From the NCBI GenBank assembly GCA_016196755.1, contig JACPXC010000062.1, forward strand, positions 45,043 through 109,042: a stretch of DNA of 64,000 bases, in the 5' to 3' direction. Numbering within the stretch: the stretch's first letter is position 1; each line of letters starts with the position of its first letter. The position numbers were made by a program, and so were the translations under genes. This document shows positions 1 through 64,000 of the stretch, piece after piece. The stretch comes from Elusimicrobiota bacterium. Its GTDB lineage: Bacteria; Elusimicrobiota; Elusimicrobia; UBA1565. The notes under the pieces are model-generated. The model did no database searches. It was not told where the DNA came from and saw only the letters and a list, made by a program, of their open reading frames with translations.

Positions 1-2163
1 GTCGAGGTCGTAGTCGGCCCAGGCCGCGCCGCGGGCGTTCGCCGAGTCGCTCAGCCCCACGACCGTGAAGGACCCGCGCCCGTCGTTCTTGAGGATGAAG
101 CTGTCGGTGCCGCCGTCCTTGGCGCAGGCCAGGTCCAGGTCGCCGTCGTTGTCGTAGTCTCCCCAGGCCACCCCCGCGATGCGGCCGGTCGTCGTCAAGT
201 CGCGGCTGCCGTAGCCGGATGGGTGCCGGATGAGCAGCATGACCCCGGCCCCGTGCCCGACCGCGGCATCGAGGTCGCCGTCGCCGTCCGCGTCGCCCAT
301 GGCCACGGCGTAGCCGTCGAGAGAGCCCGCCGTGTCAAACGGCATGAAGGAGAGGCCGCCGTCGTTTCTTAGGAGCCGCGGAGAGAAGGTCGAGCGCGAA
401 GCGATAACATCCAGGTCGCCGTCGAGGTCGACGTCGCCCAGCGCCAGACCCCGGTAAGCCTCGAGTCCCCCCAGCTCGACCTTGACGAAGGTGCTGACCG
501 AGATGTCGTTGCGGAGCACGAAGCTCCTGTCCACCACGCCGCTGTCGCCAACCAAGATGTCCGGGTCCCCGTCGTTGTCGATGTCGCCGGCGTCCAGACC
601 CCAGTTGTCGCCGCCAGCCATGAAGTTACGGGTCATGTACGCGGTGGTCTGGGCTCCGAGGTTGGACAAGAGGGAGCTGTTTTGGAAGCTGTCGGTGGAG
701 CGGATGGCGAAGTAATACGAAAGGCTCGAAGACAGCACGGAGAAGGTGGCGGTCTGGAGGGAGCCGGCCTTCGCTCCCGACACCGGGATGTCGAGCCTGA
801 TGTTCGCATTGTCATAGAGCGGTTGCCCTACGATCGGGACCTGCGAGGCCCGCAGCGAGAAGAAGCCGTTGAGCAGCGAGTTGACGTCCGACGAGTCGGC
901 GCTGGGCGAGGTCCATTCCAGCGTCACCGCCATCGTGCTGACGCCCAGCCCGGATACCGTGACAGAAGCGACCCTCAGGTCCGTGATGGCGGCCGGCGCC
1001 TTGAACGGATCGTCGAAGGTGACCTGGTCCGAGGACCCGGACGAGAAGCCGGGATCGCTCGAGCCGACCTTGTTGGCGGAATTGAGCAGCGCGATCCGTC
1101 CAACGGAACCTTCGCCGCCGTCGGAGCCGGTGCCCAGTCCCGCCGCCCCTTGGGTGGAGGCGACGACTCCGACGCCGAGGTCCACGGTACGCGTCGACAA
1201 GAGCAGGATCGAACCGCCGGCGCCGCCGCCGCCGCTGGCCCCCGTGCCGTTCCCGGTGCCCGAGGCGCCGCTGGCGCTGACCTTGGCGCCGGAAAGGATG
1301 ATGTCGCCGCAGGAGACCAGGAGCATGATCCCGCCTCCGGAGCCGCCCTGGGCACCGACGCCGCTCAAAGTACCGCCGCCGCCGCCGCCGCCGCCGCCCA
1401 TGTACAGAAAGTCCGTCAACGAGACGGTTCCCGTGGAAGCCCCCCCCGTTCCCACGGGCGCGCCGCCGTCTCCGCCGTTTTGCCCGCCGGTCGCATAGCC
1501 GCCGCCGCCGCCGCCCGAGGCGGGGCCGGCCGCGCCGCCGCCGCCGCCGCCGCCGGTCCCCAGATTGGCCGTGGCGTTGGACTGCGCCGCGTTCGTCGGG
1601 GATTCCCCCTGCCGACCGGTGCCGCTATCGGGACCGCCGAAGCCAGAACGATAGCCGGCGCCCTGGACCGTAACGGTCCCGCCGGTGACCTGGATCGGCC
1701 CGGAGGACACCGCCACGAACACGCCGCCCACCCCCGCCCCGGGGTTCCAGCCCCCGGCGCCCCAGAGCGCGCCCGACTGGACGTTGACGTAGGAGTATTC
1801 GCGGACCCGGATGATCTGGACCCTATCGACTGATTGGAAATTGTGGCTGAGACCCTTCGAAAGCTGCAGGTTGCTCGGAGCCGTGCCGAACAGACGGTTG
1901 AATTCGTAGACGCCGCCGGTGGGCAGCTTCATCGCGATGATCAGGACGAGGTCCCCGGCGGCGAAGCCGCTCTCGTTGACGACGCCGAGAGCCATGCTGC
2001 CGACGGAGGCATCGCTCGCCAAGATTGTGCGGACGCTGTCCTCGAGCCTGGGGGCGTTCACCGTCAACGGCCCGTCCGAGCCGTCACCGCAATACCAGGA
2101 GGCCGCGTCGGCCGAGCCCGGCGGCAAGGCGGACAGCAGGAGACCGAGCGCCAGCCGCCTCAA
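1..2163 (-). CDS. FG-GAP/VCBS repeat secreted protein, N-terminal ~720 aa (C-terminus beyond window start)
   Basis: Minus-strand frame is open from nt 1 up to the stop at 2179-2181. Translation shows repeated FG-GAP Ca-binding motifs (DYDNDGDLDLA, DIDNDGDPDILVG, DVDLDGDLDV) and a long Gly/Ser/Thr-rich tract. After TTG at 2163-2161 there is a signal-like N-terminus RRLALGLLLSALPPGSADAAS. Missing from the ORF track only because its stop lies off-window. Confidence 0.7.
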   Translation of the reverse strand, partial: MRRLALGLLLSALPPGSADAASWYCGDGSDGPLTVNAPRLEDSVRTILASDASVGSMALGVVNESGFAAGDLVLIIAMKLPTGGVYEFNRLFGTAPSNLQLSKGLSHNFQSVDRVQIIRVREYSYVNVQSGALWGAGGWNPGAGVGGVFVAVSSGPIQVTGGTVTVQGAGYRSGFGGPDSGTGRQGESPTNAAQSNATANLGTGGGGGGGAAGPASGGGGGGYATGGQNGGDGGAPVGTGGASTGTVSLTDFLYMGGGGGGGGGTLSGVGAQGGSGGGIMLLVSCGDIILSGAKVSASGASGTGNGTGASGGGGAGGSILLLSTRTVDLGVGVVASTQGAAGLGTGSDGGEGSVGRIALLNSANKVGSSDPGFSSGSSDQVTFDDPFKAPAAITDLRVASVTVSGLGVSTMAVTLEWTSPSADSSDVNSLLNGFFSLRASQVPIVGQPLYDNANIRLDIPVSGAKAGSLQTATFSVLSSSLSYYFAIRSTDSFQNSSLLSNLGAQTTAYMTRNFMAGGDNWGLDAGDIDNDGDPDILVGDSGVVDRSFVLRNDISVSTFVKVELGGLEAYRGLALGDVDLDGDLDVIASRSTFSPRLLRNDGGLSFMPFDTAGSLDGYAVAMGDADGDGDLDAAVGHGAGVMLLIRHPSGYGSRDLTTTGRIAGVAWGDYDNDGDLDLACAKDGGTDSFILKNDGRGSFTVVGLSDSANARGAAWADYDLD

Positions 2164-3197
2164 CGCGCACCTCCGCCGTTAGGCGCCGCCGCCGGCCCCG
2201 CCAGCGGCCCCACCTTCTGCCCGCCGAAGCGCAGGGTGAACGACACCCGGTGCGCGTTGCCGAGCTCGCCGTAGGGGAGCAAGGTGTAGTCCATGTTCCC
2301 GAACTTGGACCGGAACCCCATCCCCATGAACATCCCGTAGAACTCGGCCAGCCCGGGCGCCGTCGAGCCCAGAGCCTTCCCCAGCGCCGCCGTGCGCTGG
2401 GCCGAGGTCGTCGTGCGGTAGCCGGCGCGGAGGGCGAACGGGCCGAAGCCCAGATACTCGAAGCCGAGCCTAAACGCAGGGCTGTTGTCGCGCGGCAGGT
2501 CGAGCTGGAAGCTCAGCGCATGCGGGAACTTGGCCGTCATCCCGTAGGCGCCGCCCAGGCGCAGGGTCAACGGCAGGGGATAGCCCTGGTCGAGGAAGGT
2601 CACCTTGGTGCCGAGGTTGACGACCGAGGCGCCCAACGACAACGGCAGGACGCGCAGGCGGTAAAGCGCGCCCATGTCGGCCGCGTAGGCGGTGGCCGAG
2701 TACTCGCCGATGGTCTGGCGGATGAACTTGCCCGTGAAGCCCAGCCCCACGGCCGTGCCGGTCAGCCGCTTGCCGTAGCTGAAACCCAGCATGAGGTCGG
2801 AGGCGCCGAAGGTGCCCTCGGGCGCGGCGGTCTCCGTGGTGCGGCGCTCGATGCCGTCCAAGCCCAGGTGCGTGACGCTCATCCCCCACGGCCGGGCCAG
2901 GAAGCCGAACTGCGAGAGCCGGATGTCCTGGATGTGCATGGCATGCGAGGCCAGCATCTCGTAGCGGCGCGTCGTCTGGCGGGCGGCCTGGCCGGGGTCG
3001 AAGGCGAGCCCGGCGGGGTTGTAGTGCAGAGCCGAGACGTCGTCAGCCATCCCGACGAAGGCCTCGCCTATGCCCAGGGGACGGGCGCCGAAGCCGAGGT
3101 TGAGGAAGCTGGCGGCCGAGGTGCCGGGGCCGGCGGCGGAGATAGGCGAGGAGACCAGGACGAGGGCCGCCGTTATCAGGAGGGAAAGGCTTCGCAC
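2160..3197 (-). CDS. Outer-membrane beta-barrel transport protein, FadL/TodX/PorV-like
   Basis: ORF 2160..3848, trimmed to GTG at 3197 (MRSLSLLITAALVLVSSPISAAG signal peptide). N-terminal hatch motif ALHYNPAGLAF, alternating beta-strand pattern, C-terminal aromatic end. Its stop overlaps the TTG start of the downstream FG-GAP gene (TTGA). Confidence 0.6.
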   Translation of the reverse strand: MRSLSLLITAALVLVSSPISAAGPGTSAASFLNLGFGARPLGIGEAFVGMADDVSALHYNPAGLAFDPGQAARQTTRRYEMLASHAMHIQDIRLSQFGFLARPWGMSVTHLGLDGIERRTTETAAPEGTFGASDLMLGFSYGKRLTGTAVGLGFTGKFIRQTIGEYSATAYAADMGALYRLRVLPLSLGASVVNLGTKVTFLDQGYPLPLTLRLGGAYGMTAKFPHALSFQLDLPRDNSPAFRLGFEYLGFGPFALRAGYRTTTSAQRTAALGKALGSTAPGLAEFYGMFMGMGFRSKFGNMDYTLLPYGELGNAHRVSFTLRFGGQKVGPLAGPAAAPNGGGAR

Positions 3198-3281
3198 AGA
3201 TGGCCTGGAGCTCGCTATTAGGGTAGACGGGCTGTGCGAAGAAAGTGTTAACAGGATGCGAATAACGTATGTAAAACTCGC

Positions 3282-3287
3282 TAGAAT
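3282..3287 (+). promoter_or_regulatory. -10 box TAGAAT, 6 nt upstream of ATG 3294 (leaderless-type)
   Basis: Motif cgCTAGAAT immediately before the start codon. The same gCTAGAAT motif recurs upstream of smpB and of the HEAT-repeat gene. Confidence 0.35.
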
Positions 3288-3293
3288 CCCACG

Positions 3294-3896
3294 ATGCCCC
3301 GTCGGAGCTTCCCGGCCGCCCTTGCCGCCTGCGCCTTGGCCTGCTCGGTCCCGGCCCCCGTGGCGCCTCCCCCGTCGCCGGTCGCCAGCGCCGAGCTCCC
3401 CCGCGACCCCCAGGTCCTGCGCGCCGCTGTGCGCGACGCCTACGCCGCAGGCGACTTCACGCGCGGACTCGCGCTCGTCAAGCGCCTGCTCGAGGTCTCC
3501 ACCGACAAGGTCACCGCCTACGACGCCATCGGCTCGATCTACTTCTCCCTGGGCCGCGGGGCCGAGGCGATGGGGATGTGGGAGGCCGCCCTGCCGCTTG
3601 AGACCGACCCCAAGCGGCGCGCCGAGCTGGCCGCCTCGGTGTCCTTGGCGCGGCGCAGCCTCGGCCTGCCCGAGCCCAAGCCGGCGGCGGCCGCCAAGCC
3701 CCCCAAGAAGCCCGCCAAGACGCAGACCCCCGCCGACCCGCGCCGGGTCGAACTGCTCTACCAGGAGGGCCTGGTCAAGTACGCGAAGGGCGAGTACCTG
3801 GCCGCCACCACCCTGTTCATGCGCGCGCTGGAGCTCGACCCCAAGCATACCCCGTCGATCAAGGCCCTCGAGCGCCTCAAGCTCAACGCCCCATGA
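3294..3896 (+). CDS. TPR-like lipoprotein
   Basis: Signal peptide with lipobox LACS, TPR-like helical pairs, Lys/Pro-rich linker. Stop overlaps the next start (ATGA). Confidence 0.6.
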   Translation: MPRRSFPAALAACALACSVPAPVAPPPSPVASAELPRDPQVLRAAVRDAYAAGDFTRGLALVKRLLEVSTDKVTAYDAIGSIYFSLGRGAEAMGMWEAALPLETDPKRRAELAASVSLARRSLGLPEPKPAAAAKPPKKPAKTQTPADPRRVELLYQEGLVKYAKGEYLAATTLFMRALELDPKHTPSIKALERLKLNAP

Positions 3897-5206
3897 CCTT
3901 GCGCCTCAAACTGGGGTTGGCGCTGGCCTTGGTCGCGCTGGGCTCGACGGCCGCCGCCACGGCGCTCATGTTCCGCCTCCAGACCGAGGCCCTGCGCGCC
4001 TCCGAGGCCGAGACCCTGCGCCTGCTTTCGGACGGCGTGCGCCGCGTCGCCCAAGAATCCCTGCTCGCCCAGGACCCGCTCATGCTGCTCGACCATCTCG
4101 CCCACCTGCGCCGCGAGAGGCCCGAGGTCGCCGCCGCGCGGGCCATGGTCTCCGGTACCTGGCGCGAGGTCGGCGGCCCCGCCAAGGCCGACGCGGGGCC
4201 ACCCGTCGGAATAAAGGCGCAGGCCCCCGACGGCGCCGCGGCCGAGGCCGAGCTCTCCTTCTCGACGCGCCTCTTGGCCGAGCGCATGGCCGCGGCCCGC
4301 GCCGAGCTCGGGGCCCGCGCCCTGCGCGCCGGCGGCCTGGCCGCGGCGCTGGGGGTGGTCGTCGCGGCCCTGCTCAGCGCGCCGCTGACCGGGCGCATCC
4401 TCCGCATCGAGCGCGCCGTGGCCGAGATAGCGGAAGGCAAGCTAGGCGTCCAGGCCGAGGCGGCGGGCTCCGACGAGGTGGCCCGCCTGGCCCGCGGCGT
4501 CAACGCCATGTCGGCCCGGCTCAAGGAGCTCGACGAGCTCAAGCGCCTGTTCGTCGCCTCGGTCACCCACGAGCTGCGCTCGCCGCTGGGTGCTATCCAG
4601 GCCCAGGCCGCCGAGCTCATCGCCGCCGGCGGTCTGGCCGAGGGCCAGGCCGAGATGCTGGGACGGGTCCGGCGCAACGCGGCCCGGCTCGAGCACTTCG
4701 TGGCCTCGCTGCTCGAGGTGGCCAAGATCGAGCGCGGCCAGCTCGAGTACTCCCCCCGCCGGGCGGTCCTCGGCCCCATCGTCGAGGACGCCGCCCTGTT
4801 CTTCGCCGCCCGCGCGCGCGAGGCGGGCCTGAGCATGGAATCCCGCGTCGAGCCCGGCCTGCCCGAGCTCAACCTCGACCCCGACCTCATGACCCAGGCG
4901 GTGACGAACCTTATCTCCAACGCCATCAAGTACACCCCCAAGGGCGGCCGCGTCACGGTCTCGGCCGCCAAGGAAGGCAGAGCCGTCGAGGTGGCCGTCG
5001 CGGACACCGGCGTCGGCATCGCCCCCGAGGCTCTAGCCCGCCTCTTCACCCCCTTCGAGCGCGTCAAGAACCCCACCGGCGCCCCCGGCGTTGGCCTCGG
5101 ACTCGTCATCACCAAGTCCATCATCGAACGCCACGGCGGCACGCTCACCGTGACTTCCCAACCCGGCCAAGGCAGCCGGTTCTCCTTCCGCCTTCCTGTT
5201 GCGTAA
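3893..5206 (+). CDS. Sensor histidine kinase (2 TM, HAMP, HisKA, HATPase_c)
   Basis: H-box VTHELRSPLGAI, HAMP-like linker, G-boxes DTGVGI and GLGLVI, two hydrophobic segments. Confidence 0.85.
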   Translation: MTLRLKLGLALALVALGSTAAATALMFRLQTEALRASEAETLRLLSDGVRRVAQESLLAQDPLMLLDHLAHLRRERPEVAAARAMVSGTWREVGGPAKADAGPPVGIKAQAPDGAAAEAELSFSTRLLAERMAAARAELGARALRAGGLAAALGVVVAALLSAPLTGRILRIERAVAEIAEGKLGVQAEAAGSDEVARLARGVNAMSARLKELDELKRLFVASVTHELRSPLGAIQAQAAELIAAGGLAEGQAEMLGRVRRNAARLEHFVASLLEVAKIERGQLEYSPRRAVLGPIVEDAALFFAARAREAGLSMESRVEPGLPELNLDPDLMTQAVTNLISNAIKYTPKGGRVTVSAAKEGRAVEVAVADTGVGIAPEALARLFTPFERVKNPTGAPGVGLGLVITKSIIERHGGTLTVTSQPGQGSRFSFRLPVA

Positions 5207-5265
5207 GGGGTCAGACCTCGATGTTGCGTTTGTTGCGTTCGGGGTCAGACCTTCATGTTGCGTAA
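5191..5265. repeat. REP-like repeat cluster (tandem units built on a TGTTGCG heptamer and GGGGTCAGACC hairpin core)
   Basis: GGGGTCAGACCTCGATGTTGCG at 5207-5228 and GGGGTCAGACCTTCATGTTGCG at 5241-5262. TGTTGCG occurs at about 5196, 5222, 5231 and 5256. The histidine-kinase stop codon lies inside a partial unit (cttcctgttgcgTAAg). Confidence 0.6.
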
Positions 5266-5280
5266 GTGCCTTTTGTCGCC

Positions 5281-5309
5281 TTGACGAGCCAACGGCCGGG
5301 CCGTAAACT
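5281..5309 (+). promoter_or_regulatory. Sigma70-like promoter (TTGACG-17-TAAACT) for the response-regulator operon
   Basis: TTGACG at 5281-5286, TAAACT at 5304-5309 with 17-nt spacing, ATG at 5318. Confidence 0.4.
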
Positions 5310-5317
5310 ATCGCTCC

Positions 5318-5686
5318 ATGGCGGAAATACTCGTCGTCGATGATGAAGAGGATTACCGCCTCCTATTGCGGCACATCCTCGAGCGCGCTGGCCACAAGGT
5401 AAAGCTCGCCGACTGCGGCGAGGCAGGCCTAGCGGCCTACCACAAAGCGAAGCCTGACCTTCTCATACTAGACGCCAACATGCCGGACCTCGAGGGCTAC
5501 GAGGTCTGCAGGCAGCTCAGGTCCGCCGGGCACAAGACCCCGGTGATCTTCTGCACGGTCCGGTCCGCGGTATCGAAGGTAGCCGAAGGATTGCGCGCCG
5601 GAGGAGACGACTACGTCGTCAAGCCCTTCTCGCCGGAAGACCTCCTTGGGCGGGTGAAGGACGTCCTTTCTCGGCCCGGAAAATGA
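5318..5686 (+). CDS. Single-domain response regulator (CheY-like receiver)
   Basis: VVDDEED acidic pocket, phospho-acceptor Asp in LILDANMPDLEG, conserved Thr/Ser and Lys (VVKPF). Confidence 0.85.
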   Translation: MAEILVVDDEEDYRLLLRHILERAGHKVKLADCGEAGLAAYHKAKPDLLILDANMPDLEGYEVCRQLRSAGHKTPVIFCTVRSAVSKVAEGLRAGGDDYVVKPFSPEDLLGRVKDVLSRPGK

Positions 5687-6360
5687 GGAACCTGGACGTC
5701 GCCGTCGTGGACGGCGACGCCGGACGCCGAGAAGGATTGACGGCTATCCTCAAGTCGCGCGGTCACAAAGTAGCGAGCTACGCGACCGCTGGGCGATTCT
5801 TCGACGGTATGCTCGCGGAGCCGGCGCGGGCAGCATTCATTTCGATGGAACTGCCCGGCATGGATGGGAGGGAAGTCATCCGCGTACTGCGCGCGAACCC
5901 GGAATGCCGAGGCATGGTACTGATCGCGCTCTCGGCGGGCAGAAGGCGCCGCGAGGAGGTCCTCGCCGGGTTCGAAGCCGGGGCCGACGAGTTTCTCGAG
6001 GTCCCGTTCGACCCCGATTTCCTGACGGTACGATTGGAGTCGTTGCTCCGCGCCCGGCCGGCCGCCGCCGCGGCAAACATCTTCGACCTTGACGGCATCG
6101 CAATCGACTTAGATGCCCGTACCGTCACGGTCGCCGGAAAGCCGGTCAAGCTTACCCGCCTCGAATTCGACCTAGCCGCACATCTTGTCCGTCATAGAGG
6201 ACGCGTCCTCACGCGGGGAGCGCTTCTCGGCGCTGTATGGGGTACGAACGGTTCGAGCTCACGCACCGTCGACAAGCATGTCGAGGCGCTGCGCAGGAAG
6301 CTCCCTCCTTTGGCCAAGCGGCTCGACACCATCGTCAATGTCGGCTATCTGCTCCGCTAG
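5683..6360 (+). CDS. OmpR/PhoB-family winged-helix regulator with a degenerate (pseudo-)receiver domain
   Basis: C-terminal trans_reg_C motifs (LTRLEFDLAAHLVRHRGRVLTRGALLGAVWG...VDKHVEALRRKL). In the receiver, the phospho-acceptor position reads ISMELPGMDG (Asp to Ser) and the conserved Lys is Val (EVPFD). ATGA overlap with the upstream regulator. Confidence 0.75.
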   Translation: MRNLDVAVVDGDAGRREGLTAILKSRGHKVASYATAGRFFDGMLAEPARAAFISMELPGMDGREVIRVLRANPECRGMVLIALSAGRRRREEVLAGFEAGADEFLEVPFDPDFLTVRLESLLRARPAAAAANIFDLDGIAIDLDARTVTVAGKPVKLTRLEFDLAAHLVRHRGRVLTRGALLGAVWGTNGSSSRTVDKHVEALRRKLPPLAKRLDTIVNVGYLLR

Positions 6361-7154
6361 GTCGATTCCTGTTTTGCCCTTTTCTCCCTAGCGCGACTCG
6401 CGCAAGAACGGTCGCGCCTGAGGAATGAGGCCACATCGATCCCTTTCGCTCCCTGCCGCAGCGCTTCTTGGATGAAGCGCGCCCTTGCCTTGACGGCCGG
6501 GCCGGAACGATCGCGGCTCCGCAGTATGCCGGCCGGAAGGCCTTCCGCGCGTTCGACGCTGGCGATGATCGCCTCCAAATCGGCAGACGCCGACTGTGGC
6601 TCAGGAGCCCTTTCGGGTTCTTCCATGAACCGGTTGTAGGCCAGTACGGCCGCCGCTCTATCCAAGTCAAACAGCGAGAGTCCGAAGTCCATCTCAGCGA
6701 AGCCGTCCGGCACCCCTGTCGCATACGCGTTATGGCTAGACCACTTCCAATCTGAGGGCTTCTCGACTAAGCCGTGCCGGACGGGATTGCGGTGAATATA
6801 CCTCAAGACCTCCTGCACGTGAGCGTCTGAATGGCAGGGAAAGGCCTTGAACCGACCTTGAAAGACATGTCCAACGCGATCATGAGCCTTGTTGGATCTC
6901 ATCGCGAAAGAGGTCAGAGAGGCCTGTATCGCTCTCGAGATCGATTCCTCGAAGATACGGATTAAAAGGTGAAAATGATTCGGAATGAGGCAATAGGCGA
7001 GAAGGTCCGCGACAGGCAGCGACAATTCCTCCTTGAGCTTCTCCATGAACTTACCCCACTCGTCTTCGGCCTCGAACACCGTCTGCCTGCGATTGCCGCG
7101 GGAAATCACATGCATGACCGAACCGGGGACGAAGATCCTAGGAGGGCGTGCCAT
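6357..7154 (-). CDS. IS200-like Y1 HUH (RAYT-type) transposase with C-terminal DnaA-C-like HTH domain
   Basis: ORF 6357..7208, start taken at MARPPRIF. Motifs HVISRGNRRQTVF, LIPNHFHLLIR (HUH), HVFQGRFKA, RYIHRNPVRHG, followed by a DnaA C-terminal-like helix-turn-helix (ILRSRDRSGPAVKARARFIQEALRQ). Converges on the second response regulator with a 4-nt overlap. Confidence 0.8.
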   Translation of the reverse strand: MARPPRIFVPGSVMHVISRGNRRQTVFEAEDEWGKFMEKLKEELSLPVADLLAYCLIPNHFHLLIRIFEESISRAIQASLTSFAMRSNKAHDRVGHVFQGRFKAFPCHSDAHVQEVLRYIHRNPVRHGLVEKPSDWKWSSHNAYATGVPDGFAEMDFGLSLFDLDRAAAVLAYNRFMEEPERAPEPQSASADLEAIIASVERAEGLPAGILRSRDRSGPAVKARARFIQEALRQGAKGIDVASFLRRDRSCASRAREKRAKQEST

Positions 7155-7200
7155 AACATGTAATACGCTTATCCCCCCGATTTGGTTCCCTTTAAAGAAG

Positions 7201-7235
7201 CGCAACATCGAGGTCTGACCCCGAACGCAACAAGC
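7201..7235. repeat. REP-like repeat, inverted copy (22 nt identical to 5207-5228, 35 nt similar to 5229-5262)
   Basis: Reverse complement of 7201-7222 is GGGGTCAGACCTCGATGTTGCG; the flanking gcttgttgcgttc also matches. Lies in the 5' leader of the transposase, next to a TATAAT at 7236-7241. Confidence 0.6.
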
Positions 7236-7260
7236 TATAATGCCGCGTTGCGTCCCTCGC

Positions 7261-7350
7261 GGAGAGGTGCGTGAGTGGTTGAAACGAAACGACTGGAAAT
7301 CGTTTAGGGTGTAACAGCCCTCGGGGGTTCGAATCCCCCCCTCTCCGCCA
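7261..7350 (+). tRNA. tRNA-Ser (anticodon GGA), CCA encoded
   Basis: Hand-folded cloverleaf: acceptor GGAGAGG/CCTCTCC, anticodon loop CTGGAAA, long variable arm, T-arm GGGGGTTCGAATCCCCC, discriminator G plus CCA. Confidence 0.85.
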
Positions 7351-7381
7351 GTTCTTCATCATAGGATCCGGTGTTCCCATA

Positions 7382-7422
7382 GCCGAGCGGGTGCGTTTAG
7401 AGCGCGCCCGCTCGGCCTTTTT
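7382..7422 (+). terminator. Rho-independent terminator after tRNA-Ser
   Basis: Stem GCCGAGCGGG...CCCGCTCGGC followed by CTTTTT. Confidence 0.6.
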
Positions 7423-7487
7423 GGCGGGTACCGCAGGCGAGCGGAATATAAGGTATACTAATTATATTTAGTATTACTTTTTTATAT

Positions 7488-7516
7488 TTGACATACTTTA
7501 AGATATATGGTATACT
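7488..7516 (+). promoter_or_regulatory. Promoter (TTGACA-17-TATACT) with GTATAC palindromic operator-like repeats for the toxin-antitoxin operon
   Basis: Consensus -35 TTGACA at 7488-7493 and -10 TATACT at 7511-7516, inside a strongly AT-rich ~110-nt island. GTATAC repeated at about 7454 and 7510. RBS GGAGA lies 6 nt before ATG 7541. Confidence 0.5.
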
Positions 7517-7540
7517 TAGTTATAATCGTAGGAGATAAAA

Positions 7541-7771
7541 ATGGAAACCGGCGTCGTCACCATAAAGGGACAGGTTGTGATTCCGTCGAAAATCCGTCAT
7601 CGCCATCAGATCAAGAAAGGGACCAAGGTCTGCTTCATCGAACGCGGCGACGAGATCATCTTGAAGCCGGTCACCGACGAATACATCGACAAGCTGCGGG
7701 GGTCTCTGGGCACGAAAGGAGCCGTCCTCAGGTCCCTTATCGAGGAAAAGGGGCGCGAAAAGAAATTGTGA
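7541..7771 (+). CDS. AbrB/MazE/SpoVT-type antitoxin
   Basis: Swapped-hairpin motif TIKGQVVIPSKIRHRHQIKKG; 76 aa; stop overlaps the toxin start. Confidence 0.75.
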   Translation: METGVVTIKGQVVIPSKIRHRHQIKKGTKVCFIERGDEIILKPVTDEYIDKLRGSLGTKGAVLRSLIEEKGREKKL

Positions 7772-8175
7772 GCGGCAAGGTCTTGGACTCGTACGGAGTC
7801 ATCGCCTTCCTCGAGAATGAACCGGGAGCCGACAAGGTCGCTGAACTAATCAAGAGCGCCCGGGATAAGGACAGGCCCCTCCTCTTAAGCGTGGTGAACT
7901 GGGGAGAAGTCTATTACATCGTTCATCGCGCCGCGGGAAAAGAAGCCGCCGCCCGAACGATGCGGACGATCGACACGCTCCCGATCCAAGTCATTGAGGC
8001 GGATCGAACGCTCACGCAGATCGCCGCGGAGTTCAAATCCTCCGGAAAGATGTCCTACGCGGACTGTTTTGCGGCAGCTCTCGCCAAGGCTCGGAAGGCG
8101 GAACTCATAACCGGCGATCAGGAATTCAAGGCAGTAGAAGATGAGATCGAGATCCTCTGGCTTCCTAAAAAATGA
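7768..8175 (+). CDS. vapC: PIN-domain ribonuclease toxin (VapC-like)
   Basis: GTG at 7768 (GTGA overlap with the antitoxin stop). PIN acidic residues (LDSYGVIAF..E..., ...ITGDQEF). Confidence 0.7.
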   Translation: MSGKVLDSYGVIAFLENEPGADKVAELIKSARDKDRPLLLSVVNWGEVYYIVHRAAGKEAAARTMRTIDTLPIQVIEADRTLTQIAAEFKSSGKMSYADCFAAALAKARKAELITGDQEFKAVEDEIEILWLPKK

Positions 8176-8191
8176 GGCCCCTGAGCCGGAA

Positions 8192-9616
8192 ATGAACAAG
8201 AAGCCGACGCTGGCGCTGCCCCTGCTCGTGGGCTCCTCGGCCCTGGCGCTGTACCTTTCCCTCCCGTCGCTCGGCCACAACTTCGACGGCGTGGCCTGCG
8301 CCATCGCCGTCGAGCTGGGCGATTTCAAGCATCTCGTCCACGGCAACCACCTGGCCTACGGCCTGGCCGGGTTCGTCTTCCATCGCCTGGTCAACGCCCT
8401 CGGCCTGGCCCTGCCGGCGATCTGGGCGCTGCAGGTCATGGACTCCCTGCTCGGCGCGCTGTCGGCCGCCCTGTTCGCCCGCATGCTCCTGCGCCTGGGC
8501 CGGCCCGCCGGCGTGGCCGCGGCGGCCGGCATGGGACTGGCCGTGTCCTACGGCTGGTGGCTGCGTTCCGTCGACGCCCAGGTCTACCTGCTGGCCGCGC
8601 CGTTCATGGTCCTGGCCTTCGAGGAGGTTTTGGCCGAGCGCCCCCGGCCCCTGCGTCTGGCCGCCCTGCACACCGCCGCCATGCTCGTCCATTCGGTCCA
8701 CGTTTGCTTTACGCCGGTGGCCCTCTGGGCCCTCCTGCGCGCCGGCAAGGACTACGGCGAGTCGCGCGCCGGCCTGGGACGCTACCTGGCCTTCTGCTTT
8801 TTGGGCGTTCTGGCCGCCTATGCCGCGGCGGTGACGCTCTTGGTGCGGCCGGAAACGGTCGAGGACCTGCGCGTCTGGCTCTCCGGCAGCGCGGCGCTCG
8901 GCAACCAGCGCGACTTCCGGTTCATCCACGCCGCCTCGCTGGGCTCCGCGCTGGCCTGGTGGGGACGGGTGTCGCTCAAGGTCGTCTCGATCCGGCCGCT
9001 CCTCGGCCTGCCGCTCTGGGGCCTGGCGGCCTGGGGCTGGCTGGCCGGCGCGTCCCGCCGCGAGCGCGTCGCGGCGCTCGTCTGGGTGGCCGGCTACGCC
9101 CCCCTCCTCCTGGCCTACGAGCCGTGGAACACCGACTACCGGATCCTCGAGCTCATCCCGCTGTGGGCCTTGGCCGCCGCGGCGTTCTCACCCGAGCGCG
9201 CCCGCGGCGGCGCGCGGGCCTTGGCGTTCTACGCCGCCGCGCTCGGCGCGGTCAACGCCGCCGACGCCATCCTGCCGCTGTCGCGCCTCGCCGAGAACCC
9301 GCCGCTCGTGAAGACCCTCTGGCTGCGCCGCATCCTCCCCGAGGACGCCTGGGTCAGCGCCGCCGCCATCGACGAGGTCTACATCCCGTACTTCAGCCAT
9401 CGCCGCACGCTCAACCTGCGCTGGCACGAAGGCGACCCGGCCGGGCTGCGCCGGCGTCTCGACGGCCTGCTCGAGCGCGGCGAACCCGTGTTCGTGACCT
9501 CGGACCATCTGGCGGGCTGGCGGGAGGCCTTCGGCGGCTACGAGCTCCAGCACGCCGGGGAGCAGGACGGCGTCGTGCTCTACAGGTTGAAGGGGAAGCC
9601 CAAGGGCAGCTTGTAG
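8192..9616 (+). CDS. Polytopic membrane protein, putative GT-C-fold glycosyltransferase
   Basis: ORF 8141..9616 trimmed to ATG 8192 (MNKKPTLALPLLVGS). About 10 or more hydrophobic helices with a large C-terminal soluble domain. Confidence 0.4.
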   Translation: MNKKPTLALPLLVGSSALALYLSLPSLGHNFDGVACAIAVELGDFKHLVHGNHLAYGLAGFVFHRLVNALGLALPAIWALQVMDSLLGALSAALFARMLLRLGRPAGVAAAAGMGLAVSYGWWLRSVDAQVYLLAAPFMVLAFEEVLAERPRPLRLAALHTAAMLVHSVHVCFTPVALWALLRAGKDYGESRAGLGRYLAFCFLGVLAAYAAAVTLLVRPETVEDLRVWLSGSAALGNQRDFRFIHAASLGSALAWWGRVSLKVVSIRPLLGLPLWGLAAWGWLAGASRRERVAALVWVAGYAPLLLAYEPWNTDYRILELIPLWALAAAAFSPERARGGARALAFYAAALGAVNAADAILPLSRLAENPPLVKTLWLRRILPEDAWVSAAAIDEVYIPYFSHRRTLNLRWHEGDPAGLRRRLDGLLERGEPVFVTSDHLAGWREAFGGYELQHAGEQDGVVLYRLKGKPKGSL

Positions 9617-10404
9617 AAGAAGGTGATCATAGCACCCAGGCTCAGGTAGGGGCCGAAAGGGATCGGCTCCTGACGCTTGATCCGACCCGAGGCCAGGAGC
9701 CAGACCCCGTAGCCGGCCCCGACGAAGGAGGCCAGCATCAAGGTGTCGAAGGCGCCCAGCGCCCCGGTCCACGCCCCGACGCCGGCCAGGAGCTTGACGT
9801 CCCCGGCCCCCATCGCCTCGCGCTTGAAGAGCTTCTCGCCGGCGGCCGCCACGCCCCAGCACAAGGCCAGGCCGAAGACCGCTCCCCCGACCGACGCCCC
9901 GAGCCGGCCCCAGAACGCGCCACCCAGTCCCGCGTTGAGCGGCGAGAGCAGGATCCCCGCCGCGGCCAGGCCCAGGGAGAGCTCGTCGGGGATGAGGAAG
10001 GTGTCGCAGTCGATGAAGGCCACGCAGAGCAGGGCGATGAGCGCGGCCAAGGCGGCGGCGGCCCAGGCCCATTGCCCTTCCCAGTGCCGCCAGACCGCGG
10101 CGGCCAAGAGGCCCCCCAGGAGCTCGACGAGCGGGTAGCGCCAGGAGATGGGCTTTTCGCAGTGGCGGCAGCGGCCGCGCAGGAGGAGCCAGCTGAGCAC
10201 CGGCACGTTGTCGTAGAAGGCCACCGGGCGCCGGCAGCGCGGACAATGCGAGCCGGGGCGCACCAGCGAGCGGCCGCGCGGCAGGCGGTGGATCACGACG
10301 TTCGAGAAGCTCCCCAAGCAGAGCCCGGTCAGGACCCAGAACGCCCAGGCCGCGGTCTGGAAGGCGGCCGCCGAGGTCGGGTCTTGGAACGCGTTTGATA
10401 TCAT
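9580..10404 (-). CDS. pilD: Prepilin peptidase (A24 family, PilD-like)
   Basis: N-terminal zinc-binding CPRC...CRHC pair, catalytic-region motif GAGDVKLLA, multiple TM segments. Confidence 0.85.
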   Translation of the reverse strand: MISNAFQDPTSAAAFQTAAWAFWVLTGLCLGSFSNVVIHRLPRGRSLVRPGSHCPRCRRPVAFYDNVPVLSWLLLRGRCRHCEKPISWRYPLVELLGGLLAAAVWRHWEGQWAWAAAALAALIALLCVAFIDCDTFLIPDELSLGLAAAGILLSPLNAGLGGAFWGRLGASVGGAVFGLALCWGVAAAGEKLFKREAMGAGDVKLLAGVGAWTGALGAFDTLMLASFVGAGYGVWLLASGRIKRQEPIPFGPYLSLGAMITFFYKLPLGFPFNL

Positions 10405-10410
10405 CGGTCG

Positions 10411-11883
10411 GTGAGGCGAGCCTGGGCCGGTCTATTCTCCGCCGCGGCCGTGCTGTATTTGCTGGCCCGCGACGCCTACTGGGTCGGCTACTTCAACGAC
10501 GACGCATTCTATCTTATCGGAGCCCGGGCCCTTACCGAGGGGCGCTTCGCCGAGCTCAACCACCCCGGCCAGCCGCCGCTCATCCAATACCTGCCCGGCT
10601 ACCCCCTGCTCTTGGCCCCGCTCATGCCCTTCTGCGCGGCCTCGTGGCTGCCGGCCCAGCTCCTGAGCGTCCTCGTGGGCCTGAGCTCGGCGGCCGCCGC
10701 GGCCTGGGCCTTCGCCCCGGACCTCGACGAGGAAGGCCGCCTGCTGCTGGCCGCGCTCTGCCTCTTCAACCCGCTGGCCCTCAGCCTCTCCGGCGCCGTG
10801 CTGGCCGACGCCCCCTTCGCCTTGGCCGCGCTGCTCCTCGTCGGCACGGCGCGCCGGGCTTGGCCGCGGACCTCGCCCCGGGTCTGGGCGGCGCTGGGCG
10901 CCGCCGCCGGGGCGTCCGCTCTCATCCGCCCCAACGGCCTGGCCCTCATCCTGGCTTTGGCCGCCGCGTTGGCCTGGGAGCGGCGCGGGCGCGAGGCCGC
11001 CGCGGCGCTGGCGGCGGCCGCACTCGTCGTCGGCCCCTGGTTCCTGCGCAACGCGGCGGCGGGCGGGCACCCGCTGCTCTACGCCGCGGAGCTGGCCGGA
11101 CCGATCGAGGCCGCCCCATGGACGACATTGGGCGCGGCCGCCTCGCGGGCCGGGTTCTACCTCTCCGAGCTCTACGCGCGCGCGCTGTTCCGCTGGCCCT
11201 GGGGCGCCCCTCCCGCGGCGGCGGCGGCGGCCGCGGCGCTGGCCGGCTTGGCGGCCGCCGTGCTGGCCCTCACGCGCGGCGGCCTCTCCGGCGGCCGGCG
11301 CTTCGCCCTGCTCTCGGCGCTGGCGCTGTTCGGGCTCCTCTTGGCCTGGGACAAGCGCTCCACGCGCTACCTGCTCCCGCTCATCCCGTTGGCGGCGGCC
11401 TGGGGCCTGGCGGGCCTGGCAGGCCGGCGCGGGACGCGGCTGGCCGCCGCGGCCTTGGCGCTGGCCTCCTTCATAGTCCCGGCCCGCGCCATCCTGGCCG
11501 CCTCCCTACGCCCTGAGGCGCCGCCGGCGCGGGCGCCCGAGCGCACTTTCGCCTGGATCCGGGCCAACACCGCGCCCGGCGCGGTGTTCGCCTGCGAGCT
11601 CGACGGCCAGCTCTTCCTGCGCACCGGCCGCCGGAGCGTGACCCTGCCGCGCGGCGCCGACGGCCGAAATCTCCAGCTCTGGGCCGCCGGCTCGGGCGCG
11701 GATTTCCTGCTGGTCTCCCCCACCGCCGACATCCTGCGCACCACGCGCGGCGTCGGCCCCCACGACGCGGTGCCGGCCGCCGAGCGCCGGCGCGACGCCG
11801 GCCGAGCCTCCGTCCTCGAGCCGGTCTTCGAGGACCCCGGGGAAGGCACGGTGATATACACAAAAAAGACCCCCGGCCTTTAG
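10411..11883 (+). CDS. GT-C glycosyltransferase, ArnT/PMT-like (GT39/83-like)
   Basis: GTG start; first-loop YFNDDAFY acidic motif typical of ArnT/PMT-type GT-C enzymes; polytopic; Ala-rich. Confidence 0.55.
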   Translation: MRRAWAGLFSAAAVLYLLARDAYWVGYFNDDAFYLIGARALTEGRFAELNHPGQPPLIQYLPGYPLLLAPLMPFCAASWLPAQLLSVLVGLSSAAAAAWAFAPDLDEEGRLLLAALCLFNPLALSLSGAVLADAPFALAALLLVGTARRAWPRTSPRVWAALGAAAGASALIRPNGLALILALAAALAWERRGREAAAALAAAALVVGPWFLRNAAAGGHPLLYAAELAGPIEAAPWTTLGAAASRAGFYLSELYARALFRWPWGAPPAAAAAAAALAGLAAAVLALTRGGLSGGRRFALLSALALFGLLLAWDKRSTRYLLPLIPLAAAWGLAGLAGRRGTRLAAAALALASFIVPARAILAASLRPEAPPARAPERTFAWIRANTAPGAVFACELDGQLFLRTGRRSVTLPRGADGRNLQLWAAGSGADFLLVSPTADILRTTRGVGPHDAVPAAERRRDAGRASVLEPVFEDPGEGTVIYTKKTPGL

Positions 11884-11899
11884 GCCGAGGGTCTCTTTT
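11868..11899. terminator. Bidirectional rho-independent terminator
   Basis: GACCCCCGGCC-TTTA-GGCCGAGGGTC hairpin, followed by TCTTTTG on the plus strand and a T-run on the minus strand. Sits between convergent genes. Confidence 0.55.
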
Positions 11900-11916
11900 G
11901 ATCTTTTGGGACTAGC

Positions 11917-12369
11917 TCAGTACACCGTCCACTCGGTGCCCTTCGAGTCCGTGTGGGTACAGTTCACCCACAGCGTCCCGTAGTTGGCGTCCCCGGTGAC
12001 GTTGTTGTAGCGCCAGCCGCCCGTGCCGCCGCCCGTCTCGGCCAAGACCGAGTTGTTCGTGAACACCGCGCTGTCGGTGTGGTAGCTCGGAGCCTTCGCC
12101 TTCGGGATCGACGACATGTACTTGCCGTTGATCGTTATCGAAGCCGCGTTGAGCGGGTAGTAGCCTTCCATGTCGCCGTAGTAGATGCTCAGGGCCGACC
12201 GAATCGCGCCGAGGTTGCCCTTGGTCGCGCCTTCGTTCGACTTGCGGATCAGCTCAGCGAACTTCGGGATGGCGATAGCCGCCAAGATACCGATGATGGC
12301 GACCACGATCATCAACTCGATGAGCGTGAAGCCCCGCTTCGCCTTGCTGCTGTTGTTCAGGTTACGCAT
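11917..12369 (-). CDS. Type IV pilin / pseudopilin (N-terminal methylation motif)
   Basis: ORF 11917..12486 trimmed to MRNLNNSSKAKRGFTLIELMIVVAIIGILAAIAIPKF (class III signal, G-1/F+1/E+5). Strong RBS GGAGGGAGGACAAA precedes the ATG. Confidence 0.85.
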   Translation of the reverse strand: MRNLNNSSKAKRGFTLIELMIVVAIIGILAAIAIPKFAELIRKSNEGATKGNLGAIRSALSIYYGDMEGYYPLNAASITINGKYMSSIPKAKAPSYHTDSAVFTNNSVLAETGGGTGGWRYNNVTGDANYGTLWVNCTHTDSKGTEWTVY

Positions 12370-12477
12370 TTTGTCCTCCCTCCTTTGCGCCGTGATGATG
12401 AATTTAGGAGTGGATTTTTCGATACGGCGCTCATGGACGACGCCATGCACACCCTGAACATCCAAAGAACTGGTCAC

Positions 12478-12506
12478 AATATACACCCGCTACTTCAAAG
12501 TGTCAA
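12478..12506 (-). promoter_or_regulatory. Sigma70-like promoter (TTGACA-17-TATATT) upstream of the pilin gene
   Basis: The reverse complement reads TTGACActttgaagtagcgggtgTATATT. It lies inside the 3' end of the upstream GT-C gene. Confidence 0.35.
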
Positions 12507-13938
12507 GACGGTCATAGGTGACTTTAGTCCCGTCCACGACCTCGTACACCCTGCGCTCTCCGTCGGCGGACTCGAAGACGGTCCGAAATCCGGCCCCCAA
12601 GAGGCGCGCCTCCCAGGCCGCCAGGCCGCGCGAGGCCGGGAACGCCCCGCCCAACGAGGACCCCAGGTCGCCCGGCCTTTCCCACAGAACCCAGCGGACC
12701 TTGAGGCGGGCCAGGGCCGCGGGGTCGGAGGCCTGCGGCAGCGGCACGAAAGGTCGGCCGGTATGCCAGGCCGAGCGGGCGAAATGCAGGGCGGCCACCA
12801 GGCCCTCCGAAGGCAGGGTCCTCAGGAACGCGTAGGTCTCGAGCGGGGGCGCCTCGGCGCCCCGGGCCAGCGCCGGTCCCTGGATGGGCAGGGGCAGGGC
12901 CGCCAGCGCGGCGGCCCCCCAAGCCGCTCGGCGGCCGGGGACGCCCAGGGCGCGCACACCCTCCCAGGCGGCCAGCAAGGCGAAAGGGAGCAGCGGCGGG
13001 AGGTAGCGCTCGTACCACCACGGCCAGGCCGCGTGCAGGGCCGCCGAGCCGAGCAAGTAGAGGCCGGCGGCGTCGTAGGGACGGCGGCCAAATCGCCGGA
13101 CCAGGCCGAGACAGACCAGCGCCAGCAGCAGCGCCCCGGCGCCGAACGCCGCCGCCGCGGGACCTCCCGCCGGGGTCAGCGTCCCCCCCCATAGCGCGGG
13201 GACTTCCCGCAGGTTGTGGAGCACGGCCGCGGGCCAAGCCGACCAGCCCGCGCCGGCCAAGGCGGCCGCGGCCTCGCCTTCATCGGAGAAACCACCGTGC
13301 CGCGAGGCCCAGACCCGCCACGCCGCCCAAGCCAGGACCGGCAGACCGGCCGCCCAGGCCGCGTCACGCCGGCGCCCCCCCTTCCATAGCGCGACCGCGC
13401 AGGCCGGGGCCAAAGGGAGGAGGGCCGGGCGCACGAGGTAGCCCACGGCGGCCAGCGCCCCGACCAGGGGGCCCGAGCCGGCGCGGCGGCGGTCGGCTAG
13501 AAACAGCGCCGCCAACGCCGCGGCCAGGCCGGGCAGCTCCGGCATGACGACGCCGGCGCGCGAGAGCACGAGCGGGTTGAGCGCGAAAAGCGCCGTCACC
13601 GCCAGGGCCGCGCGCGCGCCCGAGCGGCGCCGCGCCCAGAGGAAGACCAGGAGGTCGCAGACCACCAGCCACAAGAACGCCCAGGCCTGGTAGCCCAAGG
13701 GGATGTCGCCCGAGACGGCCGCCGCCGGCGTCAGCAGCAGCGGCCAGCCCGGCGTGTACTGGCCAAACGGCGGATCGCCGGGGACCACCTCGAGCCCATA
13801 GCGGCCATGCAGCAGGGAGCGCGAGAGCAGTGCGTAGATCGCATCGTCGCCCTCGGCGCCCAGCCAGCCCGCGGGGAACCAGGCCGTCTGGGCGGCGGCT
13901 AGGAGCAGGACGGCCATGATCGCGCCGCGGTTCTTCAT
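12490..13938 (-). CDS. GT-C glycosyltransferase, ArnT/PMT-like (GT39/83-like)
   Basis: ORF 12490..14019 trimmed to MKNRGAIMAVLLL. First-loop motif GDDAIYALL; polytopic membrane protein. Confidence 0.5.
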   Translation of the reverse strand: MKNRGAIMAVLLLAAAQTAWFPAGWLGAEGDDAIYALLSRSLLHGRYGLEVVPGDPPFGQYTPGWPLLLTPAAAVSGDIPLGYQAWAFLWLVVCDLLVFLWARRRSGARAALAVTALFALNPLVLSRAGVVMPELPGLAAALAALFLADRRRAGSGPLVGALAAVGYLVRPALLPLAPACAVALWKGGRRRDAAWAAGLPVLAWAAWRVWASRHGGFSDEGEAAAALAGAGWSAWPAAVLHNLREVPALWGGTLTPAGGPAAAAFGAGALLLALVCLGLVRRFGRRPYDAAGLYLLGSAALHAAWPWWYERYLPPLLPFALLAAWEGVRALGVPGRRAAWGAAALAALPLPIQGPALARGAEAPPLETYAFLRTLPSEGLVAALHFARSAWHTGRPFVPLPQASDPAALARLKVRWVLWERPGDLGSSLGGAFPASRGLAAWEARLLGAGFRTVFESADGERRVYEVVDGTKVTYDRLDTLK

Positions 13939-13992
13939 TCCGAAAAACCGCCCCCCACGCAGGTCCGCGCGTGAGGGGCGAGCTGAAAAGAT

Positions 13993-14076
13993 TGGGCAAG
14001 GGGGGACTTGAACCCCCAAGGGCTTTCACCCACACGGTCCTGAGCCGTGCGCGTCTGCCAGTTCCGCCACCTGCCC
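13993..14076 (-). tRNA. tRNA-Leu (anticodon CAG), CCA not encoded
   Basis: Reverse-complement cloverleaf: acceptor GGGCAGG/CTTGCCC (one G-U pair), anticodon loop CTCAGGA, long variable arm, T-arm GGGGGTTCAAGTCCCCC. Confidence 0.8.
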
Positions 14077-14103
14077 GACGACAGCACTGCCTTGACGGCG
14101 AAG

Positions 14104-14112
14104 TGCTAGAAT
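14104..14112 (+). promoter_or_regulatory. Extended -10 promoter TGcTAGAAT upstream of smpB
   Basis: TG-n-TAGAAT lies 18 nt before ATG 14131. Confidence 0.4.
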
Positions 14113-14130
14113 CGGATTTTACCGGATTCA

Positions 14131-14613
14131 ATGGCCAAGCGCAAGGACGACGACGACGGACGGCTCCTCATCGGGGAGAACCGCAAGGCACGCCACCACT
14201 ACGAGATCGTGGAGGTGATCGAGGCCGGGCTCCAGCTCAAGGGGCCCGAGGTCAAGTCCCTGCGCGCGCGCCAGATCTCCTTCGAGGGCGCCTTCGCGCG
14301 GGTCACCGACGGAGAGGCCTTCCTCCACAACCTCCACATCGCGGCCTACAAGCAGAACACCCTCGAGGACATCTCCTCGACCCGCACCCGCAAGCTCCTG
14401 CTCAAGCGCCGCCAGATCGAGAAGCTGGCGACGGCCCAGGACCAGAAGGGCATGACCCTGATCCCGCTCGAGATCTACTTCAAGCGCGGCTGGGCCAAGG
14501 TGGCGGTAGCGGTCGGCAAGGGCAAGCGCGGCCCCGACAAGCGCGACGAGCTCCGCCGGCGCGACGCCACGCGCGAACTGGCGCGCTCCTTCAAAGGCAA
14601 GTTCAAGGCGTGA
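14131..14613 (+). CDS. smpB: SsrA-binding protein SmpB
   Basis: ENRKARHHYEI, LxGxEVKSLR and C-terminal basic tail KRGPDKRDELRRRD are diagnostic of SmpB. Confidence 0.9.
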   Translation: MAKRKDDDDGRLLIGENRKARHHYEIVEVIEAGLQLKGPEVKSLRARQISFEGAFARVTDGEAFLHNLHIAAYKQNTLEDISSTRTRKLLLKRRQIEKLATAQDQKGMTLIPLEIYFKRGWAKVAVAVGKGKRGPDKRDELRRRDATRELARSFKGKFKA

Positions 14614-16208
14614 CGCCGTTCGTGCTCTTCGCCGCGCTGGGGGCCGGCGGCTTGCACCAGCCTTGGCTCTGGACGCCCTTCGCCGTGCTGAGCTGGGGAG
14701 CGGCCGCCGCCCTCCTCCCCCGCGCCCGGCTTCCCGGCGGCCCGCTCTGGGGCGCGCTCCTCGCCTGGGCCGCCGCCAGCGCCCTGCTCTCTCCCGAGCC
14801 GCTCATCTCGCTCTCCGCCTTCGCCTACGCCGCGACGGCGTTTCTTTGGCTCTCGCTGGGCGCAACGCGCGCGGGCGCCGACGAGCGCCGCTGGGGGGCC
14901 GCGCTGCTCATGGCCGCGGGGCCGTTGGCCGCGGCGGCGGCGATCCTCATCGACGTGCCCGATTACCCCGCCGTCGGCCTGCTCTTCCCTTATTACAACT
15001 ACACCGCGGCCTTGGTGGCCGCCGCGGGCGCCGCGGCCGCGGCCGGTCCGGCCGCCGCGACGGCCGTCCCCGCCGCGGCGCTCTATCTCGTCTGGGCCGG
15101 CTCGCGCGGCGGCTTGGCGGCGCTGGCCGCCGGCACGGCCGTGGCGCTGTGGCGCGGCGGCCGGCGGAAGACGGTCGTGCTGGGCGCGGCGGCCGCGCTG
15201 GCCTTCCTGGCCGGCTCCTCGACGCCGCGCGACATCCTCCTCAAGGCCGATAAGGCCGGGGCCCACGCCCGTCCGGCGATCTGGCGCGCGGCGCTCCAGG
15301 TGGCGGCCGAGAGCCCGTGGCTCGGCGAAGGGCCGGGCCGGTTCGGCCGCGGCTTCCTGCGCCACCAAGTTCCCGCCCCCCCCTCCCTTCGCCCGACCCG
15401 CTTTTCGCTGACGACCGCGCATGCCCATTCCGGCCCGCTCGACGTGTTGGCCGAAGTCGGCTTCCCCGGAGCCGTCCTGCTGACGGCGGCGTTGCTGGCG
15501 CTCTGGCGAGCGCGTCCGGTCGTCACGGACCCCGACCGCGAGGCACTGCTGACCGGGGCCGTCGCCCTCGGGACGCAGGCTCTCGGCGACAGCATCCTCG
15601 TCCTTCCCGCGCTGGCCTGGCTGTTCGCCTGGCTCCTGGGTGCCGCCTGCGCCTCGGAGAACGCGCAGGTCCCGCGGCTTCCCGAGTCGGCGCGCCGCGC
15701 CTTCCTGCTCCTGGGTCTGGGCCTGGCCGCCGCGGCCTGGTGGCCGGGCTGGGCGGTCTCGTCCTGGCGGGGCGCGGAACCCGAAGCCGCCGTGACCGTG
15801 GCCCCCGCCGACGCCGGCCTGTGGCAGGACATCGCCCGGCGGCGTCTCGGAGCCGGCGACGCGCGCGGCGGCCTGGCGGCCTTGGCGCGCGCCGCCGAGC
15901 TGCGCCCCTTCGACGTCCGGCCGCGGATCATGGCCGCCGAGGTCCTGCGCTCCGGCGGCGCCTGGCACTTCGTCTTGGAAGCCGCGTCGGAAGTCGTCGC
16001 CCTCGAGCCGGCTTGCGGCCAAGGCCGGATCCTCAAGGCCGAGGCCCTGCTCCGCCTAGGCCGCCCCGCCGAGGCCCGCGCCGAGTTGGCCGCCCTGCCG
16101 TCTTCCGGCGCCAAGCCCCTGACCGACCTGCGTCGGGACAACCCCGAAGGCCTGGTCCTAGGCTACGATCCCGCCCGCCTAGCCGCCCTCCAGTCAGAAC
16201 TCAAATAG
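14610..16208 (+). CDS. Wzy_C (O-antigen ligase/polymerase-like) membrane protein with C-terminal TPR domain
   Basis: GTG 14610 overlapping the smpB stop. Wzy_C motif SLTTAHAHSGPLDVLAEVG; 10 or more TM helices; C-terminal TPR-like repeats. The track ORF 13971.. is an artefactual 5' extension across tRNA-Leu and smpB. Confidence 0.6.
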   Translation: MTPFVLFAALGAGGLHQPWLWTPFAVLSWGAAAALLPRARLPGGPLWGALLAWAAASALLSPEPLISLSAFAYAATAFLWLSLGATRAGADERRWGAALLMAAGPLAAAAAILIDVPDYPAVGLLFPYYNYTAALVAAAGAAAAAGPAAATAVPAAALYLVWAGSRGGLAALAAGTAVALWRGGRRKTVVLGAAAALAFLAGSSTPRDILLKADKAGAHARPAIWRAALQVAAESPWLGEGPGRFGRGFLRHQVPAPPSLRPTRFSLTTAHAHSGPLDVLAEVGFPGAVLLTAALLALWRARPVVTDPDREALLTGAVALGTQALGDSILVLPALAWLFAWLLGAACASENAQVPRLPESARRAFLLLGLGLAAAAWWPGWAVSSWRGAEPEAAVTVAPADAGLWQDIARRRLGAGDARGGLAALARAAELRPFDVRPRIMAAEVLRSGGAWHFVLEAASEVVALEPACGQGRILKAEALLRLGRPAEARAELAALPSSGAKPLTDLRRDNPEGLVLGYDPARLAALQSELK

Positions 16209-16224
16209 AAAGTTAAAAAGTTAA

Positions 16225-16253
16225 GGTGCCTGGCACCGATACTTTTTACTTTT
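16225..16253. terminator. Bidirectional terminator hairpin GGTGCC-T-GGCACC with flanking T/A runs
   Basis: Perfect 6-bp stem followed by GATACTTTTTACTTTT, between convergent genes. Confidence 0.55.
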
Positions 16254-17046
16254 AGAAACGGATGCCGATGCCGGAGTCCATGCCGGCCTGGCGGTTGGTG
16301 TAGGTGGCGGCGAGGTGGAGGTAGACGTAGGCCTTGGGGCGCATCGAGACGCCGAGCGTACCGCGCGGGACCATCGTGGAGGCGGTCTCGCCCACCATCG
16401 TGGGGTCGAGCCTCGGGACGGCGCGGACCACGACGCGCGTGCGGTCCACGCCCAAGCCCAAGTACGGAGTGATGAGCTTGTACTGGACCGAGGTGACGAG
16501 GTTCAGTCCCATGTGGCTGGCCGAGAAGTCGCGGTGCGCCACGGAATGGCCGGCCCAGCAGAGCAGGAATTGGGGCGTCAGCGGCTTGTCGGTGGCCTTG
16601 CGGACCGAGTAGCGCAGGCCCCCGCCGGCGATGGTGATTCCTTGGAAGCTGACGCCGCGGATGAAGCCGTCGAGGCTGAAGGGAAGGCCGATCTCGGCCT
16701 GCAGCCAGGGTAGGCCGAAGGCCTTGACCCCGCGGCCGCGCAGGACTCGGTCGTCCTTGTCGGGGGACATCACCATACCGCCGCGCACGCCTATGTCGAA
16801 GCCGGAGAAGCCCAGCGAGCGGCCGCTATGAAAGGTAGCGGCCCCAAGGACGCCGCCCAAGTCGCGCGCGAAGGGCTTTAGGGCTCCGCGATCGACGAAT
16901 TCCTGGAAACCACCGTATTGGTCCTGAGAAAAAGCATTATTAGGATTGAATAAAATAGAAGCCAGGACCAGAAAAACCGCGAAAACGACCCTTCCTAGGA
17001 GGTTATCCACAGGCTTATCCCCATTGTCCACAATGGATGTTAACAT
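16252..17046 (-). CDS. Outer-membrane beta-barrel protein (hypothetical)
   Basis: Signal-like N-terminus, alternating amphipathic strands, C-terminal Phe (GIGIRF). Confidence 0.45.
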   Translation of the reverse strand: MLTSIVDNGDKPVDNLLGRVVFAVFLVLASILFNPNNAFSQDQYGGFQEFVDRGALKPFARDLGGVLGAATFHSGRSLGFSGFDIGVRGGMVMSPDKDDRVLRGRGVKAFGLPWLQAEIGLPFSLDGFIRGVSFQGITIAGGGLRYSVRKATDKPLTPQFLLCWAGHSVAHRDFSASHMGLNLVTSVQYKLITPYLGLGVDRTRVVVRAVPRLDPTMVGETASTMVPRGTLGVSMRPKAYVYLHLAATYTNRQAGMDSGIGIRF

Positions 17047-17801
17047 TTTGTGACTTGGCGCTCGTAAGCCAGCCTAAGGCCCTGCAAAGTCAGGTCCGGG
17101 ACGTGCTTCGCCCCCGGAAGGCGCTTGGCGAACAGCGGCGCCAGCCCTCCGGTCAAGATGACCCGCGCCTCCGGAGTACGCATCTCGCGCAGGCTCTCTT
17201 TCAGCACGCGCTCGATCATGCCGAGATAGCCCCAGTAGAGGCCGGCCTGGATGCATTCGACCGTGTCTTTTCCGATGACGCGCCGCGTCGGGACGATACG
17301 AACCTCGGGGAGCTTCGCGGTGTGCAGGGCCAAGGCTTTCGCGGCCAGCCTCGGGCCCGGCAGGATGGCGCCGCCCAGGTACTCGCCGCGCCGCGACAGA
17401 CAGTCGAAGGTCGTCGCGGTGCCGAAGTCGACGACGACGGCCGGCAGGCCGCAGAGCTCGCGCGCGGCCAGCGCATTGAGGACGCGGTCTGCGCCGACCT
17501 GGCTCGGCCGGCGCACCGCCAGCTTGAGCCCCAACGGCGTCCCCGGCCCCACCTCCAGCGGCTTCTGGCCCAAAAGGCGCCCCGCCGCGAGCAGGACCGG
17601 ACGCAGGGCCGGCACGACGGTGGCGAACACGAAGCCCGAGAGCCGGGGCCCCGCGCGGCGGCGCGCGAACGCCGCCACGGCGCGGGCTTGGAACGCCCCT
17701 CTGGGGGGATGCGTCTCGACGCGCCCAAGCGCGGCGAGACGCTCCCCCCGGAAGAGGCCCAGCGTCAGGTTCGTGTTGCCGGCGTCGACCGCTAGCAGCA
17801 C
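17040..17801 (-). CDS. coaX: Type III pantothenate kinase
   Basis: GTG start; motifs LLAVDAGNTN and VVVDFGTATTFD; ASKHA fold. Confidence 0.85.
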   Translation of the reverse strand: MLLAVDAGNTNLTLGLFRGERLAALGRVETHPPRGAFQARAVAAFARRRAGPRLSGFVFATVVPALRPVLLAAGRLLGQKPLEVGPGTPLGLKLAVRRPSQVGADRVLNALAARELCGLPAVVVDFGTATTFDCLSRRGEYLGGAILPGPRLAAKALALHTAKLPEVRIVPTRRVIGKDTVECIQAGLYWGYLGMIERVLKESLREMRTPEARVILTGGLAPLFAKRLPGAKHVPDLTLQGLRLAYERQVTKC

Positions 17802-17803
17802 GC

Positions 17804-18736
<933 letters not shown>

Positions 18737-18811
18737 GGTCCCTCCTGGAAAAACTCTGACGCCCCGCATTATGCCACAACTCGCCCCCGCGCGTCGCCTG
18801 CCGCCCGAGGA

Positions 18812-20170
18812 TCAAAGGCCGGTGCCCCGCAGGACGACCGGGACGGTCTTGAGGATGACCTTGAGGTCGAGCCACAGGCTCCACCCGTCGAGATAGGTAA
18901 GGTCCAGCCTCACCCAGTCGTTGAAGTCGGGGATCTCGTGGCGCCCGTTGACCTGCCACAGGCCGGTCAGTCCCGGGCGCATCGAGAGCCGGCGCCGGTG
19001 CCAGACCTCGTAGCGCTCGACCTCGGCCGGCAGAGGAGGGCGCGGCCCCACGAGGCTCATATCCCCGGTCAGGACGTTCCAGAGCTGGGGGAGCTCGTCG
19101 AGGGAGTACTTGCGCATCAGGCGCCCGACGCGGGTCATCCTCGGGTCATCCTTCATCTTGAAGACCGGCCCTTTCATGTCGTTTCGGAGCTCCAGGTCTT
19201 CCGGCGCCCCGCCGTCGGCCATCGAGCGGAACTTAAGCAGCGTGAAGGCCCGCCCGTGGAGCCCGACGCGCCGCTGGCGGAACAGCACGGGCCCCGGGCT
19301 CGTCAGAGCCACGGACGCGGCCAAGGCCGCCAAGAAGGGGGCCAGCGCGACGAACAAGAAGGCGGATAGGACGACGTCGATGAGGCGCTTGGCGAGGAGG
19401 GCGGCGCCCGAGCGCGGGGCGGCGGGCAGGACCAAGAGCGGGAGGTCGCCGAGATAATCCACCCGGGAGAAGGCCAGCTCCGGGCTCTCCATGTCGGGCA
19501 TCAGCCAGACCTCGACCCCTCGCGCCCGGCAGACCAGCATCGCATCCTCGACGGCCGCCGGGTCGCGCCGATGCCCGCCAAAGAGCGCGAAGTCCACGAC
19601 CGAGTCGTCGAGCGCGGCCTCGAGCGCGGCGAGCCCCCCCTCCCCCAGGCGCACGGCACCGGCCGACTCGAGCCCGGCCAGCCGGCCCTCTTGGATGCGG
19701 GCGGCAGCCCGGCCCAAGGCTCCGCCGTCGCCCACCAGCAGGACACGGCGCCGCTCGCGCCCGCGGCCGCCGAGCCGGTCCAGCGCGTCGAGGGCGGCGG
19801 CGAGCGCGGCTGAGGCGAGCGCGCCCCCGGCCAGGCCGCCGTAGACGAAGAGCCGGCTCAGGTGCGGCAGGCGTAGGGTATAGACGATGAAGCCGTAGCC
19901 GAGCGCGGCGCAAAGGCAGGCGAGTGCCAGCTCGCGGCCGAGACGCTCGCGCGCGAAGAGCGGCCCGGCCCCCTCGCCGCGGCGAGCCGAGAGCACCGCC
20001 GTCACGATGAGGATCAGGATGGCGATGGTCGGGACGTAGGCGGAGAACGGCTCCAGCGGCGGCTGGTGGCCGCGCATCAGGCGGTAGAGCGCGGCGTAGG
20101 AGGCGGCTAAGACCGCCCCGGTCGCGAGGATGCGCGCGCCGTCGAGGAGCCGATGGTCTTCCCTCAGCAT
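18812..20170 (-). CDS. Polyprenyl-phosphate hexose-1-phosphate transferase (WbaP/WcaJ/EpsB family), glycan-initiating enzyme
   Basis: C-terminal bacterial sugar-transferase domain (KFRSM...DELPQLWNVLTGDMSLVGPRP), N-terminal TM bundle and central Rossmann-like linker. Confidence 0.85.
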   Translation of the reverse strand: MLREDHRLLDGARILATGAVLAASYAALYRLMRGHQPPLEPFSAYVPTIAILILIVTAVLSARRGEGAGPLFARERLGRELALACLCAALGYGFIVYTLRLPHLSRLFVYGGLAGGALASAALAAALDALDRLGGRGRERRRVLLVGDGGALGRAAARIQEGRLAGLESAGAVRLGEGGLAALEAALDDSVVDFALFGGHRRDPAAVEDAMLVCRARGVEVWLMPDMESPELAFSRVDYLGDLPLLVLPAAPRSGAALLAKRLIDVVLSAFLFVALAPFLAALAASVALTSPGPVLFRQRRVGLHGRAFTLLKFRSMADGGAPEDLELRNDMKGPVFKMKDDPRMTRVGRLMRKYSLDELPQLWNVLTGDMSLVGPRPPLPAEVERYEVWHRRRLSMRPGLTGLWQVNGRHEIPDFNDWVRLDLTYLDGWSLWLDLKVILKTVPVVLRGTGL

Positions 20171-21279
20171 GGTCGGGCCGCTAGGCGGCCGTACAATTCA
20201 ACAAAAGAACGGGCCATCGCCTCCGCGGAAAACCTCTCGCGCGCGAGCGCGCGCCCCGCCTCCCCGAGCCGGCGGGACAGCGCCGGGTCCGCCAGCAGGC
20301 GGGCCAGGGCCGCGCGCAGGCCCGCGGGATCGCCCGGCTCGACGACGAGGCCGTTGACGCCGTCCCGGCAGACCGTCGTCGTGCCGGTGCCCAGGCGCGT
20401 CGCGACGACCGGCTTCCCGCAGTGCATCGCCTCGACCAAGCTGAGCCCGAAGGCCTCGGTCCGCTCGGTCGAAGGGAGGACGGCCGCGTCGGCGGCCAGC
20501 CAGTACGGGCCGAGAGGACGGTCGTGCGGTACGGCCTCGAAGAAGACCCGGCCCGCCAGGCCCGGGCGCGCCGCCGCGGCGCGGAGCTCGGCTTCGAGCG
20601 GCCCGCTGCCGACCACCAGCAAGCGCGCGTCGAGGCCGCGCATGGCCTCCAGCAGGCAGCCCAGCCCCTTGTAGTAGACCAGCCGCCCGACGAAGACGAT
20701 CAGCGGGCCCCCGAAGCGCGCGCGCAGCCTCCGCGCCGGCTCCTCGGCGCCTTCCAGGCCCAGGCTCCCCGCATCGACCCCCAGCTCGATGACGTGGATC
20801 TTGTCAACGAAGGCGCGCAGGGCCTCGGAGCCCTCGGCGTATTCGCGGCTGGTGGCGACGATCGCGTCCGCCCGCCGGAGGAACGCCGCTTGGAGCGGGG
20901 CGAACGCGCGGCCGAGGCGCTTCTGGCGCACGATGTCGTGGTGGTACCAGGCCACCAGCCGCCCGGCGGGGCGGGCGAGCAGGACGGCGAGCACCGCCAT
21001 CGGATTCTGGAGGGAGACCTGGACGACGTCGAAACCGCGCGCCGCCCGAAGGCGGGAGACGAGAGCCGGGACCAGCGGCGTGGACGCCGCCGTCAGCCAG
21101 GTGGGCAGGACATGCTCGGTGAACCTTCCTTCCGCGCGCGTGCGGCCTTCGCGGCTCGGAGAAGCGGCCAGGAGCTCCACGTCGTGCTCTTTGGCCAGCT
21201 CGCGGCAGAGTGTATAGACGGCCGTCTCCACGCCCCCCGGCTTGTCCTGGGTGTATTTGCCGACCTGGAGGATCCTCAT
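20164..21279 (-). CDS. Glycosyltransferase family 4 (GT-B)
   Basis: EAMHCGKPVVATRLGTGTTTVCRDGVNGLVVEP (EX7E region). Start trimmed to MRILQVGKYT. Confidence 0.8.
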   Translation of the reverse strand: MRILQVGKYTQDKPGGVETAVYTLCRELAKEHDVELLAASPSREGRTRAEGRFTEHVLPTWLTAASTPLVPALVSRLRAARGFDVVQVSLQNPMAVLAVLLARPAGRLVAWYHHDIVRQKRLGRAFAPLQAAFLRRADAIVATSREYAEGSEALRAFVDKIHVIELGVDAGSLGLEGAEEPARRLRARFGGPLIVFVGRLVYYKGLGCLLEAMRGLDARLLVVGSGPLEAELRAAAARPGLAGRVFFEAVPHDRPLGPYWLAADAAVLPSTERTEAFGLSLVEAMHCGKPVVATRLGTGTTTVCRDGVNGLVVEPGDPAGLRAALARLLADPALSRRLGEAGRALARERFSAEAMARSFVELYGRLAARPC

Positions 21280-21321
21280 CGGTGAGCGCGGCGCCCACGG
21301 GTATGATATCATCGATTCCGG

Positions 21322-22320
21322 TTGAGCCCCCGCGCCAGCGTCATCATCCTGAACTACGCCGGGGAGGCGCTGCTGCCCCCCTGCCTGGCGGCGCTGGAAG
21401 CCCAGACCTTCCCCGATTTCGAGCTGATCTTGGTCGACAACGCCTCGAGCGACCGTTCAGTCGAGGTCATCGAGAGCTTCACGCGGCGCTCCCCTCTGAG
21501 GGTCAAGACCGTCCTCCTCCGCGAGAACCTGGGGTGCTGCGGCAATCAGAAGGGCCTGGATCGAGCCGAGGGCGGGCTCATCGTGCTGCTCAATAACGAC
21601 ACGCGTCCCGACCCGCGCTGGCTGGAGGAGCTCGTCGAGGCGGCGGACGCCCACCCGGAGGTCGGGGCCTGCGCGTCGAAGATGCTCGTCGAGGGGACCT
21701 CCATCATCGACAGCGCGGGCGTGGGCTATTCCACCCTGCTCAAGGGCTTCAACCACGGCGAGGGCGAAGAGGGCGCCAAGCACGACGACCCGGTCCTGGT
21801 GTTCGGCGTCTGCACCGGGGCGGCCCTCTTTCGCAGGACCCTTCTCGCCGAGATGGGATTCCACGATGAGGACTTCTTCCTCATCCACGATGACACCGAC
21901 CTGAGCTTCAGGGCCCAGCTCGCCGGCTGGAAGGTGCTTTATGTCCCGACGGCCGTCGTCCACCATAAGGTCAGGGCTTCGATAGGGCGCATGAGCGACC
22001 TCGCCGTCTATCACACGCTGCGCAACAGCGAGTTCGTGCGGATCAAGAATCTCCCTGCTGCCCTGTTCCTTCGCTTCCTCCCCGAGTTCCTCGCGGGCAT
22101 GCTCCTGGAATTCCTTTACTTCGCCGTCAAGCACGGGCGGCTGCGGCTCTACCTCCGGGCGAAGCGCGACGCGTTAAAGGCGCTGCCGCGGATGCTCGAG
22201 AAGAGGCGCTGGATCTTGGCGCACCGCAAGATCGACGACGCCGCCATCCGCGCCGTCATGACGCCCATCTTCCAAGCATCCTTCGTCCGCGAGAAAGCCG
22301 CCAAGTTCTTTTTCCAATGA
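21322..22320 (+). CDS. Glycosyltransferase family 2
   Basis: VIILNYAG...LILVDNASSD...; DxD motif (DDTD) and GT-A fold motifs. TTG start. Confidence 0.8.
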   Translation: MSPRASVIILNYAGEALLPPCLAALEAQTFPDFELILVDNASSDRSVEVIESFTRRSPLRVKTVLLRENLGCCGNQKGLDRAEGGLIVLLNNDTRPDPRWLEELVEAADAHPEVGACASKMLVEGTSIIDSAGVGYSTLLKGFNHGEGEEGAKHDDPVLVFGVCTGAALFRRTLLAEMGFHDEDFFLIHDDTDLSFRAQLAGWKVLYVPTAVVHHKVRASIGRMSDLAVYHTLRNSEFVRIKNLPAALFLRFLPEFLAGMLLEFLYFAVKHGRLRLYLRAKRDALKALPRMLEKRRWILAHRKIDDAAIRAVMTPIFQASFVREKAAKFFFQ

Positions 22321-23315
22321 TAGGCTGGAAACCCCTAGCCCCCGACTTCTGGTACCGCCTCATCGGCAAGACGGACATAGCAAGCGCCCGCTACCGCTGC
22401 CTGCTGCCTCTAGCGGAATTGCGCAAGCGCGGATTCCCGGTGGAGCTCTTCAGGGAATCCAACCGAGGACGATACAAGACCGTGCTCTTTTCCAAGACCT
22501 ACGGACGAAAGGACATCGAACTGGCTCGCGCTCTACGCGAAAAGGGCCGGGGCGTCATCCTGGACATCTGCGACAATCATTTCTACAACCCGATGGACCT
22601 GCCGCGTTACCGCGGCTTCCGTGAAGACCTCCTCAGCATGATCGCCCTGACCAACCAGGTCTGCTGCTCCACCCCCACGCTGGCCAAATTCGTCGCCGCC
22701 GAGGCGGGGCTCGAAAGGCCGCCCGCCATCGTCGCCGATCCGGTGGATCCCGCGCTGCAATCGGCCTTCCCCGCCCCCCAGCCGAACCGGCCGCAGCTCC
22801 TATGGTTCGGGGCGCACGGCGCGCAGAACGCCCCATGCGGCATGGAAGACCTTCTGCGCATCGCGGAGCCGCTGGAGCGATTGAGCCGGCGCTGGGCATT
22901 CGAGCTGGTAGTGGTCAGCAACAGCCGCTGGAAATTCCGCAAGCTCATCTCAAGGCTGCCCTTCCCGACCGCGTATATCCCCTGGGAGCGGCAGGCTTTC
23001 CCCGGGATCCTCGCCCGCGCGCGGGCGGTCCTCATTCCCGTCGCCCCGAATCCCTTCACGCTGAGCAAGTCCAGCAATCGCCTTGCCGCGGCCCTGTTCT
23101 CGGGCATCCCCGTCGTGGCGGACGCCATCCCGAGCTATCTGGAATTCGCCGAATTCGCGTCGCTGGACGATTGGGAGCGCGGGCTCGACGCCGTCTTCCA
23201 GCAGCGGCCGCTGGCCTTGGCCAAGGCCGCAAGAGGCCGGGAATACCTGTCCCAGCGCTACCTGCCGTCCCACATCGCCGCTTCCTGGGAGAAGGTCCTC
23301 GCTCCGTGGACATGA
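22317..23315 (+). CDS. Hypothetical GT-B-like glycosyltransferase
   Basis: C-terminal SKSSNRLAAALFSGIPVVADAIPSYLEFAE resembles the GT4 nucleotide-sugar binding region. ATGA-type overlaps on both sides. Confidence 0.4.
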   Translation: MIGWKPLAPDFWYRLIGKTDIASARYRCLLPLAELRKRGFPVELFRESNRGRYKTVLFSKTYGRKDIELARALREKGRGVILDICDNHFYNPMDLPRYRGFREDLLSMIALTNQVCCSTPTLAKFVAAEAGLERPPAIVADPVDPALQSAFPAPQPNRPQLLWFGAHGAQNAPCGMEDLLRIAEPLERLSRRWAFELVVVSNSRWKFRKLISRLPFPTAYIPWERQAFPGILARARAVLIPVAPNPFTLSKSSNRLAAALFSGIPVVADAIPSYLEFAEFASLDDWERGLDAVFQQRPLALAKAARGREYLSQRYLPSHIAASWEKVLAPWT

Positions 23316-24190
23316 GGCCCCAGACCAAGCAGCTCATCTCCCAAGGCGTCCTTGTTTGCCCGTCCTCCAAGCAGAGACTGCAATTGGCGGACGATGGGCG
23401 CTCGTTACTGACGGCGGACCGGAAGAAGACCTATCCGGTCATCGACGGCGTGCCCGTGCTCACCGACAGCTATGATGAGTTCCGTCGTCAGTCCGGGGAC
23501 ATGCTGCGCACGGACGCCAGAAAGCGCTCTTCTGTCGAAGGCGGCGGCTTGATCGCCAGGCTGGAACGTTATGCGCGCCGAGGATATGAGGGCGAGGATT
23601 TCCATAAAGCCTACGAATCCGTATTCCCATCGAGCGACAGCGGCCGGACCTGGGTGAACATCGGCGGCGGACAGAAAAGGAAATCCCACCAGCTGAATCT
23701 GAACATCGTCATCTTCGGCAGCGTGGACGTGATCGGCGACGCCCAAAAACTCCCCTTCGGCGACGAGACCGTGGACGCGGTTTGCTGCGAGGCGCTCCTT
23801 GAGCATCTGCCTTGCCCCCAGGAGGCCGTCCTGGAGATGCGCCGAATCCTTAAACCCGGAGGCAAGGTCTTCGCCTCCACGCCTTTCATGCAGAATTACC
23901 ACGGCTATCCCGGCCATTACCAGAACTTCACTCACCAAGGACATCGCCTGCTCTTTGAAGCCGCCGGTTTCCGCGTCTTGGCCTGCGGTACGGGCGTCGG
24001 CCCTGTTTACACGATCCTGACTTTGAACGCCTTGTTCATCAAGGAGTTCTTCCCGCGCCCCCTCTCTTCTTGGCTGAGCCGGCTCTTCCGCTATGCGACG
24101 GCTCCTCTTCGGCGACTGGATCGCCGGTTGGCTTCGCATCCATCGTCATATCTGCTGGCGTCGACCACCTATCTGACCGCCGTCAAATGA
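23312..24190 (+). CDS. Class I SAM-dependent methyltransferase with N-terminal Trm112-like zinc-ribbon domain
   Basis: N-terminus VCPSSKQRLQL...YPVIDGVPVL (Trm112-like), then DAVCCEALLEHLP..ILKPGGKVF (Methyltransf_11). Track ORF trimmed to MRPQTK. Confidence 0.65.
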   Translation: MRPQTKQLISQGVLVCPSSKQRLQLADDGRSLLTADRKKTYPVIDGVPVLTDSYDEFRRQSGDMLRTDARKRSSVEGGGLIARLERYARRGYEGEDFHKAYESVFPSSDSGRTWVNIGGGQKRKSHQLNLNIVIFGSVDVIGDAQKLPFGDETVDAVCCEALLEHLPCPQEAVLEMRRILKPGGKVFASTPFMQNYHGYPGHYQNFTHQGHRLLFEAAGFRVLACGTGVGPVYTILTLNALFIKEFFPRPLSSWLSRLFRYATAPLRRLDRRLASHPSSYLLASTTYLTAVK

Positions 24191-24244
24191 CGGCGGTCAT
24201 GTCGGCCGTTTCCACTTCCTGATACATTATCCCCGCTGGTCAAG

Positions 24245-25393
24245 ATGCGCCTCAGGCCCCGATTCATATCGCGCTGGCACCGCTGGGCGAAAGTCTCCGG
24301 CCATTACCTCTTCGGGAACGGAGGAGCCCCGCTGCCGCTCAGCCACGTCAGTCTGGAGCTCACCTATCGGTGCAACCACCGCTGCAACATGTGCTTCCTC
24401 TACGGGGACCACCTCCGGCCCCAGAATCCCGTCCTCGATACGATAGGCCGCCGGCGGGAGCTTTCGGCGGCGGAGTGGAGTCTCGCGCTCGAGGGCATCC
24501 GGGAAACCGGGACCCGGAGCCTGGTATTCACCGGCGGGGAGGCCTTTCTCAAGGAGGGCCTGCTAGGTCTCTTAGGGCAAGCGAAGGTCCTGGGCTTCTC
24601 GGTCTCGCTCCTGAGCAACGGGTCGCGGATCACGGAGGACGCGGCCCGGGAGCTGGTCCGCATAGGAGTCGACTTCGTGCGATTCTCCTTAGACGGCGAC
24701 CGGGAGACACACGATGAGATCTGCGGGGCGCCGAACTACGACCTGCTGATGGCCTCGGTCCGGAGGATCGTGCGGGCCAAGGAGTCCTTGGCCGCCGCCC
24801 AGCCCCGCCTGGGCTTCGAGAACGTCGTCCAGCGGCGCAACCAGGGGAGGATATGCAGCGTCGTGGAGGCCGCGCACCGGGAGGGGGTCGGGCACGTCAC
24901 GGTCTCCAACGTCTACTTCGCTCCCCAGCCCGGCGCGGCGGCCCGCTCCGCCGGGATGCAGACGCGCCACGTCCAACGTGAGCTCTACGCGGTGGACGCC
25001 GGGGCGCTGGCGGAAGAATTGGCGCGCGCCAGGGCTCTCGCCCGCCGATACGGCATCGACCTGCGCAGCCGGCTGGGCGGATGCGCGGAGGTCCAGCGCC
25101 TCTATCACGACCCGGCCTTCTCGTACGCGGACAAGTGCCTCTATCCGTGGCTGATGTGCCGGATCAACCCTTATGGCGACGTGATCCCCTGCACGGGGTC
25201 GAGCCTGGCGATGGGGAACATCATGGAAGCGTCGCTGGCCGAGATATGGAACGGCGAGGCCTACCTGCGCTTCCGGCGCGAGCTTCGGGCCGCCGGCCTC
25301 TTCGGGGACTGTCTCAAGTGCAATACCCTCGCCTCGGAGGATGCCCGCCGCTGGCGGTGGCTCCCCCGCCTCCGGGGTGGGGTGCCGACATGA
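24245..25393 (+). CDS. Radical SAM enzyme with C-terminal SPASM/twitch domain
   Basis: CNHRCNMC (CxxxCxxC) near the N-terminus. C-terminal Cys cluster CLYPW..C...C...C..C. Confidence 0.8.
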   Translation: MRLRPRFISRWHRWAKVSGHYLFGNGGAPLPLSHVSLELTYRCNHRCNMCFLYGDHLRPQNPVLDTIGRRRELSAAEWSLALEGIRETGTRSLVFTGGEAFLKEGLLGLLGQAKVLGFSVSLLSNGSRITEDAARELVRIGVDFVRFSLDGDRETHDEICGAPNYDLLMASVRRIVRAKESLAAAQPRLGFENVVQRRNQGRICSVVEAAHREGVGHVTVSNVYFAPQPGAAARSAGMQTRHVQRELYAVDAGALAEELARARALARRYGIDLRSRLGGCAEVQRLYHDPAFSYADKCLYPWLMCRINPYGDVIPCTGSSLAMGNIMEASLAEIWNGEAYLRFRRELRAAGLFGDCLKCNTLASEDARRWRWLPRLRGGVPT

Positions 25394-26874
25394 GGGTCGG
25401 CTTGGTCACGCTGCAAGACGACCTTAACTGCTACGGGCTCCGCTGCCTCTCGTCGGCCCTGCGCGAGAAGGGCGTGGAGACCCGGGTCCTGATGCTCGAC
25501 CGCTGGGGCGCCGACGGCGCCGCGAAGGCGTACCGCGGCGGCATGGTCCCCTACGAGAGCCGGGCCGTCGACCAGGCCATCGCGGTCCTGGATGGATGCG
25601 ACCTGGTGGGCTTCTCCGTCATGACCCTCTATCACCGGGAGAGCGCGGCATGGAGCGGCCGGATCCGTCGCGCGCTGGGCGTCCCCATCGTCTGGGGCGG
25701 GATCCATCCCATCTGCAGGCCGGAGGAGTGCCTGGAGCACGCCGATATCATCTGCCGCGGCGAGGCGGAGGAGACGCTCCCCGAGATCGCGGCGCGGCTG
25801 GCCGGCGGGGACGGCCTCGAGGGGCTCCCCGGGGTCTGGTTCCGCAAGGGGTCCGAGATCGTCCAGAACCCGGTCCGGCAGCCGGCGCGCGAGCTCGACG
25901 GCTTCCCGTTCCCGGACATCTCCGTGGACGGCCACTACGCCTACCGGGACGGGAATATCCAGCCGCTGACGGCCCCGGAACTGCTGCGGCGATGGAAGCA
26001 CACCTACATGACCATCGACGCGCGCGGCTGCGCGCTGCGCTGCACCTATTGCTGCAACAGCCAACTGGCCCGCCATTTCGATTGGACGATCGTCCGCGCC
26101 AAGGGCGTGCCGCGGATCATCGCGGAGCTGCGCGCGGCCGTGCGCCGATACCCCGGCCTCGAGGCGATCAAACTCTCCGACGACGCCTTCGGCGACCTGC
26201 CCATCGGGTACATCCGCGATTTCGCCCAGGCCTACAAGCGCGAGGTCGGCTTGCCTCTGGACATCCCCGGCTTCAGCCCCTCGAACCTGACCCGCGAGAA
26301 GCTGGAACTGCTCGTCGACGCCGGCCTCATGCGCACGCGCATCGGGATACAGGCGGGGAGCCCGAGGATCCGCCGGCTCTACGGGCGCTCGGAGACCGAC
26401 GCCCAGATCCTCCAGGCCGTCGAGACGGTGCAAAGCTTCCGGCCGCGGATAAAGCACTTCAAGATCGACGTCATCACCGACAATCCCTGGGAGTCGGAGG
26501 AGGAGGTCGTGGAATCGATCCGTCTCCTCCTGCGCCTGCCAAGGCCGTATTCCCTGGCTTTGTTCTCGCTGACCCTCTATCCCGGGACGCCCTTGTATAC
26601 CAAGGCCGAGCGCGAGGGGTTGGTCGCCAGCGATGGGACCTTCGCCCCTTATCGCCTGCACTTCTACGGCATCGATCAAGGCAAGAGGCTCAACCGCATC
26701 CTCGACCTATTCAGGCGGCCGGACCTGGATCGCCCAGGGGTCGAGAGGCTCGTCGCCGTCTATCGGGATCCGGAGGCGTTCGAAAGGGAGTATGAGCGCT
26801 ACGTGAGGAGCCTGCCGTCACCGCCCTTATGGAGGAAGGTGGCGGGTTTTATACGCGCGAGGCTCGACGTCTAA
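25390..26874 (+). CDS. Cobalamin-binding radical SAM enzyme (B12-rSAM, class B methyltransferase-like)
   Basis: N-terminal B12-binding Rossmann-like domain (MRVGLVTLQDDLNCYGLRCLSSAL...) followed by CALRCTYCCNS radical-SAM cluster motif. ATGA overlap with the upstream radical-SAM gene. Confidence 0.75.
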   Translation: MRVGLVTLQDDLNCYGLRCLSSALREKGVETRVLMLDRWGADGAAKAYRGGMVPYESRAVDQAIAVLDGCDLVGFSVMTLYHRESAAWSGRIRRALGVPIVWGGIHPICRPEECLEHADIICRGEAEETLPEIAARLAGGDGLEGLPGVWFRKGSEIVQNPVRQPARELDGFPFPDISVDGHYAYRDGNIQPLTAPELLRRWKHTYMTIDARGCALRCTYCCNSQLARHFDWTIVRAKGVPRIIAELRAAVRRYPGLEAIKLSDDAFGDLPIGYIRDFAQAYKREVGLPLDIPGFSPSNLTREKLELLVDAGLMRTRIGIQAGSPRIRRLYGRSETDAQILQAVETVQSFRPRIKHFKIDVITDNPWESEEEVVESIRLLLRLPRPYSLALFSLTLYPGTPLYTKAEREGLVASDGTFAPYRLHFYGIDQGKRLNRILDLFRRPDLDRPGVERLVAVYRDPEAFEREYERYVRSLPSPPLWRKVAGFIRARLDV

Positions 26875-26897
26875 CGACGCTTCTCGGCGCTCCCAGC

Positions 26898-28025
26898 CTA
26901 TGAAGGTCCATGGGGCGCGAGCACGAGGTCCAGCTGGCGCGCGAGGACGGCTGTCGAATAGCGGCGCTCGCAGAACTCCCGCGCGGCGGTGTGGACGCGT
27001 TCCAGCCGGACCCGGTCGCCCAAGAGCCGGAAGAGCTTATCGGCGTCCAGCTCGTCGCATGACACCGCCGCCCCCGCCTCCAGCGCTTCACGATAGGGTT
27101 CGACACGAGACGCGACCGTGACCGCCCCCATCGCGCTGTACTCGACGAACTTGGTCGCCGACCTGCATCTGTTGAACTCATCCTTGACCAGAGGCGCCAG
27201 CCCCACGACCCAGTCCTTGGTGTTGAGCATCTCGCGGAAGCGCCGATAGCCGCGCACCGCCGGCGTCGCGAGGACCTGCCGGCGCACGGCCGGCGGCCAG
27301 CGGATCTCCGCAAGGTCTCCGATCGATTCAAAGCGCCAGTCCGGATGCTCGCTCAAGAACCGCAGCAATGACGGAAGAACGACCTTCAGGTCCCGGATAT
27401 GGCTGATAGTGCCCATAAACCCAAGGGTCTTCGACGAATTGAGGCTCTTGGCCCGGCCCACGCCGGGATAGGGGCAGTAGATGCCTGAAAAAGTCCGCGC
27501 CGCCGGAAAGCGGCCGCGCATGAAGTCTTCAAGGGGCTTCGTCGAGCAATAGACCAGGTCGGCTCTCCTGGCCAGGGCTTCGCGGCAGCCGACGACAAGG
27601 GGAGCCAGATGGGCTTTCCGCTTCGCTGCCGGAAGATCAGGCGGCAGGTCGAAGAGGTTGTCGTCGATATGGAAGACGGTCTTCACTCGGCGCGGTTTCG
27701 CCCAGTCAAGGATCTGGTCGTAGAGCGGCCCGCCGTAACGGGAGAAGACCACGGTCTGCGGCTGGAAACCTGCGATGGCGGCCAAGACATCCGGACCGCG
27801 GCCGGCCTCCACGAGGGCGGCGAGCTCACCCTGCGAATAGACCAGCCCCGCTCGCGCGCCGCCGCTGAACTGGTCGGCCAGCGGGATCTCGAAGGAGATG
27901 CTGAAGGTCGGGCCTCGATCGTCTACGAGAAAGACGGTTCGCTGAGGCGCTCCCGGCTCCCCAAGCAGCGTCCCTCCTGCCCGCGGCGCCAGCAAGCCCT
28001 TAAGAAAACCCCTCAAGCTCCCCAC
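26898..28025 (-). CDS. GT-B glycosyltransferase (group-1-like)
   Basis: C-terminal TKFVEYSAMGAVTVASRVEPYRE (E..E) and GT-B layout. Confidence 0.5.
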   Translation of the reverse strand: MGSLRGFLKGLLAPRAGGTLLGEPGAPQRTVFLVDDRGPTFSISFEIPLADQFSGGARAGLVYSQGELAALVEAGRGPDVLAAIAGFQPQTVVFSRYGGPLYDQILDWAKPRRVKTVFHIDDNLFDLPPDLPAAKRKAHLAPLVVGCREALARRADLVYCSTKPLEDFMRGRFPAARTFSGIYCPYPGVGRAKSLNSSKTLGFMGTISHIRDLKVVLPSLLRFLSEHPDWRFESIGDLAEIRWPPAVRRQVLATPAVRGYRRFREMLNTKDWVVGLAPLVKDEFNRCRSATKFVEYSAMGAVTVASRVEPYREALEAGAAVSCDELDADKLFRLLGDRVRLERVHTAAREFCERRYSTAVLARQLDLVLAPHGPS

Positions 28026-28029
28026 TGGC

Positions 28030-29106
28030 TTAGGCCTGGGTCCGGCTCCAGCGAGCCAGCTCCTCGAGGCCTTCCTGCAGGGAGGTCCGCGGCGTCCAGC
28101 CCAGGAGCGCGCGGGCCTTGGCGATGTCGGCGGTAGCGTGCCGGACGTCTCCCAGGCGGAACTGGCCGGTGACGGCGATGGTCCGCTCCGGGTCCTTGCC
28201 GAAGATGCGGCAGAGCAGCCGGGCCGCCGAGAGGATGCTGACCGGCCGGCCCGACCCCAGGTTGATGACCGTGCCGCCCGCCGTCCCGGCGGCGATGCCG
28301 CTCAGTATCCCGGCGACGACGTCGTCGGCCGCCACGAAGTCGCGGATGATTCCGCCATCCTCGAAGACGGCAAGAGGTTGATTCTTGAGCAAAAGCGAGC
28401 AGAAGACCGATAAGACGCCGGTGTATGGGTTGCGCAGGCTTTGGCCGGCGCCGTAGACGTTCTGCAGCCGGAAGACCAAGGCCTTCTCCCCTAGGGCCGA
28501 TTGGGTGAGCAGATGCTCCTGCATCAGCTTGGTGGAGGCATAGATCGAGACCGGCGACGCCGGCGTCGATTCCACCGCGGCCAAGGGCTCGGAGAGCCGC
28601 ACGGCCTTCCCGTCCTCGTAGGCCGCGGGGTCGAAGCGGCCCGCGGCCAGGTCCTCTCCGCGGCGCGCGCCGGGCACCACGACCTGGCCGTCGGCCCGGC
28701 GCCACGGGCCTTCGCCATGGACCGCCCGCGAGGAGGCCAGGATCACTTGCCCGAGCTCGCCCGCGCCGGCGATCAACGCCTCCAAGAGGATGGCGGTGCC
28801 GTCCACGTTCACGCTGCAATAGCGCTGCAGCTCGTCTCGGGACTGTCCGGTGCCGGTCTCCGCGGCCAGATGGACCACATGGGTCGGTTTGAATTCCGCG
28901 ACCGCATCCTTGATGCTTCCGGCGTCGCGCAGGTCATATCGGAGGCAGGACACGTTGGAGGCGAAGTCCGGGAAAGCCGCGTCCGGCCCATGTACTTGCT
29001 CAGTGAGGTCGTCGATCACGCAGCATCGGTGGGCCGGGTCCTTCTGGAGCTCCCGGACCAGTTTAGTCCCGATAAATCCCGCGCCGCCGGTGATCAGGAA
29101 CCTCAT
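28030..29106 (-). CDS. NAD-dependent nucleotide-sugar epimerase/dehydratase (SDR family)
   Basis: MRFLITGGAGFIGTKL Rossmann motif and catalytic YxxxK (YASTK). Confidence 0.85.
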   Translation of the reverse strand: MRFLITGGAGFIGTKLVRELQKDPAHRCCVIDDLTEQVHGPDAAFPDFASNVSCLRYDLRDAGSIKDAVAEFKPTHVVHLAAETGTGQSRDELQRYCSVNVDGTAILLEALIAGAGELGQVILASSRAVHGEGPWRRADGQVVVPGARRGEDLAAGRFDPAAYEDGKAVRLSEPLAAVESTPASPVSIYASTKLMQEHLLTQSALGEKALVFRLQNVYGAGQSLRNPYTGVLSVFCSLLLKNQPLAVFEDGGIIRDFVAADDVVAGILSGIAAGTAGGTVINLGSGRPVSILSAARLLCRIFGKDPERTIAVTGQFRLGDVRHATADIAKARALLGWTPRTSLQEGLEELARWSRTQA

Positions 29107-29981
29107 CGCCCGGCGGCCTGCCGGGCCCTCTTGGCCATATAGACTTCCCGGTGAGGGACAAATCCCTTGGCGCGGTCCGCGAGAAATTGCCAGCTGCGCA
29201 GCACGAAGCCCAGGGCGCCGGAGACCCTTGAGCGCCCCTCGAGGTCGCGCAAGAGAGACGGGCGGAAGTAGCCCAGCCTGATCTGCTCTTCCACCTCGGC
29301 GCGCCCCAGGGCGCCTTCCTTCAGCATCAGCCGGACCTCCTCGTACCAGACCTCCGCGTTCCTATTCAACGGAAACACCCAGGGCTGCGTGCTCATATCG
29401 GTGTAGTGGATATTGCAGGTCGTCGCGTCCAGATGCTCCAGGCTGTTCCAGCGGAAAGGGACCGCGTAGCGGATCTCCGGCTCCTTAAGGAGGCAAAGGT
29501 CGAACATCAGGCCCTGGTAATCGTATCTCGCCTCATCCAGGCCCCCGATGATGTCGTCGATCCTCCAATCCAAGCGCGCGCAGTCCATGACCATCACGGC
29601 GCACTGTTTGGCGCGCTTGCCGGGCGCCCCAAGCTTCAGGGCGGTATGACTCTGCTCTTGGCTCAACTCTTCCTGCACGATCACCTTGGCGCCCTTGAAG
29701 TCCAGCTCCCAAAGCTCCCGGATATCCTTCATGACCAGCATGTCGGCGTCCATATAGATGGCCCGCCCTCGATACCCCGCCAAGGCAGGGATGCAGAAGC
29801 GGCTAAACGAGAACCCCGTCCTCTGAGTCTGCCGCGGATCTTTGGGCACCCGGATCGGCAGGTCGCACATGGGGATGACTTCCACCGGCAGCGAGGCGTG
29901 CCGCTTGATGGAATGCTCCAGCACCTTCACGGCCAGCAGCTGGGATCTGTCGGTTCCTACGAAGACCCGGACCGCTTCCAC
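29103..29981 (-). CDS. Glycosyltransferase family 8-like (nucleotide-diphospho-sugar transferase)
   Basis: IYMDADMLV DxD motif, GT-A fold, similar to LPS glucosyl/galactosyltransferases. Confidence 0.6.
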   Translation of the reverse strand: MEAVRVFVGTDRSQLLAVKVLEHSIKRHASLPVEVIPMCDLPIRVPKDPRQTQRTGFSFSRFCIPALAGYRGRAIYMDADMLVMKDIRELWELDFKGAKVIVQEELSQEQSHTALKLGAPGKRAKQCAVMVMDCARLDWRIDDIIGGLDEARYDYQGLMFDLCLLKEPEIRYAVPFRWNSLEHLDATTCNIHYTDMSTQPWVFPLNRNAEVWYEEVRLMLKEGALGRAEVEEQIRLGYFRPSLLRDLEGRSRVSGALGFVLRSWQFLADRAKGFVPHREVYMAKRARQAAGR

Positions 29982-29991
29982 TACTCCTCCC

Positions 29992-31095
29992 TCATAAAGA
30001 GCCCTCTATGTATTGCGCGATCCGGCTTGCCCCGTCGCCAGGCAGACAGACGCGGTCCCGAAACCCGCGGGCCGACGCTTCCAGGCGAGGGCCCTCGCGC
30101 CCATCCAGCGCTTGGCCGACGAACTCGTTCCAGCCTTTTGAGCTTCGGATGATCGCAAGAGGCTCATAGAGAGGCACGGGGATGTCGTAGGCCGCCACCG
30201 CGACCGGCTTGCCCATGCAGACCGAGTCAAAAACGGTCGTGGAAGGCGTCGTGATGACCGCGTCGGCGGCCTTGATGAGGGCTGGGGCAGTATAAGGCTC
30301 CCAGACCGGATCCTTGGGATCGGCGAGCATCAGGTTGGGCGAGGCCGGCAGCCTGCCGCCGAACCGCTCCGACAGCCAACGGCCGGAATGATGCGGCTTG
30401 ACGAGGAACGAGACGGCCGGAAAGGCTGCCGCCGCGGCCTCGAGGTCCGCGAGGAACCGCTCCCGATAGCCCCCGTCATAACGGCTCCAGTGCAGGTTCT
30501 CGAACACGACGACCAGCTTATCACGATGAAAAGGGAGCTTGACGTCGGGCACGCGCGCGGGCTCGCGGACTTTCGGGCACCCGACCGGCACGCAGCGTCT
30601 TTTGATCGCCTCGGGGACCCGCGGATCCAGTCCCGAGAGCGGACCCCAGGTGAAGATTATATCCGAAGCGAAATCCACGCGCTGAGGCGGATACTCGGCG
30701 TCATAGTAGGTGAGGCCGATGTTCTCAAGCCCATGCTGGAGCGTGAAGGTGCGCAGCCCGCACAGCCTGGCCATGCGCGTCAGCCAATACCCTCGGGCGT
30801 GAGGGCGCGCCGTGGTGTCGCAAGCGGTGACGAGCGCCGAGCTGCGCAGCAGCGCGGGGAGGAGCCTTAAGCCCAGAGCGGAGCCTACGAAGGTCTCAAA
30901 GGCTGGACTCCCAAGCGCCGCCGACGTGCGCGGCGAGCTCGCGCGCAGCCTGGGGTCGAGGAGCGCCAAGACCCGGAAGCCGCGCTCAGACAGCGCCTCC
31001 GCCACGGGCAAGAGCAGGTCAAGGTCCGTGCCCTGATAGAAGTATAGAGCCGCCGAGCGGCATATCGTAGAATGAGCCGTTTCCACGCGCCCCAT
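29992..31095 (-). CDS. Hypothetical polysaccharide-biosynthesis protein (TagB/KpsS-like fold suspected)
   Basis: No signature recognised with confidence. Its position in the glycan locus and the C-terminal region HHSGR...PSTTVFDSVCMGKPV are loosely reminiscent of glycerophosphotransferase or capsule transferases. Confidence 0.3.
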   Translation of the reverse strand: MGRVETAHSTICRSAALYFYQGTDLDLLLPVAEALSERGFRVLALLDPRLRASSPRTSAALGSPAFETFVGSALGLRLLPALLRSSALVTACDTTARPHARGYWLTRMARLCGLRTFTLQHGLENIGLTYYDAEYPPQRVDFASDIIFTWGPLSGLDPRVPEAIKRRCVPVGCPKVREPARVPDVKLPFHRDKLVVVFENLHWSRYDGGYRERFLADLEAAAAAFPAVSFLVKPHHSGRWLSERFGGRLPASPNLMLADPKDPVWEPYTAPALIKAADAVITTPSTTVFDSVCMGKPVAVAAYDIPVPLYEPLAIIRSSKGWNEFVGQALDGREGPRLEASARGFRDRVCLPGDGASRIAQYIEGSL

Positions 31096-32473
31096 GCTGT
31101 TTAATTCACTCGAGTATCTGACCCTGCTGGCGCTCTCGACCCTTCTCTATTGGCTCGCCCGAAGCCAAGAGTCGCGCAACGCCATCCTACTCGTCGGCAG
31201 CCTGATATTCTATGCCAGTTGGAGCGTCCCTTATCTGGGCCTGCTGCTCGCGGTCCTGTTCCTGAACTGGTTCATCGCCCTTCGGCTGAGCCCCTCGCGG
31301 CCCTACTTGCTGACCACGGCCCTAGTCGCCAGCCTCGGCGTCCTAGCCTACTACAAATACGCGAATTTCTTGCTCGAAAACCTTGGGGCCGTTTTGCGGG
31401 TCTTCGGTGAGGGGTCCCCCCGAACCTCCGTCTCGGTGCTGCTCCCGTTGGGCATCTCGTTCTATGTCTTTCAGATCATCGCCTACACGATAGACGTCTA
31501 TCGAGGGGATATCGAGCCGGAGGAGAAGTTCTCCGTGGTCGTCCTCTTTACCTTGTTCTTCCCGCAGCTCATCGCGGGGCCCATCTGCCGGGCCAGCGAG
31601 CTCATTCCGCAGTTGAAGACCAAGCAGACCTTCCGGCTCGCCGACCTCGTGGACGGGTCGTTCATGCTGCTGGCGGGTTTCGTGCTGAAATCCTGCTTCG
31701 CCGACGGTCTGGCGCCCTACGTGGACGTCATCTTCAGATCGCCCGAAGGGTACTCCGGCCTCGACAACCTCCTCGGCACCGCGGCTTTCGGGGTCCAGAT
31801 CCTCTGCGATTTCTGGGGCTATTCCACCATGGCGGTGGGCTCAGCCCGGCTCTTCGGCCTGCGGGTCCCATTCAACTTCAACCTGCCTTACGACGCCCTC
31901 TCTATCCGGGATTTTTGGAAACGCTGGCATATCACGCTCAGCCGCTGGCTCAAGGATTACCTGTTCATCCCCTTGGGAGGATCCCGGACCTCTTCAAGAC
32001 CCAAGCTGTACCGCAATCTGCTGATCACGATGCTGCTCGGCGGGCTGTGGCACGGAGCGAACTGGACCTTCGTGGTCTGGGGGGCGATCCACGGCGGGGC
32101 CCTTATGGTGAACCGGGCCTTCGGCGAACGCCGCCCCCGACTCGAGCTGCCGAAGAGCCTTTGCTGGCTCTTGACCATGGCCGCCGTCTTCCTCGGCTGG
32201 GTCTTTTTTCGCGCGCCGAGCGTCGACCAGGCCTGGCGGCAGCTCGGCCTTATCGTCCTTCCATCCCGTCATTGGTGGCGCACCGCGCTCGACCTGCGTT
32301 TCTTCGAGCTGCTCGCGCTGTTTGTGCCGGCGCACCGGCTGATCCACAGATACAGCTATGAGCGGCCGATCAGTCAGGAAGGATCGGCGGCCTACTGCCT
32401 GGTGCCCGCGCTCGTGGTCTTTTCCATCGTATATTTCGTCAGAGGCTCGGATTTCATCTATTTCCAGTTCTGA
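31094..32473 (+). CDS. MBOAT-family membrane O-acyltransferase (AlgI/DltB/PatA-like)
   Basis: Conserved MBOAT His (LLGGLWHGANW...AIHGG) and a polytopic membrane protein. Confidence 0.85.
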   Translation: MLFNSLEYLTLLALSTLLYWLARSQESRNAILLVGSLIFYASWSVPYLGLLLAVLFLNWFIALRLSPSRPYLLTTALVASLGVLAYYKYANFLLENLGAVLRVFGEGSPRTSVSVLLPLGISFYVFQIIAYTIDVYRGDIEPEEKFSVVVLFTLFFPQLIAGPICRASELIPQLKTKQTFRLADLVDGSFMLLAGFVLKSCFADGLAPYVDVIFRSPEGYSGLDNLLGTAAFGVQILCDFWGYSTMAVGSARLFGLRVPFNFNLPYDALSIRDFWKRWHITLSRWLKDYLFIPLGGSRTSSRPKLYRNLLITMLLGGLWHGANWTFVVWGAIHGGALMVNRAFGERRPRLELPKSLCWLLTMAAVFLGWVFFRAPSVDQAWRQLGLIVLPSRHWWRTALDLRFFELLALFVPAHRLIHRYSYERPISQEGSAAYCLVPALVVFSIVYFVRGSDFIYFQF

Positions 32474-33692
32474 TAGACCCATCCTCCGGCGGGCGGCGGC
32501 GGCGATCGCGCTCTCAGCGGCCGCGATCCTCTTTTGCGAGGCCCTGGTGCGCCTCCTCTCCCCGCCGAGCCAAGATTGGGCTCCGCGGACAGCCAAGGAG
32601 CTCATCGCGCAGGCCCGCGGCTACCTGCCTGCGTACGCGCGGGAGAAGGAGAACCGCTTCATCATCCATAACGTCGCCCTGCTCTCCGAGCATCCAGACC
32701 CGGCCTCGGTCACGCTGGCCTTCGTGGGCTCGTCGAGGACGAGGTTCCTTCGTCCCCGCGGGCTTCTGGGCTTGGACGCCGTGGTCGTCGCCGGCAATTC
32801 CTATAACGAGATCCCTTACGGGACGCTCGTGGAGCTGAACATCATCAGACGGCTGTTCCCGGGCCTCAAGACCGTGTTCGTCGAGGCTCCCCTCTTGATG
32901 CGCCGTTCGCGCCTCAGGCTGACTACGGACCATGAGAAATACCTTTTCGCGCTCAAAGAACTCGAGCCTTTGCGGCGCCGGCTTCCGGGGGGCGAGGAGC
33001 TCTCGCGCTTCCTCGCCTTCCACCAGGCGAATGTCGGGGGGTTCCGGCCGGAGCTGAAGCTCTTCAGAGCCCGCCGCGAGCTCCAGCTCTCCGAGCTCTT
33101 CAAGAGGCTTGTCCTCAAACGCGCTCCGGAGCGGGCGGAGCCCGAGCGGGCGAAGCTTGCCGCCAACGGGGAGTACCGCGAGCTCCAAGGGCCGCTGCTT
33201 GCGCGCCGGGATTGGCCCCCCCGCATCCAGCCGTCAAGCGAGAAGATCTGGCGCATCCAGGGGGCCGGACGCGACATTCCGGGAGACCACGTCTTCGAGC
33301 TTTGGGCCCTTTGGGCGCGGCAGGAAGGCTTGGAGCTGGTGTTCTACGACCCCCCCGTGCGCGGCGACCTCCTGGACGTCAAGGCGGGCCTGGGCCTGAA
33401 GAGCCACCATGAGGACCTCGTGCGCTTATCCGGGCGCTACGGGCTGCCCGTCGTCATCCTCAACGACTCGAAGCTGGGCTATGGGGACCAATGGTCCCTG
33501 TTCAGCGACGAGGACCACCTGGGGACATGCCTAGGCTCGCTGCTCCTGACCACGGCCATATGGGATTCTTATCGCGATTGGAAAGAGACCGGAAAACTCG
33601 TCCATCGGGTCCCGCTATCCAAGGCTCTTGAAGCCCTGCCCCGGGTCGAGAATCCTTGCCCGGAGACTTCTCTAGAGGGGTTCGGATCATGA
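32358..33692 (+). CDS. Membrane-anchored partner of the MBOAT protein (AlgJ/DltD/PatB-like O-acetylation accessory protein); start uncertain
   Basis: Single N-terminal TM helix (AAAIALSAAAILFCEALVRLL) followed by a soluble domain. The track start at 32358 overlaps the MBOAT gene by 116 nt. A later non-ATG start near 32480-32545 is plausible. Confidence 0.4.
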   Translation: MSGRSVRKDRRPTAWCPRSWSFPSYISSEARISSISSSDRPILRRAAAAIALSAAAILFCEALVRLLSPPSQDWAPRTAKELIAQARGYLPAYAREKENRFIIHNVALLSEHPDPASVTLAFVGSSRTRFLRPRGLLGLDAVVVAGNSYNEIPYGTLVELNIIRRLFPGLKTVFVEAPLLMRRSRLRLTTDHEKYLFALKELEPLRRRLPGGEELSRFLAFHQANVGGFRPELKLFRARRELQLSELFKRLVLKRAPERAEPERAKLAANGEYRELQGPLLARRDWPPRIQPSSEKIWRIQGAGRDIPGDHVFELWALWARQEGLELVFYDPPVRGDLLDVKAGLGLKSHHEDLVRLSGRYGLPVVILNDSKLGYGDQWSLFSDEDHLGTCLGSLLLTTAIWDSYRDWKETGKLVHRVPLSKALEALPRVENPCPETSLEGFGS

Positions 33693-33791
33693 TGAGGTCC
33701 GTCCTCGACAAGGTCTCCGTCTTCCTCGCCGATCCCAACGGCTATAACCTGTTCTCGAGGGCCCTCGGCTCCAGCCGCGCCTGCGCGGTCT

Positions 33792-34703
33792 ATGCCAGGG
33801 AGAGCGATGTCAATTGATTACAATGAGGTCTCAATGGAGGCCGCTGCCGAGATGAGCGCCGCCGTTTCGCGCGTGTACAGCTCCGAAAGCGAGTTGCGCC
33901 ACCCACGCGCGCTGGCCTCGGCGCTTCGGCGCGACGCCGGCGAGGCATTCCGGCTCGGCTGGACGCTGTTTCGCCGGGATATCTCGCTGCAGCGCCGGCA
34001 GGCCTTCTTGGGCGCCTCCTGGGTGCTGCTGCCGCCGGTGCTGCTGGCGTTGACGCTGCGAGCCGCGCAGGAATCGCAAGTCTTCCGCATCGCGCCGACC
34101 GAGCTCCACTACCCTCTCTACGTCATCCTCGGCATGGTGTTTTGGCAGACCTTCTCGGACGCCCTGCAGGCGCCGATCCAAGGGATTACGTCGGCTCGGC
34201 CGTTCCTGGGCAAGATCCACTTCCCCCGCGAGGCGATCGTGGTCTCCAAGTTCTACCAATCGCTGTTGCACCTCGCGCTGAAGGCTTTTCTCGTGGCCGG
34301 CGTCTTCCTCTGGCTCGAAACGCCGCTTCCGGCCGGCGCCGTCTGGGCCGCCGCGCTGGTCTGGCCCTTGCTGCTGCTTGGAATGGGACTGGGCATGCTT
34401 TTGGCGCCCCTCGCCGTCGTGTTCGCCGACATCGGTAAGGCCGCGTCTATCCTCTCGGGCGTCTGGTTCTTCCTGACGCCGGTCATATTTCCCCGTCCAG
34501 CCGAAGGGCTGTTCGGATCGCTGATGCGCTGGAATCCGGTCACGCCGCTGCTCGAGGCCTGCCGCGACGCCGTCGCTCTCGGCGTTCCTCCTCAGCAGCC
34601 GTCCTGGCCGTTTGCCGCCGCGGCGGCCGCGGCCGCCTTCATCATCGGCTGGCTCGTCTATCGGCTGTCGCTGTCGTTCGCGGTGGAACGGTCGCAATCC
34701 TGA
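33792..34703 (+). CDS. wzm: ABC-2 type polysaccharide exporter permease (Wzm/KpsM-like)
   Basis: ABC2_membrane signature (FRRDISLQRRQAFLGASWVLL...) and 6 TM helices. Confidence 0.8.
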   Translation: MPGRAMSIDYNEVSMEAAAEMSAAVSRVYSSESELRHPRALASALRRDAGEAFRLGWTLFRRDISLQRRQAFLGASWVLLPPVLLALTLRAAQESQVFRIAPTELHYPLYVILGMVFWQTFSDALQAPIQGITSARPFLGKIHFPREAIVVSKFYQSLLHLALKAFLVAGVFLWLETPLPAGAVWAAALVWPLLLLGMGLGMLLAPLAVVFADIGKAASILSGVWFFLTPVIFPRPAEGLFGSLMRWNPVTPLLEACRDAVALGVPPQQPSWPFAAAAAAAAFIIGWLVYRLSLSFAVERSQS

Positions 34704-34713
34704 CGCGAGCGGC

Positions 34714-35934
34714 CTACGAGCTTTCCCAAAGGTGCGGCTGGAAGAGCGAGCCGCGCGTCAGCCCGTCGCGAGGAGCCACCCGGAACCGGACGCCGTCGCG
34801 CGCGTCGTAGCTGAGCAATCGGCTTTCCCTGATATTGATCTTCATCTGATAATGGCCCGGGCCTAGATTGAGCACCGGCAGCCGGCAGCGCAGCTCCCCG
34901 ACACCCTCCCGGACCGCCAAGCCCTCGCTGGCATCCATGTTGTGCAGGCGCAGCATCCACCCCTCTCCCCAGCCGCTCTCCCGGACAACGGCGGTCACGC
35001 GCAGTCCGCTCAGGGCCTTCGCGCTGTGGACCTTCAGGCAAAGCATGACCGGCTCGCCGGTGGTAGGCAGGTCCAGGATGTTGCCGTCCCCCCCCCTGAA
35101 ATACACTTCGAGTATCCGCAGAACGCCGTCGGCGGACGCCGCCGAGGGCGCCTCCGGCGACTCCGCGCCCTCCATCGCCAGAGCTTGCTCGTAGCGACCG
35201 AGCGCCTCCTCGAGCGAGCCCAACGAGCCCATGCGGCCGGCGCGAAGGTAAAGGCCACGCTCGCAGGCCGCTCCGAGGGCCCATGGATTATGGGAGACGA
35301 ACATAAGGGCCAGTCCGCCCTTAAGCATCTCGTCGAGCTTCCGATAGCATTTCAGCCGGAACTTCATATCCCCCACGGCGAGGGTCTCGTCGATCAGGAG
35401 CAGGTCGGGCCGGGAGAACACCGAGCATGCAAATCCCAGGCGAGCCTGCATCCCCGAGCTGTAGGTCCTCAACGGCGCGTCGACGGCCTCCCAGAGCTCG
35501 GCGAAGTCGACTACCGCGTCGAATACCTTGCGTATCTCCGCTCTTGCAAGCCCCAGCAACGACAGGTTGAGCGCGACGTTCTCCCGCCCGGTCAAGAGCG
35601 GATGGAAGCCCGCGCCCAGCGCCAACAGCGGCGCGACGCGGCCCCGGACCTCGACGCGCCCGGCGTCGAGCTTGATCAAGCCGCTGATCAACTTGAGCAG
35701 CGTCGTCTTGCCGCTGCCGTTGCTGCCCATCACCCCGAGCGACTCGCCCGGCGACAGCTCGAAGGAAACATCGCGAACCGCCCAAAACTCGCGCCCGCGC
35801 AGCCGGGCGCCCGAGCGCCGCAGGCCGAGCACCTCGCCCAGCGCGTCGACGGATCCATAGGCCATGGAGAGGCCGGCATGGCGGCAGAACTTCTTCGAGA
35901 CGCCCTCGACCCTCAGCACCCGCTCAGGCCGCAT
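34714..35934 (-). CDS. wzt: ABC polysaccharide exporter ATP-binding protein with C-terminal carbohydrate-binding domain (Wzt-like)
   Basis: Walker A GSNGSGKTTLLKLISG, signature LSGG-like motif, Walker B LLLIDE, plus a ~150-aa C-terminal beta-rich extension as in Wzt of capped O-antigen systems. Confidence 0.8.
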   Translation of the reverse strand: MRPERVLRVEGVSKKFCRHAGLSMAYGSVDALGEVLGLRRSGARLRGREFWAVRDVSFELSPGESLGVMGSNGSGKTTLLKLISGLIKLDAGRVEVRGRVAPLLALGAGFHPLLTGRENVALNLSLLGLARAEIRKVFDAVVDFAELWEAVDAPLRTYSSGMQARLGFACSVFSRPDLLLIDETLAVGDMKFRLKCYRKLDEMLKGGLALMFVSHNPWALGAACERGLYLRAGRMGSLGSLEEALGRYEQALAMEGAESPEAPSAASADGVLRILEVYFRGGDGNILDLPTTGEPVMLCLKVHSAKALSGLRVTAVVRESGWGEGWMLRLHNMDASEGLAVREGVGELRCRLPVLNLGPGHYQMKINIRESRLLSYDARDGVRFRVAPRDGLTRGSLFQPHLWESS

Positions 35935-37402
35935 CGCCCCCCCGTGTCAGCAGGAACAGCGGACGGTCCGAGGCCGCTTCGCCGATCTTCTCGATTTTAG
36001 GGAACAGAGTCTTCGCGGCGCCGAGGAAGCGCTCCAGGTCGTAGGGACGGCTTTGGGGACGGCCCGGCATCCCGGTCCATTGGCGCGCTTTGCGATCGTC
36101 GCCGGTCGGGAACTCGACGATCGCGTAAGCGGAGCAAAGCGACGCAAGCTTGAGCACGATGGGCTCCAGGTCGCCGTATTCCTCGGTCCGGTGATAAAGA
36201 TGATGAATCACGCCGAGCAACGAGACGCACTGGTAGCGCCCCTCAAGCTCTGAATACCGGCGCAGCTCGAAACGGCAGCCCAGCCCGAGCCTCTCGTTGA
36301 TCTCCGAACAGCGGCGGACGTACTCCGGATTGTAATCGACCCCGTGCGCTCGCGCCTTTTGACGGATCGCCGCCGAGAAGACGTGCATCCCCATGTTCGA
36401 GCCGATGTCGAGGTACTCGCTGACTCCGAGGCGTGAAAGAACCGCGTCGACCGCCTTCCATTTCCGGTAGGACGGAGCCCATTCGTGCCCTGCCTCCAAT
36501 GCGCGGATCGAGTCCGGGCCGACGTCGAAATTCTGATACCCGCGCACTTGGTAGACGGGCCCGTCCCGGCGCACCGAGGATACGTCGGCGGGCTCCAGAG
36601 CCGGCGGATCATCCTCGAGCGAATCCAAGGCGCTCTCCAGCGACCGCCTTAGCGCCCGCCAACCCTCCACCGTCCTCAAGTCGTTGGCAAGCGCCGCCGT
36701 CCCGACCGCTTCGAACGGCGTGCCGCGCAAGGCCGCGAGAGCCTCCTTCTCGGCGCGGTCGAAGGAGGAGCTATCGTCCTGGATCGCCGATCCCCACGCG
36801 AGCAGCGCGCGTCTCCCTAAGCCGAACACAGCGAGGTGGATCAGCAGGGAAAGCTGGATGAAGCGGTTCTTCGCCGCCACCAGGTTCTCGCGGGGGCTCG
36901 GAGGGACGCCTTGCGGAGGGGAGACGAAAAGCAGCGCGTTGCCGCCGAAATCCACCCATCGCAAGCGGCCGTCGCGGCCCCACATGTAGTTCAATTCCAG
37001 CCCGCCGAGATCCCAGAGCACGAGGTTCCTCGGGATCAGCGCCTGCTGCAGGGATGCGACCTCGGCCAGCGCTCGCAGCAGCTCGCTCGGATAAGGCCGC
37101 ACGGGACGGAGCTCTTCATATGGATATTCCAGGACCCGATCGTCCGACACGCGGATCGGGGGGAGGGCCGGGTGATCGATCCTCGCCGACTCCAGGGCCC
37201 GGGTCATGAAGAGGAACCGGCGCGCGTAGGGCGTGAGCGCCTTGGCGACCACCTCGCGCCCAGCCCGGCGCGCGCGGTAGACCGGCCCATCCTTGCCTTG
37301 GCCGAGGAAAATCAGGCCCCGGTATCCCAGACGCGTCAGGGTCCAACGTCCCCGCAGCCTCTGTCCGAGGCGTACCCACCGCCTGCGCGTCGACTCTGTC
37401 AA
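35924..37402 (-). CDS. Bifunctional kinase-like / SAM-methyltransferase protein (WbdD-like glycan chain terminator candidate)
   Basis: N-terminal half has a Gly-rich loop GQGKDGPVY, a VAK Lys and a DFG motif (RWVDFGGN). C-terminal half has class I methyltransferase motifs (LDIGSNMG, VDYNPEYV, LLGVIHHL). TTG start; 11-nt overlap with the wzt-like start. Confidence 0.55.
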   Translation of the reverse strand: MTESTRRRWVRLGQRLRGRWTLTRLGYRGLIFLGQGKDGPVYRARRAGREVVAKALTPYARRFLFMTRALESARIDHPALPPIRVSDDRVLEYPYEELRPVRPYPSELLRALAEVASLQQALIPRNLVLWDLGGLELNYMWGRDGRLRWVDFGGNALLFVSPPQGVPPSPRENLVAAKNRFIQLSLLIHLAVFGLGRRALLAWGSAIQDDSSSFDRAEKEALAALRGTPFEAVGTAALANDLRTVEGWRALRRSLESALDSLEDDPPALEPADVSSVRRDGPVYQVRGYQNFDVGPDSIRALEAGHEWAPSYRKWKAVDAVLSRLGVSEYLDIGSNMGMHVFSAAIRQKARAHGVDYNPEYVRRCSEINERLGLGCRFELRRYSELEGRYQCVSLLGVIHHLYHRTEEYGDLEPIVLKLASLCSAYAIVEFPTGDDRKARQWTGMPGRPQSRPYDLERFLGAAKTLFPKIEKIGEAASDRPLFLLTRGGDAA

Positions 37403-37433
37403 GGCGCCCTCAATCGCGGGCGCGTCAGCATAA

Positions 37434-38474
37434 TCATAGGACCGGGTCGGCCACGCCCAGCATCGCGCGCAGCCTCGCCGCGTAGTTCTCCCAGCTCAAG
37501 TGCTCGACGGTCCGCCGCACGTCGGCGCCGAGGCGATACGCTTGCTCGATGAGCTCGGCGACGCGCTCCGCCGGGGCCTGGGGGTCGAAAAGGAAACCGT
37601 TGTCGCCGTGCCGTATGATGTCCGGCGCGAAGCCGGTCGCGCTCGCCACCGGCGCCGCGTTGCACATCATCGCCTCGATCAGCGGGATCGGCCCGCCTTC
37701 CAGCACGCCCGGAGAAACGAACACGTCCATCCGCGCGTAATGGCGCGGATACTCCGAATAGGGCGCCTCGACGTACTCGAAGTTCGGCAATTCGCTCAAC
37801 TCGGCAAACCGAGGCCATTCGCGCCAGCGACGTCCGAGCATGATGAATTTACGCTGGGGTAGCCGGCGCGCCAGTTCCAAAACGAGCGCCGGGCGCTTGC
37901 GCTCGTAATACGCGGTTGAAAACCCGACCGCTCCAAGGCCGCGGCGATGCGGCTCGAACAACGCGGGGTCCGCGGCCGCCGGGATCCAGGCCAGCCGCCG
38001 TTCCTGCACGCCGAGCGCTCTCAGCAGGCCCACCGCGGCGGAATTGGGGGCGATGACGCGCGTCGCCCTATTGAAGGCGTAGACCAGCTCTTCCTCGCCG
38101 ACCGTCAACTCCCTCGGATGGGTGTAATGCACGAGCAACTTCGCTCCCCAGGCCGCGGTATTGAGCTTGAGGAACTTGGGCAACAGACCGTAATGAGCGA
38201 GGAAGTAGGCGCGCGCCGGCGGAGGATCGGCGATGGCGTAATGAAAGGCCGTCTTTCCCCCGAACCGCGCCGCCGTTTCCCGGCAGATCGCCTCCAAGAT
38301 CCAGCCACGCGCGGGTTCCGGCACCACGAACGCCAGGTCGTAGAGGGGCGCCGGGGTCGCGCCGAGCAGCCGGGAGACCAGATAGCGGGCCCGCGTCCGA
38401 CGATAGGCCCAAGGATCGAAAAGCGGGGCCACCGTGATGCCGCGACCGCCTGTATGAAGGCCGGCAGCTGACAT
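37434..38474 (-). CDS. Glycosyltransferase family 4 (GT-B)
   Basis: GT-B layout and C-terminal Glyco_trans_1 region (VSPGVLEGGPIPLIEAMMCNAAPVAS). Confidence 0.7.
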   Translation of the reverse strand: MSAAGLHTGGRGITVAPLFDPWAYRRTRARYLVSRLLGATPAPLYDLAFVVPEPARGWILEAICRETAARFGGKTAFHYAIADPPPARAYFLAHYGLLPKFLKLNTAAWGAKLLVHYTHPRELTVGEEELVYAFNRATRVIAPNSAAVGLLRALGVQERRLAWIPAAADPALFEPHRRGLGAVGFSTAYYERKRPALVLELARRLPQRKFIMLGRRWREWPRFAELSELPNFEYVEAPYSEYPRHYARMDVFVSPGVLEGGPIPLIEAMMCNAAPVASATGFAPDIIRHGDNGFLFDPQAPAERVAELIEQAYRLGADVRRTVEHLSWENYAARLRAMLGVADPVL

Positions 38475-38549
38475 GGCTCCATCCTACAATTCTTCCCGAG
38501 CACCCGCCATCGCGTTTCACTTTGGTAGACTGGAGCAGGCCCGCGCGCC

Positions 38550-39272
38550 ATGCCGACCCCGCCGACCGAATTCCTAGTGCCCGACGTCGCCGTCGAGTAC
38601 ATCCTGCTGCAGCGGACCGCCCTACAGCGTTATCCGCGCCTGCTCCGCGCGCTAAGCATCCCCTACCGACCCTGCGTTTCCTTTTTCGATTCTCGGCTGC
38701 GACGCCGCAGCATCAAGGCCGGTTTCGTCCGAAGCATAGTAGAGGATTTCGAAACGCTCAAGCCGTTCTTGCCGACGCGGGCCCGCGCCATCCTCGACAT
38801 CGGCTGCGGCGTGGCGGGCATCGACGTCCTTCTGCACCGGCACTACGCCGTCGACTCCGGCGGCCCGCAGTTCTACCTGGTCGACAAGAGCGAGGTCGCC
38901 GCGAAGATTTACTACGGTCTTGAGCCGAAAGCCGCCTTTTACAACTCCCTCGACGCGGCGCAGCAGTTGCTCGCCGCCAATGGGGTCCCGCCCTGGAAGG
39001 TGCGCGCGCTCTGGAGCCGCGACGACGGCCTGATCGACGTCGCGAGCGGCGCCGTCGACCTAGTCGTTTCGCTGCTCTCTTGGGGGCATCACTACCCGGT
39101 GGAGACCTATCTCGACGCCGTCTGGGCCGCGCTCGCGACCGGCGGAGCGCTGATCCTCGACGTTCGAAATGGGACCGGGGGCGAGGACGCGTTGCGGCGC
39201 AGGTTCGGGCACATCGAAGCGCTTGCCGTTGACTCGAAAAAGACCCGGTTCCGCTGCGTTAAGGGCTCCTGA
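38550..39272 (+). CDS. Class I SAM-dependent methyltransferase
   Basis: Motif I ILDIGCGVAGIDVLL and FkbM/Methyltransf-like layout. Confidence 0.65.
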   Translation: MPTPPTEFLVPDVAVEYILLQRTALQRYPRLLRALSIPYRPCVSFFDSRLRRRSIKAGFVRSIVEDFETLKPFLPTRARAILDIGCGVAGIDVLLHRHYAVDSGGPQFYLVDKSEVAAKIYYGLEPKAAFYNSLDAAQQLLAANGVPPWKVRALWSRDDGLIDVASGAVDLVVSLLSWGHHYPVETYLDAVWAALATGGALILDVRNGTGGEDALRRRFGHIEALAVDSKKTRFRCVKGS

Positions 39273-39280
39273 CTAGCGAG

Positions 39281-39298
39281 CGCGCAAACCCTTGCGCG
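39281..39298. terminator. Hairpin CGCGCAA-ACCC-TTGCGCG between convergent genes
   Basis: Perfect 7-bp stem with a weak T tract (TCTT). Confidence 0.3.
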
Positions 39299-39322
39299 TC
39301 TTAGGCTTGCGGACGGGGCTCC

Positions 39323-41035
39323 TCATCGCCGCAGGGCCTCGGCCGCGGGGTCCGCGAAGTCCTCGGCCAGCCGGTCAAGACGCGAGTCGAAGGGGTCCAG
39401 CGCCCGCGCCGCGGCCAGGGCGGCGCGGCCCGCGGGCAAGGAGTCCGAGCCGGCCCAGCGGGCCCGGCGCAGCTCGGCAAGCGCCAAGAGGCGCAGGAAC
39501 TCCGGCTCGGCGGGCCGGAGGCGGGCGCCGGCCAGGGCCGTGTCGCGCGCGCCCTCCAGCAGCGCCCCCCGTCCGGACGGCGGGGCGGCGCCGGCCGCGT
39601 CCCAAAGCAGGTTCATGAGATCCGTCCTGAAGGGCACGGACTCCGGGAGGCCGTCGACGGCGGCTCGGAAGTGATCCGCCGCCTCCCGCGGCCGCCCCTC
39701 GCTCCGCGCCAGCCGTCCCAAGAAGGCATGGCGCTCGGCGGGGATGCGGCGCAGCCCGGCCCAGGCGTTCCAGAGCGTCCCGCTCAGGAAGAGCACGGCG
39801 GCCGCGACCGCCGCGCCCCGCCCGCCCTGCGAGGGACGCGCCCCCAGCGCGGCGCCCGCCAGGGTGGCGGCCAGGAAGGCCACCGGCAGGATCGGGAGGT
39901 TGGTCTTGCTGAACAGAAAGATCGCAAGGAGTCCTCCCCCGGCCGCGGCGCCGGCCGCTCCCGGCGCCAGGGCCAGGCGCAGGCCGGCGATGTGCAGCCA
40001 GGCGTAGGCCGCCGCGCCCAAAGCGCCGAGGGCCGCCAGGACCTCCGCCCAGTCGTTATGGGCGTGGGGATAGACCGAGCCGGGAGGCGCCGCCGCGGCC
40101 AATGACTCTGAGCGCCGGCGCCTGTATAGGTTGCCGAAGGTCCCCGGCCCCTGGCCCAGGAGCGGCCGCTCGGCCAGGCCCCGCGCGGCGACCAGCAGGG
40201 CCGGCAGGCGCGTGCCCGCGGGGCGGGAACCCTTGAAACCGATCCAAGCCGTCGCCGCCGCCGCCGCCGCCAAGCAGCCGACCACCAGAGTCCATGCCGC
40301 GCGCCGGGCCCAAGGCCGCCCATCGCGCCACAGGAGCAGCCCGCCGCCGCAGGCGGCTCCCAGCCAGGCTCCCCGGGTCCCCGAGGCGGCCAGCGCACCC
40401 GCCGCCAAGGCCGCTGAAGCCGACGCGGCGACGCGCTCGGCTCCCGGCCGCGCCGCCAGCGCCCAGGCCAGGGCGGCGGGGGCGGCCAACGCCAGGTAGC
40501 CGCCCAGGGCCACGGGATGGCCGAAGAGGCCGCTGGCCCGGTCCAATTCGCCGCGGACCAGGAAGAACGCCCACCGAGGCGCCAACACCTGGGCCAGCGA
40601 GACCAGCGCGACCAGCACGGAGCCCGCGGCCAAACAGACGCCCAGCCCGCGGTCGGCCCCCGGTTCCGAGCGGCCCGCGGCCACGCCCAGGTAAAATCCG
40701 GCCAGCACGGCCGCCAGCCCGGTCAGCGAGGCTAGCGGCTCGAGCTCCGGGCCATAGAGGCTGGCGGGCAGGTCCGCGGAAACCGCCGTGGAGGCCAGCG
40801 CGGCCAGGCTGAAGGCCGCCAACGGAGCCTCCAGGCCGACCGCCAGCGAGCCGGCACCCCCGGCCGCCCAGGCCAGCGCTCCGGCGGCGGCGGCTGCCGC
40901 GGCCAGCAGGCACTTGGGAAGGAGCGCGGCGTCGCGCAGGCCGAAGAAAACCAGGCTCGGCGCGGCCAATGCGGCGGCGCAGGCGGCCCGGTAGGGGAGC
41001 ATGGCCAAGGAATCCCTAGAGCGGGATGTTCCCAT
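39323..41035 (-). CDS. Wzy_C (O-antigen ligase/polymerase-like) membrane protein with C-terminal TPR-like domain
   Basis: Motif SVYPHAHNDWAEVLAALG (Wzy_C), 10 or more TM helices, C-terminal helical repeats. Paralogous in architecture to the protein at 14610..16208. Confidence 0.65.
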   Translation of the reverse strand: MGTSRSRDSLAMLPYRAACAAALAAPSLVFFGLRDAALLPKCLLAAAAAAAGALAWAAGGAGSLAVGLEAPLAAFSLAALASTAVSADLPASLYGPELEPLASLTGLAAVLAGFYLGVAAGRSEPGADRGLGVCLAAGSVLVALVSLAQVLAPRWAFFLVRGELDRASGLFGHPVALGGYLALAAPAALAWALAARPGAERVAASASAALAAGALAASGTRGAWLGAACGGGLLLWRDGRPWARRAAWTLVVGCLAAAAAATAWIGFKGSRPAGTRLPALLVAARGLAERPLLGQGPGTFGNLYRRRRSESLAAAAPPGSVYPHAHNDWAEVLAALGALGAAAYAWLHIAGLRLALAPGAAGAAAGGGLLAIFLFSKTNLPILPVAFLAATLAGAALGARPSQGGRGAAVAAAVLFLSGTLWNAWAGLRRIPAERHAFLGRLARSEGRPREAADHFRAAVDGLPESVPFRTDLMNLLWDAAGAAPPSGRGALLEGARDTALAGARLRPAEPEFLRLLALAELRRARWAGSDSLPAGRAALAAARALDPFDSRLDRLAEDFADPAAEALRR

Positions 41036-42569
41036 GCTTCTTAGGCGACTTCGCCGCCTTCTTGCCGCGCAGGAACCGGAACGCGTTGACGATCTTTCCG
41101 CGCGTCTTGCGCGCCTCGATGACCTCGTCGATGTAGCCTCGCTGGGCCGCGAGGTAGGGGTTCGCGAACTGCTTGGTGTAATCGTCGACGAGCTCCTTGC
41201 GGCGCTCCTCGGGCTTGGCCGCGCGCCGGATCTCGCGCGCGAAAAGGATGCTGACCGCCCCCTGCGGGCCCATCACGGCGATCTCGGCGCAGGGCCAGGC
41301 GAAGTTGAGGTCGCCGCGCACGTGCTTGGAGCTCATGACGTCGTAGGCGCCGCCGTAGGCCTTCTTGAGCACGACCGTCACCTTGGGGACCGTGGCCTGA
41401 CAGTAGGCGTAGAGGAGCTTAGCACCCTTGCGGATGATGCCGCCGTGCTCCTGCTCGACGCCCGGCCAGTAGCCGGGGACGTCGACCAAGGTCAAAAGCG
41501 GGATGTTGAACGCGTCGCAGCAGCGCACGAAGCGCGCGGCCTTCTCCGAGGCCGCGATATCGAGCGCGCCGGAGAGGTGGGCCGGGTTGTTGGCGACCAC
41601 CCCGACGGACTTCCCGCCCAGGCGGATGAAGCCGATGACGATGTTGCGCGCAAATCCGGCGTGCACCTCGAAGAAGCTGCGTTCGTCGGCCAGCTCGCGG
41701 ATGACCTCGTGGGCGGCGTAGGGCCGCTTGGCGTCCTGGTGGGCGATGCGGTCGAGCGCGGCGGACTCGCGGTTGGGGTCGTCGGCGGTGACCCGGGGCT
41801 TGACGGGCTCGGCGTAGTTCTGGGGCAGGAACTCGAGCAGTTCCTGGATCTGACGGAAGCAGTCGGGTTCGGAGTTGGCGACGAAGTGGCAGACCCCCGA
41901 ACGCTCGCTGTGGGCCTCCACGCCGCCCAGGGTGTCGAAGTCGGTCTCCTCGCCGGTGGCCGCGCGGATGACCTCGGGGCCGGTGATGAACATGTGGCTG
42001 GTATCCTTCACCATGAAGACGAAGTCGGTGATGGCCGGAGAGTAGACGGCCCCGCCCGCGCAGGGGCCGAGGATCGCGGAGATCTGCGGGATCGCCCCCG
42101 ACGCCTGGACGTTTCGGTAGAAGATCTCGGCGTAGCCGCCCAAGGCGTCGACGCCCTCCTGGATGCGCGCCCCGCCCGAGTCGCAGAGGCCGATGACCGG
42201 CACGCCGCTCTCCAAGGCTAGGTCCATGATCTTGCAGATCTTCTCGGCGTGGGCGAGGCCCAGGGAACCGCCCATCACCGTGAAGTCTTGGCTGTAGACG
42301 CAGACGTTGCGGCCATGGATGCGGCCCATGCCGGTGACCACACCGTCGGCGGGCAGGTCCTTGTCGGCCAGGCCGAACTCCTTGGCCCGGGTCTGGCGCA
42401 GGAGGTCGAGCTCCTGGAAGCTGTCCTCGTCGAGCAGGAGGTCGAGGCGCTCGCGGGCGGTGAGCTTGCCGGCCTTTTTCTGGGCCTCGAGCCGCTCGGG
42501 CCCGCCCATCGCCTTGGCCTTCTCGCTCCGGCGCTGGAGGTCGGCCGTCTTATCGGAGACGATCTTCAT
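41016..42569 (-). CDS. pccB: Acyl-CoA carboxyltransferase beta subunit (propionyl-CoA carboxylase / methylmalonyl-CoA carboxyltransferase 12S-like)
   Basis: Carboxyl_trans motifs (GGSLG..., VIGLCDSGGARIQEG, GPCAGGAVYSPA). Confidence 0.85.
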   Translation of the reverse strand: MKIVSDKTADLQRRSEKAKAMGGPERLEAQKKAGKLTARERLDLLLDEDSFQELDLLRQTRAKEFGLADKDLPADGVVTGMGRIHGRNVCVYSQDFTVMGGSLGLAHAEKICKIMDLALESGVPVIGLCDSGGARIQEGVDALGGYAEIFYRNVQASGAIPQISAILGPCAGGAVYSPAITDFVFMVKDTSHMFITGPEVIRAATGEETDFDTLGGVEAHSERSGVCHFVANSEPDCFRQIQELLEFLPQNYAEPVKPRVTADDPNRESAALDRIAHQDAKRPYAAHEVIRELADERSFFEVHAGFARNIVIGFIRLGGKSVGVVANNPAHLSGALDIAASEKAARFVRCCDAFNIPLLTLVDVPGYWPGVEQEHGGIIRKGAKLLYAYCQATVPKVTVVLKKAYGGAYDVMSSKHVRGDLNFAWPCAEIAVMGPQGAVSILFAREIRRAAKPEERRKELVDDYTKQFANPYLAAQRGYIDEVIEARKTRGKIVNAFRFLRGKKAAKSPKKHGNIPL

Positions 42570-42974
42570 TCACCCTCCCACCAGCTCGATGAGGACACCG
42601 CCGCAATGCTTGGGATGCACGAAGCAGATCTGGTGGCCGCGGGCGCCCTCGCGCGGCGCGGCCTCGAGCGGCGGCGCGCCGCCCTTTCTCAAAACGTCCA
42701 TCGCGGGTGCTACGAGAGGTGCGGCGAAGGCGAGGTGGTGGAGGCCGGGCCCTCGGGCGCCGATGAACTTGGCCACCGAGGCCTCGGGGGCGGTGGGCTC
42801 GAGCAGCTCGATGGCAGTCCCCCCGAGCTCGCTCGGGTCGACGAGGAAGGCCACGCGCACCTTCTGGGAAAGGACTTCCTCGCGATGGACCTCGACGAGG
42901 CCGAGCAGTTCCTTGTAGAAACGCGCCGACTCATCGAGCGAGCTGACCGCCACCCCGATGTGGTCGATCTTCAC
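42570..42974 (-). CDS. mce: Methylmalonyl-CoA epimerase (glyoxalase/VOC family)
   Basis: [10 protein letters not shown]...HLAF...HICFV metal ligands and a 134-aa VOC fold. Confidence 0.8.
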   Translation of the reverse strand: MKIDHIGVAVSSLDESARFYKELLGLVEVHREEVLSQKVRVAFLVDPSELGGTAIELLEPTAPEASVAKFIGARGPGLHHLAFAAPLVAPAMDVLRKGGAPPLEAAPREGARGHQICFVHPKHCGGVLIELVGG

Positions 42975-43915
42975 TTCCGCCCCGCGAGCAGGGTCCCGCC
43001 CAAGGACTGCGGGCTGGACTTCTTGGCGGCCAGGAGGTCGATGTGCCGGTCGGTGACGCGCGCCATGGCGTCGCGGTAGAGCCGCCGGGAGAGGACCAGG
43101 GACAGCTCGCGGCGCAGCTGTCGGCGCCGCCGGCTCTCGAGCTCCCCGGAGGAGGCCAGGTGGGCACGGTGCGCGTCGATGTCGGCGGCCAGCTCGGCGA
43201 CGCCCTTGCCGGTCAAAGCCGAGACGGGCGCTATCCGCGGGGCCCAGCCGCCGTCGTGGAGCGGGTTGAGCGAGAGCGCGTCCTTGAGCATCGCCACGGC
43301 GCGCTCCACCTCGGGCAGGTCGGCCTTGTTGACCGCGAACACGTCGCCGATCTCCATGGTGCCGGCCTTCATGGCCTGGAACTCGTCGCCCTGGTAGGGA
43401 GCGCTGACGCAGACGACGGTGTCGACCACCTCGGCTACGTCCACCTCGTCCTGCCCGGTGCCGACGGTCTCGACGAGCACCTTCGAGAAGCCGCAGGCCT
43501 CCAGGACGTGGATCGCCGCGAAGATGGTCGCATTGAGGCCGCCCATCATGCCGCGCGTGGCCAAGGAGCGCATGAAGACGCCGTCGTCGAGCGAGTGCGC
43601 CTGGAAGCGCATACGGTCGCCGAGGAAAGCGCCGCCGGTGAAGGCGCTGGTGGGGTCCACGGCCAGCACTCCCACCGTCTCGCCCGCGGCGCGCAGGCGC
43701 GTCACCAGGCGGTTGACCAGGGAGGACTTGCCGCTGCCCGGCGAGCCGCAGAGGCCGACGGTGTGCGAGGCCCCGTGATCAGAGAAGAAGGCTCCCGCCA
43801 GAGCCTCGTGGCCGGGACGCTCCTCGGTGACGATGCTCAGAGCGCGCGCGGCCGCCGCCCGGTCGCCGCGCCGGACGCGCGCGGCCAGCTCGCGGACGTC
43901 CTTAGCGCTTGGCAC
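42971..43915 (-). CDS. meaB: Methylmalonyl-CoA mutase-associated GTPase MeaB/ArgK
   Basis: P-loop [10 protein letters not shown]-motifs, ArgK family layout. Confidence 0.85.
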
Positions 43916-44348
43916 GGCTTCCCTTCGCCGCCTTGGGGGCGGCGTCGAGACGCTCGCGCAGGAAAGCGACGATGGCGTCGGTCGGCGTGCCCGGCCCGAA
44001 GACGCCCGCGACGCCCTTCTTCTTGAGCGCGGCCACGTCCTCGTCGGGGATGATCCCGCCGCCGAAGACCAGCACGCCGCCGAGTCCCTGCTTCTTCATG
44101 AGATCGACGACGCGCGGGAAGAGGGTCATGTGGGCGCCCGAGAGCAGCGAGAGTCCCACGGCCTCCACGTCCTCCTGGAGGGCGGTGCGCGCGATCATCT
44201 CGGGGGTCTGGCGGATGCCGGTGTAGATCACCTCGAAGCCCGCGTCGCGCAGGGCCCGCACGATGATCTTGGCCCCGCGGTCGTGGCCGTCGAGGCCCGG
44301 CTTGGCGATGAGGATGCGGTGCGAGGGAAGGGTGTTCACTTCGGTCAT
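43902..44348 (-). CDS. Methylmalonyl-CoA mutase, B12-binding small subunit
   Basis: DxHxxG cobalamin-binding motif ([11 protein letters not shown]) and Rossmann-like B12-binding domain. Confidence 0.85.
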
Positions 44349-45444
44349 AGCATACCGTCCTGGGTCTCGAGGAGCTCCACGACCGCGTCGACGGCCTCCG
44401 GCCAGAAGCGCGTGCCGCGGCCGGACTTCACCTCGGCCACCGCGCGGGCCTTGAGCTCCTCGGGCGGCACGCCGGCGTTCATGCGCAGTTCCTCGATGAC
44501 CTCGACGATCCCGAGGATGCGCGCCCCGACCGGGATATCCTCGCCCTTGAGCTTGCCCGGATAGCCTTGGCCGTCCCAGCGCTCATGATGGTGCTTGATG
44601 ATCGGGATCGCCCCGTCGAGCAGGCGGATGCCCTCGAGCATCTTGACCGACATGAGAGGATGCTGCTCCTCGACCGGGGTGAGGATGCCCACCTCGGCCA
44701 GGATCTTGGGGTTCTTAAAGCCCACGTAGCCGATGTCGTGCAGGAGCCCGGCGTAGTACATCATCCGGTACTCGTACTCGTCGCCCCCCATCGCCCGGGT
44801 GATGGCGCAGGCCAGGCGCGCGGCGCGGGTCGGGTGCTCGAGCATGCGGGGTTTGGAGATCTCGATCATGCCGACCAAGAGCTCGAGGACGTGCGAGAAG
44901 AAGTTCTTCTGGTCCTGGATGATGCGGGTGTTGGTGATGGCCACCGAAGCCAAATTCGAGAGCGCCGAGAGCAGGCCGATGTCCTCGGGGGAGTAGGGCG
45001 GCTGGCGCTTGTTGAGCACCTCGCAGACCCCGACGAGCTCGCCGCGGAAGAACATCGGCACGGCCAAGAGCGAGCGCGTGATGAAGCCCGAGGCCTTGTC
45101 GAACTGGCCGGCGAAGCGCGGGTCCTTGGAGGTGTCGTTGACCACCTCGGGCTTGCCGTGCTGGGCCACCCAGCCGGCGATGCCCTTGCCGATGGGCAGG
45201 GTCATGGTCTTGAGCTTGGCGCCGGCAGCACCTCCGGCGGTCTTGAAGAACAGGCTCTTCTTGTCGTCGGTGACCAGCATGATGGCGCTGGCCTCGGAGT
45301 CGAGCAGGCGCTCGGCCGCCGCGCCGATCTTCTCGAGCAGGAAGTCGAGGTCCGGGGTGGAGTTGAGCGAGCCGGCGATGGAGAAGAGCTCGAGAGCCAG
45401 GCCGGTGTCGAAGACGCGGCCGGCGGCGGCGGGAGGCGTCGTGG

Positions 45445-45448
<4 letters not shown>
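44345..45448 (-). CDS. GAF-domain / HD-GYP phosphodiesterase
   Basis: N-terminal GAF domain; C-terminal HD-GYP (HDIGYVG...[14 protein letters not shown]). Trimmed from the fused 903-aa track ORF to [14 protein letters not shown] overlap with the pilB stop. Confidence 0.8.
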
Positions 45449-48863
<3,415 letters not shown>

Positions 48864-48871
<8 letters not shown>

Positions 48872-49208
48872 CGCGCAGTTCCAGCTCGTCTCCGGGGGAG
48901 AGCTTCCCCCCCGCCGTCCCGGCAGCCATCTCAAGCACGCTGTGGGCCGAGTAGACCCAAGGCGAGAGTCGCCAGGGCTTGAGGCCCTCCGCTACCCGCC
49001 GGACCCTCAGGCCCCGGTCGATGAAGACCACGTCGATCGGGAACCTCATGAAGAACATGTGGACCATCGCGCACGGCACGATCCACACGCCTTCGCCGGG
49101 TCCCAGGGAGTCCCGTCCGAGGAGCCCCTTGGCTCGCGTCGTCGCCGTGTCGCACCGGTCGATTCGGTCCGCTACGACGGCTCCGCGAGTCTTGTTGAAT
49201 ATTATCAA
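48864..49208 (-). CDS. DUF192 (COG1430) domain protein
   Basis: VWIVPCAMVHMFFMRFPIDVVFID is diagnostic of DUF192. TTG start at 49208 lies inside the 40-nt direct repeat. Confidence 0.65.
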
Positions 49209-49214
49209 AATGGG
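49175..49214. repeat. Direct repeat copy 1 (about 40 nt; spans the DUF192 start codon and first codons)
   Basis: CGACGGCTCCGCGAGTCTTGTTGAATATTATCAAAATGGG matches 49555-49594 with 4 mismatches. Confidence 0.7.
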
Positions 49215-49217
49215 CGC

Positions 49218-49379
49218 TCAATCCCGCAGCGTCTTGACCCAGCGAACCGAGCCTTTGGACAACTCGGGATGGTCGACGCTCTTCCAAGACCCGGAGGCGG
49301 CCTTAAGCGCACGCAACTGGCGGAGCGCTTTGCGCACTCTAGCTGCTTGCGGCTTCGTTCGCGGGTTGTTCTTGTTCAT
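49218..49379 (-). CDS. Small basic hypothetical protein (53 aa)
   Basis: Sub-threshold ORF MNKNNPRTKPQAARVRKALRQLRALKAASGSWKSVDHPELSKGSVRWVKTLRD. Lys/Arg-rich, preceded by an 18-bp perfect palindrome. Not in the ORF track (under 60 aa). Confidence 0.35.
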   Translation of the reverse strand: MNKNNPRTKPQAARVRKALRQLRALKAASGSWKSVDHPELSKGSVRWVKTLRD

Positions 49380-49390
49380 CCTAGCGTCCA

Positions 49391-49408
49391 ACTGTCCACG
49401 TGGACAGT
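49391..49408. promoter_or_regulatory. 18-bp perfect palindrome ACTGTCCACGTGGACAGT (operator-like) with adjacent TATACT
   Basis: Perfect dyad with a CACGTG core. It lies 12 nt upstream of the small basic ORF's ATG on its coding strand. A TATACT -10-like hexamer is adjacent. Confidence 0.45.
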
Positions 49409-49424
49409 ATACCCCGCGCCCGCG

Positions 49425-49554
49425 CTACCGGATGACGGCAACCCGGGCGGTCTGGGAGCCGGAGTCGGTCTTGACCAGGAGCAGGTAGACGCCCGAGGCC
49501 ACGAAGTTGCCGTGGTCGTTCTTGCCGTCCCAGGAGGTCAGGGCGCGCAGGTCC
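49425..49554 (-). pseudogene. Remnant of a C-terminal sorting/FlgD-Ig-like domain (gene fragment)
   Basis: Translates to ...RRDLRALTSWDGKNDHGNFVASGVYLLLVKTDSGSQTARVAVIR*. This is homologous to the C-terminus of the S8 protease at 50240 (FWDGKNTNGTFVASGVYIIMVKAG...). It has no upstream body and abuts repeat copy 2. Confidence 0.55.
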
Positions 49555-49594
49555 CGACGACCCCGCGCGTCTTGTTGAATACTATCAAAATGGG
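49555..49594. repeat. Direct repeat copy 2 (about 40 nt)
   Basis: CGACGACCCCGCGCGTCTTGTTGAATACTATCAAAATGGG. It would encode a DUF192-like N-terminus (L/M)IVFNKTRG fused out of frame to the sorting-domain remnant. Confidence 0.7.
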
Positions 49595-49607
49595 GCCTTG
49601 GGGAAGG

Positions 49608-49946
49608 CTACTCGCGGACGCGCACCCCGGCACGATCGACGACGAAGAGCTTGCCGGAGAAGCCCTTGGCCGGGAGTGCAAGCACTCCGGCTAAAGCCCG
49701 GACCATCTCCTCGAGCACCGGCGGGTGAACCCGCAGGAGAATGACTCCCTTCGTGACGCTCGGCGGGTACTGGAGCACGTTGGCGAAGTCCTTATCTTGA
49801 GTAAGCAGGACGCGCTCCTGAGCGACGGCAAGAGAAACGATGTCCCTGTCGTTTGCGCCGCGCGGAGAATCCTCGACATCGTGACCTTTGCCGCGAAGCA
49901 CGGCGACGAGGGCTGCCGGGATGTTCTCGTCGGCCAGCAGGCGCAT
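49608..49946 (-). CDS. DUF5615 domain protein (PIN-like, putative toxin partner of DUF433)
   Basis: MRLLADENIP...LTQDKDF is typical of DUF5615/Mut7-C-like proteins. 1-nt gap to the upstream DUF433 gene. Confidence 0.55.
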   Translation of the reverse strand: MRLLADENIPAALVAVLRGKGHDVEDSPRGANDRDIVSLAVAQERVLLTQDKDFANVLQYPPSVTKGVILLRVHPPVLEEMVRALAGVLALPAKGFSGKLFVVDRAGVRVRE

Positions 49947-49947
49947 C

Positions 49948-50190
49948 CTAACTGACGGACGGTATGAATTCCCGGTCCCTGATCAGTTGGGCGGCGTAAT
50001 GGAGAGCGGCCTGGATGGATTGCTGGGTAAGCGTGGGGTAGTAATCCTTTAGAATATCTTCCTGAGAAATCCCCGCCTCGAGGAGCTCTAAAACGAGGTA
50101 GACCATGACCCGCGTCCCCTTGAAGCAAGGCTGGCCATGGCAGACGTCGGCGGTTACGGAGATATGGTTTCTCACATCCATCGTGCCCAT
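49948..50190 (-). CDS. DUF433 domain protein (putative antitoxin-like partner)
   Basis: GQPCFKGTRVMVYLVLELLEAGISQEDILKDYPTL is the DUF433 signature. Confidence 0.6.
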   Translation of the reverse strand: MGTMDVRNHISVTADVCHGQPCFKGTRVMVYLVLELLEAGISQEDILKDYYPTLTQQSIQAALHYAAQLIRDREFIPSVS

Positions 50191-50239
50191 ACTTTAGCAG
50201 GGGCTTTGCCGAGCGTCAAGGCTGGCTGGGACGGCAGGA

Positions 50240-51889
50240 TCAATGGATAAAGGCCAGCTTGAACCGCCTAATGTCGCTGCCCGCCTTCACCATGATTATG
50301 TATACGCCGGACGCCACGAATGTCCCGTTGGTGTTCTTCCCGTCCCAGAACGCCGTGGTCGTGAACGGCTGCAGGGTCCGGACCGGCTGCCCTTCCATCG
50401 TATGGACGGTCACTGCAGGACTCTTCCCATGGAACGAGACGGGAAGCTTGATGGTGACGCCGGAGGACTCGTTAGCCCTGAAGGGATTAGGGAACGCGAC
50501 GACCGGATCGGCGACCACGAAGCCGGCCAAGGCCGACCCGTTGCTGCAGGCGCCGACAGGAACGCCCTGAGCCAGCTTGATCGCCTTGCAGGCGTTGACG
50601 CGCCCCGCGCCCTGGCTCGTGGCGGCAAGACCGATGCTGTCGGCGCCGTTTCGGATATGGGTCCGGACCTGCAGCGGCGTCAGGGCGGCGTTCTCGGACA
50701 AGAGGAGCGCCGACAGTCCGGCTACGATCGGAGCGGAAAAAGAGGTGCCGGTGGCGAGATCGCTGGCTGACGTGACGCCCCCGCCGATGGTGGTCGTAAG
50801 CAGCTTGACGCCGGGCGCGACCACTCCGCGCGCCGTCATCTCGGCGCCGCGGGAGGAGAAGGACGCCAGCTGGTCCAGGCTGTCGGTGGCGCCGACGGGG
50901 AACGCGTCGGTGCAATTCCCAGGGGCGTCGACGGCCCCGCCGTCATTTCCCGCCGAGGCGATGAAGACGACGCCGGCGGCGACGGCGTTCGTGATGGCCG
51001 TATCCAAGAGGCCGGAACAGGCGATGCTCTCGCCGAGGCTGGTGTTGACGACCACCCGCCCGAAGACCCCCGGAGCGACGGCCAACACCGTGCGCGCGTA
51101 GTCGATTGCGCTGATTATCGCCGTGTCGTCGGTCGCGCATATCTGGCCCGTCCCGTCGCCGCAGGAGGACGTGCAGTCCTGGGTTCGAAAGACGCGCAGC
51201 GAGATCAATTGGGCGCCCCACGACACGCCGGACACTCCGAAATTATTATTAGTGCCCGCCGTCGCCACCCCGGCGACCCGAGTCCCATGGTTGCATGCCG
51301 CGACCGCACCCCCACTAGGCTCAGCCCCGCAGGCGGTGTTATCTCCTCCAATGAGCTTGCTGTCACCCGGGTTGCAGAACTGGCTGACCCCGACCATTTT
51401 CCCCGAGAGTTCAGGGTGGCTGCCTTCGATCCCTGAGTCGAGAACGGCGATCGTCACTTTGGCCGTCGCCCCATCCTCATCGTCCCATGCCTGAGGCGAA
51501 TTTATCTTTTCGAACTGATACTGAGACCAGAACAGAGGGTCATTAGGCACCTTGCTCACGTGATAGACGTGGTTCGGCTGAACCGCCAAGACGCCCGGGA
51601 CGGCGGCGAGCCTGGTCAGGCCGTCCGAAACCGCCATCCCCGCGGGCAGAAGGACGTGGGTGCCCTCTGACAATTCCCGGATGATTCCCGCGCCGATGGC
51701 GGCCAAAGCGGTCTCGCGGCTGGAACGATTCACGGCCGGGTCGAAACGGACCAGAACCTCTCCGACGACGACTTCGATGCCGTCTCCCGCCAACGGACGC
51801 CCCCCTAAGGACCGCAGTCTCTCCACCTGGATGGCGTTCACGGTTGCTGGACATAGCAGCAGCATGGCGAACAGATGAAATTTATTCAT
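50240..51889 (-). CDS. Secreted subtilisin-like serine protease (S8) with I9 propeptide and C-terminal FlgD-Ig-like/sorting domain
   Basis: D-H-S triad motifs (AVLDSGI, HGTRVAGV, GTSFSAPIVAG). Signal peptide MNKFHLFAMLLLCPATVNA. C-terminal WDGKNTNGTFVASGVYII module. Confidence 0.85.
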   Translation of the reverse strand: MNKFHLFAMLLLCPATVNAIQVERLRSLGGRPLAGDGIEVVVGEVLVRFDPAVNRSSRETALAAIGAGIIRELSEGTHVLLPAGMAVSDGLTRLAAVPGVLAVQPNHVYHVSKVPNDPLFWSQYQFEKINSPQAWDDEDGATAKVTIAVLDSGIEGSHPELSGKMVGVSQFCNPGDSKLIGGDNTACGAEPSGGAVAACNHGTRVAGVATAGTNNNFGVSGVSWGAQLISLRVFRTQDCTSSCGDGTGQICATDDTAIISAIDYARTVLAVAPGVFGRVVVNTSLGESIACSGLLDTAITNAVAAGVVFIASAGNDGGAVDAPGNCTDAFPVGATDSLDQLASFSSRGAEMTARGVVAPGVKLLTTTIGGGVTSASDLATGTSFSAPIVAGLSALLLSENAALTPLQVRTHIRNGADSIGLAATSQGAGRVNACKAIKLAQGVPVGACSNGSALAGFVVADPVVAFPNPFRANESSGVTIKLPVSFHGKSPAVTVHTMEGQPVRTLQPFTTTAFWDGKNTNGTFVASGVYIIMVKAGSDIRRFKLAFIH

Positions 51890-51925
51890 GTTTCTCCACC
51901 CGGGATTGTAGAACATTACCGCCGT

Positions 51926-52225
51926 TTATCTTGACCCCGTTCTTGATCCCGCGCACGCGACGGCCCGCTCGTAGCCGACGAGGCGGCGTAGGAGAGCGTT
52001 GTACCTGGAATGGGCGGCGTCGGAACCCTCGCGGCTCAATAAGGCGTAGAGCCGTTTTTCAGGATCCAGGAACGGCTCCGCCAAGGTGAGGCCGAGGCTG
52101 CGGAGCTTGGGAGCTCCAATTGAGACCAGGAGCGCCTCCGCCGTCTCGCGTCTCCCGGCCAGGTCGGCCGCGCCTTGGGCTACGAGGTCAGCCCCAGGCA
52201 GGCCGGGGTTGATGTCTGCAGCCAT
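51926..52225 (-). CDS. Hypothetical protein (99 aa) downstream partner of the COG1373 ATPase
   Basis: Ala/Leu-rich and helical; no motif recognised. 1-nt gap after the ATPase stop. Confidence 0.3.
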   Translation of the reverse strand: MAADINPGLPGADLVAQGAADLAGRRETAEALLVSIGAPKLRSLGLTLAEPFLDPEKRLYALLSREGSDAAHSRYNALLRRLVGYERAVACAGSRTGSR

Positions 52226-52226
52226 T

Positions 52227-53738
52227 TCACCTCAAGAGCATAAACGACGATAATGGAATCGTGACGATCCTCGGATCAATGACTTCAGACACTTCGGTTT
52301 GACAGATTAGCAGGCCGAAAGGCGCGTTGTTCACTTTCTTCTCGATAAATGCACGCAGCCCTTCAGTGTCCGCCAGCGGGTCGATTCTCCTCTGATACTT
52401 CACTTCCAAAGGGATTCTTCGCGTCCCGACGGTAAGAATAAAATCGACCTCGGGGTCATCCCCGCGAGCCGGAAGATGCGCCAGATCCAATGCCGGGATC
52501 GTGGCGAGCAACGCGCCGACGGCGCTCTCGGCGAGATGTCCGGCGAGAGTCGTCAAATGGGGATTCTTCTCAAGCTCCCGAGGATCCAAAGGAATGATTT
52601 CCTGCAGCCAACTCGCTCGCAAACCATGATCGGCAAGGCAGATTTTGGAATTGCCGCGGCGTTGCTTGAGTCTAATCTCAAGAGGCTCAACCAGCCTAAT
52701 CAAAAGCGTGTCAGACAAAAAACGCAGATATTGTCTTACGCGCTGCGACCCGATGTTGGCGTCGAGAGAGCGCTTTGTCTCTCTCGCAAAGAGCGCGTAG
52801 CCGGGAGTTTGTCCCACGTAACGGCAAGCCATCCGAAAAAGTTCTTCCAAAAGCGATTGGTCGCGCTTCCGTCCACGCTCACCGACCCGAAGATCATGTT
52901 CGATGACTCTTTTAATGACGGTCTCGTTCAAATGATCGGCGACTTGCGCCCAAGGCAACTCTCGACGTTCGTGTCCGAAGGGATATCCACCTCTCTCGGA
53001 AAATGCGCGAAAGGCGTTGTCTCGAAATTCACTGTTCTTGCGACCAGATTCGAGCAGAGAATGCCAAAATCCGTGCTCAACCAAGGGTTCCAATCCATTA
53101 TCTCTCAACCCCGGCTCAAGAGCACCCAATCCTTGGAACAATCCGATTTCCGTAAGCGACAGCACCCCGGCTTCGATCGTCGAGATTCGTCCAGCCAAAC
53201 TGTCACGACCCAAACCAATCCGCAAAGCAGAACTGCCCGTAACCAATATTTGAACGGCGGAATTATCAACCAGGTGCTTGAGCTGAGGCGCCCAGTCCTT
53301 TAGATTTTGGACCTCGTCCAAAAAAATGGTCGCCGGCCGTCCAACCTTTGCCGCTTCATTCAGCGACATGCCGAGAATCGATGTTTCGAACCAATCGACG
53401 ATACGCAGGATTGGCTCGGACAATTTTTCAATTTCCACCAGCTCATCAGTCTGAACTCGAAGAATTCGCCGAGGTTCCACTCCGGAAGAGAGCAAATCCT
53501 CAAGGACCTGCATCTGCGCGGTCGTCTTACCGATCTGTCGTGGACCGCGAACGACGACGATCGGCGCCACTTTTGCATTGAGTCGCTTTTGGATGGAACG
53601 AACCAGATGCCGCCTGGTCTCCGGCTGGGGTTTCGAAGGAAGGCCTTCCCACCAAGGGTTCATCCGCCGCAAATCCCGGACCAAAGGATCACTAAGCTTC
53701 ATAGCGGAAAAAAGGAAACTGGGGGAGGCTTCAGGCAA
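52227..53738 (-). CDS. AAA+ ATPase of the COG1373 family (AAA_14 + DUF4143)
   Basis: Walker A GPRQIGKTT, Walker B FLDEVQ, N-terminal MNPWWE motif, C-terminal DUF4143-like region. Confidence 0.7.
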   Translation of the reverse strand: MPEASPSFLFSAMKLSDPLVRDLRRMNPWWEGLPSKPQPETRRHLVRSIQKRLNAKVAPIVVVRGPRQIGKTTAQMQVLEDLLSSGVEPRRILRVQTDELVEIEKLSEPILRIVDWFETSILGMSLNEAAKVGRPATIFLDEVQNLKDWAPQLKHLVDNSAVQILVTGSSALRIGLGRDSLAGRISTIEAGVLSLTEIGLFQGLGALEPGLRDNGLEPLVEHGFWHSLLESGRKNSEFRDNAFRAFSERGGYPFGHERRELPWAQVADHLNETVIKRVIEHDLRVGERGRKRDQSLLEELFRMACRYVGQTPGYALFARETKRSLDANIGSQRVRQYLRFLSDTLLIRLVEPLEIRLKQRRGNSKICLADHGLRASWLQEIIPLDPRELEKNPHLTTLAGHLAESAVGALLATIPALDLAHLPARGDDPEVDFILTVGTRRIPLEVKYQRRIDPLADTEGLRAFIEKKVNNAPFGLLICQTEVSEVIDPRIVTIPLSSFMLLR

Positions 53739-54417
53739 GGCCGTTCTCCTTCTTGATGATGTCGACGAGCTCGATGATGTCGCCCAGCTCGTAGTCGGCG
53801 CCCGACTCCTTGGTGTCGAAGGTGTCGCCGTACTTGGCCCAGGCCGTCTTCAAGCCGATCTTCTTGGCCCCCACGATGTCGCGGTCGGGCCAGTCGCCGA
53901 CCATGAGGGTCTCCTCGGCCTTGGTGCCGAGGACCTCGAGGGCCTTCCGGAAGGGGATCTGGTCGGGCTTCTTGACCCCGTAGTCCTCGGAGGCGATGAC
54001 GTGGTCGAAGTAGTTGTGGATCCCTAAGCCCACGATGCGCAGCCAGACCTCGAGCTTCGGGGCATCGGAGAGGACGGTCGAGCGGATACCCATCTTGAGC
54101 AGCTCGAAGAGCGTCACCGTGACGTGGGGGTAGAGGGCCAGGGACCCCGCCTTCGAGCGCCGGTAGCCGACGATCCCGGCGGCCAGGATCTTGATGTCGA
54201 TGCGCCCGAACTCCTTCTGAAGGATCTTGTCGAAGATGCGCTGGTCCTCGACCCCCTCTTTCCAATAGAGCTCGAAGATCTTCTCGACGAAAGCGGTCTT
54301 GTCGACCTTGAGGCCGGCGTCGATCATCATCTCCACCGCCACGTCCACCGCCATGCGCTTGGTGCGCATGAAGTCGGTGAGCGTGTTGTCGATGTCGAAG
54401 ATGACCCCGCGGATCAA
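53731..54417 (-). CDS. HAD-superfamily hydrolase (subfamily IA)
   Basis: Motif I FDIDNTLTD, motif III K, motif IV GDWPDRD. TTG start overlapping the efp stop (TTGA). Confidence 0.75.
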   Translation of the reverse strand: MIRGVIFDIDNTLTDFMRTKRMAVDVAVEMMIDAGLKVDKTAFVEKIFELYWKEGVEDQRIFDKILQKEFGRIDIKILAAGIVGYRRSKAGSLALYPHVTVTLFELLKMGIRSTVLSDAPKLEVWLRIVGLGIHNYFDHVIASEDYGVKKPDQIPFRKALEVLGTKAEETLMVGDWPDRDIVGAKKIGLKTAWAKYGDTFDTKESGADYELGDIIELVDIIKKENGLA

Positions 54418-54977
54418 TCGACCACCCGGCCGACGTACTCTCCGGAGCGGGTGTCGACCTTGATCCGGTCGCCCTCTTTGATGAAGAGCGGGACCCGGAC
54501 GGTGATGCCGTTGGCGGTGACGGCGTTCTTGAGCAGGTTCGACACCGAGTCGCCCTTGAAACCCGGCTCGGCGCTGGAGATCTCCACGGTGATGTTCGGC
54601 GGGACCTCGACGGTGCGGAACACGCCGTCGAAGAACACCCCGATCACGTCCATGTTGTCGGTCATGAAGCGCGCCTGGTCGCCGATCTGCTCGCGCTTGA
54701 GGGTCGACTGCTCGTAGTTCTCCTGATCCATGAAGTGGAAGGTGTCGCCCTCGGAGTAGAGGAACTGGAAGTCGCGCTTGCGGACGTCGACCTCGCGGAA
54801 TTTCTCGGAGGAGTTGTAGGCCTCTTCGACGATCGAGCCGGAGTCCATGTCGCGCAGCTTGCACTGCACCTTGGCGCGCGCCTGGGACTTGCGGTGGTGC
54901 TGGTAGGTGATGACCTGATACTTGCGGCCGTTGGACTCGAAAATGAGGCCTTCCCTGAAGTCGTTGGGGGTGATCAT
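54414..54977 (-). CDS. efp: Translation elongation factor P
   Basis: Three-domain EF-P with KOW-like N-terminal domain and loop HHRKSQARAKV. RBS GGAGG precedes the ATG. Confidence 0.9.
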   Translation of the reverse strand: MITPNDFREGLIFESNGRKYQVITYQHHRKSQARAKVQCKLRDMDSGSIVEEAYNSSEKFREVDVRKRDFQFLYSEGDTFHFMDQENYEQSTLKREQIGDQARFMTDNMDVIGVFFDGVFRTVEVPPNITVEISSAEPGFKGDSVSNLLKNAVTANGITVRVPLFIKEGDRIKVDTRSGEYVGRVVD

Positions 54978-55005
54978 GTATTGCCTCCGAAAACTGTCCG
55001 TGGAT

Positions 55006-55013
55006 TGTAGAAT
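55006..55013 (+). promoter_or_regulatory. TG-TAGAAT -10 element, 8 nt upstream of ATG 55022 (leaderless-type)
   Basis: Same TAGAAT hexamer as at 3282, 14107 and 57155. Confidence 0.3.
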
Positions 55014-55021
55014 ATTCGACG

Positions 55022-56026
55022 ATGAGCGCGCCCCCCCTCTCCGCCGCCCGCCGAGTGGTCATCCTGTGGACCGGCCGCCTGGGCGACATCCTGGTCTCCA
55101 CCCCCTTCCTCGACGGCCTGCGCCGGGCCGTCCCCGGGGCCCGCATCGGCCTCATCACCGCGGAGGCCGGGGAGGGCGGCGCGCGCCTGCTCGACTGCGT
55201 CGACGAGGTGGGCGTCGTGCGCAAGGGCCGGCGCGTGCTGGCCAACGCGGCCCTCGTCCCGTTCCTGGGCCGGACCACCGACCTCCTCATCGACATGAAC
55301 TCGGCGCCGTCTGGGACCTCGACGGCCCTGGCCCGGCTCTCGCGCGCCAAGGCCAAGGCCGCCTTCGCCCGCGGACGCGGCGACGGAGCCTTCGACCTCT
55401 TGGCCGAAGCCCCCGGCGAGCGCGAGCACATGCTGGCGCGCTACGAGCGGCTCGCCGCCCTCTTGGGCTTCTCCTGCGCGCCGCGCATGCGGGTGCCGGT
55501 GCCCGAGGCCGACGCCGCCAAGGCCAAGCGCGCCCTGCGGGTCCTTCACGAAGGACGCCTGCCCGTGGCGCTCTTTGCGGGCAACTTCAAGAAGAAGGAG
55601 AACCGCTGGGCCGAGGACCGCTTCGCCGCCCTGGCCGACCGCCTGGCCGACCAGCGCGACCTCGCACCCTACTGGCTGGCCGGACCCGGCGAGCTCGAGC
55701 GCGTGGAGGCGGCCGCGGCGCTGGCGGCGGCGCGCCTGCCGGTCCTGGGCCCCTTCTCGCTTGGGGTGACGGCGGGCATCCTCGGACAGTCGGCGCTCTA
55801 CGTCGGCAACTGTACGGGGACCTCGCACCTGGCGGTCTGCGCCGGCACGCCCACCTTCACGGTCCTGGCCGGCTACACCGCCGCGGTATGGGCGCCCCCC
55901 GCCGCGCCGCCGCATTGGCGGGCCGTGTCGGCGGACTGGGAGTCCTGCCGCGAGGTCGGCGTCGAGGAGGCCTGGAAGGCCCTTCAGCCGGCGTTGGCTT
56001 TCTGCCGCTCGGCCAAGCGCGCGTAG
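55022..56026 (+). CDS. Glycosyltransferase family 9 (heptosyltransferase-like)
   Basis: RVVILWTGRLGDILVSTPFL...VGNCTGTSHLA are GT9 signatures. Confidence 0.75.
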   Translation: MSAPPLSAARRVVILWTGRLGDILVSTPFLDGLRRAVPGARIGLITAEAGEGGARLLDCVDEVGVVRKGRRVLANAALVPFLGRTTDLLIDMNSAPSGTSTALARLSRAKAKAAFARGRGDGAFDLLAEAPGEREHMLARYERLAALLGFSCAPRMRVPVPEADAAKAKRALRVLHEGRLPVALFAGNFKKKENRWAEDRFAALADRLADQRDLAPYWLAGPGELERVEAAAALAAARLPVLGPFSLGVTAGILGQSALYVGNCTGTSHLAVCAGTPTFTVLAGYTAAVWAPPAAPPHWRAVSADWESCREVGVEEAWKALQPALAFCRSAKRA

Positions 56027-57105
56027 TAGGCCATCGTCAGCCGGACCGAGGCCTTGTCGCTGAAGCGCTCGCGCACGACCTCGGCGCCGGCCCGCGCCAA
56101 GGCCTTCGCGGCGGGAAGGTCGGCCAGGGTCTCCTTGAGGACGCGCGCCAAGCGTTCGTCATTGCCGGCCTCGAACATCCTCCCTGTGACGCCCTCCACG
56201 ACGAGCTCGGCGTTGCCGCCCGCGGCGCTGGCCACCGCGGGGACCTCCATCGCCAGGGACTCGCGCAGGGCGCCGGAGATCCCCTCGCCGCGCCGGGCGG
56301 CGTTGACGCTGACGGTGAAGTTGGACAAGAGCTCGGGGATGTCCTCGCGAAAGCCCAAAAAACGGCAGTCCTCGGCCGCCACGCCGGCCTTCTTGGCCCG
56401 CGCCTTGAGCTCGGGCGAGTCGGTGTCGCGCCCCGCGAAGACGAGGACCGCGCGCACGCCGTCGCGGCGCAGGCGCGCCGCGGCGTCGAGCACCACGTCC
56501 TGGCCCTTCCACTCCGAGTAGTTGGCGATCTTGCCGATGACCGGCACGCCGGGGGGCAGGGCCAGCTCGCCGCGCACCGCATCGTGCGGCGGAGAGGGCT
56601 TGAAGCGCTGGAGGTCGACCCCGGAGGGGATGGTCTCGACCCGCTCAGGCGCCACGCCGCCGGCGATGAGCTCGCCGCGGACGTTCTCGGCCACCGCGAT
56701 GTAGCCGTCGATGCGCGGATGGCGGTACTTGAGCGCGCTGAAGGGGTTCGAGGAAACTTTGAACGAGACCCGGCGCGTCACGACGAACACCGGCCGGCGC
56801 GATGAGAGATACAAGCTCGCCAGACCGACGGCGTGGCCGCGCGGGTGGTGGGCGTGCAGGACCTCGATGCCCTCCTTGTCGATGAGCTTGGCCAGGCGGT
56901 AAGCCGCCGAGAGGTCGTAATCCTGGCGCGGGTGCAGAGCGACGTGGCGCATGCCGGCTCCTTCCGCGCGCCGCGCCACCTCGCCGCCCTCGGGACTGCA
57001 GAGCGTGACCTGCCAGCCCGCCTCGCTCAGCCCGCGGCCGAGCACGAGGATCTGCGCCGCCCCGCCCGACCAGCCGTGGCTCTCGCTGATGAAGGCGACC
57101 TTCAC
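55984..57105 (-). CDS. Glycosyltransferase family 4 (GT-B)
   Basis: MKVAFIS..SGGAAQ N-terminus and C-terminal Glyco_trans_1 region ESLAMEVPAVASAAGGNAELV. Confidence 0.75.
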   Translation of the reverse strand: MKVAFISESHGWSGGAAQILVLGRGLSEAGWQVTLCSPEGGEVARRAEGAGMRHVALHPRQDYDLSAAYRLAKLIDKEGIEVLHAHHPRGHAVGLASLYLSSRRPVFVVTRRVSFKVSSNPFSALKYRHPRIDGYIAVAENVRGELIAGGVAPERVETIPSGVDLQRFKPSPPHDAVRGELALPPGVPVIGKIANYSEWKGQDVVLDAAARLRRDGVRAVLVFAGRDTDSPELKARAKKAGVAAEDCRFLGFREDIPELLSNFTVSVNAARRGEGISGALRESLAMEVPAVASAAGGNAELVVEGVTGRMFEAGNDERLARVLKETLADLPAAKALARAGAEVVRERFSDKASVRLTMAYYARLAERQKANAG

Positions 57106-57151
57106 GCGGAAAGGATACGAATAATAAGGGCTGGCAAAAAATGGACTCGTC

Positions 57152-57160
57152 TGCTAGAAT
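57152..57160 (+). promoter_or_regulatory. Extended -10 promoter TGcTAGAAT upstream of the HEAT-repeat gene
   Basis: Identical 9-mer to the smpB promoter element. Confidence 0.35.
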
Positions 57161-57219
57161 CACGTCACGCCGAGCCGGGGTCCCTTGCGGACCTGGAAGA
57201 AGTTCCCGGAGGTTCGGCG

Positions 57220-58062
57220 ATGTCCCTCCTAAAGACGCTGCCGTTGACGCTCGTCCTTGCCGCGGCGCCGGTGCGCGCCCAGTCGGAAGACTCCGCCCCG
57301 CAGTTCCCGCCGGTGGCCGAGATCCTGGGCGAGACCGCGCCGCTCCTGCCGACCGCCGAGACCGCCGACCTGCGCGACGCCCTGCGCGCGATGCCGCCGC
57401 TGCAGTCCGAGCTCCGGGCCCTGAGCTCGGGTTCGGCCAGCCGCCAACGCGGAGCGCTCGAGCGGCTCGGCGAGGCGCGCAACCGCCGCGCCGCGCCCTA
57501 CATCGGCGCCCTGCTCCTTCAGGTCAACGCTCCCGTCCAGAGCCGGGTCTCGGCCGCCACCGCCCTGGGCCGCATCGGCGACGTCGACTCGGTCCCCTTC
57601 CTCGAGCGCGCCACCCGCGACGAGGTGAAGGAAGTGCGCTTCGCGGCGGCCCTGGCGCTGGGCAAGACCAAGTCGCTCGACGCCGTGGCCGCGCTGGAGA
57701 CGACCCTCCAGAACGACCCGCATTGGTGGGTCCGCTACGCCGCGGCCGTCGGCCTCGGAGACACCCGCCAGCCCGCCGCCGTGCCGGCCCTCTCCCGCGT
57801 CCTCAACGAGGAACTGCGCTGGCAGGTGCGCCAGCAGGCGGCGCGCGCGCTGGGACAGATCGGCAACCAGCCCGCCGTCGCCGCCCTGGGACGGGCCCTG
57901 ACCGACTCCGACCCGACGGTGCGCTACAGCGCGGCGCGGGCCTTGGGCGAGATCGGCGGCAGCGAGAGCCTCGACCTCATGCACGCGGCCTACGCCGCCG
58001 AGAAGGACCCTTTGCCGAGCGGCCAGCTGCGGGCGTCTCTGCGCCGCGCCTCGAGCCGTTAG
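57220..58062 (+). CDS. Secreted HEAT/PBS-lyase repeat protein
   Basis: Signal peptide MSLLKTLPLTLVLAAAPVRAQ. Tandem HEAT-like units (VRxxAAxALGxIGD...). RBS GGAGG. Confidence 0.7.
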   Translation: MSLLKTLPLTLVLAAAPVRAQSEDSAPQFPPVAEILGETAPLLPTAETADLRDALRAMPPLQSELRALSSGSASRQRGALERLGEARNRRAAPYIGALLLQVNAPVQSRVSAATALGRIGDVDSVPFLERATRDEVKEVRFAAALALGKTKSLDAVAALETTLQNDPHWWVRYAAAVGLGDTRQPAAVPALSRVLNEELRWQVRQQAARALGQIGNQPAVAALGRALTDSDPTVRYSAARALGEIGGSESLDLMHAAYAAEKDPLPSGQLRASLRRASSR

Positions 58063-58139
58063 AATTTGGGCCTAAAGACCCGGTTGGCCCCTGGGTCCAC
58101 GGCCCCCTGCCGCAAGGCCGCCATCGCTCCATCCTCTGA

Positions 58140-59120
58140 GTGGTGGCGGCCTTTCTTTTCCCCCTCCTTTCCCTGATAGCATGCTCTCACGCCCTGGCCG
58201 CCGACCCGTTGGCCCTTCCCGTCGGCCAAGCCCAGCGGGCGGTGGCCGCCGCGCAGGACGACGAGTCGCGCCGCTATAGGTTCATCGACCAGTCCGCCTG
58301 GTACTTGTGCAAGAACCAAGGCGGCGACACGGGCCGCAACTCGATCCCCCTGGAGACGTTCATCAAGCAGCGCCAGGGAGACTGCACGGATTTCATCGGC
58401 GCCGTCCTGGAAGGGTTGGACCTGCGCGGCGCCGCCTTGGACGGGGCCGACCTCAACTACGCCCGCCTGGCCAAGACCCAGCTGCGCGGCGCTCGCCTGA
58501 AGTACGCCAACGCGAACTACGCGCGCTTCGAGGCTGCCGACCTGCGCGCCGCGCACGGCGAAGGCGCGCGCTTCGTGGGGACGGTTCTCGAAAGAGCCGA
58601 CATGGAGCAGGCCGTGCTCGACGGCGCGGTATTCGTCTCCGCCGACATGACCGGGACGAACCTCAAGGAGGCCTCGCTCGAGGAGGCCGTGTTCCGGGGC
58701 GCGCGGATGATCGGCGCGCGCCTGGGCAGCGCCAAGCTCACGCGCGCGGTCTTCACGGGCGCGGACCTGACCGGCGCCGCGTTCGCCAACGCCGCCCTGC
58801 GCGGAGCGGACTTCTCGCGCGCGGAGCTCGCCGGGGCGGGCTTTCAGGCCGCCGACCTGCGCGACGCTCATTTCTACGCTGTGGTGTTCCAGAAGACCGA
58901 CCTCTCGCGCGCCGACCTGCGCGGGGCCAATCTTAGCGACGCCGTCTTCAAGAGCGGCAGCTTCGAGGGGGCCGACCTGCGCGGCGCCGTACTCTCCGGC
59001 GCCGACCTGAGCGGGGCGGTCCTGACCGGCGTCGAGCTCGAGGGCGCCACATACGACTACAAGACCAAGCTCCCCTTCGGCGACTACAAGGCCAAGCGCC
59101 TTAAGCTGGTCAAGAAGTAA
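58140..59120 (+). CDS. Pentapeptide-repeat lipoprotein
   Basis: GTG start, lipobox LIAC, long array of A(D/N)LxG pentapeptide repeats. Confidence 0.75.
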   Translation: MVAAFLFPLLSLIACSHALAADPLALPVGQAQRAVAAAQDDESRRYRFIDQSAWYLCKNQGGDTGRNSIPLETFIKQRQGDCTDFIGAVLEGLDLRGAALDGADLNYARLAKTQLRGARLKYANANYARFEAADLRAAHGEGARFVGTVLERADMEQAVLDGAVFVSADMTGTNLKEASLEEAVFRGARMIGARLGSAKLTRAVFTGADLTGAAFANAALRGADFSRAELAGAGFQAADLRDAHFYAVVFQKTDLSRADLRGANLSDAVFKSGSFEGADLRGAVLSGADLSGAVLTGVELEGATYDYKTKLPFGDYKAKRLKLVKK

Positions 59121-59123
59121 GTC

Positions 59124-59951
59124 CTACCGCCTCTGCACCGGGTGCCTGACGTTCTCGCAGGTGTTCTTGAACAGCGTCTCCCCGAAGCGCTGGACGCAGG
59201 TCCGCGTGCATGAGACGCAGGTCAGGTAGGCCTCGGCGCGCCCGAAGCCTCGGTCGGAGACGGCGTCGGGGCCGCGCAGCGCCTGGCTGAAGTTTCCGAG
59301 ACAGTCGGCCCGGCATAGCGAGCTCTGTCCCCCCCGGCCCAGCTCGGCGCCGAGCCAGCGGCTGGCCTGGATGAGGACGGCCCGGCCGCGCTGGTCGGTC
59401 ATCGCCAGGTGCTCGCGAAACGGGATCACCCCGCCCTCGAGGCGGCCCAAGGCCGGGTCGAGGCTGAAGCAGGCCCCGTCGGCGTCGACCGCCCCCGCCA
59501 CCCAATGAGCGCCCCATTCGACCTCGTTGCGGGTCGCCCCGCCGACCCCCGGCGAGAGGTCCTGGCTGCCGTCGCGGTTGTAGAGGAGGAGGTAGGCCCC
59601 GTGATAGCCGCAGGTTGCGCGCATGCGCTGAAGGATCACCACAGCCCGCAGGTCACAGGTGTCCTCGGTGAAATGGATGTTGCCGCCCTCTCGGATGAAG
59701 CCCCGGACGACGCCGCGGATGCAGGTCATCTGCTCGGGCGTGGCGCGCGCCACGTGGTAGCGGATGTGGCCGCAGTGGAGTTCCTGGCCTTCGGTTCCGC
59801 CTTCGACCGGCGTATGGACCGGCTCGGGGCCGGGGGCGGTGGGGCGGCGGTGGAAGGTCATGCCGGGAGGGAGGCGCCAAGAGTCCTCGGCGGCGGAGGG
59901 CGCGGCGAAAGGCAGAAGACCGGCAAGGAGCAGCGCGCTGGGAATACTCAT
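59124..59951 (-). CDS. Secreted Cys-rich hypothetical protein
   Basis: Signal peptide MSIPSALLLAGLLPFAAPSAA and 14 Cys. No family recognised. Confidence 0.35.
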   Translation of the reverse strand: MSIPSALLLAGLLPFAAPSAAEDSWRLPPGMTFHRRPTAPGPEPVHTPVEGGTEGQELHCGHIRYHVARATPEQMTCIRGVVRGFIREGGNIHFTEDTCDLRAVVILQRMRATCGYHGAYLLLYNRDGSQDLSPGVGGATRNEVEWGAHWVAGAVDADGACFSLDPALGRLEGGVIPFREHLAMTDQRGRAVLIQASRWLGAELGRGGQSSLCRADCLGNFSQALRGPDAVSDRGFGRAEAYLTCVSCTRTCVQRFGETLFKNTCENVRHPVQRR

Positions 59952-60100
59952 GCCTTACTCTAAACGTGATCGGCGTCTGCTGCCCCTAAAATAGACCTTA
60001 AGCAGAAAAAGCTTATTCTAGAATGATTAATCAAATGACAGGCACCCCACATCACCCGGCATTAAGACAACCCGGAGCTGACTGGGGTGTTAAATAGCAC

Positions 60101-60601
60101 CTAATAGAAGCCGCGGATCAGGCCACGGACTTTGCCTAGTGGGACGAAGGGCTGGGGCTGGCCGTCGGCGTCGAGCCAAGAGGCGGAGTCCTTGGACTCG
60201 TCGCGGTTGTCGCCGAGGACGAAGAGGTGCTGGCGCGGGACGGGCAGGGGGCCGAGGTTGTCGCCCTTGAGGGCCTCGCCGGCGCGCTTGTGGCGGGCGT
60301 AGGACTCGTCGAGCGGCTTGCCGTCGATGAGGACCAGCTTCTGGCGCAGCTCCACCGTCTCGCCGCCCACGGCGATGACGCGCTTGACCAGTTCCTCATC
60401 CTCGGGGCCTCGGAAGGCGATGATGTCGCCGCGGCGCGGATCGCGGAACTGGAAGGTGAGCTTGTCGAGGACGAGGTGCGTCCCTACCTCGAGGGTGGGC
60501 TCCATCGACCCGGAGGCGATGTAGATCCCCTCGCCGACCCAGGCGCGCAGGGCCAAAGCGCCGAGGACTCCGAGGACGACGAGGTAGATGATGCGGCTCA
60601 C
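60101..60601 (-). CDS. lepB: Signal peptidase I
   Basis: Catalytic Ser motif SGSMEPTL, Lys box KRVIAVGGE, GDNRDES. Confidence 0.9.
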   Translation of the reverse strand: MSRIIYLVVLGVLGALALRAWVGEGIYIASGSMEPTLEVGTHLVLDKLTFQFRDPRRGDIIAFRGPEDEELVKRVIAVGGETVELRQKLVLIDGKPLDESYARHKRAGEALKGDNLGPLPVPRQHLFVLGDNRDESKDSASWLDADGQPQPFVPLGKVRGLIRGFY

Positions 60602-61218
60602 GCGCGTTCGAGCAGGGAGACGAGGCAGGACGGGGTGATGTCGCCGTCGCGGGCCGAGACCACGGTCTCGGAGACCAGGCGAAAGCCCCGGGCCTCGAAG
60701 CGCGCGCGGTAGTGCTCGCGGCGCGCGCGCTCGGCCGGGTCGGCGAAGCCGTGGGCGAGCAGGAGCCTCCCCCCCGCCCAGGCCGCCATGCGCTCCAGGG
60801 CCTCCTCGAACTCCTCCTGCACGAGCGGCTTGTCGAGGTAGTAGAGTACCTCGCCCAAGACGACCAGGTCGAAGGGCGCGCCGGCGCCGTCCCAGACCCG
60901 GACGTCGCCCAGATGGAAGCTCACACCCAAGCCGGTCGTCGCCTCGCGCGCCCGGGCCAAGGCCACCGGCGAGAGCTCGAGTGCGGTCACCGCGACGGAG
61001 AACGCCGCCATGCGCCGCGTGAAGTGCCCCTCGGCGGCGCCGACCTCCAGCGCGTTCTTGTAGCGCCGCCCCGCCACCGCCTTCTCCATCGCGTCGAGGC
61101 GCGCGGTCTCGTAGGGCGAGGCCGCGTAGCGGTAGGGGTCCTTGCCGCGCCCGAAGACGCGGTCCATCTTGCGCCTGACCGTCCAGCGGTGCCAGGCAAG
61201 GCGCAGGGCCTTGAGCAT
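60598..61218 (-). CDS. Class I SAM-dependent methyltransferase (NodS-like)
   Basis: Motif I LEVGAAEGHFT, acidic post-I residue, Rossmann fold. Confidence 0.6.
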   Translation of the reverse strand: MLKALRLAWHRWTVRRKMDRVFGRGKDPYRYAASPYETARLDAMEKAVAGRRYKNALEVGAAEGHFTRRMAAFSVAVTALELSPVALARAREATTGLGVSFHLGDVRVWDGAGAPFDLVVLGEVLYYLDKPLVQEEFEEALERMAAWAGGRLLLAHGFADPAERARREHYRARFEARGFRLVSETVVSARDGDITPSCLVSLLERA

Positions 61219-61997
61219 CAGGCCGCCGCCTTGAGCGCGCGGGTCAAGGCCGCGAACTGGGCCAACGAAATCGTCTCGGCCCGCGCCGTAGGCTCGATGC
61301 CGCTGGTCGAGAACGCCGCGTCGACCGTGGGACGCGGCAGGTTCAGGGCCGAGGCCAGGAGCTTGGCCGCCATCTTGCGGCGCTGGGAGAAGGCGGAGTG
61401 GATGACGCGGTTGAACTCCCCCTCGGTCAGCCCCTCGGGCAGGCGCGGCGCCTTGAGCCGAGTCAGGCGCACCACGCCCGAGTCCACCTTCGGCATGGGC
61501 CTAAACGCCTCCGCCGGCACGTCGATCATGTACTCGGCGTCGGCCCTGAGCTGGACGGCCAAGGTCAGCGTGCCGTAGTCCCGGGTCCCCGGTTCGGAGA
61601 CCAGGCGCAGGGCCACCTCTTTCTGGAACATGAGCACCGCGGTCTCCCAGGCCGGCCATTCGAGGAGCTTGAGCATGATGGGGGTCCCCACCGCGTAGGG
61701 CAGGTTCGAGACGATGGTGCAAGGCGACGGCAGGGAGGCCAGGTCGAGGCGCAGGAAGTCCGCGCAGACCATGCTCAGGGAGGCGTCCTTGAGGCGGTCG
61801 GGCAGGGAATGGGCCAGCCGGGAATCGATCTCCACGGCGGTGACCTTGGCGCCTAGAAAAAGCATGCGCTGGGTGAGCACGCCGCGGCCCGGGCCGATCT
61901 CGACGACCGTGGTCCCCGGCCGGATGCCGGCGGCGCCGACGATGGCGTCGGCCGCCGCGGGGTCGGCGAGGAAGTGCTGGTCGAGCCGGGCGCCCAT
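61218..61997 (-). CDS. rsmA: 16S rRNA (adenine1518/1519-N6)-dimethyltransferase
   Basis: VVEIGPGRGVLT and NLPY motifs of the KsgA/Dim1 family. Confidence 0.9.
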   Translation of the reverse strand: MGARLDQHFLADPAAADAIVGAAGIRPGTTVVEIGPGRGVLTQRMLFLGAKVTAVEIDSRLAHSLPDRLKDASLSMVCADFLRLDLASLPSPCTIVSNLPYAVGTPIMLKLLEWPAWETAVLMFQKEVALRLVSEPGTRDYGTLTLAVQLRADAEYMIDVPAEAFRPMPKVDSGVVRLTRLKAPRLPEGLTEGEFNRVIHSAFSQRRKMAAKLLASALNLPRPTVDAAFSTSGIEPTARAETISLAQFAALTRALKAAA

Positions 61998-63397
61998 CAG
62001 GAGTCGGAGAGCGTGCCGCCCTCGAGGCGGCGCAGGAGGTCGGCCCCCACCTTCCAGACGTCCCCCGCCCCCAAGGTCAGGACCACGTCCCCGGCGGCCA
62101 GCTCGCAGGCCAGGTCCACGGCCCGCGTGAACGGCCGCGCGGCCACGCCGGCCCGCCGCGCGGCGCCGATGATGAGCCCGGAGGACACCCCGCGGATCGG
62201 CTTCTCGCCCGCGGCGTAGACGGGGAGGACGTAGGCCGCGTCCGCGCCCTTGAGCGCCGGGCCGAACTGGCGCCAGAGCTGGCGGGTCCGCGTGTAGCGG
62301 TGGGGCTGGAACACGACGACCAGGCGGCGGCCCTTGGCGAAGGAACCGCGCATCGCGGCCAAGGTGGCGCGCACCTCAGTGGGATGGTGGCCGTAGTCGT
62401 CGATGAAGAGGACGCCGCGCGCCGAGCCGAGGCGCTCCAGACGCCGGCCCACGCCGCGGAAATCCGAGAGCCCCTTGGCCACCTTCTTAGGCGCGCAGCC
62501 GATGAAGTCCGCGGCCGCGGCCGCGGCCAGGGCGTTTAAGGCATTGTGCCGGCCCGGCACGCGCAGGTCGAGCGTGCCCCAGCGCCGGCCGTGCTTCTTC
62601 ACCTCGAGCCGCTGCGCCGCCTTGCCCGAAAGGGCGGGCAGGACCTTGCCGCGCCAGTCGGCGGCGCGGTCCAGGGCGTAGGTGAGGACAGGCCGACCGG
62701 CGGCGCGCGCTGCCGCCACGGCGTTGGCGTCCTCGCCGCAGACCACGGCCAGGCCATAGAACGGCAGGCGCCCCAGGTGCTCCCGGAACGCCGCCTTGAG
62801 GTTTTCCATCGTGCCGTAGTGGTCGAGATGGTCGTCGTCGATGTTGGTGACCACGGCCACCAGCGGGAAGAGACTCAGGAAGGAGCCGTCGGACTCGTCG
62901 GCTTCGGCCACCAGGTAGTCGCCCAGCCCGACACGGGCGTTAGCACCCATCAGGTTCGCCACCTGCCCGCCGACCACGACCGTCGGATCGACGCCGGCGG
63001 CCTGCAGGGCCATGCCCACCATGGCCGTCGTCGTGGTCTTGCCGTGCGAGCCGGCCACCGTGATGGTCTTCTTAAGGCGCGCCAGCTCGGCCAGCATCGC
63101 CACGCGCGGCACCACCGGGACGCCATGCGCGCGGGCCCAGCGCGCCTCGGGGTTCTCCGCGGCCACCGCCGAGCTCACCACCACGACCTCGGCGCCCGCG
63201 GCGTGCGCGGCGCGGTGGCCGAGATGGACCTTGGCGCCGGCCCGGCGCAGGCGCCGGGTCAGCTCGGTGTCCTTTAAGTCCGAGCCCGAGACCGAGAAGC
63301 CGAGGTTGAGGAGCACCTGGGCGATCCCGCTCATGCCGACGCCGCCGATGCCGACGAAATGGACCCGGCGCACGAACTGCCGCATGGGCTCTTTCAT
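61997..63397 (-). CDS. murC: UDP-N-acetylmuramate--L-alanine ligase
   Basis: HFVGIGGVGMSGIA, GSHGKTTTT P-loop, Mur ligase middle and C-terminal domains. Start at ATG 63397 with RBS AGGGAG. Confidence 0.9.
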   Translation of the reverse strand: MKEPMRQFVRRVHFVGIGGVGMSGIAQVLLNLGFSVSGSDLKDTELTRRLRRAGAKVHLGHRAAHAAGAEVVVVSSAVAAENPEARWARAHGVPVVPRVAMLAELARLKKTITVAGSHGKTTTTAMVGMALQAAGVDPTVVVGGQVANLMGANARVGLGDYLVAEADESDGSFLSLFPLVAVVTNIDDDHLDHYGTMENLKAAFREHLGRLPFYGLAVVCGEDANAVAAARAAGRPVLTYALDRAADWRGKVLPALSGKAAQRLEVKKHGRRWGTLDLRVPGRHNALNALAAAAAADFIGCAPKKVAKGLSDFRGVGRRLERLGSARGVLFIDDYGHHPTEVRATLAAMRGSFAKGRRLVVVFQPHRYTRTRQLWRQFGPALKGADAAYVLPVYAAGEKPIRGVSSGLIIGAARRAGVAARPFTRAVDLACELAAGDVVLTLGAGDVWKVGADLLRRLEGGTLSDS

Positions 63398-64000
63398 TTG
63401 GCTCCCTGCGCCGGCGCCCGCTTGAGCCACTCGAGTCCCTCGGCGGCCGCTTTGTTCTTGGGGTTGATGCCCAGGGCCTTCGTGTAGGCCTCGATGGCCC
63501 CGGCCTCATCGCCGCGGATGACCATGGCCACGCCGCGGCCCAGGAAGGCCAGTTCGCTCTTGGGGTCGAGCAGGAGCGCGCGCTCGAAGGCCTGGGCGGC
63601 GGCCCCCGCGTCGCCGAGCGCGGAATGGCCGATGCCGAGCACCACCTGCCAGAGCGCGGGGTCGGCGGAGGACGGAGCGGAGTCCTCGAGGACCTCCTCG
63701 ATGAGGTTCATCCAGCCCGTGCCCATGACCCACAGGCCGAGGTCGTTGCCCACGTCGCGCGGCTGGTAGGCCACCTTGGGCTTGTCGGCGGCGTCGCCGC
63801 CGCCGGGGGCGGCCGAGGGCCGGTCGCTGAACTTGAGGTTCATGCCGACCCGGGTCTCGGCGTCGGCCGGGGCCTGGGCCAGGGCCTTCTTCAAGTCATC
63901 GAGGACCTGCCAGATCCGGGCCTGGCGCTCCTCAGGAGAGGCGGGCGGCAGAGAGTATTCCCGGTGTCCGCCGGAGACCGGCGGCTCGGGCGGCTTGCCG
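63394..64000 (-). CDS. TPR-repeat protein (C-terminal part; N-terminus beyond window end)
   Basis: The frame stays open to nt 64000 upstream of the listed ORF. TPR-like helical repeats (AQAFERALLLDPKSELAFLGRGVAMVIRGDEAGAIEAYTKALGINPKN). Confidence 0.55.
   Translation of the reverse strand, partial: GKPPEPPVSGGHREYSLPPASPEERQARIWQVLDDLKKALAQAPADAETRVGMNLKFSDRPSAAPGGGDAADKPKVAYQPRDVGNDLGLWVMGTGWMNLIEEVLEDSAPSSADPALWQVVLGIGHSALGDAGAAAQAFERALLLDPKSELAFLGRGVAMVIRGDEAGAIEAYTKALGINPKNKAAAEGLEWLKRAPAQGAK

Follow-up and report, generated by a model that had tools for sequence, protein, structure and literature searches.

The two response regulator genes that lie between inverted repeats in the 64,000-nucleotide stretch analysed here (the window) probably belong to their chromosomal site and were not brought in. 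The bracket around them would be an inverted block of regulators (RR1, RR2) plus a transposase-like gene (TIRYT) with relocated or duplicated terminal inverted repeats (TIRs). Relative to the layouts at the related loci L109, L110 and L111, the RR1-RR2-TIRYT block is inverted in the window. TIR copies mark both of its breakpoints; the internal TIR at the 3' side is absent. The flipping of this regulator-plus-transposase block would thus have placed RR1 and RR2 between the repeats.

Genes and repeats of the locus

The features of the locus are as follows.

3893..5206, + strand: histidine kinase (HK) gene, HAMP-HisKA-HATPase_c by Pfam matches; last codons and stop inside A1
5197..5229, + strand: TIR unit A1, pointing rightwards (inwards); outer heptamer TGTTGCG 5197-5203, HK stop TAA 5204-5206, core GGGGTCAGACC 5207-5217, TCGA, inner heptamer TGTTGCG 5222-5228
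5230..5263, + strand: TIR unit A2, second tandem copy, TTGTTGCG-TTC-GGGGTCAGACC-TTCA-TGTTGCG
5281..5309, + strand: sigma-70-like promoter of RR1-RR2, TTGACG-17-TAAACT, inside the block and moving with it
5318..5686, + strand: RR1, stand-alone receiver-domain response regulator (Pfam Response_reg, 107.7 bits)
5683..6360, + strand: RR2, OmpR-type response regulator with degenerate receiver (Pfam Trans_reg_C and Response_reg)
6357..7154, - strand: TIRYT gene, Y1/HUH tyrosine transposase-like, 265 aa, annotated MBI3300228.1
7155..7200, - strand: TIRYT 5' leader with the conserved motif GGGAACCAAAYCGGGGGG...GCGTATT, aligning with the TIRYT leaders of L111, L110 and L109
7201..7233, - strand: TIR unit A', the 5' TIR of TIRYT in canonical position, pointing leftwards (inwards)
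7235-7240: TATAAT box of tRNA-Ser, 2 nt from A'
7261..7350, + strand: tRNA-Ser(GGA), resident right flank of the block (ARAGORN; Rfam tRNA, 56.7 bits)

According to Pfam and the ORF list, solely RR1, RR2 and the Y1 transposase-like gene lie between the inverted copies, which agrees with the content of the 2-kb bracket given in an earlier, sequence-only reading. To the left, the rearranged block is flanked by the resident HK gene, whose orthologues in L105, L106, L108 and L110 are 66-73% identical. The promoter of RR1-RR2 is the sole promoter-like site in 5100-7450, and equivalent TTGACG...TACACT boxes are found 5' of RR1 in L111 and L105. In the RR2 receiver, a Ser replaces the phospho-acceptor Asp (FISMELPGMDG) and a Val replaces the conserved Lys; the Ser is kept in the orthologues compared.

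The repeat unit TGTTGCG-N3-GGGGTCAGACC-N4-TGTTGCG is 33-34 nt long and occurs at 5197-5229 and 5230-5263 (+, in tandem with a period of 34 nt) and at 7201-7233 (-). The identical 22-mer GGGGTCAGACCTCGATGTTGCG that had drawn attention to the locus is exact at 5207-5228 (+) and 7201-7222 (-), with a third copy at 5241-5262 (+) containing two mismatches; zero matches are expected in shuffled sequences. Beyond the 22-mer, the inverted similarity, put at about 35 nt in the sequence-only reading, reaches 33-38 nt: 5230-5262 and 7201-7233 are 94% complementary, 5197-5234 and 7195-7232 are 89% complementary. The tandem heptamer array at the left end and the supply of the HK stop codon by the repeat were likewise confirmed. 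The pattern TGTTGCGNNNGGGGTCAGACC matches all three heptamer-N3-core-N4-heptamer copies exactly, and no further copy exists in the 64 kb window when up to three mismatches are allowed; there is thus no sign of a dispersed genome-wide repeat family within the 64 kb. With DNA folding z-scores of +0.7 and +1.1 (left pair) and -1.9 (right copy), the units are not REP-type hairpins.

TIRYT and its terminal inverted repeats

Profile matches and a structural model characterise TIRYT as a RAYT-like tyrosine transposase of the HUH/Y1 type, encoded in single copy, whose C-terminal helical domain is predicted to bind DNA. Such a gene and its TIRs make up a "TIRtron". A TnpA_REP-like catalytic domain spans approximately residues 5-147 and the helical domain, which is helical in the AF2 model, residues 190-264. 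The protein matches Pfam Y1_Tnp with 38 bits (cut-off 23) and NCBIfam REP_Tyr_transpos with 75.3 bits, which is under the cut-off of 80. The HUH motif (H60, H62) and Tyr119 are invariant across the family alignment, as proposed from the sequence. A relation of the C-terminus to Bac_DnaA_C was not borne out; the protein's own C-terminus gave no match to this profile even at E<=10. PDB entry 4ER8 is the only PDB sequence match and also the best fold match (TM 0.70) of the AF2 model, which has a pLDDT of 89.6. The TIRYT stop overlaps the RR2 stop by 2 nt; the two genes are convergent and overlap by 4 nt. The canonical 3' TIR of TIRYT is missing at this position.

On the basis of their sequence, the repeats are GGGGWSAS-type TIRs of the TIRYT or "TIRtron" class (subclass 2.1) and not REPs of a classical RAYT, as had been supposed. 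Each TIR combines a core conserved across the family, GGGGTCAG, with short direct repeats after it that are specific to the element, TGTTGCG in this case. An inward-facing GGG[GT][AT][CG]A core is located at most 160 nt upstream of the gene in 52/65 (80%) of the metagenome loci encoding homologues and downstream in 42 of the 65, compared to a background rate of 7%. The downstream core usually overlaps the TIRYT stop codon. These numbers agree with the earlier assignment of the repeats to the HUH/Y1 gene. The core of A' begins 68 nt before the TIRYT ATG. Across the family, this distance is most often 46-47 nt and has its median at 58 nt; the 5' TIR lies at a distance usual for TIRYTs. Its other end abuts the -10 box of tRNA-Ser. 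Tandem TIR copies are also found in L041, L057, L069 and L075, inverted TIR pairs away from the gene in L045, L046, L056 and L057. TIR copies thus act as units of their own at other loci, too.

The GGGGWSAS motif and the TIRtron/TIRYT class have been described by Di Nocera, De Gregorio & Rocco (2013, BMC Genomics 14:522, PMC3733652), and TnpA_REP subclass 2.1 of Quentin, Siguier, Chandler & Fichant (2018, BMC Genomics 19:475, PMC6006769) is equivalent to TIRYT. The TIRYT literature examined contains no report on the biochemical activity of any TIRYT. TIRYT genes form a known but little-studied class of transposase-like genes. Regulators of the RR1/RR2 kind were found beside none of the 80 other TIRYT loci and beside none of the closest non-locus homologues. 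The bracket is thus as unusual for the transposase family as had been stated, and the association of regulators and TIRYT seems, across the loci compared, to be specific to one site.

The regulator pair is conserved in related Elusimicrobia

The set TPR-HK-RR1-RR2-tRNA-Ser is present at six related Elusimicrobia loci (L105, L106, L108, L109, L110 and L111). RR1 orthologues (75-81% identity) occur in all six, RR2 orthologues are 63-76% identical, and the same tRNA adjoins the pair in each of them. An orthologous TIRYT is present in three (L109, L110, L111), where it forms, together with its TIRs, a compact TIRtron flanked by the stop codons of HK and RR2, and absent in the other three (L105, L106, L108). 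The regulators and the transposase are consequently not present or absent as a unit, which contradicts the earlier interpretation as a REP-bracketed cargo unit: the RR pair is syntenic between HK and tRNA-Ser with or without TIRYT. The best matches of the window TIRYT are the three locus orthologues (42-49% identity), and the four proteins are mutual best matches.

The layout of L110 and L111 is RR1>RR2><TIRYT<HK with TIRs hugging TIRYT; L109 has the same layout up to its contig end. L111 contains the same heptamer-N3-core-N4-heptamer unit as the window with TGTTGCA as heptamer, and its TIRYT leader is conserved; L109 and L110 have other repeats. A1 is homologous to the TIR directly after the HK stop in L111 (cGTTGCG-TCA-GGGGTCAGGCC-CCCA-TGTTGCA) and in L110, and is probably the ancestral HK-adjacent TIR, left in place. 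The spacer between RR1 and tRNA-Ser contains no TIR in L110, L111 and L109.

TIRYT has been lost repeatedly. L106 and L108 have the orientation of L110, and in L106, the clearest TIRYT-free locus, a single core GGGCCAGACACCC is left, of which 27/30 positions agree with the TIR of L110, its sister. L105 has the window's orientation and retains faint traces of TIRs at both the HK and the RR2 end; they are in direct orientation and weakly similar to the TIRs of L109 (p ~0.04 and ~0.10). In a tree of RR1+RR2, L106 groups with L110 and L105 with L109, each with 100% bootstrap support. The window and L105 are grouped in only 0.7% of the bootstraps, which implies that the orientation of the block changed at least two times independently in the clade.

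These loci also bear on an operator function of the TGTTGCG direct repeats, according to which they are bound by RR2, the OmpR-type pseudo-receiver regulator. The direct heptamers do lie upstream of the RR1-RR2 promoter. Their start-to-start spacings are 25, 9 and 25 nt and not 11 as had been read, while approximately 10-11 nt would be expected. Units of this kind, with the GGGGTCAG core in an identical register, are a general feature of the flanks of TIRYT genes; the heptamers of L111 flank TIRYT and not RR1, L109 and L110 have other repeats although RR2 is still conserved, and heptamers are absent upstream of RR1 in L105, L106, L108, L110 and L111. Since the heptamers vary with the TIRYT repeats and not with the regulator, this reading was rejected as extremely unlikely.

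A composite mobile unit or a resident block

Alternatively, the pair A2...A' (5230-7233) could delimit a transposable element in which TIRYT moves itself and two passenger regulators, inserted beside a resident TIR A1. A2 and A' are the best inverted pair (33 nt, 94%) and have 11 nt in common outside the core, whereas the outer flank of A1 differs; the tandem A1-A2 resembles an insertion next to a resident TIR. RR1, RR2 and TIRYT are moreover compositionally atypical, the Logan contig L001 breaks within both TIRs, and in L069 a 308-aa ORF separates TIRYT from a displaced TIR. We nevertheless consider such an element unlikely. Six relatives, of which three are without TIRYT, have RR1-RR2 flanked by the same HK and the same tRNA-Ser, and arrival by insertion would require the simultaneous disappearance of the resident pair. 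No second copy was found, the exact RR2 protein occurs solely on contigs of the same locus, and the low-GC stretch extends beyond A'. None of the 80 TIRYT loci carries genes of this type.

It is therefore more plausible that TIRYT has long resided at one chromosomal site in this Elusimicrobia clade. The ancestral layout would have been TPR>HK>[TIR TIRYT> TIR]<RR2<RR1 tRNA-Ser>, with the TIRtron between the convergent HK and RR2 stops. In the window genome, the block TIRYT+RR2+RR1 would have been turned around between HK and tRNA-Ser. One TIR would have remained with the HK stop (A1, plus the tandem copy A2) and one with the TIRYT leader (A', now beside the tRNA promoter), and the TIR between the RR2 and TIRYT stops would have been lost. 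As a result, the repeats would bracket two resident regulators and not passengers of a mobile element.

With respect to the route, the C-terminal domain of TIRYT may bind the variable repeats and the enzyme may nick single-stranded DNA at or near the conserved core, such that TIR units are occasionally copied or moved to nearby sites and give rise to tandem and solo copies. Duplication of a TIR in inverted orientation at the RR1/tRNA spacer would then lead to the inversion, either in a duplicative manner (intramolecular replicative transposition or staggered nicks) or with the TIR as recombination substrate. The step from the canonical to the window layout needs more than one inversion: the internal TIR has to be lost and A2 gained, too. 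The junctions HK-A1-A2-RR1 and TIRYT-A'-tRNA rest on a single MAG contig; independent Logan contigs cover the interior only and end within the TIRs.

The same block could also flip reversibly in populations, either through catalysis by TIRYT or through recombination of the 33-nt inverted repeats with each other, placing RR1-RR2 alternately in line with or against the kinase operon. In favour of a switch, the edges of the block coincide exactly with inverted repeats, and related genomes have the block in either orientation, which has changed independently at least twice. In an independent sample, the assembled sequence is interrupted at both repeats, though the copies share only 22-23 exact nt (less than k=31). 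Such a switch is improbable, because the genomes with the opposite orientation (L110, L111, L109) have no TIR at the RR1/tRNA spacer and the block could not flip there by the same route. Furthermore, the L105 remnants are directly oriented, and the ORF list and Pfam indicate no serine or tyrosine recombinase nearby. A flip would have little regulatory effect, since the block takes the RR1 promoter along.

Base composition

GC3 is 76 for RR1 and 75 for RR2, compared to a median of 87 for 46 window ORFs. Values of 93-95 are found for HK (93), TPR and a 491-aa gene, and of 68-76 for RR1, RR2, TIRYT and MazE. In 6/6 relatives, the GC3 of the regulators equals that of HK; low values of RR1 and RR2 are seen in the window genome only, which leaves room for a weak form of the block having travelled as a unit. 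The low-GC stretch begins at the TIR doublet and runs past A', through tRNA-Ser and the toxin-antitoxin pair, to approximately 8140. This composition suggests that the block, or the whole 5.2-8.1 kb stretch, may have been imported from a lower-GC relative. Such an import counts against the resident-block interpretation, as inversion in situ offers no explanation for the low GC3.

In its full form, this possibility means that the DNA between the HK stop codon and the 491-aa gene (RR1, RR2, TIRYT, tRNA-Ser, MazE/PIN) was replaced by homologous recombination from a lower-GC donor that already had the window layout, the bracket having formed earlier in the donor lineage. We regard this as very unlikely. 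A donor-like low-GC relative is absent among the seven loci, the identity patterns of RR and HK display no clear incongruence, and a lower GC3 of TIRYT and of the toxin-antitoxin genes is a feature of all the genomes. As replacement would account for the origin of the DNA and not for the formation of the bracket, it complements the inversion of a resident block rather than replacing it.

Comparison with known systems

The catalytic domain is closest, by sequence and fold, to TnpA_REP of E. coli (4ER8). Like the RAYT-REP/REPIN systems (Nunvar 2010; Bertels & Rainey 2011; Bertels 2017), TIRYT is a single-copy gene with apparently vertical inheritance at one locus and with cognate inverted repeats flanking it. 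In contrast to these systems, the window repeats are not hairpin-forming palindromes, have no GTAG or CGTC tag and are not locally abundant, and the protein is just below the REP_Tyr_transpos cut-off and has an extra C-terminal domain.

The HUH/Y1 fold and the catalytic residues are shared with TnpA of IS200/IS605 (IS608, ISDra2), and the precise presence/absence alleles at the locus recall seamless single-strand excision. IS200/IS605 elements have subterminal hairpins, no terminal inverted repeats, and multiple identical copies. Neither such copies nor subterminal hairpins were seen at the window locus.

Inversions caused by a duplicated element (replicative transposition of IS26, Tn3 or Mu; staggered breaks) also yield an inverted segment with one ancestral repeat inverted at both borders; at one border, the repeat is still next to its former outer neighbour, at the other next to its former inner neighbour. 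The duplicated piece is here a 33-nt TIR unit and not a whole transposon; Y1 HUH enzymes are not known to cause such inversions.

The closest likeness is to the TIRtrons themselves. They share the RAYT-like Y1/HUH protein that is longer than RAYTs owing to a C-terminal helical/HTH-type extension, the position of the gene between long terminal inverted repeats bearing GGGGWSAS (here GGGGTCAG), the tandem TIR copies and the low copy number. New with respect to Di Nocera 2013 and Quentin 2018 are a 3' TIR that is doubled and displaced to a distance of 1.1 kb from the stop codon, past two resident regulators; the fixation of the element at one orthologous site across the clade; and the existence of inverted, TIRYT-occupied and TIRYT-free (single-core) alleles of this site.

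Inverted repeat units around a Y1 transposase-like gene

The repeats enclose two response-regulator genes and a Y1 transposase-like gene, and they are flanked by a histidine kinase gene and a tRNA gene. The features of the window are listed below.

3893..5206 (+), histidine kinase gene (HK), preceded by a gene designated TPR
5197..5229 (+), left repeat unit A1
5230..5263 (+), left repeat unit A2
5318..5686 (+), RR1, response regulator consisting of a receiver domain only
5683..6360 (+), RR2, OmpR-type response regulator
6357..7154 (-), Y1/HUH tyrosine transposase-like gene (TIRYT), convergent with RR2
7201..7233 (-), right repeat unit A'
7261..7350, tRNA-Ser(GGA) gene

As described in the sequence-only reading, the 22-mer GGGGTCAGACCTCGATGTTGCG occurs exactly at 5207-5228 (+) and 7201-7222 (-), and only RR1, RR2 and the HUH/Y transposase gene lie between the copies. 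A further copy with two mismatches is located at 5241-5262 (+). Shuffled windows contained no match to the 22-mer; the repeat is real and far exceeds chance. The extended similarity of about 35 nt was also recovered: 5230-5262 pairs in inverted orientation with 7201-7233 over 33 nt (94%), and 5197-5234 with 7195-7232 over 38 nt (89%). The left repeats form a tandem doublet with a period of 34 nt, and the HK stop codon (5204-5206) falls within its first unit, so that the TGTTGCG array indeed supplies this stop. All three copies have the architecture TGTTGCG-N3-GGGGTCAGACC-N4-TGTTGCG and contain the core GGGGTCAG. No further copy of this unit was found in the 64 kb with up to three mismatches permitted.

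The units had been taken for REP-like repeats of a RAYT. DNA folding was compared with that of shuffled sequences: the left units had z-scores of +0.66 and +1.13, and the right unit folded with -6.7 kcal/mol at z = -1.9. As folding is no better than in shuffles, the REP hairpin model was rejected. The only Rfam family above its threshold was tRNA; other weak matches were far below threshold and lay on or just beside the tRNA gene. A literature search with the core sequence returned unrelated eukaryotic papers only.

The repeat pattern TGTTGCGNNNGGGGTCAGACC gave 13 isolated matches from unrelated taxa in contigs of other genomes, a collection that does not contain the source genome. By a rough estimate, chance alone would give about 17, which is close to this number. 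No TIRYT gene was found near the 13 matches in the 8 kb fetched per locus. Among the matches from Ilumatobacteraceae MAGs, a near-identical motif, TGTTGCGCC[AC]GGGGTCAGACCCC, recurs at L008 1764-1784, L010 3284-3304, L014 5803-5823 and L015 5381-5401. In three of these four loci it extends as an imperfect palindrome, e.g. TGTTGCGCCAGGGGTCAGACCCCCGGCGTAACA, which is a candidate hairpin. The Parapusillimonas locus L004 contains clustered GGGGTCTGACCCC palindromes at 750-880.

The repeats are the terminal repeats of a TIRYT

The TIRYT protein (NCBI MBI3300228.1, from a 164,642-bp contig of an Elusimicrobia MAG) matches Pfam Y1_Tnp with 38 bits, which exceeds the cut-off of 23, and NCBIfam REP_Tyr_transpos with 75.3 bits, just under the equivalog cut-off of 80. 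An exact-protein look-up with two start choices gave no matches. In an alignment of TIRYT with 19 homologues, the HUH residues and the catalytic Tyr (N59, H60, H62, Y119) are invariant in all 20 sequences, which bears out the proposed HUH transposase. E. coli TnpA_REP (4ER8) is the sole PDB sequence match and also the top fold match (TM 0.70) of the structure model (pLDDT 89.6). The proposed check for Bac_DnaA_C detected nothing in the window protein, whose C-terminus has no match to Bac_DnaA_C/HTH profiles at E<=10. Sub-threshold matches to HTH_23, Bac_DnaA_C and HTH_38 (E 3e-4 to 5e-3) were found in the orthologues from L111, L110 and L109, and PF08299 was found in many homologues. The model contains four confident helices at residues 190-264.

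RAYT-like genes with flanking terminal inverted repeats (TIRs) that have a common GGGGWSAS motif were described by Di Nocera et al. 2013 (PMC3733652). Quentin et al. 2018 (PMC6006769) assigned such genes, whose products have C-terminal Bac_DnaA_C/HTH domains, to TnpA_REP subclass 2.1. A C-terminal Bac_DnaA_C, HTH_23 or HTH_28 domain marks subclass 2.1.2. In the literature searched, the term TIRYT, or TIRtron for the TIR-flanked gene, is used in these two comparative studies alone, and no activity or biological role is given in either.

To this class the window was compared through a family survey of 80 metagenome loci encoding TIRYT homologues, 65 of which had sufficient flank for core counts. 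Inverted repeats starting with (T)GGGGTCAG(G/A)C tightly flank almost every homologue gene. An inward-facing core lies at most 160 nt upstream in 52/65 loci (80%) and downstream in 42/65, compared with a background of 7% per 160-nt window. The distance from core to ATG is usually 46-60 nt in the family and 68 nt in the window. The downstream copy commonly overlaps the stop codon, the outer edge of its core most often lying 4 nt past the stop. Given these family-wide TIRs and the published GGGGWSAS class, the window repeats are the TIRYT's own terminal repeats and not REPs.

The window shares with TIRtrons the RAYT-type Y1 domain, the GGGGWSAS motif, and long inverted repeats instead of REP stem-loops. 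It differs from classical RAYT/REP systems in that its flanks lack hairpin palindromes and the REP_Tyr_transpos cut-off is missed. Within the 64 kb, the repeat is present in the three local copies only. However, only the 5' TIR is at the canonical position of a TIRtron. The TIRYT stop codon has no 3' TIR; a doubled copy is found at a distance of 1.1 kb, past RR2 and RR1. Among the 80 loci, a similarly displaced TIR was seen only in L069, where TIRYT (5001-5858) is followed by a 308-aa ORF without assigned function (5916-6842) and the inverted TIR does not appear before 6991. Upstream, at 4905 and 4955, L069 also has TIRs in tandem.

Tandem TIR copies adjoin TIRYT genes in L041, L057, L069 and L075, and inverted TIR pairs are present in L045, L046, L056 and L057. 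Unit-level changes such as tandem and solo copies are thus common. Copies away from the gene (L056 143/218 and 2111/2499; L057 7707/7745; L046 994/1052 and 4036/4093; L045 26/219) are often REPIN-like inverted pairs with 40-390 nt between them. Their presence in L045, L046, L056 and L057 implies that TIRs spread as separate units in some genomes.

The TIRs are bipartite. In upstream TIRs of the surveyed loci L016-L095 (e.g. L060, L066, L056, L085 and L091) and in the window (5222-5237), the conserved 8-nt core is combined with a pair of tandem direct 5-8-mers of 7-9 nt period. The 5-8-mers are element-specific, for example TTGAAT, TTAACTTT, CTGATTT and TAGCAT; the window has TGTTGCG. Exact repeats of at least 6 nt are contained in 25% of 53 TIRs and in 3.6% of shuffles. 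The tandem 5-8-mers are candidate binding sites of the C-terminal HTH domain.

The regulator pair resides at the locus with and without TIRYT

The contigs of RR2 orthologues (63-76% identity) expose the orthologous locus in six related Elusimicrobia.

Gene order at the orthologous loci
L105: TPR>HK>RR1>RR2>tRNA-Ser>; TIRYT absent
L106, L108: <tRNA-Ser RR1>RR2> <HK<TPR; TIRYT absent
L110, L111: <tRNA-Ser RR1>RR2> <TIRYT <HK; TIRYT present
L109: like L110 and L111 as far as the contig end; TIRYT present

Beyond the tRNA gene the backbone persists, the 475-aa neighbour of the relatives corresponding to the 491-aa gene of the window (64% identity). The two regulators and the transposase gene are therefore not present or absent as one block, as had been considered: the RR pair is found in all six relatives, TIRYT in three only. 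RR1-RR2 is resident at the HK/tRNA-Ser site in every genome compared, regardless of TIRYT. It is thus unlikely that RR1-RR2 is the cargo of a composite transposon, a TIR-bounded mobile unit. Such regulators were found neither beside the closest non-locus TIRYT homologues nor at the 80 metagenome TIRYT loci, and an exact-protein look-up of RR2 returned just two short Logan contigs, both from the same locus.

According to another suggestion, TGTTGCG heptamers with 11-bp spacing are operator sites of an OmpR-type regulator. The actual start-to-start distances are 25, 9 and 25 nt, not about 10-11 nt, and no such heptamers precede RR1 in L105, L106, L108, L110 and L111. The operator idea was therefore discarded.

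The four TIRYTs of the locus are mutual best matches (42-49% identity) and have a conserved 5' leader in common; the identity of RR1+RR2 between loci is 67-83%. On the basis of these comparisons, the four genes are taken as orthologues that evolve faster than RR1+RR2. In L110, L111 and L109 the TIRs hug TIRYT. For example, L111 has one TIR directly 3' of the HK stop (cGTTGCG-TCA-GGGGTCAGGCC-CCCA-TGTTGCA) and a second one that occupies the whole interval from the RR2 stop to the TIRYT stop (TGTTGCA-TTA-GGGGTCAGGCC-CCGA-TGTTGCA). Both have the same architecture as the units of the window.

Read against RR1, the RR2 of the window contains a Ser in place of the phospho-acceptor Asp and a Val in place of the conserved Lys. 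The Ser is conserved in the orthologues from L105, L106 and L108 (F[IV]S[MT][ET]L). RR2 is a conserved pseudo-receiver regulator of the OmpR family, always translationally coupled to the canonical single-domain receiver RR1 via an ATGA start-stop overlap. The 570-nt HK-RR1 spacer of L105 carries inverted repeats of about 42 nt (CTCCGCTCCCCCGAACCC(T/G)TGAACC...GGTTCCCCCGC) at 5150-5530, about 280 nt apart. This MITE-like or structured insert is absent from the window.

Block inversion and allele history

Read in the direction of the kinase, the order is HK> A TIRYT> A' <RR2 <RR1 tRNA> in L110/L111 and HK> A1 A2 RR1> RR2> <TIRYT A' tRNA> in the window. Hence TIRYT, RR2 and RR1 have been inverted as a unit between the same flanks, with TIR copies at both borders. 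The ancestral TIR has retained its neighbours on both sides, the HK stop (outer) now at A1 and the conserved leader (inner) now at A', which means that the event duplicated this TIR. The TIR expected between the stops of RR2 and TIRYT is precisely missing, and the stops overlap at 6357-6360. Six single-inversion scenarios were worked through in which the canonical TIRtron had first been inserted at one or the other junction, in both orientations. The layout of the window resulted from none of the six; a simple one-step history was therefore rejected, and one more TIR loss or gain, at the least, is required.

A neighbour-joining tree of RR1+RR2 groups L106 (without TIRYT) with L110 (with TIRYT), and L105 (window-like orientation) with L109 (opposite orientation), each with 100% bootstrap. 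The window and L105 were grouped in only 0.7% of bootstraps. At least two changes of block orientation and at least two losses of TIRYT have therefore occurred.

L106 contains exactly one TIR core, GGGCCAGACACCC, at 6679-6691, where HK and RR2 converge, between their stop codons. This core and the adjoining HK end are identical in 27/30 positions to the HK end and TIR core of the sister L110 (L110 4326-4345 and 5160-5197 compared). A clean site with a single core is thus what remains after loss of the gene. The L106 core and the last codons of HK and RR2 jointly form the palindrome CCTGTTGCGTTAAGGGTGTCTGGCCCTTAAGTCAACGG. L105 has weak TIR remnants at both expected places, and the distance of the RR2-side remnant to the tRNA -10 box about equals that of the window's right TIR. 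Similarity of these remnants to the L109 TIRs is marginal and is taken as no more than suggestive. TIR copies have been gained, lost and duplicated independently of the TIRYT gene.

Inverted repeats at the borders are also what a reversible switch of the Hin/Fim type would use to flip the block. Such a switch is possible but unlikely: the other genomes lack the required repeat configuration, and the only enzyme found is the Y1 HUH protein rather than a serine or tyrosine recombinase.

The following course is proposed. The HUH domain would recognise the conserved TIR core, the C-terminal helical domain would recognise the element-specific tandem 5-8-mers, and TIRYT would nick single-stranded DNA at the TIR. 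The inversion would result from the copying of a TIR, inverted, into the spacer between RR1 and the tRNA gene, either by direct duplicative inversion or by later recombination. Because the RR1 promoter (5281-5309) travels with the block, the effect on regulation is probably small; in the window orientation, RR1-RR2 follows the kinase gene on its strand.

The kind of element, a TIRtron, is known and barely studied; new are an undescribed arrangement and informative alleles at one locus. At this single chromosomal site, natural alleles form a series: the compact TIRtron, the site without TIRYT but with one core, the inverted block with TIRs at both breakpoints, and the inverted site with TIR remnants only. 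The series predicts cutting at the conserved GGGGTCAG core, binding of the variable tandem 5-8-mers by the C-terminal domain, copying of TIR units on their own, and reorganisation of neighbouring host genes, here a two-component system. For annotation it follows that inverted repeats of a transposase around host genes need not signal cargo.

Composition and assembly anomalies

GC3 is 76 for RR1, 75 for RR2 and 68 for TIRYT (5318-7154), compared with 93 for HK and 95 for TPR (3294-5206), 94 for the 491-aa gene (8141-9616) and a median of 87 for 46 ORFs. In each of the six relatives the GC3 of the RR genes equals that of their own kinase. The GC3 anomaly of RR1, RR2 and TIRYT is real. It points to a lower-GC relative as the source of the block or of the entire 5.2-8.1 kb stretch with a toxin-antitoxin pair. 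The idea of a travelling unit, weakened as a cargo model by the resident RR pair, thus survives in the weak form that the block travels as a unit. GC content was dismissed as decisive proof of a TIR-bounded import, since low GC extends beyond the right TIR and 1-kb GC values of 60-65% are frequent elsewhere in the window. Import by homologous replacement accounts for the composition but leaves the bracket of repeats unexplained, and as a stand-alone explanation it is very unlikely.

Both ends of the 2,004-nt contig L001 from an independent Logan assembly (SRR12113416) are inside TIRs (L001 1-30 and 1975-2004, corresponding to window 5234 and 7237). The three TIR copies have only 22-23 exact nt in common and therefore cannot alone cause these breaks, which could result from other TIR copies, from strain variants, or from both orientations in the sample.

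A more far-reaching reading, which we consider fairly unlikely, is that TIRYT is no mere relic and rearranges the chromosome via its TIRs. The 2-kb TIR-bracketed RR1-RR2-TIRYT block would then be a cassette that, dependent on TIRYT, inverts as a whole or passes as a whole between related genomes. Four observations would be explained: that orientation changed repeatedly at identical breakpoints, that the TIR is duplicated, that the block has a foreign GC3 in this genome, and that the assembly breaks at both TIRs. If true, it would be the first in-genome evidence of TIRYT function, and no earlier case would be known in which an HUH/Y1 enzyme drives the inversion of adjacent host genes or their exchange as a cassette.

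The position of toxin-antitoxin modules within the locus varies between genomes. In the window, a MazE/PIN pair (7420-8175) lies between tRNA-Ser and the 491-aa gene, with an AT-rich spacer ahead of it; L108 has a MazE/PIN pair (3521-4209), and L105 a ParE-type pair (2624-3095), upstream of the TPR gene. A second low-GC stretch of the window (52000-54000, 56%) includes ORFs with a GC3 of 62 (52476-53303) and 75 (53731-55431) and is possibly another acquired segment.

Follow-up and report, generated by a model that had tools for sequence, protein, structure and literature searches.

An aspartate-less OmpR-type regulator and its conserved receiver-only partner in Elusimicrobia

Regulators of the OmpR family that lack the phosphorylatable aspartate (ALRs) are a known class that works without Asp phosphorylation (PMC4395418, PMC12632262). 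In 2015, 609 OmpR-type ALRs were counted, with Ser at the Asp position in 15% of ALRs and with the Thr/Ser and Tyr/Phe switch residues typically kept (PMC4395418). Pseudo-receiver regulators account for a few percent of receiver proteins overall, their activation is largely unknown, and those studied are nearly all orphans, CmrT and FrzS being the only exceptions among 20 atypical regulators discussed (PMC12632262). Among the Asp-less OmpR regulators that have been characterised, most, including ChxR and HP1043, act as homodimers constitutively and require no partner protein (PMC3960148, PMC12632262). In Clostridioides difficile, CmrR and the pseudo-receiver regulator CmrT were detected experimentally as heterodimers (PMC12548384). 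In Xanthomonas, the receiver-only protein VemR, once phosphorylated, associates physically with the OmpR-family regulator HrpG and stimulates its transcriptional activity, with HpaS as the shared kinase (PMC9923393), and Streptomyces BldM and WhiI form a functional heterodimer, in which an atypical, non-homodimerising regulator pairs via the receiver domains (PMC4125116).

The regulator analysed here lies in a 64-kb window, the whole stretch of Elusimicrobiota DNA that was examined (Table 1). Like ChxR (Chlamydia), HP1043/HsrA (Helicobacter), RitR (Streptococcus) and GlnR (actinomycetes), it joins a receiver to a Trans_reg_C domain and has its catalytic residues replaced, and like ALRs generally it retains the Thr/Ser and Tyr/Phe switch residues. 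Unlike them it is clustered with a kinase and a canonical receiver-only partner; with a HAMP-HisKA-HATPase kinase encoded nearby (3893-5206), it is not an orphan of the ChxR/HP1043 type. Close kinship to ChxR-type ALRs is not indicated either, as Foldseek ranks the canonical PrrA, MtrA and KdpE above RitR, HP1043 and GlnR. The resemblance to CmrRST consists of one kinase and two co-transcribed receiver proteins, one canonical and the other Asp-less and OmpR-type, and heterodimers like those detected there are what we propose for the window pair; however, CmrR has its own DNA-binding domain and autoregulates, whereas the canonical partner in the window is a 122-aa protein with a receiver only, and CmrT has Glu where the window regulator has Ser (PMC12548384). 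Orthology to CmrRST is not detectable, phylum and gene order differ, and the kinase gene is convergent or separate in most of our loci. VemR-HrpG likewise combines a receiver-only protein with an OmpR-family regulator, but HrpG-HpaS is treated as a two-component pair, HrpG is not presented as Asp-less, and the genes are not described as a translationally coupled pair (PMC9923393); evidence of homology is limited to shared domain families. BldM and WhiI differ in that both are NarL/FixJ-type proteins with DNA-binding domains and both are orphans without a known kinase (PMC4125116). In the literature searched, we found no description of a conserved pairing between an Asp-less regulator and a receiver-only partner. 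The regulator alone is an ordinary new member of the ALR class; what is of interest is the conservation of the pair together with the lineage-specific loss of Asp.

Table 1. Coordinates of the features of the signalling cluster and its regulator within the window
Feature	Position	Strand	Evidence
TPR-repeat protein, N-terminal signal/lipoprotein-like sequence (by eye)	3294..3896	+	Pfam (TPR_2 and related)
Sensor histidine kinase: two predicted transmembrane segments (by eye), HAMP, HisKA, HATPase_c	3893..5206	+	Pfam
Sigma-70-like promoter candidate, TTGACG-17 nt-TAAACT	5281..5309	+	Consensus scan
Canonical receiver-only response regulator, 122 aa; D8 D9, D52, T80, Y99, K102	5318..5686	+	Pfam, NCBIfam, alignments
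OmpR/PhoB-type transcription regulator with aspartate-less pseudo-receiver, 225 aa	5683..6360	+	Pfam, alignments, dN/dS, AlphaFold, Foldseek
Pseudo-receiver domain, residues 1-122	5683..6048	+	Alignments, dN/dS 0.2-0.5, conservation profile, AlphaFold (beta-alpha)5 fold
Winged-helix DNA-binding domain, residues 136-225	6088..6357	+	Pfam Trans_reg_C, invariant columns, dN/dS

The reading frame encodes an OmpR-type regulator as the earlier note had described it, and the by-eye assignment given there (Asp to Ser, Lys to Val and a DGD acidic pocket) was right. Signature positions were taken from HMMER alignments to the solved MtrA, PrrA and RegX3 and from MAFFT family alignments, all of which agree, and in none of them did a profile alignment restore the Asp and the Lys. 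The phospho-Asp position is occupied by Ser54 (codon TCG, 5842-5844) and the Lys position by Val107 (codon GTC, 6001-6003), while D10-G11-D12 takes the place of the acidic pair, the second, metal-binding Asp being replaced by Gly11 (5713-5715). Both switch positions are occupied, by Ser84 (5932-5934) for Thr/Ser and Phe104 (5992-5994) for Tyr/Phe. By the strict definition of a phospho-accepting receiver, three of the five catalytic residues are replaced, leaving only D10 and S84. Response_reg (PF00072) matches residues 6-118 with 42.1 bits, above the Pfam gathering score of 30.2 bits, and with the Asp gone the protein falls under the published definitions of ALRs and pseudo-receivers (PMC4395418, PMC12632262). 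We conclude with high confidence that this is an aspartate-less pseudo-receiver that is not phosphorylatable at the canonical site, in line with the earlier statement that such regulators act without phosphorylation, which the literature on the class bears out for Asp phosphorylation (PMC4395418, PMC12632262).

The receiver score, 42 bits, is low and could be taken as a sign that the alignment is wrong, that sequencing or assembly went astray, or that the gene is a pseudogene in decay. The chance of this is negligible and we regard it as ruled out: three independent alignment methods concur, the degenerate site is kept across 17 homolog clusters, dN/dS is well below 1, and the predicted fold is confident and complete. 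The identical protein is encoded in one NCBI MAG and two independent SRA assemblies, and the occurrence in three assemblies, together with the degenerate site in all 17 closest homologs, excludes a sequencing artefact. The contigs encoding it are only 1.6-2.0 kb long, and the wider gene context was taken from homologs. Asp is absent from every one of the 17 closest cluster representatives (63-100% identity), 16 of which have Ser and one, P0005 with six member sequences, has Ala; the Lys and the second acidic residue are missing from all 17 as well, and the Ser codon varies synonymously between TCG and TCC.

The DNA-binding domain is intact, as had been claimed. Trans_reg_C (PF00486) matches residues 152-224 with 64.8 bits (gathering score 26.2 bits) over the full profile, positions 1-77 of 77, and the recognition-helix motif R194-T-V-D-K-H199 is invariant family-wide. 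With PF00072 at the N-terminus and PF00486 at the C-terminus, the protein has the OmpR/PhoB architecture, and its strongest conservation lies in the DNA-binding domain (dN/dS 0.12-0.47, against 0.2-0.5 in the receiver domain). AlphaFold gave a complete model (pLDDT 88.9) with a (βα)5 fold and a winged helix, for which the top Foldseek matches were the OmpR/PhoB regulators PrrA, MtrA, KdpE and RpaA; the best receiver-only structural matches were BeF3-activated receivers (TM 0.93, rmsd 1.2-1.3 Å). We hold with high confidence that the regulator is a functional, selectively maintained transcription factor of the OmpR/PhoB family.

The gene immediately upstream encodes a normal single-domain receiver, as the earlier note had said, with a canonical DD-D-T-Y-K signature and a Response_reg score of 107.7 bits. 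The regulator ATG overlaps its TGA as ATGA, indicating that the two genes share a transcription unit and are translationally coupled. The term "CheY-like" used for this receiver holds for its architecture and fails for its similarity. The best NCBIfam matches are the receiver regions of the OmpR-family proteins RpaB, CreB and MtrA, and the sole CheY model among the 25 best-scoring families (NF041367, CheY_Halo) gives 71 bits against a cut-off of 200; with no equivalog-level similarity, identity with the chemotaxis CheY was rejected, and no che genes were found among the neighbouring genes examined. The two receiver domains of the pair are only about 30% identical, for which reason a recent duplication was rejected as well. 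We propose that, within the module, it is the small receiver that actually accepts the phosphoryl group.

At about 40 Elusimicrobia loci an OmpR-type gene comes after a receiver-only gene, and we conclude with high confidence that the two form an old, Elusimicrobia-wide unit. In this group the regulator is always encoded together with a small, normal receiver: all 36 small receivers compared carry the canonical signature (D/E)D-D-(T/S)-Y-K, and the 4-nt overlap is present in 24 of 36 loci. Among the 10 loci adjoining a TPR gene and a HAMP-kinase gene, 7 encode a regulator in which Asp has given way to Ser, Arg or Glu, as against only 1 of 30 outside this linkage (eight loci in total). While a first neighbour-joining (NJ) tree suggested several separate losses, a locus-based tree places the Ser, Arg and Glu forms in one kinase-linked clade, with Arg or Glu at the phospho-Asp position in sister sub-clades of the Ser clade. 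Because of this grouping we claim only that Asp was probably lost at least twice, in the Ser/Arg/Glu clade and in L015/P0018, the tree (NJ, midpoint rooting, long branches) being weak evidence either way on the number of losses.

The kinase has the H-box SVTHELRSPL and scores 37 bits for HAMP, 47 bits for HisKA and 105 bits for HATPase_c. The stop of the TPR gene overlaps its start, and 9 of the 10 kinase-linked loci have a TPR ortholog beside that of the kinase; the TPR protein is probably an accessory partner of the kinase. The 64-kb window holds no two-component cluster other than the TPR-kinase-receiver-regulator set. The earlier note had placed the pair in the same operon behind the kinase, which is not general. 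Full-length kinase orthologs adjoin the pair in 10 loci, in either orientation, and in 7 of these the kinase gene is convergent, on the opposite strand. In the window, two REP-like repeats and the promoter-like element separate the kinase stop (5206) from the receiver start (5318). The kinase is thus adjacent to the pair, but not reliably in the same operon, and in most genomes it is transcribed on its own. The cassette in the window is bracketed by 33-nt repeats, which were absent from related loci when searched with up to six mismatches; REP-mediated inversion can therefore not explain the difference in kinase orientation in general and was discarded as its cause.

The best explanation, to which we assign an even chance, is that the kinase controls the Asp-less regulator by way of the small receiver. 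The kinase would phosphorylate the small receiver, which is canonical and the sole remaining acceptor of the cluster, and the phosphorylated receiver would in turn control the regulator by a receiver-receiver contact through the α4-β5-α5 face. The contact would change the oligomeric state or the DNA binding of the regulator, and the pair would amount to one response regulator in two pieces, a phospho-switch that can detach and a subunit that binds DNA. For this path from the kinase through the phosphorylated receiver to the regulator, our confidence is moderate. The "split circuit" suggested earlier has gained comparative support from the conservation of the pair, the pattern of Asp loss and a contrast in helix α1, and is still something that we infer; the "connector-type" circuit named beside it is a loose analogy only. 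Connectors are small non-receiver proteins that bind a phosphorylated regulator and link two systems; known ones such as PmrD are not receiver domains, whereas both members of the pair are receiver-domain proteins. Translational coupling and co-conservation would be compatible, too, with two proteins that have only their operon in common, and the separate transcription of the kinase in most genomes weighs against the mechanism. Single-domain receivers often have outputs of their own.

Helix α1 is the kinase-docking helix, as established by structural work on two-component systems. Its mean column entropy is 0.44 in the small receiver (11 orthologs) and 1.54 in the regulator (17 orthologs), compared to whole-domain means of 0.46 and 0.77, respectively, and only one structural element of the regulator receiver domain varies more. 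Canonical relatives are fairly variable in α1 as well, at about 1.5 times the mean of their domain, which makes the contrast a hint and not a decisive finding. The variability of α1 in the regulator argues against kinase binding, and with it against a decoy or anti-activator that competes with the small receiver for the kinase, or titrates the small receiver, and is not itself a transcription factor. Models of competition and titration exist for pseudo-receivers in two-component systems (PMC12632262) and the regulator gene is linked to a kinase gene, but conservation is strongest in the DNA-binding domain, whose recognition helix is invariant; a decoy is thus very improbable.

OmpR-family proteins dimerise via the α4-β5-α5 face, and α4/β5 is tightly conserved in both the small receiver and the regulator. 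In the regulator, positions with clade-specific conservation are enriched there (15/42 versus 9/83 elsewhere), to a degree that is in part overstated, since the canonical comparison group is deeper than the Ser clade. They include the stretch G86-R-R-R-R90 ... F97-E-A-G-A-D-E-F-L-E106. G100, A101, E103 and R117 are invariant across the family and D102 nearly so; E103 and R117 probably correspond to D101 and R115, which pair in the dimer interface of PhoB. Within the clade-specific stretch, GRRRR, E92 and E106 are conserved solely in the Ser clade and flank the former active site, which would suit a re-purposed pocket, with Ser54 phosphorylated by a Ser/Thr kinase or with the pocket and the G86-RRRR-90 loop binding an anionic ligand or second messenger as a switch. 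Of 17 close homologs, 16 retain Ser, with synonymous TCG/TCC variation, Ser, Thr or Tyr have been raised as possible alternative phospho-sites in the ALR survey (PMC4395418), and pseudo-receivers that bind c-di-GMP or antibiotics exist (PMC7010744, PMC12632262). However, one close homolog cluster (P0005) has Ala, and Arg or Glu takes its place in the sister sub-clades, which shows that the Asp-less clade as a whole can do without Ser; the Arg-rich loop is missing from these sub-clades, no ligand-binding motif was identified, and a crude regex scan of the 64-kb window found no Hanks-kinase catalytic-loop motif. We therefore consider a re-purposed pocket improbable.

Conservation of α4-β5-α5 would fit homodimerisation equally well, as expected of a constitutive, phosphorylation-independent homodimer set only by its abundance, as proposed for ChxR, HP1043 and possibly CmrT. 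The small receiver would then have an unrelated role, as a phosphate sink, a feedback modulator of the kinase or an effector of a non-transcriptional target such as pilus or envelope machinery. This is the default among characterised Asp-less OmpR regulators (PMC3960148, PMC12632262), the pair is preceded by a promoter-like element of its own, genes for pilus and envelope lie close by, and the model resembles BeF3-activated receivers, a weak point since AlphaFold may be biased in that direction. On the other hand, the adjacent kinase would be left without a route to transcription, because the small receiver has no DNA-binding domain and the regulator no phospho-site, and yet kinase, receiver and regulator have stayed linked through inversions. 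The concentration of Asp loss in the kinase-linked lineage (7/10 versus 1/30) would be unexpected if the kinase were irrelevant, and the retention of the 4-nt overlap in 24 of 36 loci also speaks against a constitutive homodimer, which on balance appears rather unlikely.

Control through the small receiver may extend further. Tentatively, and with somewhat more doubt than belief, the pair may be a "split response regulator" throughout the phylum, the receiver-only protein serving as the detachable switch and the phospho-site of the kinase-linked partner having become dispensable and drifted to Ser, Arg or Glu. The family also shows that a regulator can lose its phospho-site and its domain still stay under selection, given a partner receiver. 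As related genomes carry this orthologous pair in both a canonical and an Asp-less version, the family would, if the split reading is true, offer a graded natural series on pseudo-receiver switching, termed a "mystery" in a 2025 review (PMC12632262). The occurrence of an Asp-less regulator inside an otherwise complete signalling cluster leads to the specific hypothesis that the signal enters via a separate receiver contacting the pseudo-receiver, and makes the pair a natural system for asking how pseudo-receiver regulators are controlled.

The 150 nt upstream of the receiver gene were inspected at 36 loci. No convincing OmpR-type direct repeat was found there for the clade of the window, and a TGTTAAATTTTCAAG-like motif occurs in the non-kinase-linked group only. 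The -10 box of the candidate promoter ends 8 nt before the small-receiver ATG, implying that a transcript starting from it would be nearly leaderless. Many related loci have the element TTGAC[AG]-17-TA[AC]ACT just ahead of the receiver gene. The neighbourhood of the cluster includes genes for pilus and envelope.

The receiver domain of the OmpR/PhoB-type regulator is matched by Pfam weakly but significantly (42.1 bits; gathering threshold, 30.2), its Trans_reg_C winged helix is full-length (64.8 bits, profile positions 1-77 of 77), and the receiver-only protein encoded directly upstream, the small receiver, is a strong receiver-domain match (107.7 bits). The regulator ATG shares an ATGA with the TGA of the 122-aa upstream ORF, and the two genes, together with those for a TPR protein and a histidine kinase, form the sole two-component cluster within the 64-kb window. 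The residue register came out the same in HMMER alignments to solved structures (MtrA, PrrA and RegX3) and in three independent MAFFT alignments, bearing out the by-eye alignment from which the earlier note had called the receiver degenerate. D10-G11-D12 aligns with the acidic pair, Ser54 takes the phospho-Asp position, Ser84 the Thr/Ser position, Phe104 the aromatic switch position and Val107 the Lys position; of five catalytic residues the domain has lost three, and it retains both switch residues. Under the definitions of PMC4395418 and PMC12632262, its sequence places the domain among the aspartate-less receivers (ALRs), which are one kind of pseudo-receiver.

Features around the receiver-regulator pair in the window
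Feature	Position	Strand	Remarks
TPR protein	3294-3896	+	Pfam; upstream of the pair
HAMP-HisKA-HATPase histidine kinase	3893-5206	+	Pfam; upstream of the pair
33-nt REP-like repeat	5197-5229, 5231-5263	+	GTTGCGT..GGGGTCAGACC..ATGTTGCG; tandem copies (5197-5263) in the kinase-receiver gap
Promoter-like TTGACG-17-TAAACT	5281-5309	+	in the kinase-receiver gap; ends 8 nt before receiver ATG
Small receiver	5318-5686	+	122 aa
Regulator	5683-6360	+	225 aa
IS200-like Y1 transposase	6357-7208	-	Pfam Y1_Tnp
33-nt REP-like repeat, third copy	7201-7233	-
tRNA-Ser(GGA) gene	7261-7350	+	directly outside right-hand repeat
MazE/AbrB-type antitoxin	7541-7771	+	VapBC-like module
PIN-domain toxin	7768-8175	+	VapBC-like module
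Membrane protein	within 8141-12378		491 aa; no Pfam match
Prepilin peptidase (A24)	within 8141-12378
PMT_2-like glycosyltransferase	within 8141-12378		weak match, below gathering score
Type IV pilin-like protein	within 8141-12378		N_methyl motif

An identical regulator protein occurs in one NCBI Elusimicrobia MAG and two independent SRA assemblies. None of the 17 clusters of nearest homologs, at 63-100% identity, has the Asp (Ser in 16, Ala in 1), and in all 17 Lys is replaced by Val, Ala, Gly, Glu or Thr and the second acidic residue by Gly, Ala or Ser. Pairwise comparison of four genomes, with synonymous divergence near or above 1 wherever the window is included, gave dN/dS values of 0.2-0.5 for the degenerate receiver domain, 0.12-0.47 for the regulator DNA-binding domain and 0.14-0.27 for the small receiver. 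AlphaFold2, supplied with a 38-sequence family alignment, predicted a complete (beta-alpha)5 receiver and winged helix (mean pLDDT 88.9), which Foldseek placed among the canonical OmpR/PhoB regulators PrrA, MtrA, KdpE and RpaA, with the atypical regulators RitR, HP1043 and GlnR ranking below them. A pseudogene or alignment artefact is excluded by the three assemblies, the conserved degenerate site, dN/dS below 1 and the complete predicted fold.

Homolog contexts, together with a scan that took one genome for each species, yielded about 40 Elusimicrobia loci for analysis by tblastn, ORF extraction and alignment. In 36 of 40 the OmpR-type gene is directly preceded by a receiver-only gene of 120-133 aa, the two overlapping by 4 nt in 24 of these 36 (the remainder extend from 20 nt of overlap to a gap of 16 nt); three of the other four loci are cut by contig ends, and L031 has a receiver match in two overlapping pieces about 1.4 kb upstream. 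In all 36 the small receiver carries the canonical signature (D/E)D-D-(T/S)-Y-K. Most loci also have a canonical OmpR-type partner; in eight this partner has lost Asp, to Ser (window, L013, L014), Arg (L035, L043), Glu (L033, L050) or Ala (L015); Lys is also lost in seven of the eight, L015 being the exception. Full-length orthologs of the TPR-kinase pair adjoin the two genes in 10 loci, and the regulator is Asp-less in 7 of these, as against just 1 of the 30 loci with other neighbours. The Ser, Arg and Glu forms group in a single kinase-linked clade beside canonical kinase-linked loci in a neighbour-joining tree, and we infer that L015 is an independent, recent loss of Asp. One 264-aa protein (P0081, on a 948-nt ENA contig) looks chimeric, as if the N-terminal half of the small receiver ran in frame into the regulator at beta3; either faulty assembly or natural recombination between the neighbouring stretches that encode the two receivers could account for it.

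The same two-gene core is wired differently in some non-kinase-linked loci. In L008/L009 (the P0030 locus) and similar loci on the canonical branch, a receiver-metallo-beta-lactamase-fold protein precedes the pair, MotA/ExbB- and MotB/OmpA-like genes follow it, and a few kb further downstream there is a convergent dCache-PAS kinase. A TGTTAAATTTTCAAG-like motif, conserved only in loci lacking TPR-kinase linkage, occurs some 40-70 nt ahead of the receiver start in L015, L019, L021, L023, L024, L025, L034, L040, L041 and L049, and may be either an operator or part of a divergent promoter.

The earlier note had placed the kinase in the same operon as the pair, which is not generally true: the kinase is upstream and co-directional in the window, L013 and L027, and downstream and convergent in the remaining 7 of the 10 kinase-linked loci. 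In the window, 111 nt separate the kinase and receiver genes, and a promoter-like element directly before the receiver gene is common to many loci. This convergence and this element argue for the kinase being a linked but separate unit, with receiver and regulator forming one predicted unit. In the 40 nt preceding the receiver gene the element is conserved as TTGAC[AG]-17-TA[AC]ACT (e.g. L016, L020, L027, L042, L046), and it leaves only about 8-10 nt between its end and the start codon, which suggests leaderless or near-leaderless transcripts for the Elusimicrobia receiver-regulator operon. Relative to the flanking TPR-kinase and membrane-protein/prepilin-peptidase/PMT_2 genes, the cassette is inverted in place between the window and L005 on the one hand and L003 and L006 on the other; in L006, a Y1 transposase lies between regulator and kinase.

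Comparison of the 17 Ser-clade regulators, those closest to the window protein, with 58 canonical relatives showed relaxed constraint at position 124 and at the positions of Lys and the second acidic residue, and a switch to Ser at the phospho-Asp position. Clade-specific conserved positions, whose apparent conservation is inflated because the Ser clade is shallower than the comparison group, make up 15 of 42 in residues 84-125 (the alpha4-beta5-alpha5 region) versus 9 of 83 elsewhere, and include G86-RRRR-90, E92, V93, F97-E-A99, F104-L-E106, L118, S120 and R125. In canonical systems helix alpha1 docks on the kinase DHp domain, as established structural work shows. An equal-depth entropy comparison found alpha1 nearly invariant in 11 small-receiver orthologs (P0121-P0131; mean 0.44 versus a domain mean of 0.46) and the second most variable element in the 17 Asp-less regulators (1.54 versus 0.77), with alpha4 and beta5 tightly conserved in both proteins. 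A model consistent with these data has the pair acting as a split response regulator: the kinase would signal to the small receiver as the sole remaining acceptor, the regulator would no longer dock on the kinase but would keep a functional alpha4-beta5-alpha5 face, and through this face the phosphorylated small receiver could pair with it. There are experimental precedents: VemR, a receiver-only protein, when phosphorylated binds HrpG, an OmpR-family regulator, and makes it more active (PMC9923393), CmrR forms heterodimers with the pseudo-receiver regulator CmrT (PMC12548384), and the heterodimer of BldM with WhiI is functional (PMC4125116). In addition, pseudo-receiver/receiver heterodimers have been explicitly proposed as one route into a two-component system (PMC12632262). 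The main alternative, a plausible one, is a constitutive homodimeric regulator controlled by its abundance only, as for ChxR or HP1043, with another role for the small receiver. An essential phosphorylation of Ser54 is unlikely, given that one close homolog cluster carries Ala there and sister sub-clades Arg or Glu, that the metal-binding Asp and the Lys for phosphotransfer chemistry are absent from the regulator, and that a regex scan of the 64-kb window found no Hanks-kinase signature.

ALR domains account for about 4% of receivers, Ser ranks third among the residues replacing their Asp (15%), and 609 OmpR-type ALRs had been counted by 2015 (PMC4395418); the regulator alone is a new member of this known class. 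Characterised atypical regulators are nearly all orphans, CmrT and FrzS being the only exceptions among 20 discussed (PMC12632262). The closest described system is CmrRST, whose canonical partner has its own DNA-binding domain, unlike the receiver-only partner in the window. A full-text literature search turned up nothing specific on two-component systems in Elusimicrobia. The conserved pairing, with translational coupling, of a receiver-only protein with an OmpR-type regulator appears undescribed, as does the lineage-specific disappearance of the regulator phospho-site. Their value lies in making pseudo-receiver control experimentally tractable; the protein itself is no surprise.

The REP-like repeat occurs in exactly three copies in the 64 kb, with 0 expected by chance, and was not found in related loci at up to 6 mismatches. 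In inverted orientation its copies bracket the receiver, regulator and Y1 transposase genes, and the last is possibly a REP-associated transposase. In L014, a tRNA-like sequence was seen by eye just upstream of the receiver gene. The VapBC-like module is inserted between the Y1 transposase and the conserved membrane-protein gene, which belongs to an envelope/pilus neighbourhood kept in L003 and L006 whose genes are possible candidate targets of the regulator.

Follow-up and report, generated by a model that had tools for sequence, protein, structure and literature searches.

A candidate locus for O-glycosylation of the major type IVa pilin in an uncultivated Elusimicrobia bacterium

Introduction

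In the genome of an uncultivated Elusimicrobia bacterium, the genes for a major pilin and its prepilin peptidase lie among genes for polytopic membrane glycosyltransferases, which raises the question of whether these enzymes modify the pilin, a broader set of periplasmic proteins or an envelope glycan. We analyzed the locus within a 64-kb stretch of DNA (hereafter, the window), which the original prediction had described as a candidate locus for glycosylation of the pilin or other proteins. This description is supported by the genomic context and by the predicted folds, and periplasmic O-glycosylation of the major pilin, similar to that performed by TfpW and TfpO/PglL, appears to be the best reading of the locus, with a probability of roughly 0.6.

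Organization of the locus

All elements named in the original prediction were recovered at or near their expected positions, and their identities are established: a major pilin, the peptidase PilD, three GT-C enzymes and one Wzy_C ligase-type enzyme (Table 1). Given that the strands of the protein-coding genes alternate (+ - + - - + +), the locus is not a single operon. The pilD gene is convergent with poly1 (37-bp overlap of the 3' ends), as expected for the third polytopic GT-C-like protein, and divergent from the GT-C A gene across a gap of 6 bp. The GT-C B gene is located directly upstream of the pilin gene and is co-directional with it, so that two GT-C genes flank the pilin gene as predicted; the Wzy_C gene, however, does not adjoin it but is separated by GT-C B, a tRNA gene and smpB, at a distance of 2.2 kb. 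The GTG start codon of the Wzy_C gene (14610) shares a 4-bp overlap with the stop codon of smpB, and the gene is translationally coupled to smpB rather than to the pilin gene.

The open reading frame of GT-C B at full length spans 12490-14019 (-), but translation probably begins at the ATG at 13938, since 13948-14076 is taken up by the tRNA gene and a terminator. The 64-kb window contains no members of the two GT-C families other than these three genes; because of this scarcity, and because the same components recur in varied orders in related genomes (see below), the clustering exceeds that expected by chance. No polyprenyl-phosphate sugar synthase was found within the window.

Table 1. Genes and regulatory elements of the pilin locus (positions in the window)
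Feature	Coordinates	Strand	Description and evidence
poly1, GT-C-fold membrane glycosyltransferase	8192..9616	+	474 aa; AlphaFold model; TMEM260-like/DUF2723-related
PilD, prepilin peptidase/N-methyltransferase	9580..10404	-	A24_N_bact E 6.2e-36; Peptidase_A24 E 1.6e-17
GT-C A	10411..11883	+	490 aa; GT-C fold by structure prediction; convergent with pilin gene
Intrinsic terminator	11865..11894	-	Hairpin and T-run just 3' of pilin stop; overlaps end of GT-C A
Major type IVa pilin	11917..12369	-	150-aa precursor; N_methyl E 4.8e-10; NCBIfam pilin models
Pilin promoter and 5' UTR	12370..12506	-	Conserved in 9 loci
GT-C B	12490..13938	-	PMT_2 22.1 bits; paralogue of GT-C A (29% identity)
tRNA-Leu(CAG)	13993-14076		Between GT-C B and smpB
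smpB	14131-14613		Between tRNA-Leu and Wzy_C gene
Wzy_C/TPR protein, WaaL/PglL-type ligase or oligosaccharyltransferase	14610..16208	+	Wzy_C 62 bits; TPR_19

The major pilin

The pilin precursor contains a G/F cleavage site, E5 and a single cysteine; its N-terminus is matched by the Myxococcus PilA equivalog model, and profile comparison matches the pilin to both Geobacter PilA-N and M. xanthus PilA. An alignment of 18 orthologues revealed a hypervariable loop (residues ~100-118) in which Ser, Thr, Gly and Ala are abundant, together with a C-terminal motif, [CS]-[ST]-x-x-D-[ST]-K, that is conserved. Every one of the 18 sequences has Ser or Thr at two positions near the C-terminus, so that potential acceptor residues of the kind sought there are present, in addition to those in the loop.

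The pilin transcript is monocistronic and has its own promoter (TTGACA-17-TATATT, 12506..12478), which is the sole sigma-70 match (11/12) within 8000-16400. The 5' UTR contains a conserved hairpin with arms at 12430-12425 and 12392-12387 that are supported by covariation, and the hairpin loop carries an anti-SD sequence (12410-12406) opposite the SD (12384-12380).

Membrane glycosyltransferases with the GT-C fold

Structure modelling predicts the GT-C fold for poly1 and GT-C A, and alignment extends this assignment to GT-C B. The poly1 protein, which is identical (100%) to the NCBI protein HYZ75_18850 of a metagenome-assembled genome, produced no hit reaching the threshold in a Pfam search; nevertheless, 14 of its 49 homologues match the TMEM260-like family PF11028. 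Its AF2 model (pLDDT 93.6) is most similar in Foldseek to ArnT (E 1e-6, TM-score 0.66), with further matches to STT3, DPY19, ALG12, PglB and Pmt4, and its profile aligns with that of the GT-C A family over the full length (96.8% probability in hhalign). GT-C B aligns with the GT-C A family over its full length as well (hmmsearch E 1e-130), and retains each of the residues that are invariant there (D, D, RP and RY).

The first-loop DD motifs ascribed to the two enzymes that flank the pilin are present in both, as YFNDDAFY in the first periplasmic loop of GT-C A (invariant D30 and D31) and GDDAIYAL in GT-C B, and the first loop of poly1 carries an invariant NFDGVAC motif (D32), followed at the C-terminus of the protein by a small alpha/beta domain. 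The acidic first-loop residues and the other GT-C signature positions are invariant among 18-49 homologues; the catalytic-type residues are retained.

The proposed relationship to PMT-type enzymes holds for the fold, as modelled for GT-C A and poly1, but not at the profile level, where the PMT_2 scores of 23.6 and 22.1 bits are below the Pfam gathering threshold of 26.1. The fold search, in which ArnT is the top structural match, does not separate protein-modifying from lipid-modifying GT-Cs, and the specific label of a GT39 O-mannosyltransferase is not established. The combination of a match to ArnT or peptidoglycan-related families with lipid-acceptor residues and a pilin devoid of C-terminal Ser/Thr, which would speak against pilin modification, was not observed.

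The Wzy_C/TPR protein and its paralogue

The Wzy_C assignment is solid (62 bits), whereas the PglL-specific part of the prediction found no counterpart, with no match to PglL_A (PF15864) or Wzy_C_2 in the profile search. The protein retains invariant R167, R222, H274 and P237-x-x-G-x-G, with the Arg/Arg/His residues spaced as the catalytic residues of WaaL and PglL, and its profile matches the WaaL structure 7tpg (E 2.3e-14). The protein also has an additional transmembrane helix and a C-terminal tail of approximately three TPR repeats, and genuine TPR proteins are likewise matched by its profile; the tail is predicted to be periplasmic on the basis of its hydropathy and of the positive-inside rule.

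Another Wzy_C gene (39323-40780) is located beside an ABC-transporter (Wzm/Wzt) glycan locus, and hydropathy and charge analysis indicates the same tail architecture in both paralogues, so that either may be WaaL. This second protein could be the LPS ligase, in which case the first would be available to act on a protein. A TPR tail on a GT-C or Wzy_C enzyme suggests that the enzyme has a protein partner.

Gene order and linkage in related genomes

The protein families of the locus are confined to Elusimicrobia. The order poly1-PilD-GT-C A-pilin-(GT-C B)-SmpB-Wzy_C/TPR recurs within the clade of the window (loci L001, L009, L010, L015, L021/L054 and L091), including L021, where the pilin gene is inverted yet still adjoins GT-C A. 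In five other loci (L045, L051, L068, L071 and L073), poly1, PilD and the pilin gene are linked in that order and a GT-C B-like gene lies upstream, and, according to the poly1 tree, the poly1-PilD linkage is ancestral. Given that smpB, coaX and mdh are as syntenic as the pilin-locus genes in this clade, synteny alone is weak evidence, and conservation within the clade may reflect inherited order.

In distant relatives (42-52% GC), however, the same components are assembled in other operon-like, co-directional orders: GT-C, GT-C with TPR, a Dpm1/ArnC/GtrB-like GT2, pilin, Wzy_C with TPR and PilD in L040; GT-C, pilin, Wzy_C(+TPR) and PilD in L042, with a 4-bp overlap between the last two; a YfhO-like GT-C with a 4-bp overlap with the pilin gene in L026; the pilin gene between a TMTC-like GT-C with TPR (437 aa, WDD motif) and a PMT_2 GT-C in L014; and pilMNOPQ followed by Wzy_C and Wzy_C with TPR in L093. 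Altogether, four different GT-C subfamilies adjoin the orthologous pilin. The adjacency noted in the window is therefore conserved rather than absent in related genomes, and the linkage across rearrangements, which is established, goes beyond inherited synteny. Among the loci with sufficient flanking sequence, a pilin gene is located within 4 kb in 6 of the 22 GT-C loci; approximately two thirds to three quarters of the GT-C family members have no pilin or PilD gene nearby.

Comparison with known systems

Judging by its described features, a close analogy to the GT-Cs of the window is TfpW, the GT-C arabinosyltransferase/oligosaccharyltransferase of Pseudomonas aeruginosa group IV strains, which is likewise encoded beside the pilin gene (pilA), is polytopic, carries DDX in its first periplasmic loop and is best modelled on ArnT. 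The C-terminal TPR of TfpW is shared by the second GT-C of L040 and the 437-aa protein of L014, whereas the window enzymes (474-490 aa) have a small alpha/beta domain in its place. Unlike the single TfpW, the window enzymes are three paralogues of an Elusimicrobia-restricted lineage, and the window showed no genes of a D-arabinofuranose pathway.

The Wzy_C protein shares with TfpO/PilO and PglL the Wzy_C domain, the Arg/Arg/His residues, P-x-x-G-x-G in a periplasmic loop and a location outside any LPS locus; the position of tfpO directly downstream of the pilin gene is matched by the orthologues in L040 and L042. It differs from them in the additional helix and TPR tail, the lack of PglL_A and Wzy_C_2 hits, and the distance of its smpB-coupled gene from the pilin gene; moreover, the window pilin ends in Tyr and lacks the C-terminal Ser that TfpO uses. 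From WaaL, with which it shares the profile match and the catalytic-type residues, it is set apart by the same helix and tail and by its location outside LPS genes; the gene beside the glycan export locus is that of its paralogue.

ArnT (GT83, undecaprenyl-phosphate-L-Ara4N:lipid A transferase) is the best structural match of the GT-Cs, including the small periplasmic C-terminal domain, but the identity is only 13-14%, the family profile has no ArnT match in PDB, and the partners are pilin, PilD and Wzy_C/TPR rather than an arn operon. TMEM260, TMTC1-4 and PMT, the eukaryotic protein O-mannosyltransferases, are dedicated protein-acceptor GT-Cs (PMC10214176). The likeness to TMEM260 comes from the poly1 homologues, whereas poly1 itself falls below every Pfam threshold; the WDD motif and TPR of TMTC1-4 are matched by the L014 GT-C; and Pmt4 and Pmt1/2 are among the structural matches of the window GT-Cs, which have no MIR domain.

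Proposed mechanism and alternative explanations

Taken together, the locus is probably best explained as a conserved Elusimicrobia neighborhood in which the major type IVa pilin is matured and modified; we infer the acceptor, the sugar and its donor, and the acting enzyme. Under this scenario, the pilin would be transcribed alone from a strong promoter, its N-terminal helix would enter the inner membrane with the globular domain in the periplasm, and PilD would cut the leader at Gly-1/Phe+1 and then methylate the new N-terminus. The membrane-anchored pilin would be O-glycosylated on its periplasmic domain by at least one locally encoded enzyme. The three GT-Cs would each transfer a single sugar from a polyprenyl-phosphate-sugar donor by means of the acidic motif of the first loop (DD; D32 in poly1), which faces the periplasm, as TfpW, PMT and TMEM260 do, whereas the Wzy_C enzyme, its TPR tail docking the protein acceptor, would transfer en bloc a preassembled undecaprenyl-diphosphate-linked glycan, as TfpO and PglL do. 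The likely target sites would be the surface loop, with its hypervariable Ser/Thr/Gly-rich sequence, and the pair of conserved Ser/Thr positions near the C-terminus.

A less likely but substantial alternative is modification of envelope glycolipids or polysaccharides, with the GT-Cs acting as ArnT- or Gtr-type enzymes on lipid A, LPS core, O-antigen or another glycan, the Wzy_C proteins as WaaL-type ligases or polymerases, and the proximity to pilin and PilD representing inherited order. The WaaL match, the equal synteny of smpB, coaX and mdh, and the many family members away from pilins are compatible with this explanation, as is the production of LPS-type glycans by the organism, seen from a GT9 heptosyltransferase (55022-56026) and the Wzm/Wzt locus. 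It is at odds with the regrouping of the set in distant genomes in tight co-directional arrays with overlapping start and stop codons, the four GT-C subfamilies beside the orthologous pilin, the TPR tails and the lack of adjoining arn-type or LPS-core genes in the window.

A general periplasmic O-glycosylation system comparable to the broad-spectrum PglL of Neisseria, with many envelope targets and the pilin as a minor substrate or none, appears improbable: the repeated adjacency to or overlap with pilin, PilD or pilMNOPQ genes resembles the dedicated TfpO, TfpW and A. baylyi PglL-ComP systems, even though PglL-type enzymes may be broad-spectrum and need no linkage to a pilin gene, coupling links the Wzy_C gene to smpB, a housekeeping gene, and the families are represented in many contexts other than pilin loci. 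It is least probable that the polytopic proteins only resemble glycosyltransferases and, lacking catalytic activity, assist in assembling the pilus or stabilizing the pilin. Non-enzymatic accessory genes do adjoin pilA in Pseudomonas (the TfpX/Y/Z class; PMC11841053), but the invariance of the acidic first-loop and GT-C signature positions argues for activity, as does the Dpm1-like donor synthase that is encoded in the L040 cluster and near paralogues elsewhere.

Organization of the pilin locus

The gene map was built from an ORF listing with GC3 filtering, combined with Pfam, NCBIfam, ARAGORN and Rfam (see the table); the GC content of the window is about 70%. All the elements named in the original prediction were recovered by ORF and Pfam mapping of 8192-16208, together with a tRNA-Leu gene and smpB, which the original inventory had overlooked. 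Given that the coding strand alternates from gene to gene, the locus is a neighborhood rather than an operon.

Features of the pilin locus and its surroundings, in window coordinates
Feature	Positions	Strand	Remarks
HAMP-HisKA histidine kinase, two response regulators (one OmpR-type)	3893-6360
Low-GC segment	6357-8175		GC 0.57
IS200-like Y1 transposase	6357-7208	-
tRNA-Ser	7261-7350
PIN-domain protein	within 7507-8175
poly1, polytopic protein	8192-9616	+	no Pfam match
poly1/pilD overlap	9580-9616		37 bp, 3' ends
PilD, prepilin peptidase	9580-10404	-	A24_N_bact E 6e-36; Peptidase_A24 E 1.6e-17
GT-C A	10411-11883	+	YFNDDAFY
Pilin	11917-12369	-	N_methyl E 4.8e-10
Pilin mRNA leader	12370-12471	-
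Shine-Dalgarno sequence	12384-12380		AGGAG
Leader hairpin arms	12430-12425, 12392-12387
Anti-Shine-Dalgarno, hairpin loop	12410-12406		CUCCU
Pilin promoter	12506-12478		TTGACA-17-TATATT
GT-C B	12490-13938	-	GDDAIYAL
Terminator-like hairpin	13981-13948		at tRNA-Leu
tRNA-Leu(CAG)	13993-14076	-
smpB	14131-14613	+
Wzy_C/TPR protein	14610-16208	+	Wzy_C 62 bits; TPR_19
DUF6588 protein	16252-17046	-	hydrophobic N-terminal segment
Glycan locus	18812-39272		20 kb
Second Wzy_C gene	39323-40780		tail of ~146 aa
tRNA-Ala	40793-40877
PilB/MshE-like ATPase	45445-47244	-	T2SSE + MshEN

The distance from the end of GT-C A to the pilin stop codon is 33 bp; on the other side, GT-C B lies upstream of the pilin, its end separated from the start codon by 120 bp. 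The pilin gene is an independent transcription unit. Its promoter is the sole near-consensus sigma-70 match within 8000-16400, its Shine-Dalgarno sequence is strong, and it has an intrinsic terminator of its own. Its mRNA leader contains a conserved hairpin with compensatory changes in 5 of 6 pairs across 14 loci. The loop of this hairpin carries an anti-Shine-Dalgarno sequence able to pair with the Shine-Dalgarno sequence, and pairing in this second helix reaches 94%, one of the pairs being compensatory. The hairpin, which has no matching Rfam family (a scan of 7000-18000 returned tRNAs only), may be a translational control element.

Two gene overlaps recur in the related Elusimicrobia loci with which the window was compared (L001, L014 and so on). 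The first 4 bp of the Wzy_C/TPR gene, from its GTG start, are also the last 4 bp of smpB with its stop codon (GTGA, 14610-14613), as in L001 (10296-10299) and L091 (8001-8004), so the gene for this membrane ligase is translationally coupled to that for the trans-translation factor. The convergent poly1 and pilD genes overlap at their 3' ends, and comparable overlaps of about 21-37 bp are found in L001, L047, L048, L051, L053 and L055; the two genes may interfere with each other by antisense or transcriptional effects.

The pilin

The 14-kDa protein is a type IVa major pilin, with a signal peptide of class III, cleaved at a G/F site and accompanied by E5, and a hydrophobic N-terminal helix. The segment GFTLIELMIVVAI is invariant among 18 orthologues, in which the whole N-terminal half is strongly conserved, and in profile comparison the N-terminus most resembles those of Geobacter PilA-N and M. 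xanthus PilA. Conservation of the pilin greatly exceeds that of its neighbors, with 75% identity where GT-C A has 41%. A C-terminal disulfide-bonded D-region of the kind found in type IVa pilins is excluded given the single Cys, a position at which L040 and L042 have Ser.

Candidate Ser/Thr acceptor sites, for which the original prediction proposed to check the C-terminal region, are present among the 18 orthologues in two forms, namely a conserved C-terminal motif [CS]-[ST]-x-x-D-[ST]-K, with two positions that are invariably Ser or Thr, and a hypervariable, indel-rich loop with abundant Ser, Thr, Gly, Ala, Asp and Asn (DSAVFTNNSVLAETGGGTGG in the window). N-glycosylation was considered and rejected: the window pilin has three N-x-S/T sequons, but the orthologues do not keep them.

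The GT-C proteins

All three putative glycosyltransferases of the original prediction were upheld, two by their modeled fold and GT-C B by full-length alignment to GT-C A. GT-C A and GT-C B are paralogues with 29% identity that share the invariant residues D30, D31, R173-P174 and R319-Y320; D30 and D31 are invariant across 18 sequences, GT-C B included. The AlphaFold model of GT-C A (pLDDT 89.7, pTM 0.90) has Foldseek matches to GT-C enzymes only, including STT3 (E 2e-8), ArnT (TM-score 0.61), DPY19, ALG9, AftA, PimE, PglB and Pmt4. The model of poly1, a protein 100% identical to HYZ75_18850 of an Elusimicrobia MAG (164.6-kb contig), also adopts a GT-C fold (pLDDT 93.6, ArnT TM-score 0.66). 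In a profile-profile comparison with hhalign, poly1 and the GT-C A family align from end to end (96.8% probability, E 2.6e-10), and NFDGVAC of poly1 pairs with FNDDAFY; D32 of poly1 is invariant across 49 homologues, 14 of which weakly match the Pfam TMEM260-like family. These proteins have a polytopic GT-C transmembrane fold, and the acidic positions of their first extracytoplasmic loop are conserved. The modeled fold leaves the acceptor undefined.

The proposed PMT-like affinity stood in part: GT-C A and GT-C B match PMT_2 with 23.6 and 22.1 bits, which is below the gathering threshold of 26.1, although some homologues exceed it. Pfam detected neither PF02366 nor a luminal MIR domain like that of eukaryotic PMTs in the GT-C proteins of the window, and in the models the C-terminal part is limited to an alpha/beta domain of about 100 aa. 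Given the sub-threshold scores and the absence of the MIR domain, membership in the PMT/GT39 O-mannosyltransferases is not supported. A search of the GT-C A family profile against all PDB chains returned nothing useful, and NCBIfam gave only far sub-threshold matches for the GT-C and Wzy_C proteins.

The Wzy_C/TPR protein

In the Wzy_C domain of this ligase/oligosaccharyltransferase-type protein, all 19 sequences share R222 and H274, at least 90% have R167, and P237-x-x-G240-x-G242 is retained, so that the periplasmic-loop Arg, Arg and His typical of the family are all present. Judging by spacing, R167, R222 and H274 would correspond to R215, R288 and H338 of WaaL and to R224, R298 and H349 of PglL. 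Homology to WaaL is apparent from the family profile, which matches the solved structure 7tpg (E 2.3e-14); a search of all PDB chains with the single sequence had no useful result. Among the matches for the tail are genuine TPR proteins. Hydropathy and charge distribution suggest an extra transmembrane helix after the WaaL-like core, which would put the TPR in the periplasm.

The gene lies 2.2 kb from the pilin gene, with GT-C B, tRNA-Leu and smpB intervening, and outside LPS loci. A second Wzy_C paralogue, which has the same architecture with an extra helix and a helical tail, is the copy that adjoins a Wzm/Wzt locus and would be the more natural LPS ligase of the two. The long ORF in which it is contained (39323-41035) overruns a tRNA-Ala gene, so the real gene is shorter. 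Between mdh and this second gene lies an ABC-transporter-dependent glycan locus encoding Bac_transf, GT4, GT2, GT8, two radical SAM/B12 enzymes, MBOAT, methyltransferases and Wzm/Wzt; it looks like an insertion or variable island because mdh directly precedes the second Wzy_C gene in L001 and L091.

Gene neighborhoods in related genomes

In the searches made, the three enzyme families are confined to Elusimicrobia. The gene order of the window recurs in L001, L009, L010, L015, L021/L054 and L091, and a related order (GT-C B-like, poly1, PilD, pilin, smpB) is found in L045, L051, L068, L071 and L073. The pilin/GT-C grouping, the conservation of which the original prediction proposed to check, thus recurs in relatives, and it does so also in rearranged clusters. 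[quoted passage not shown] In L093, pilMNOPQ is followed by Wzy_C and Wzy_C+TPR genes. Members of four GT-C subfamilies, as well as the Wzy_C/TPR protein, are thus drawn to the same pilin or pilus genes.

The poly1-PilD pair occurs in 17 of 48 metagenome loci, and, among loci with enough flanking sequence, a pilin or PilD gene is close by in only 6 of 22 GT-C loci and 8 of 24 poly1 loci; the compared loci are phylogenetically non-independent and all these counts are descriptive only. A neighbor-joining tree suggests that poly1 and PilD were already linked in the ancestor and that one subclade has lost this link.

The L040 GT2 is closest to dolichol-phosphate mannose synthase, ArnC and GtrB (DPMS 5mlz, E 1e-9), and Dpm1-like GT2 genes lie near paralogues in eight further loci. 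No polyprenyl-phosphate sugar synthase of the Dpm1/GtrB/ArnC type was found in the 64-kb window, where the GT2 at 21322-22320 does not match the L040 query. Also rejected were the small genes downstream of distant GT-C homologues in L002 and L005, which are not pilins, and the 472-aa protein following Wzy_C/TPR in L093, which is not a GT-C.

Predicted function and alternatives

The locus appears to be involved in periplasmic O-glycosylation of the membrane-anchored pilin, to which we assign a probability of roughly 0.58; the original proposal to this effect gains support from the folds, the motifs and the linkage that persists across rearrangements. The gene identities, folds, conserved motifs and linkage on which this prediction draws are what the analysis shows. 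Under this scenario, the pilin, processed by PilD and still anchored in the membrane, would be modified in the periplasm, with the GT-C enzymes using polyprenyl-phosphate-sugar donors and the Wzy_C/TPR enzyme using a diphosphate-linked oligosaccharide and holding the protein through its TPR; what we infer is the identity of acceptor and sugar, how the enzymes share the work, and the TPR topology.

Taken alone, synteny of the window order is weak evidence for this assignment, since it extends just as far to smpB, coaX and mdh. The synteny of such housekeeping genes, together with ArnT being the top structural match, supports a rival role in which envelope glycolipids are modified in the manner of ArnT, Gtr or WaaL and the gene order is simply inherited. 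The low fractions of loci with a nearby pilin or PilD gene likewise count against a pilin link, and the rearranged clusters of distant genomes (42-52% GC) are stronger evidence for it than the window order. On balance, glycolipid modification is possible at distinctly lower odds than pilin glycosylation. A general O-glycosylation system with many targets seems improbable, and we consider it highly improbable that these are inactive accessory proteins.

The putative pilin glycosylation locus resembles the TfpW (GT-C) and TfpO/PglL (Wzy_C) pilin systems in its proposed mode of action, not in demonstrated membership of either family. TfpW is a GT-C with DDX in periplasmic loop 1 that is encoded immediately beside the major pilin gene, and GT-C A and GT-C B likewise carry a loop-1 DD and adjoin the pilin. 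Unlike TfpW, with its large C-terminal periplasmic TPR domain, the GT-C proteins of the window lack TPR, which is present in some relatives (the second GT-C of L040, a 437-aa protein of L014 and P0020/P0021). Genes for PglL homologues are located beside that of the pilin substrate, outside LPS loci, in 21 of 31 cases; comparable adjacency is seen in L040 and L042, where Wzy_C is immediately downstream, and in L093, where it follows pilMNOPQ, but not in the window with its distance of 2.2 kb. Unlike PglL, the window Wzy_C protein has no PglL_A motif (PF15864, no match at E <= 0.01), and unlike the TfpO substrate, the window pilin has no C-terminal Ser.

Among glycosylation loci linked to a pilin, this one is best regarded as a new variant specific to Elusimicrobia; the literature searched contained no account of pilin glycosylation in Elusimicrobia or of pilin enzymes of the Wzy_C+TPR type. 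It is a doubtful proposition that several GT-C subfamilies (PMT_2-, TMEM260-, TMTC+TPR- and YfhO-like) and a TPR-tailed Wzy_C oligosaccharyltransferase are dedicated to one pilin through two pathways, stepwise from polyprenyl-phosphate and en bloc from diphosphate-linked donors, with poly1 as a bacterial, substrate-specific TMEM260 counterpart beside PilD. Pilin glycosylation, chiefly known from Proteobacteria, shapes adhesion, phage resistance and evasion of immunity or predators, and TfpW is, to our knowledge, the sole GT-C enzyme that acts on a pilin. If the prediction is correct, the GT-C mechanism reaches a largely uncultivated phylum, a first functional handle is gained on the bacterial proteins related to TMEM260 and TMTC, O-mannosyltransferases of eukaryotes, and a new class of Wzy_C+TPR enzymes, possibly useful for glycoengineering, comes into view.

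Other genes in the surroundings

The competence genes comM and dprA adjoin pilin/GT-C clusters of distant Elusimicrobia in L014 (4617-9855), L026 (8403-13661) and L002 (1599-2471), a hint that the pilus might serve DNA uptake. The histidine kinase and response regulator genes upstream of poly1 adjoin it in L001 too, similar regulators flank the L093 pilus cluster, and regulation of the pilin locus by these proteins is possible. The low-GC segment with the transposase, tRNA-Ser and PIN-domain genes is probably a small mobile insertion, since L001 has no such segment separating its response regulators from poly1. The DUF6588 gene, the product of which possibly has a signal peptide, is conserved as the next gene after Wzy_C/TPR in most of the syntenic loci. 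The PilB/MshE-like secretion ATPase is encoded about 33 kb from the pilin, amid genes for methylmalonyl-CoA mutase, MeaB and carboxyltransferase.
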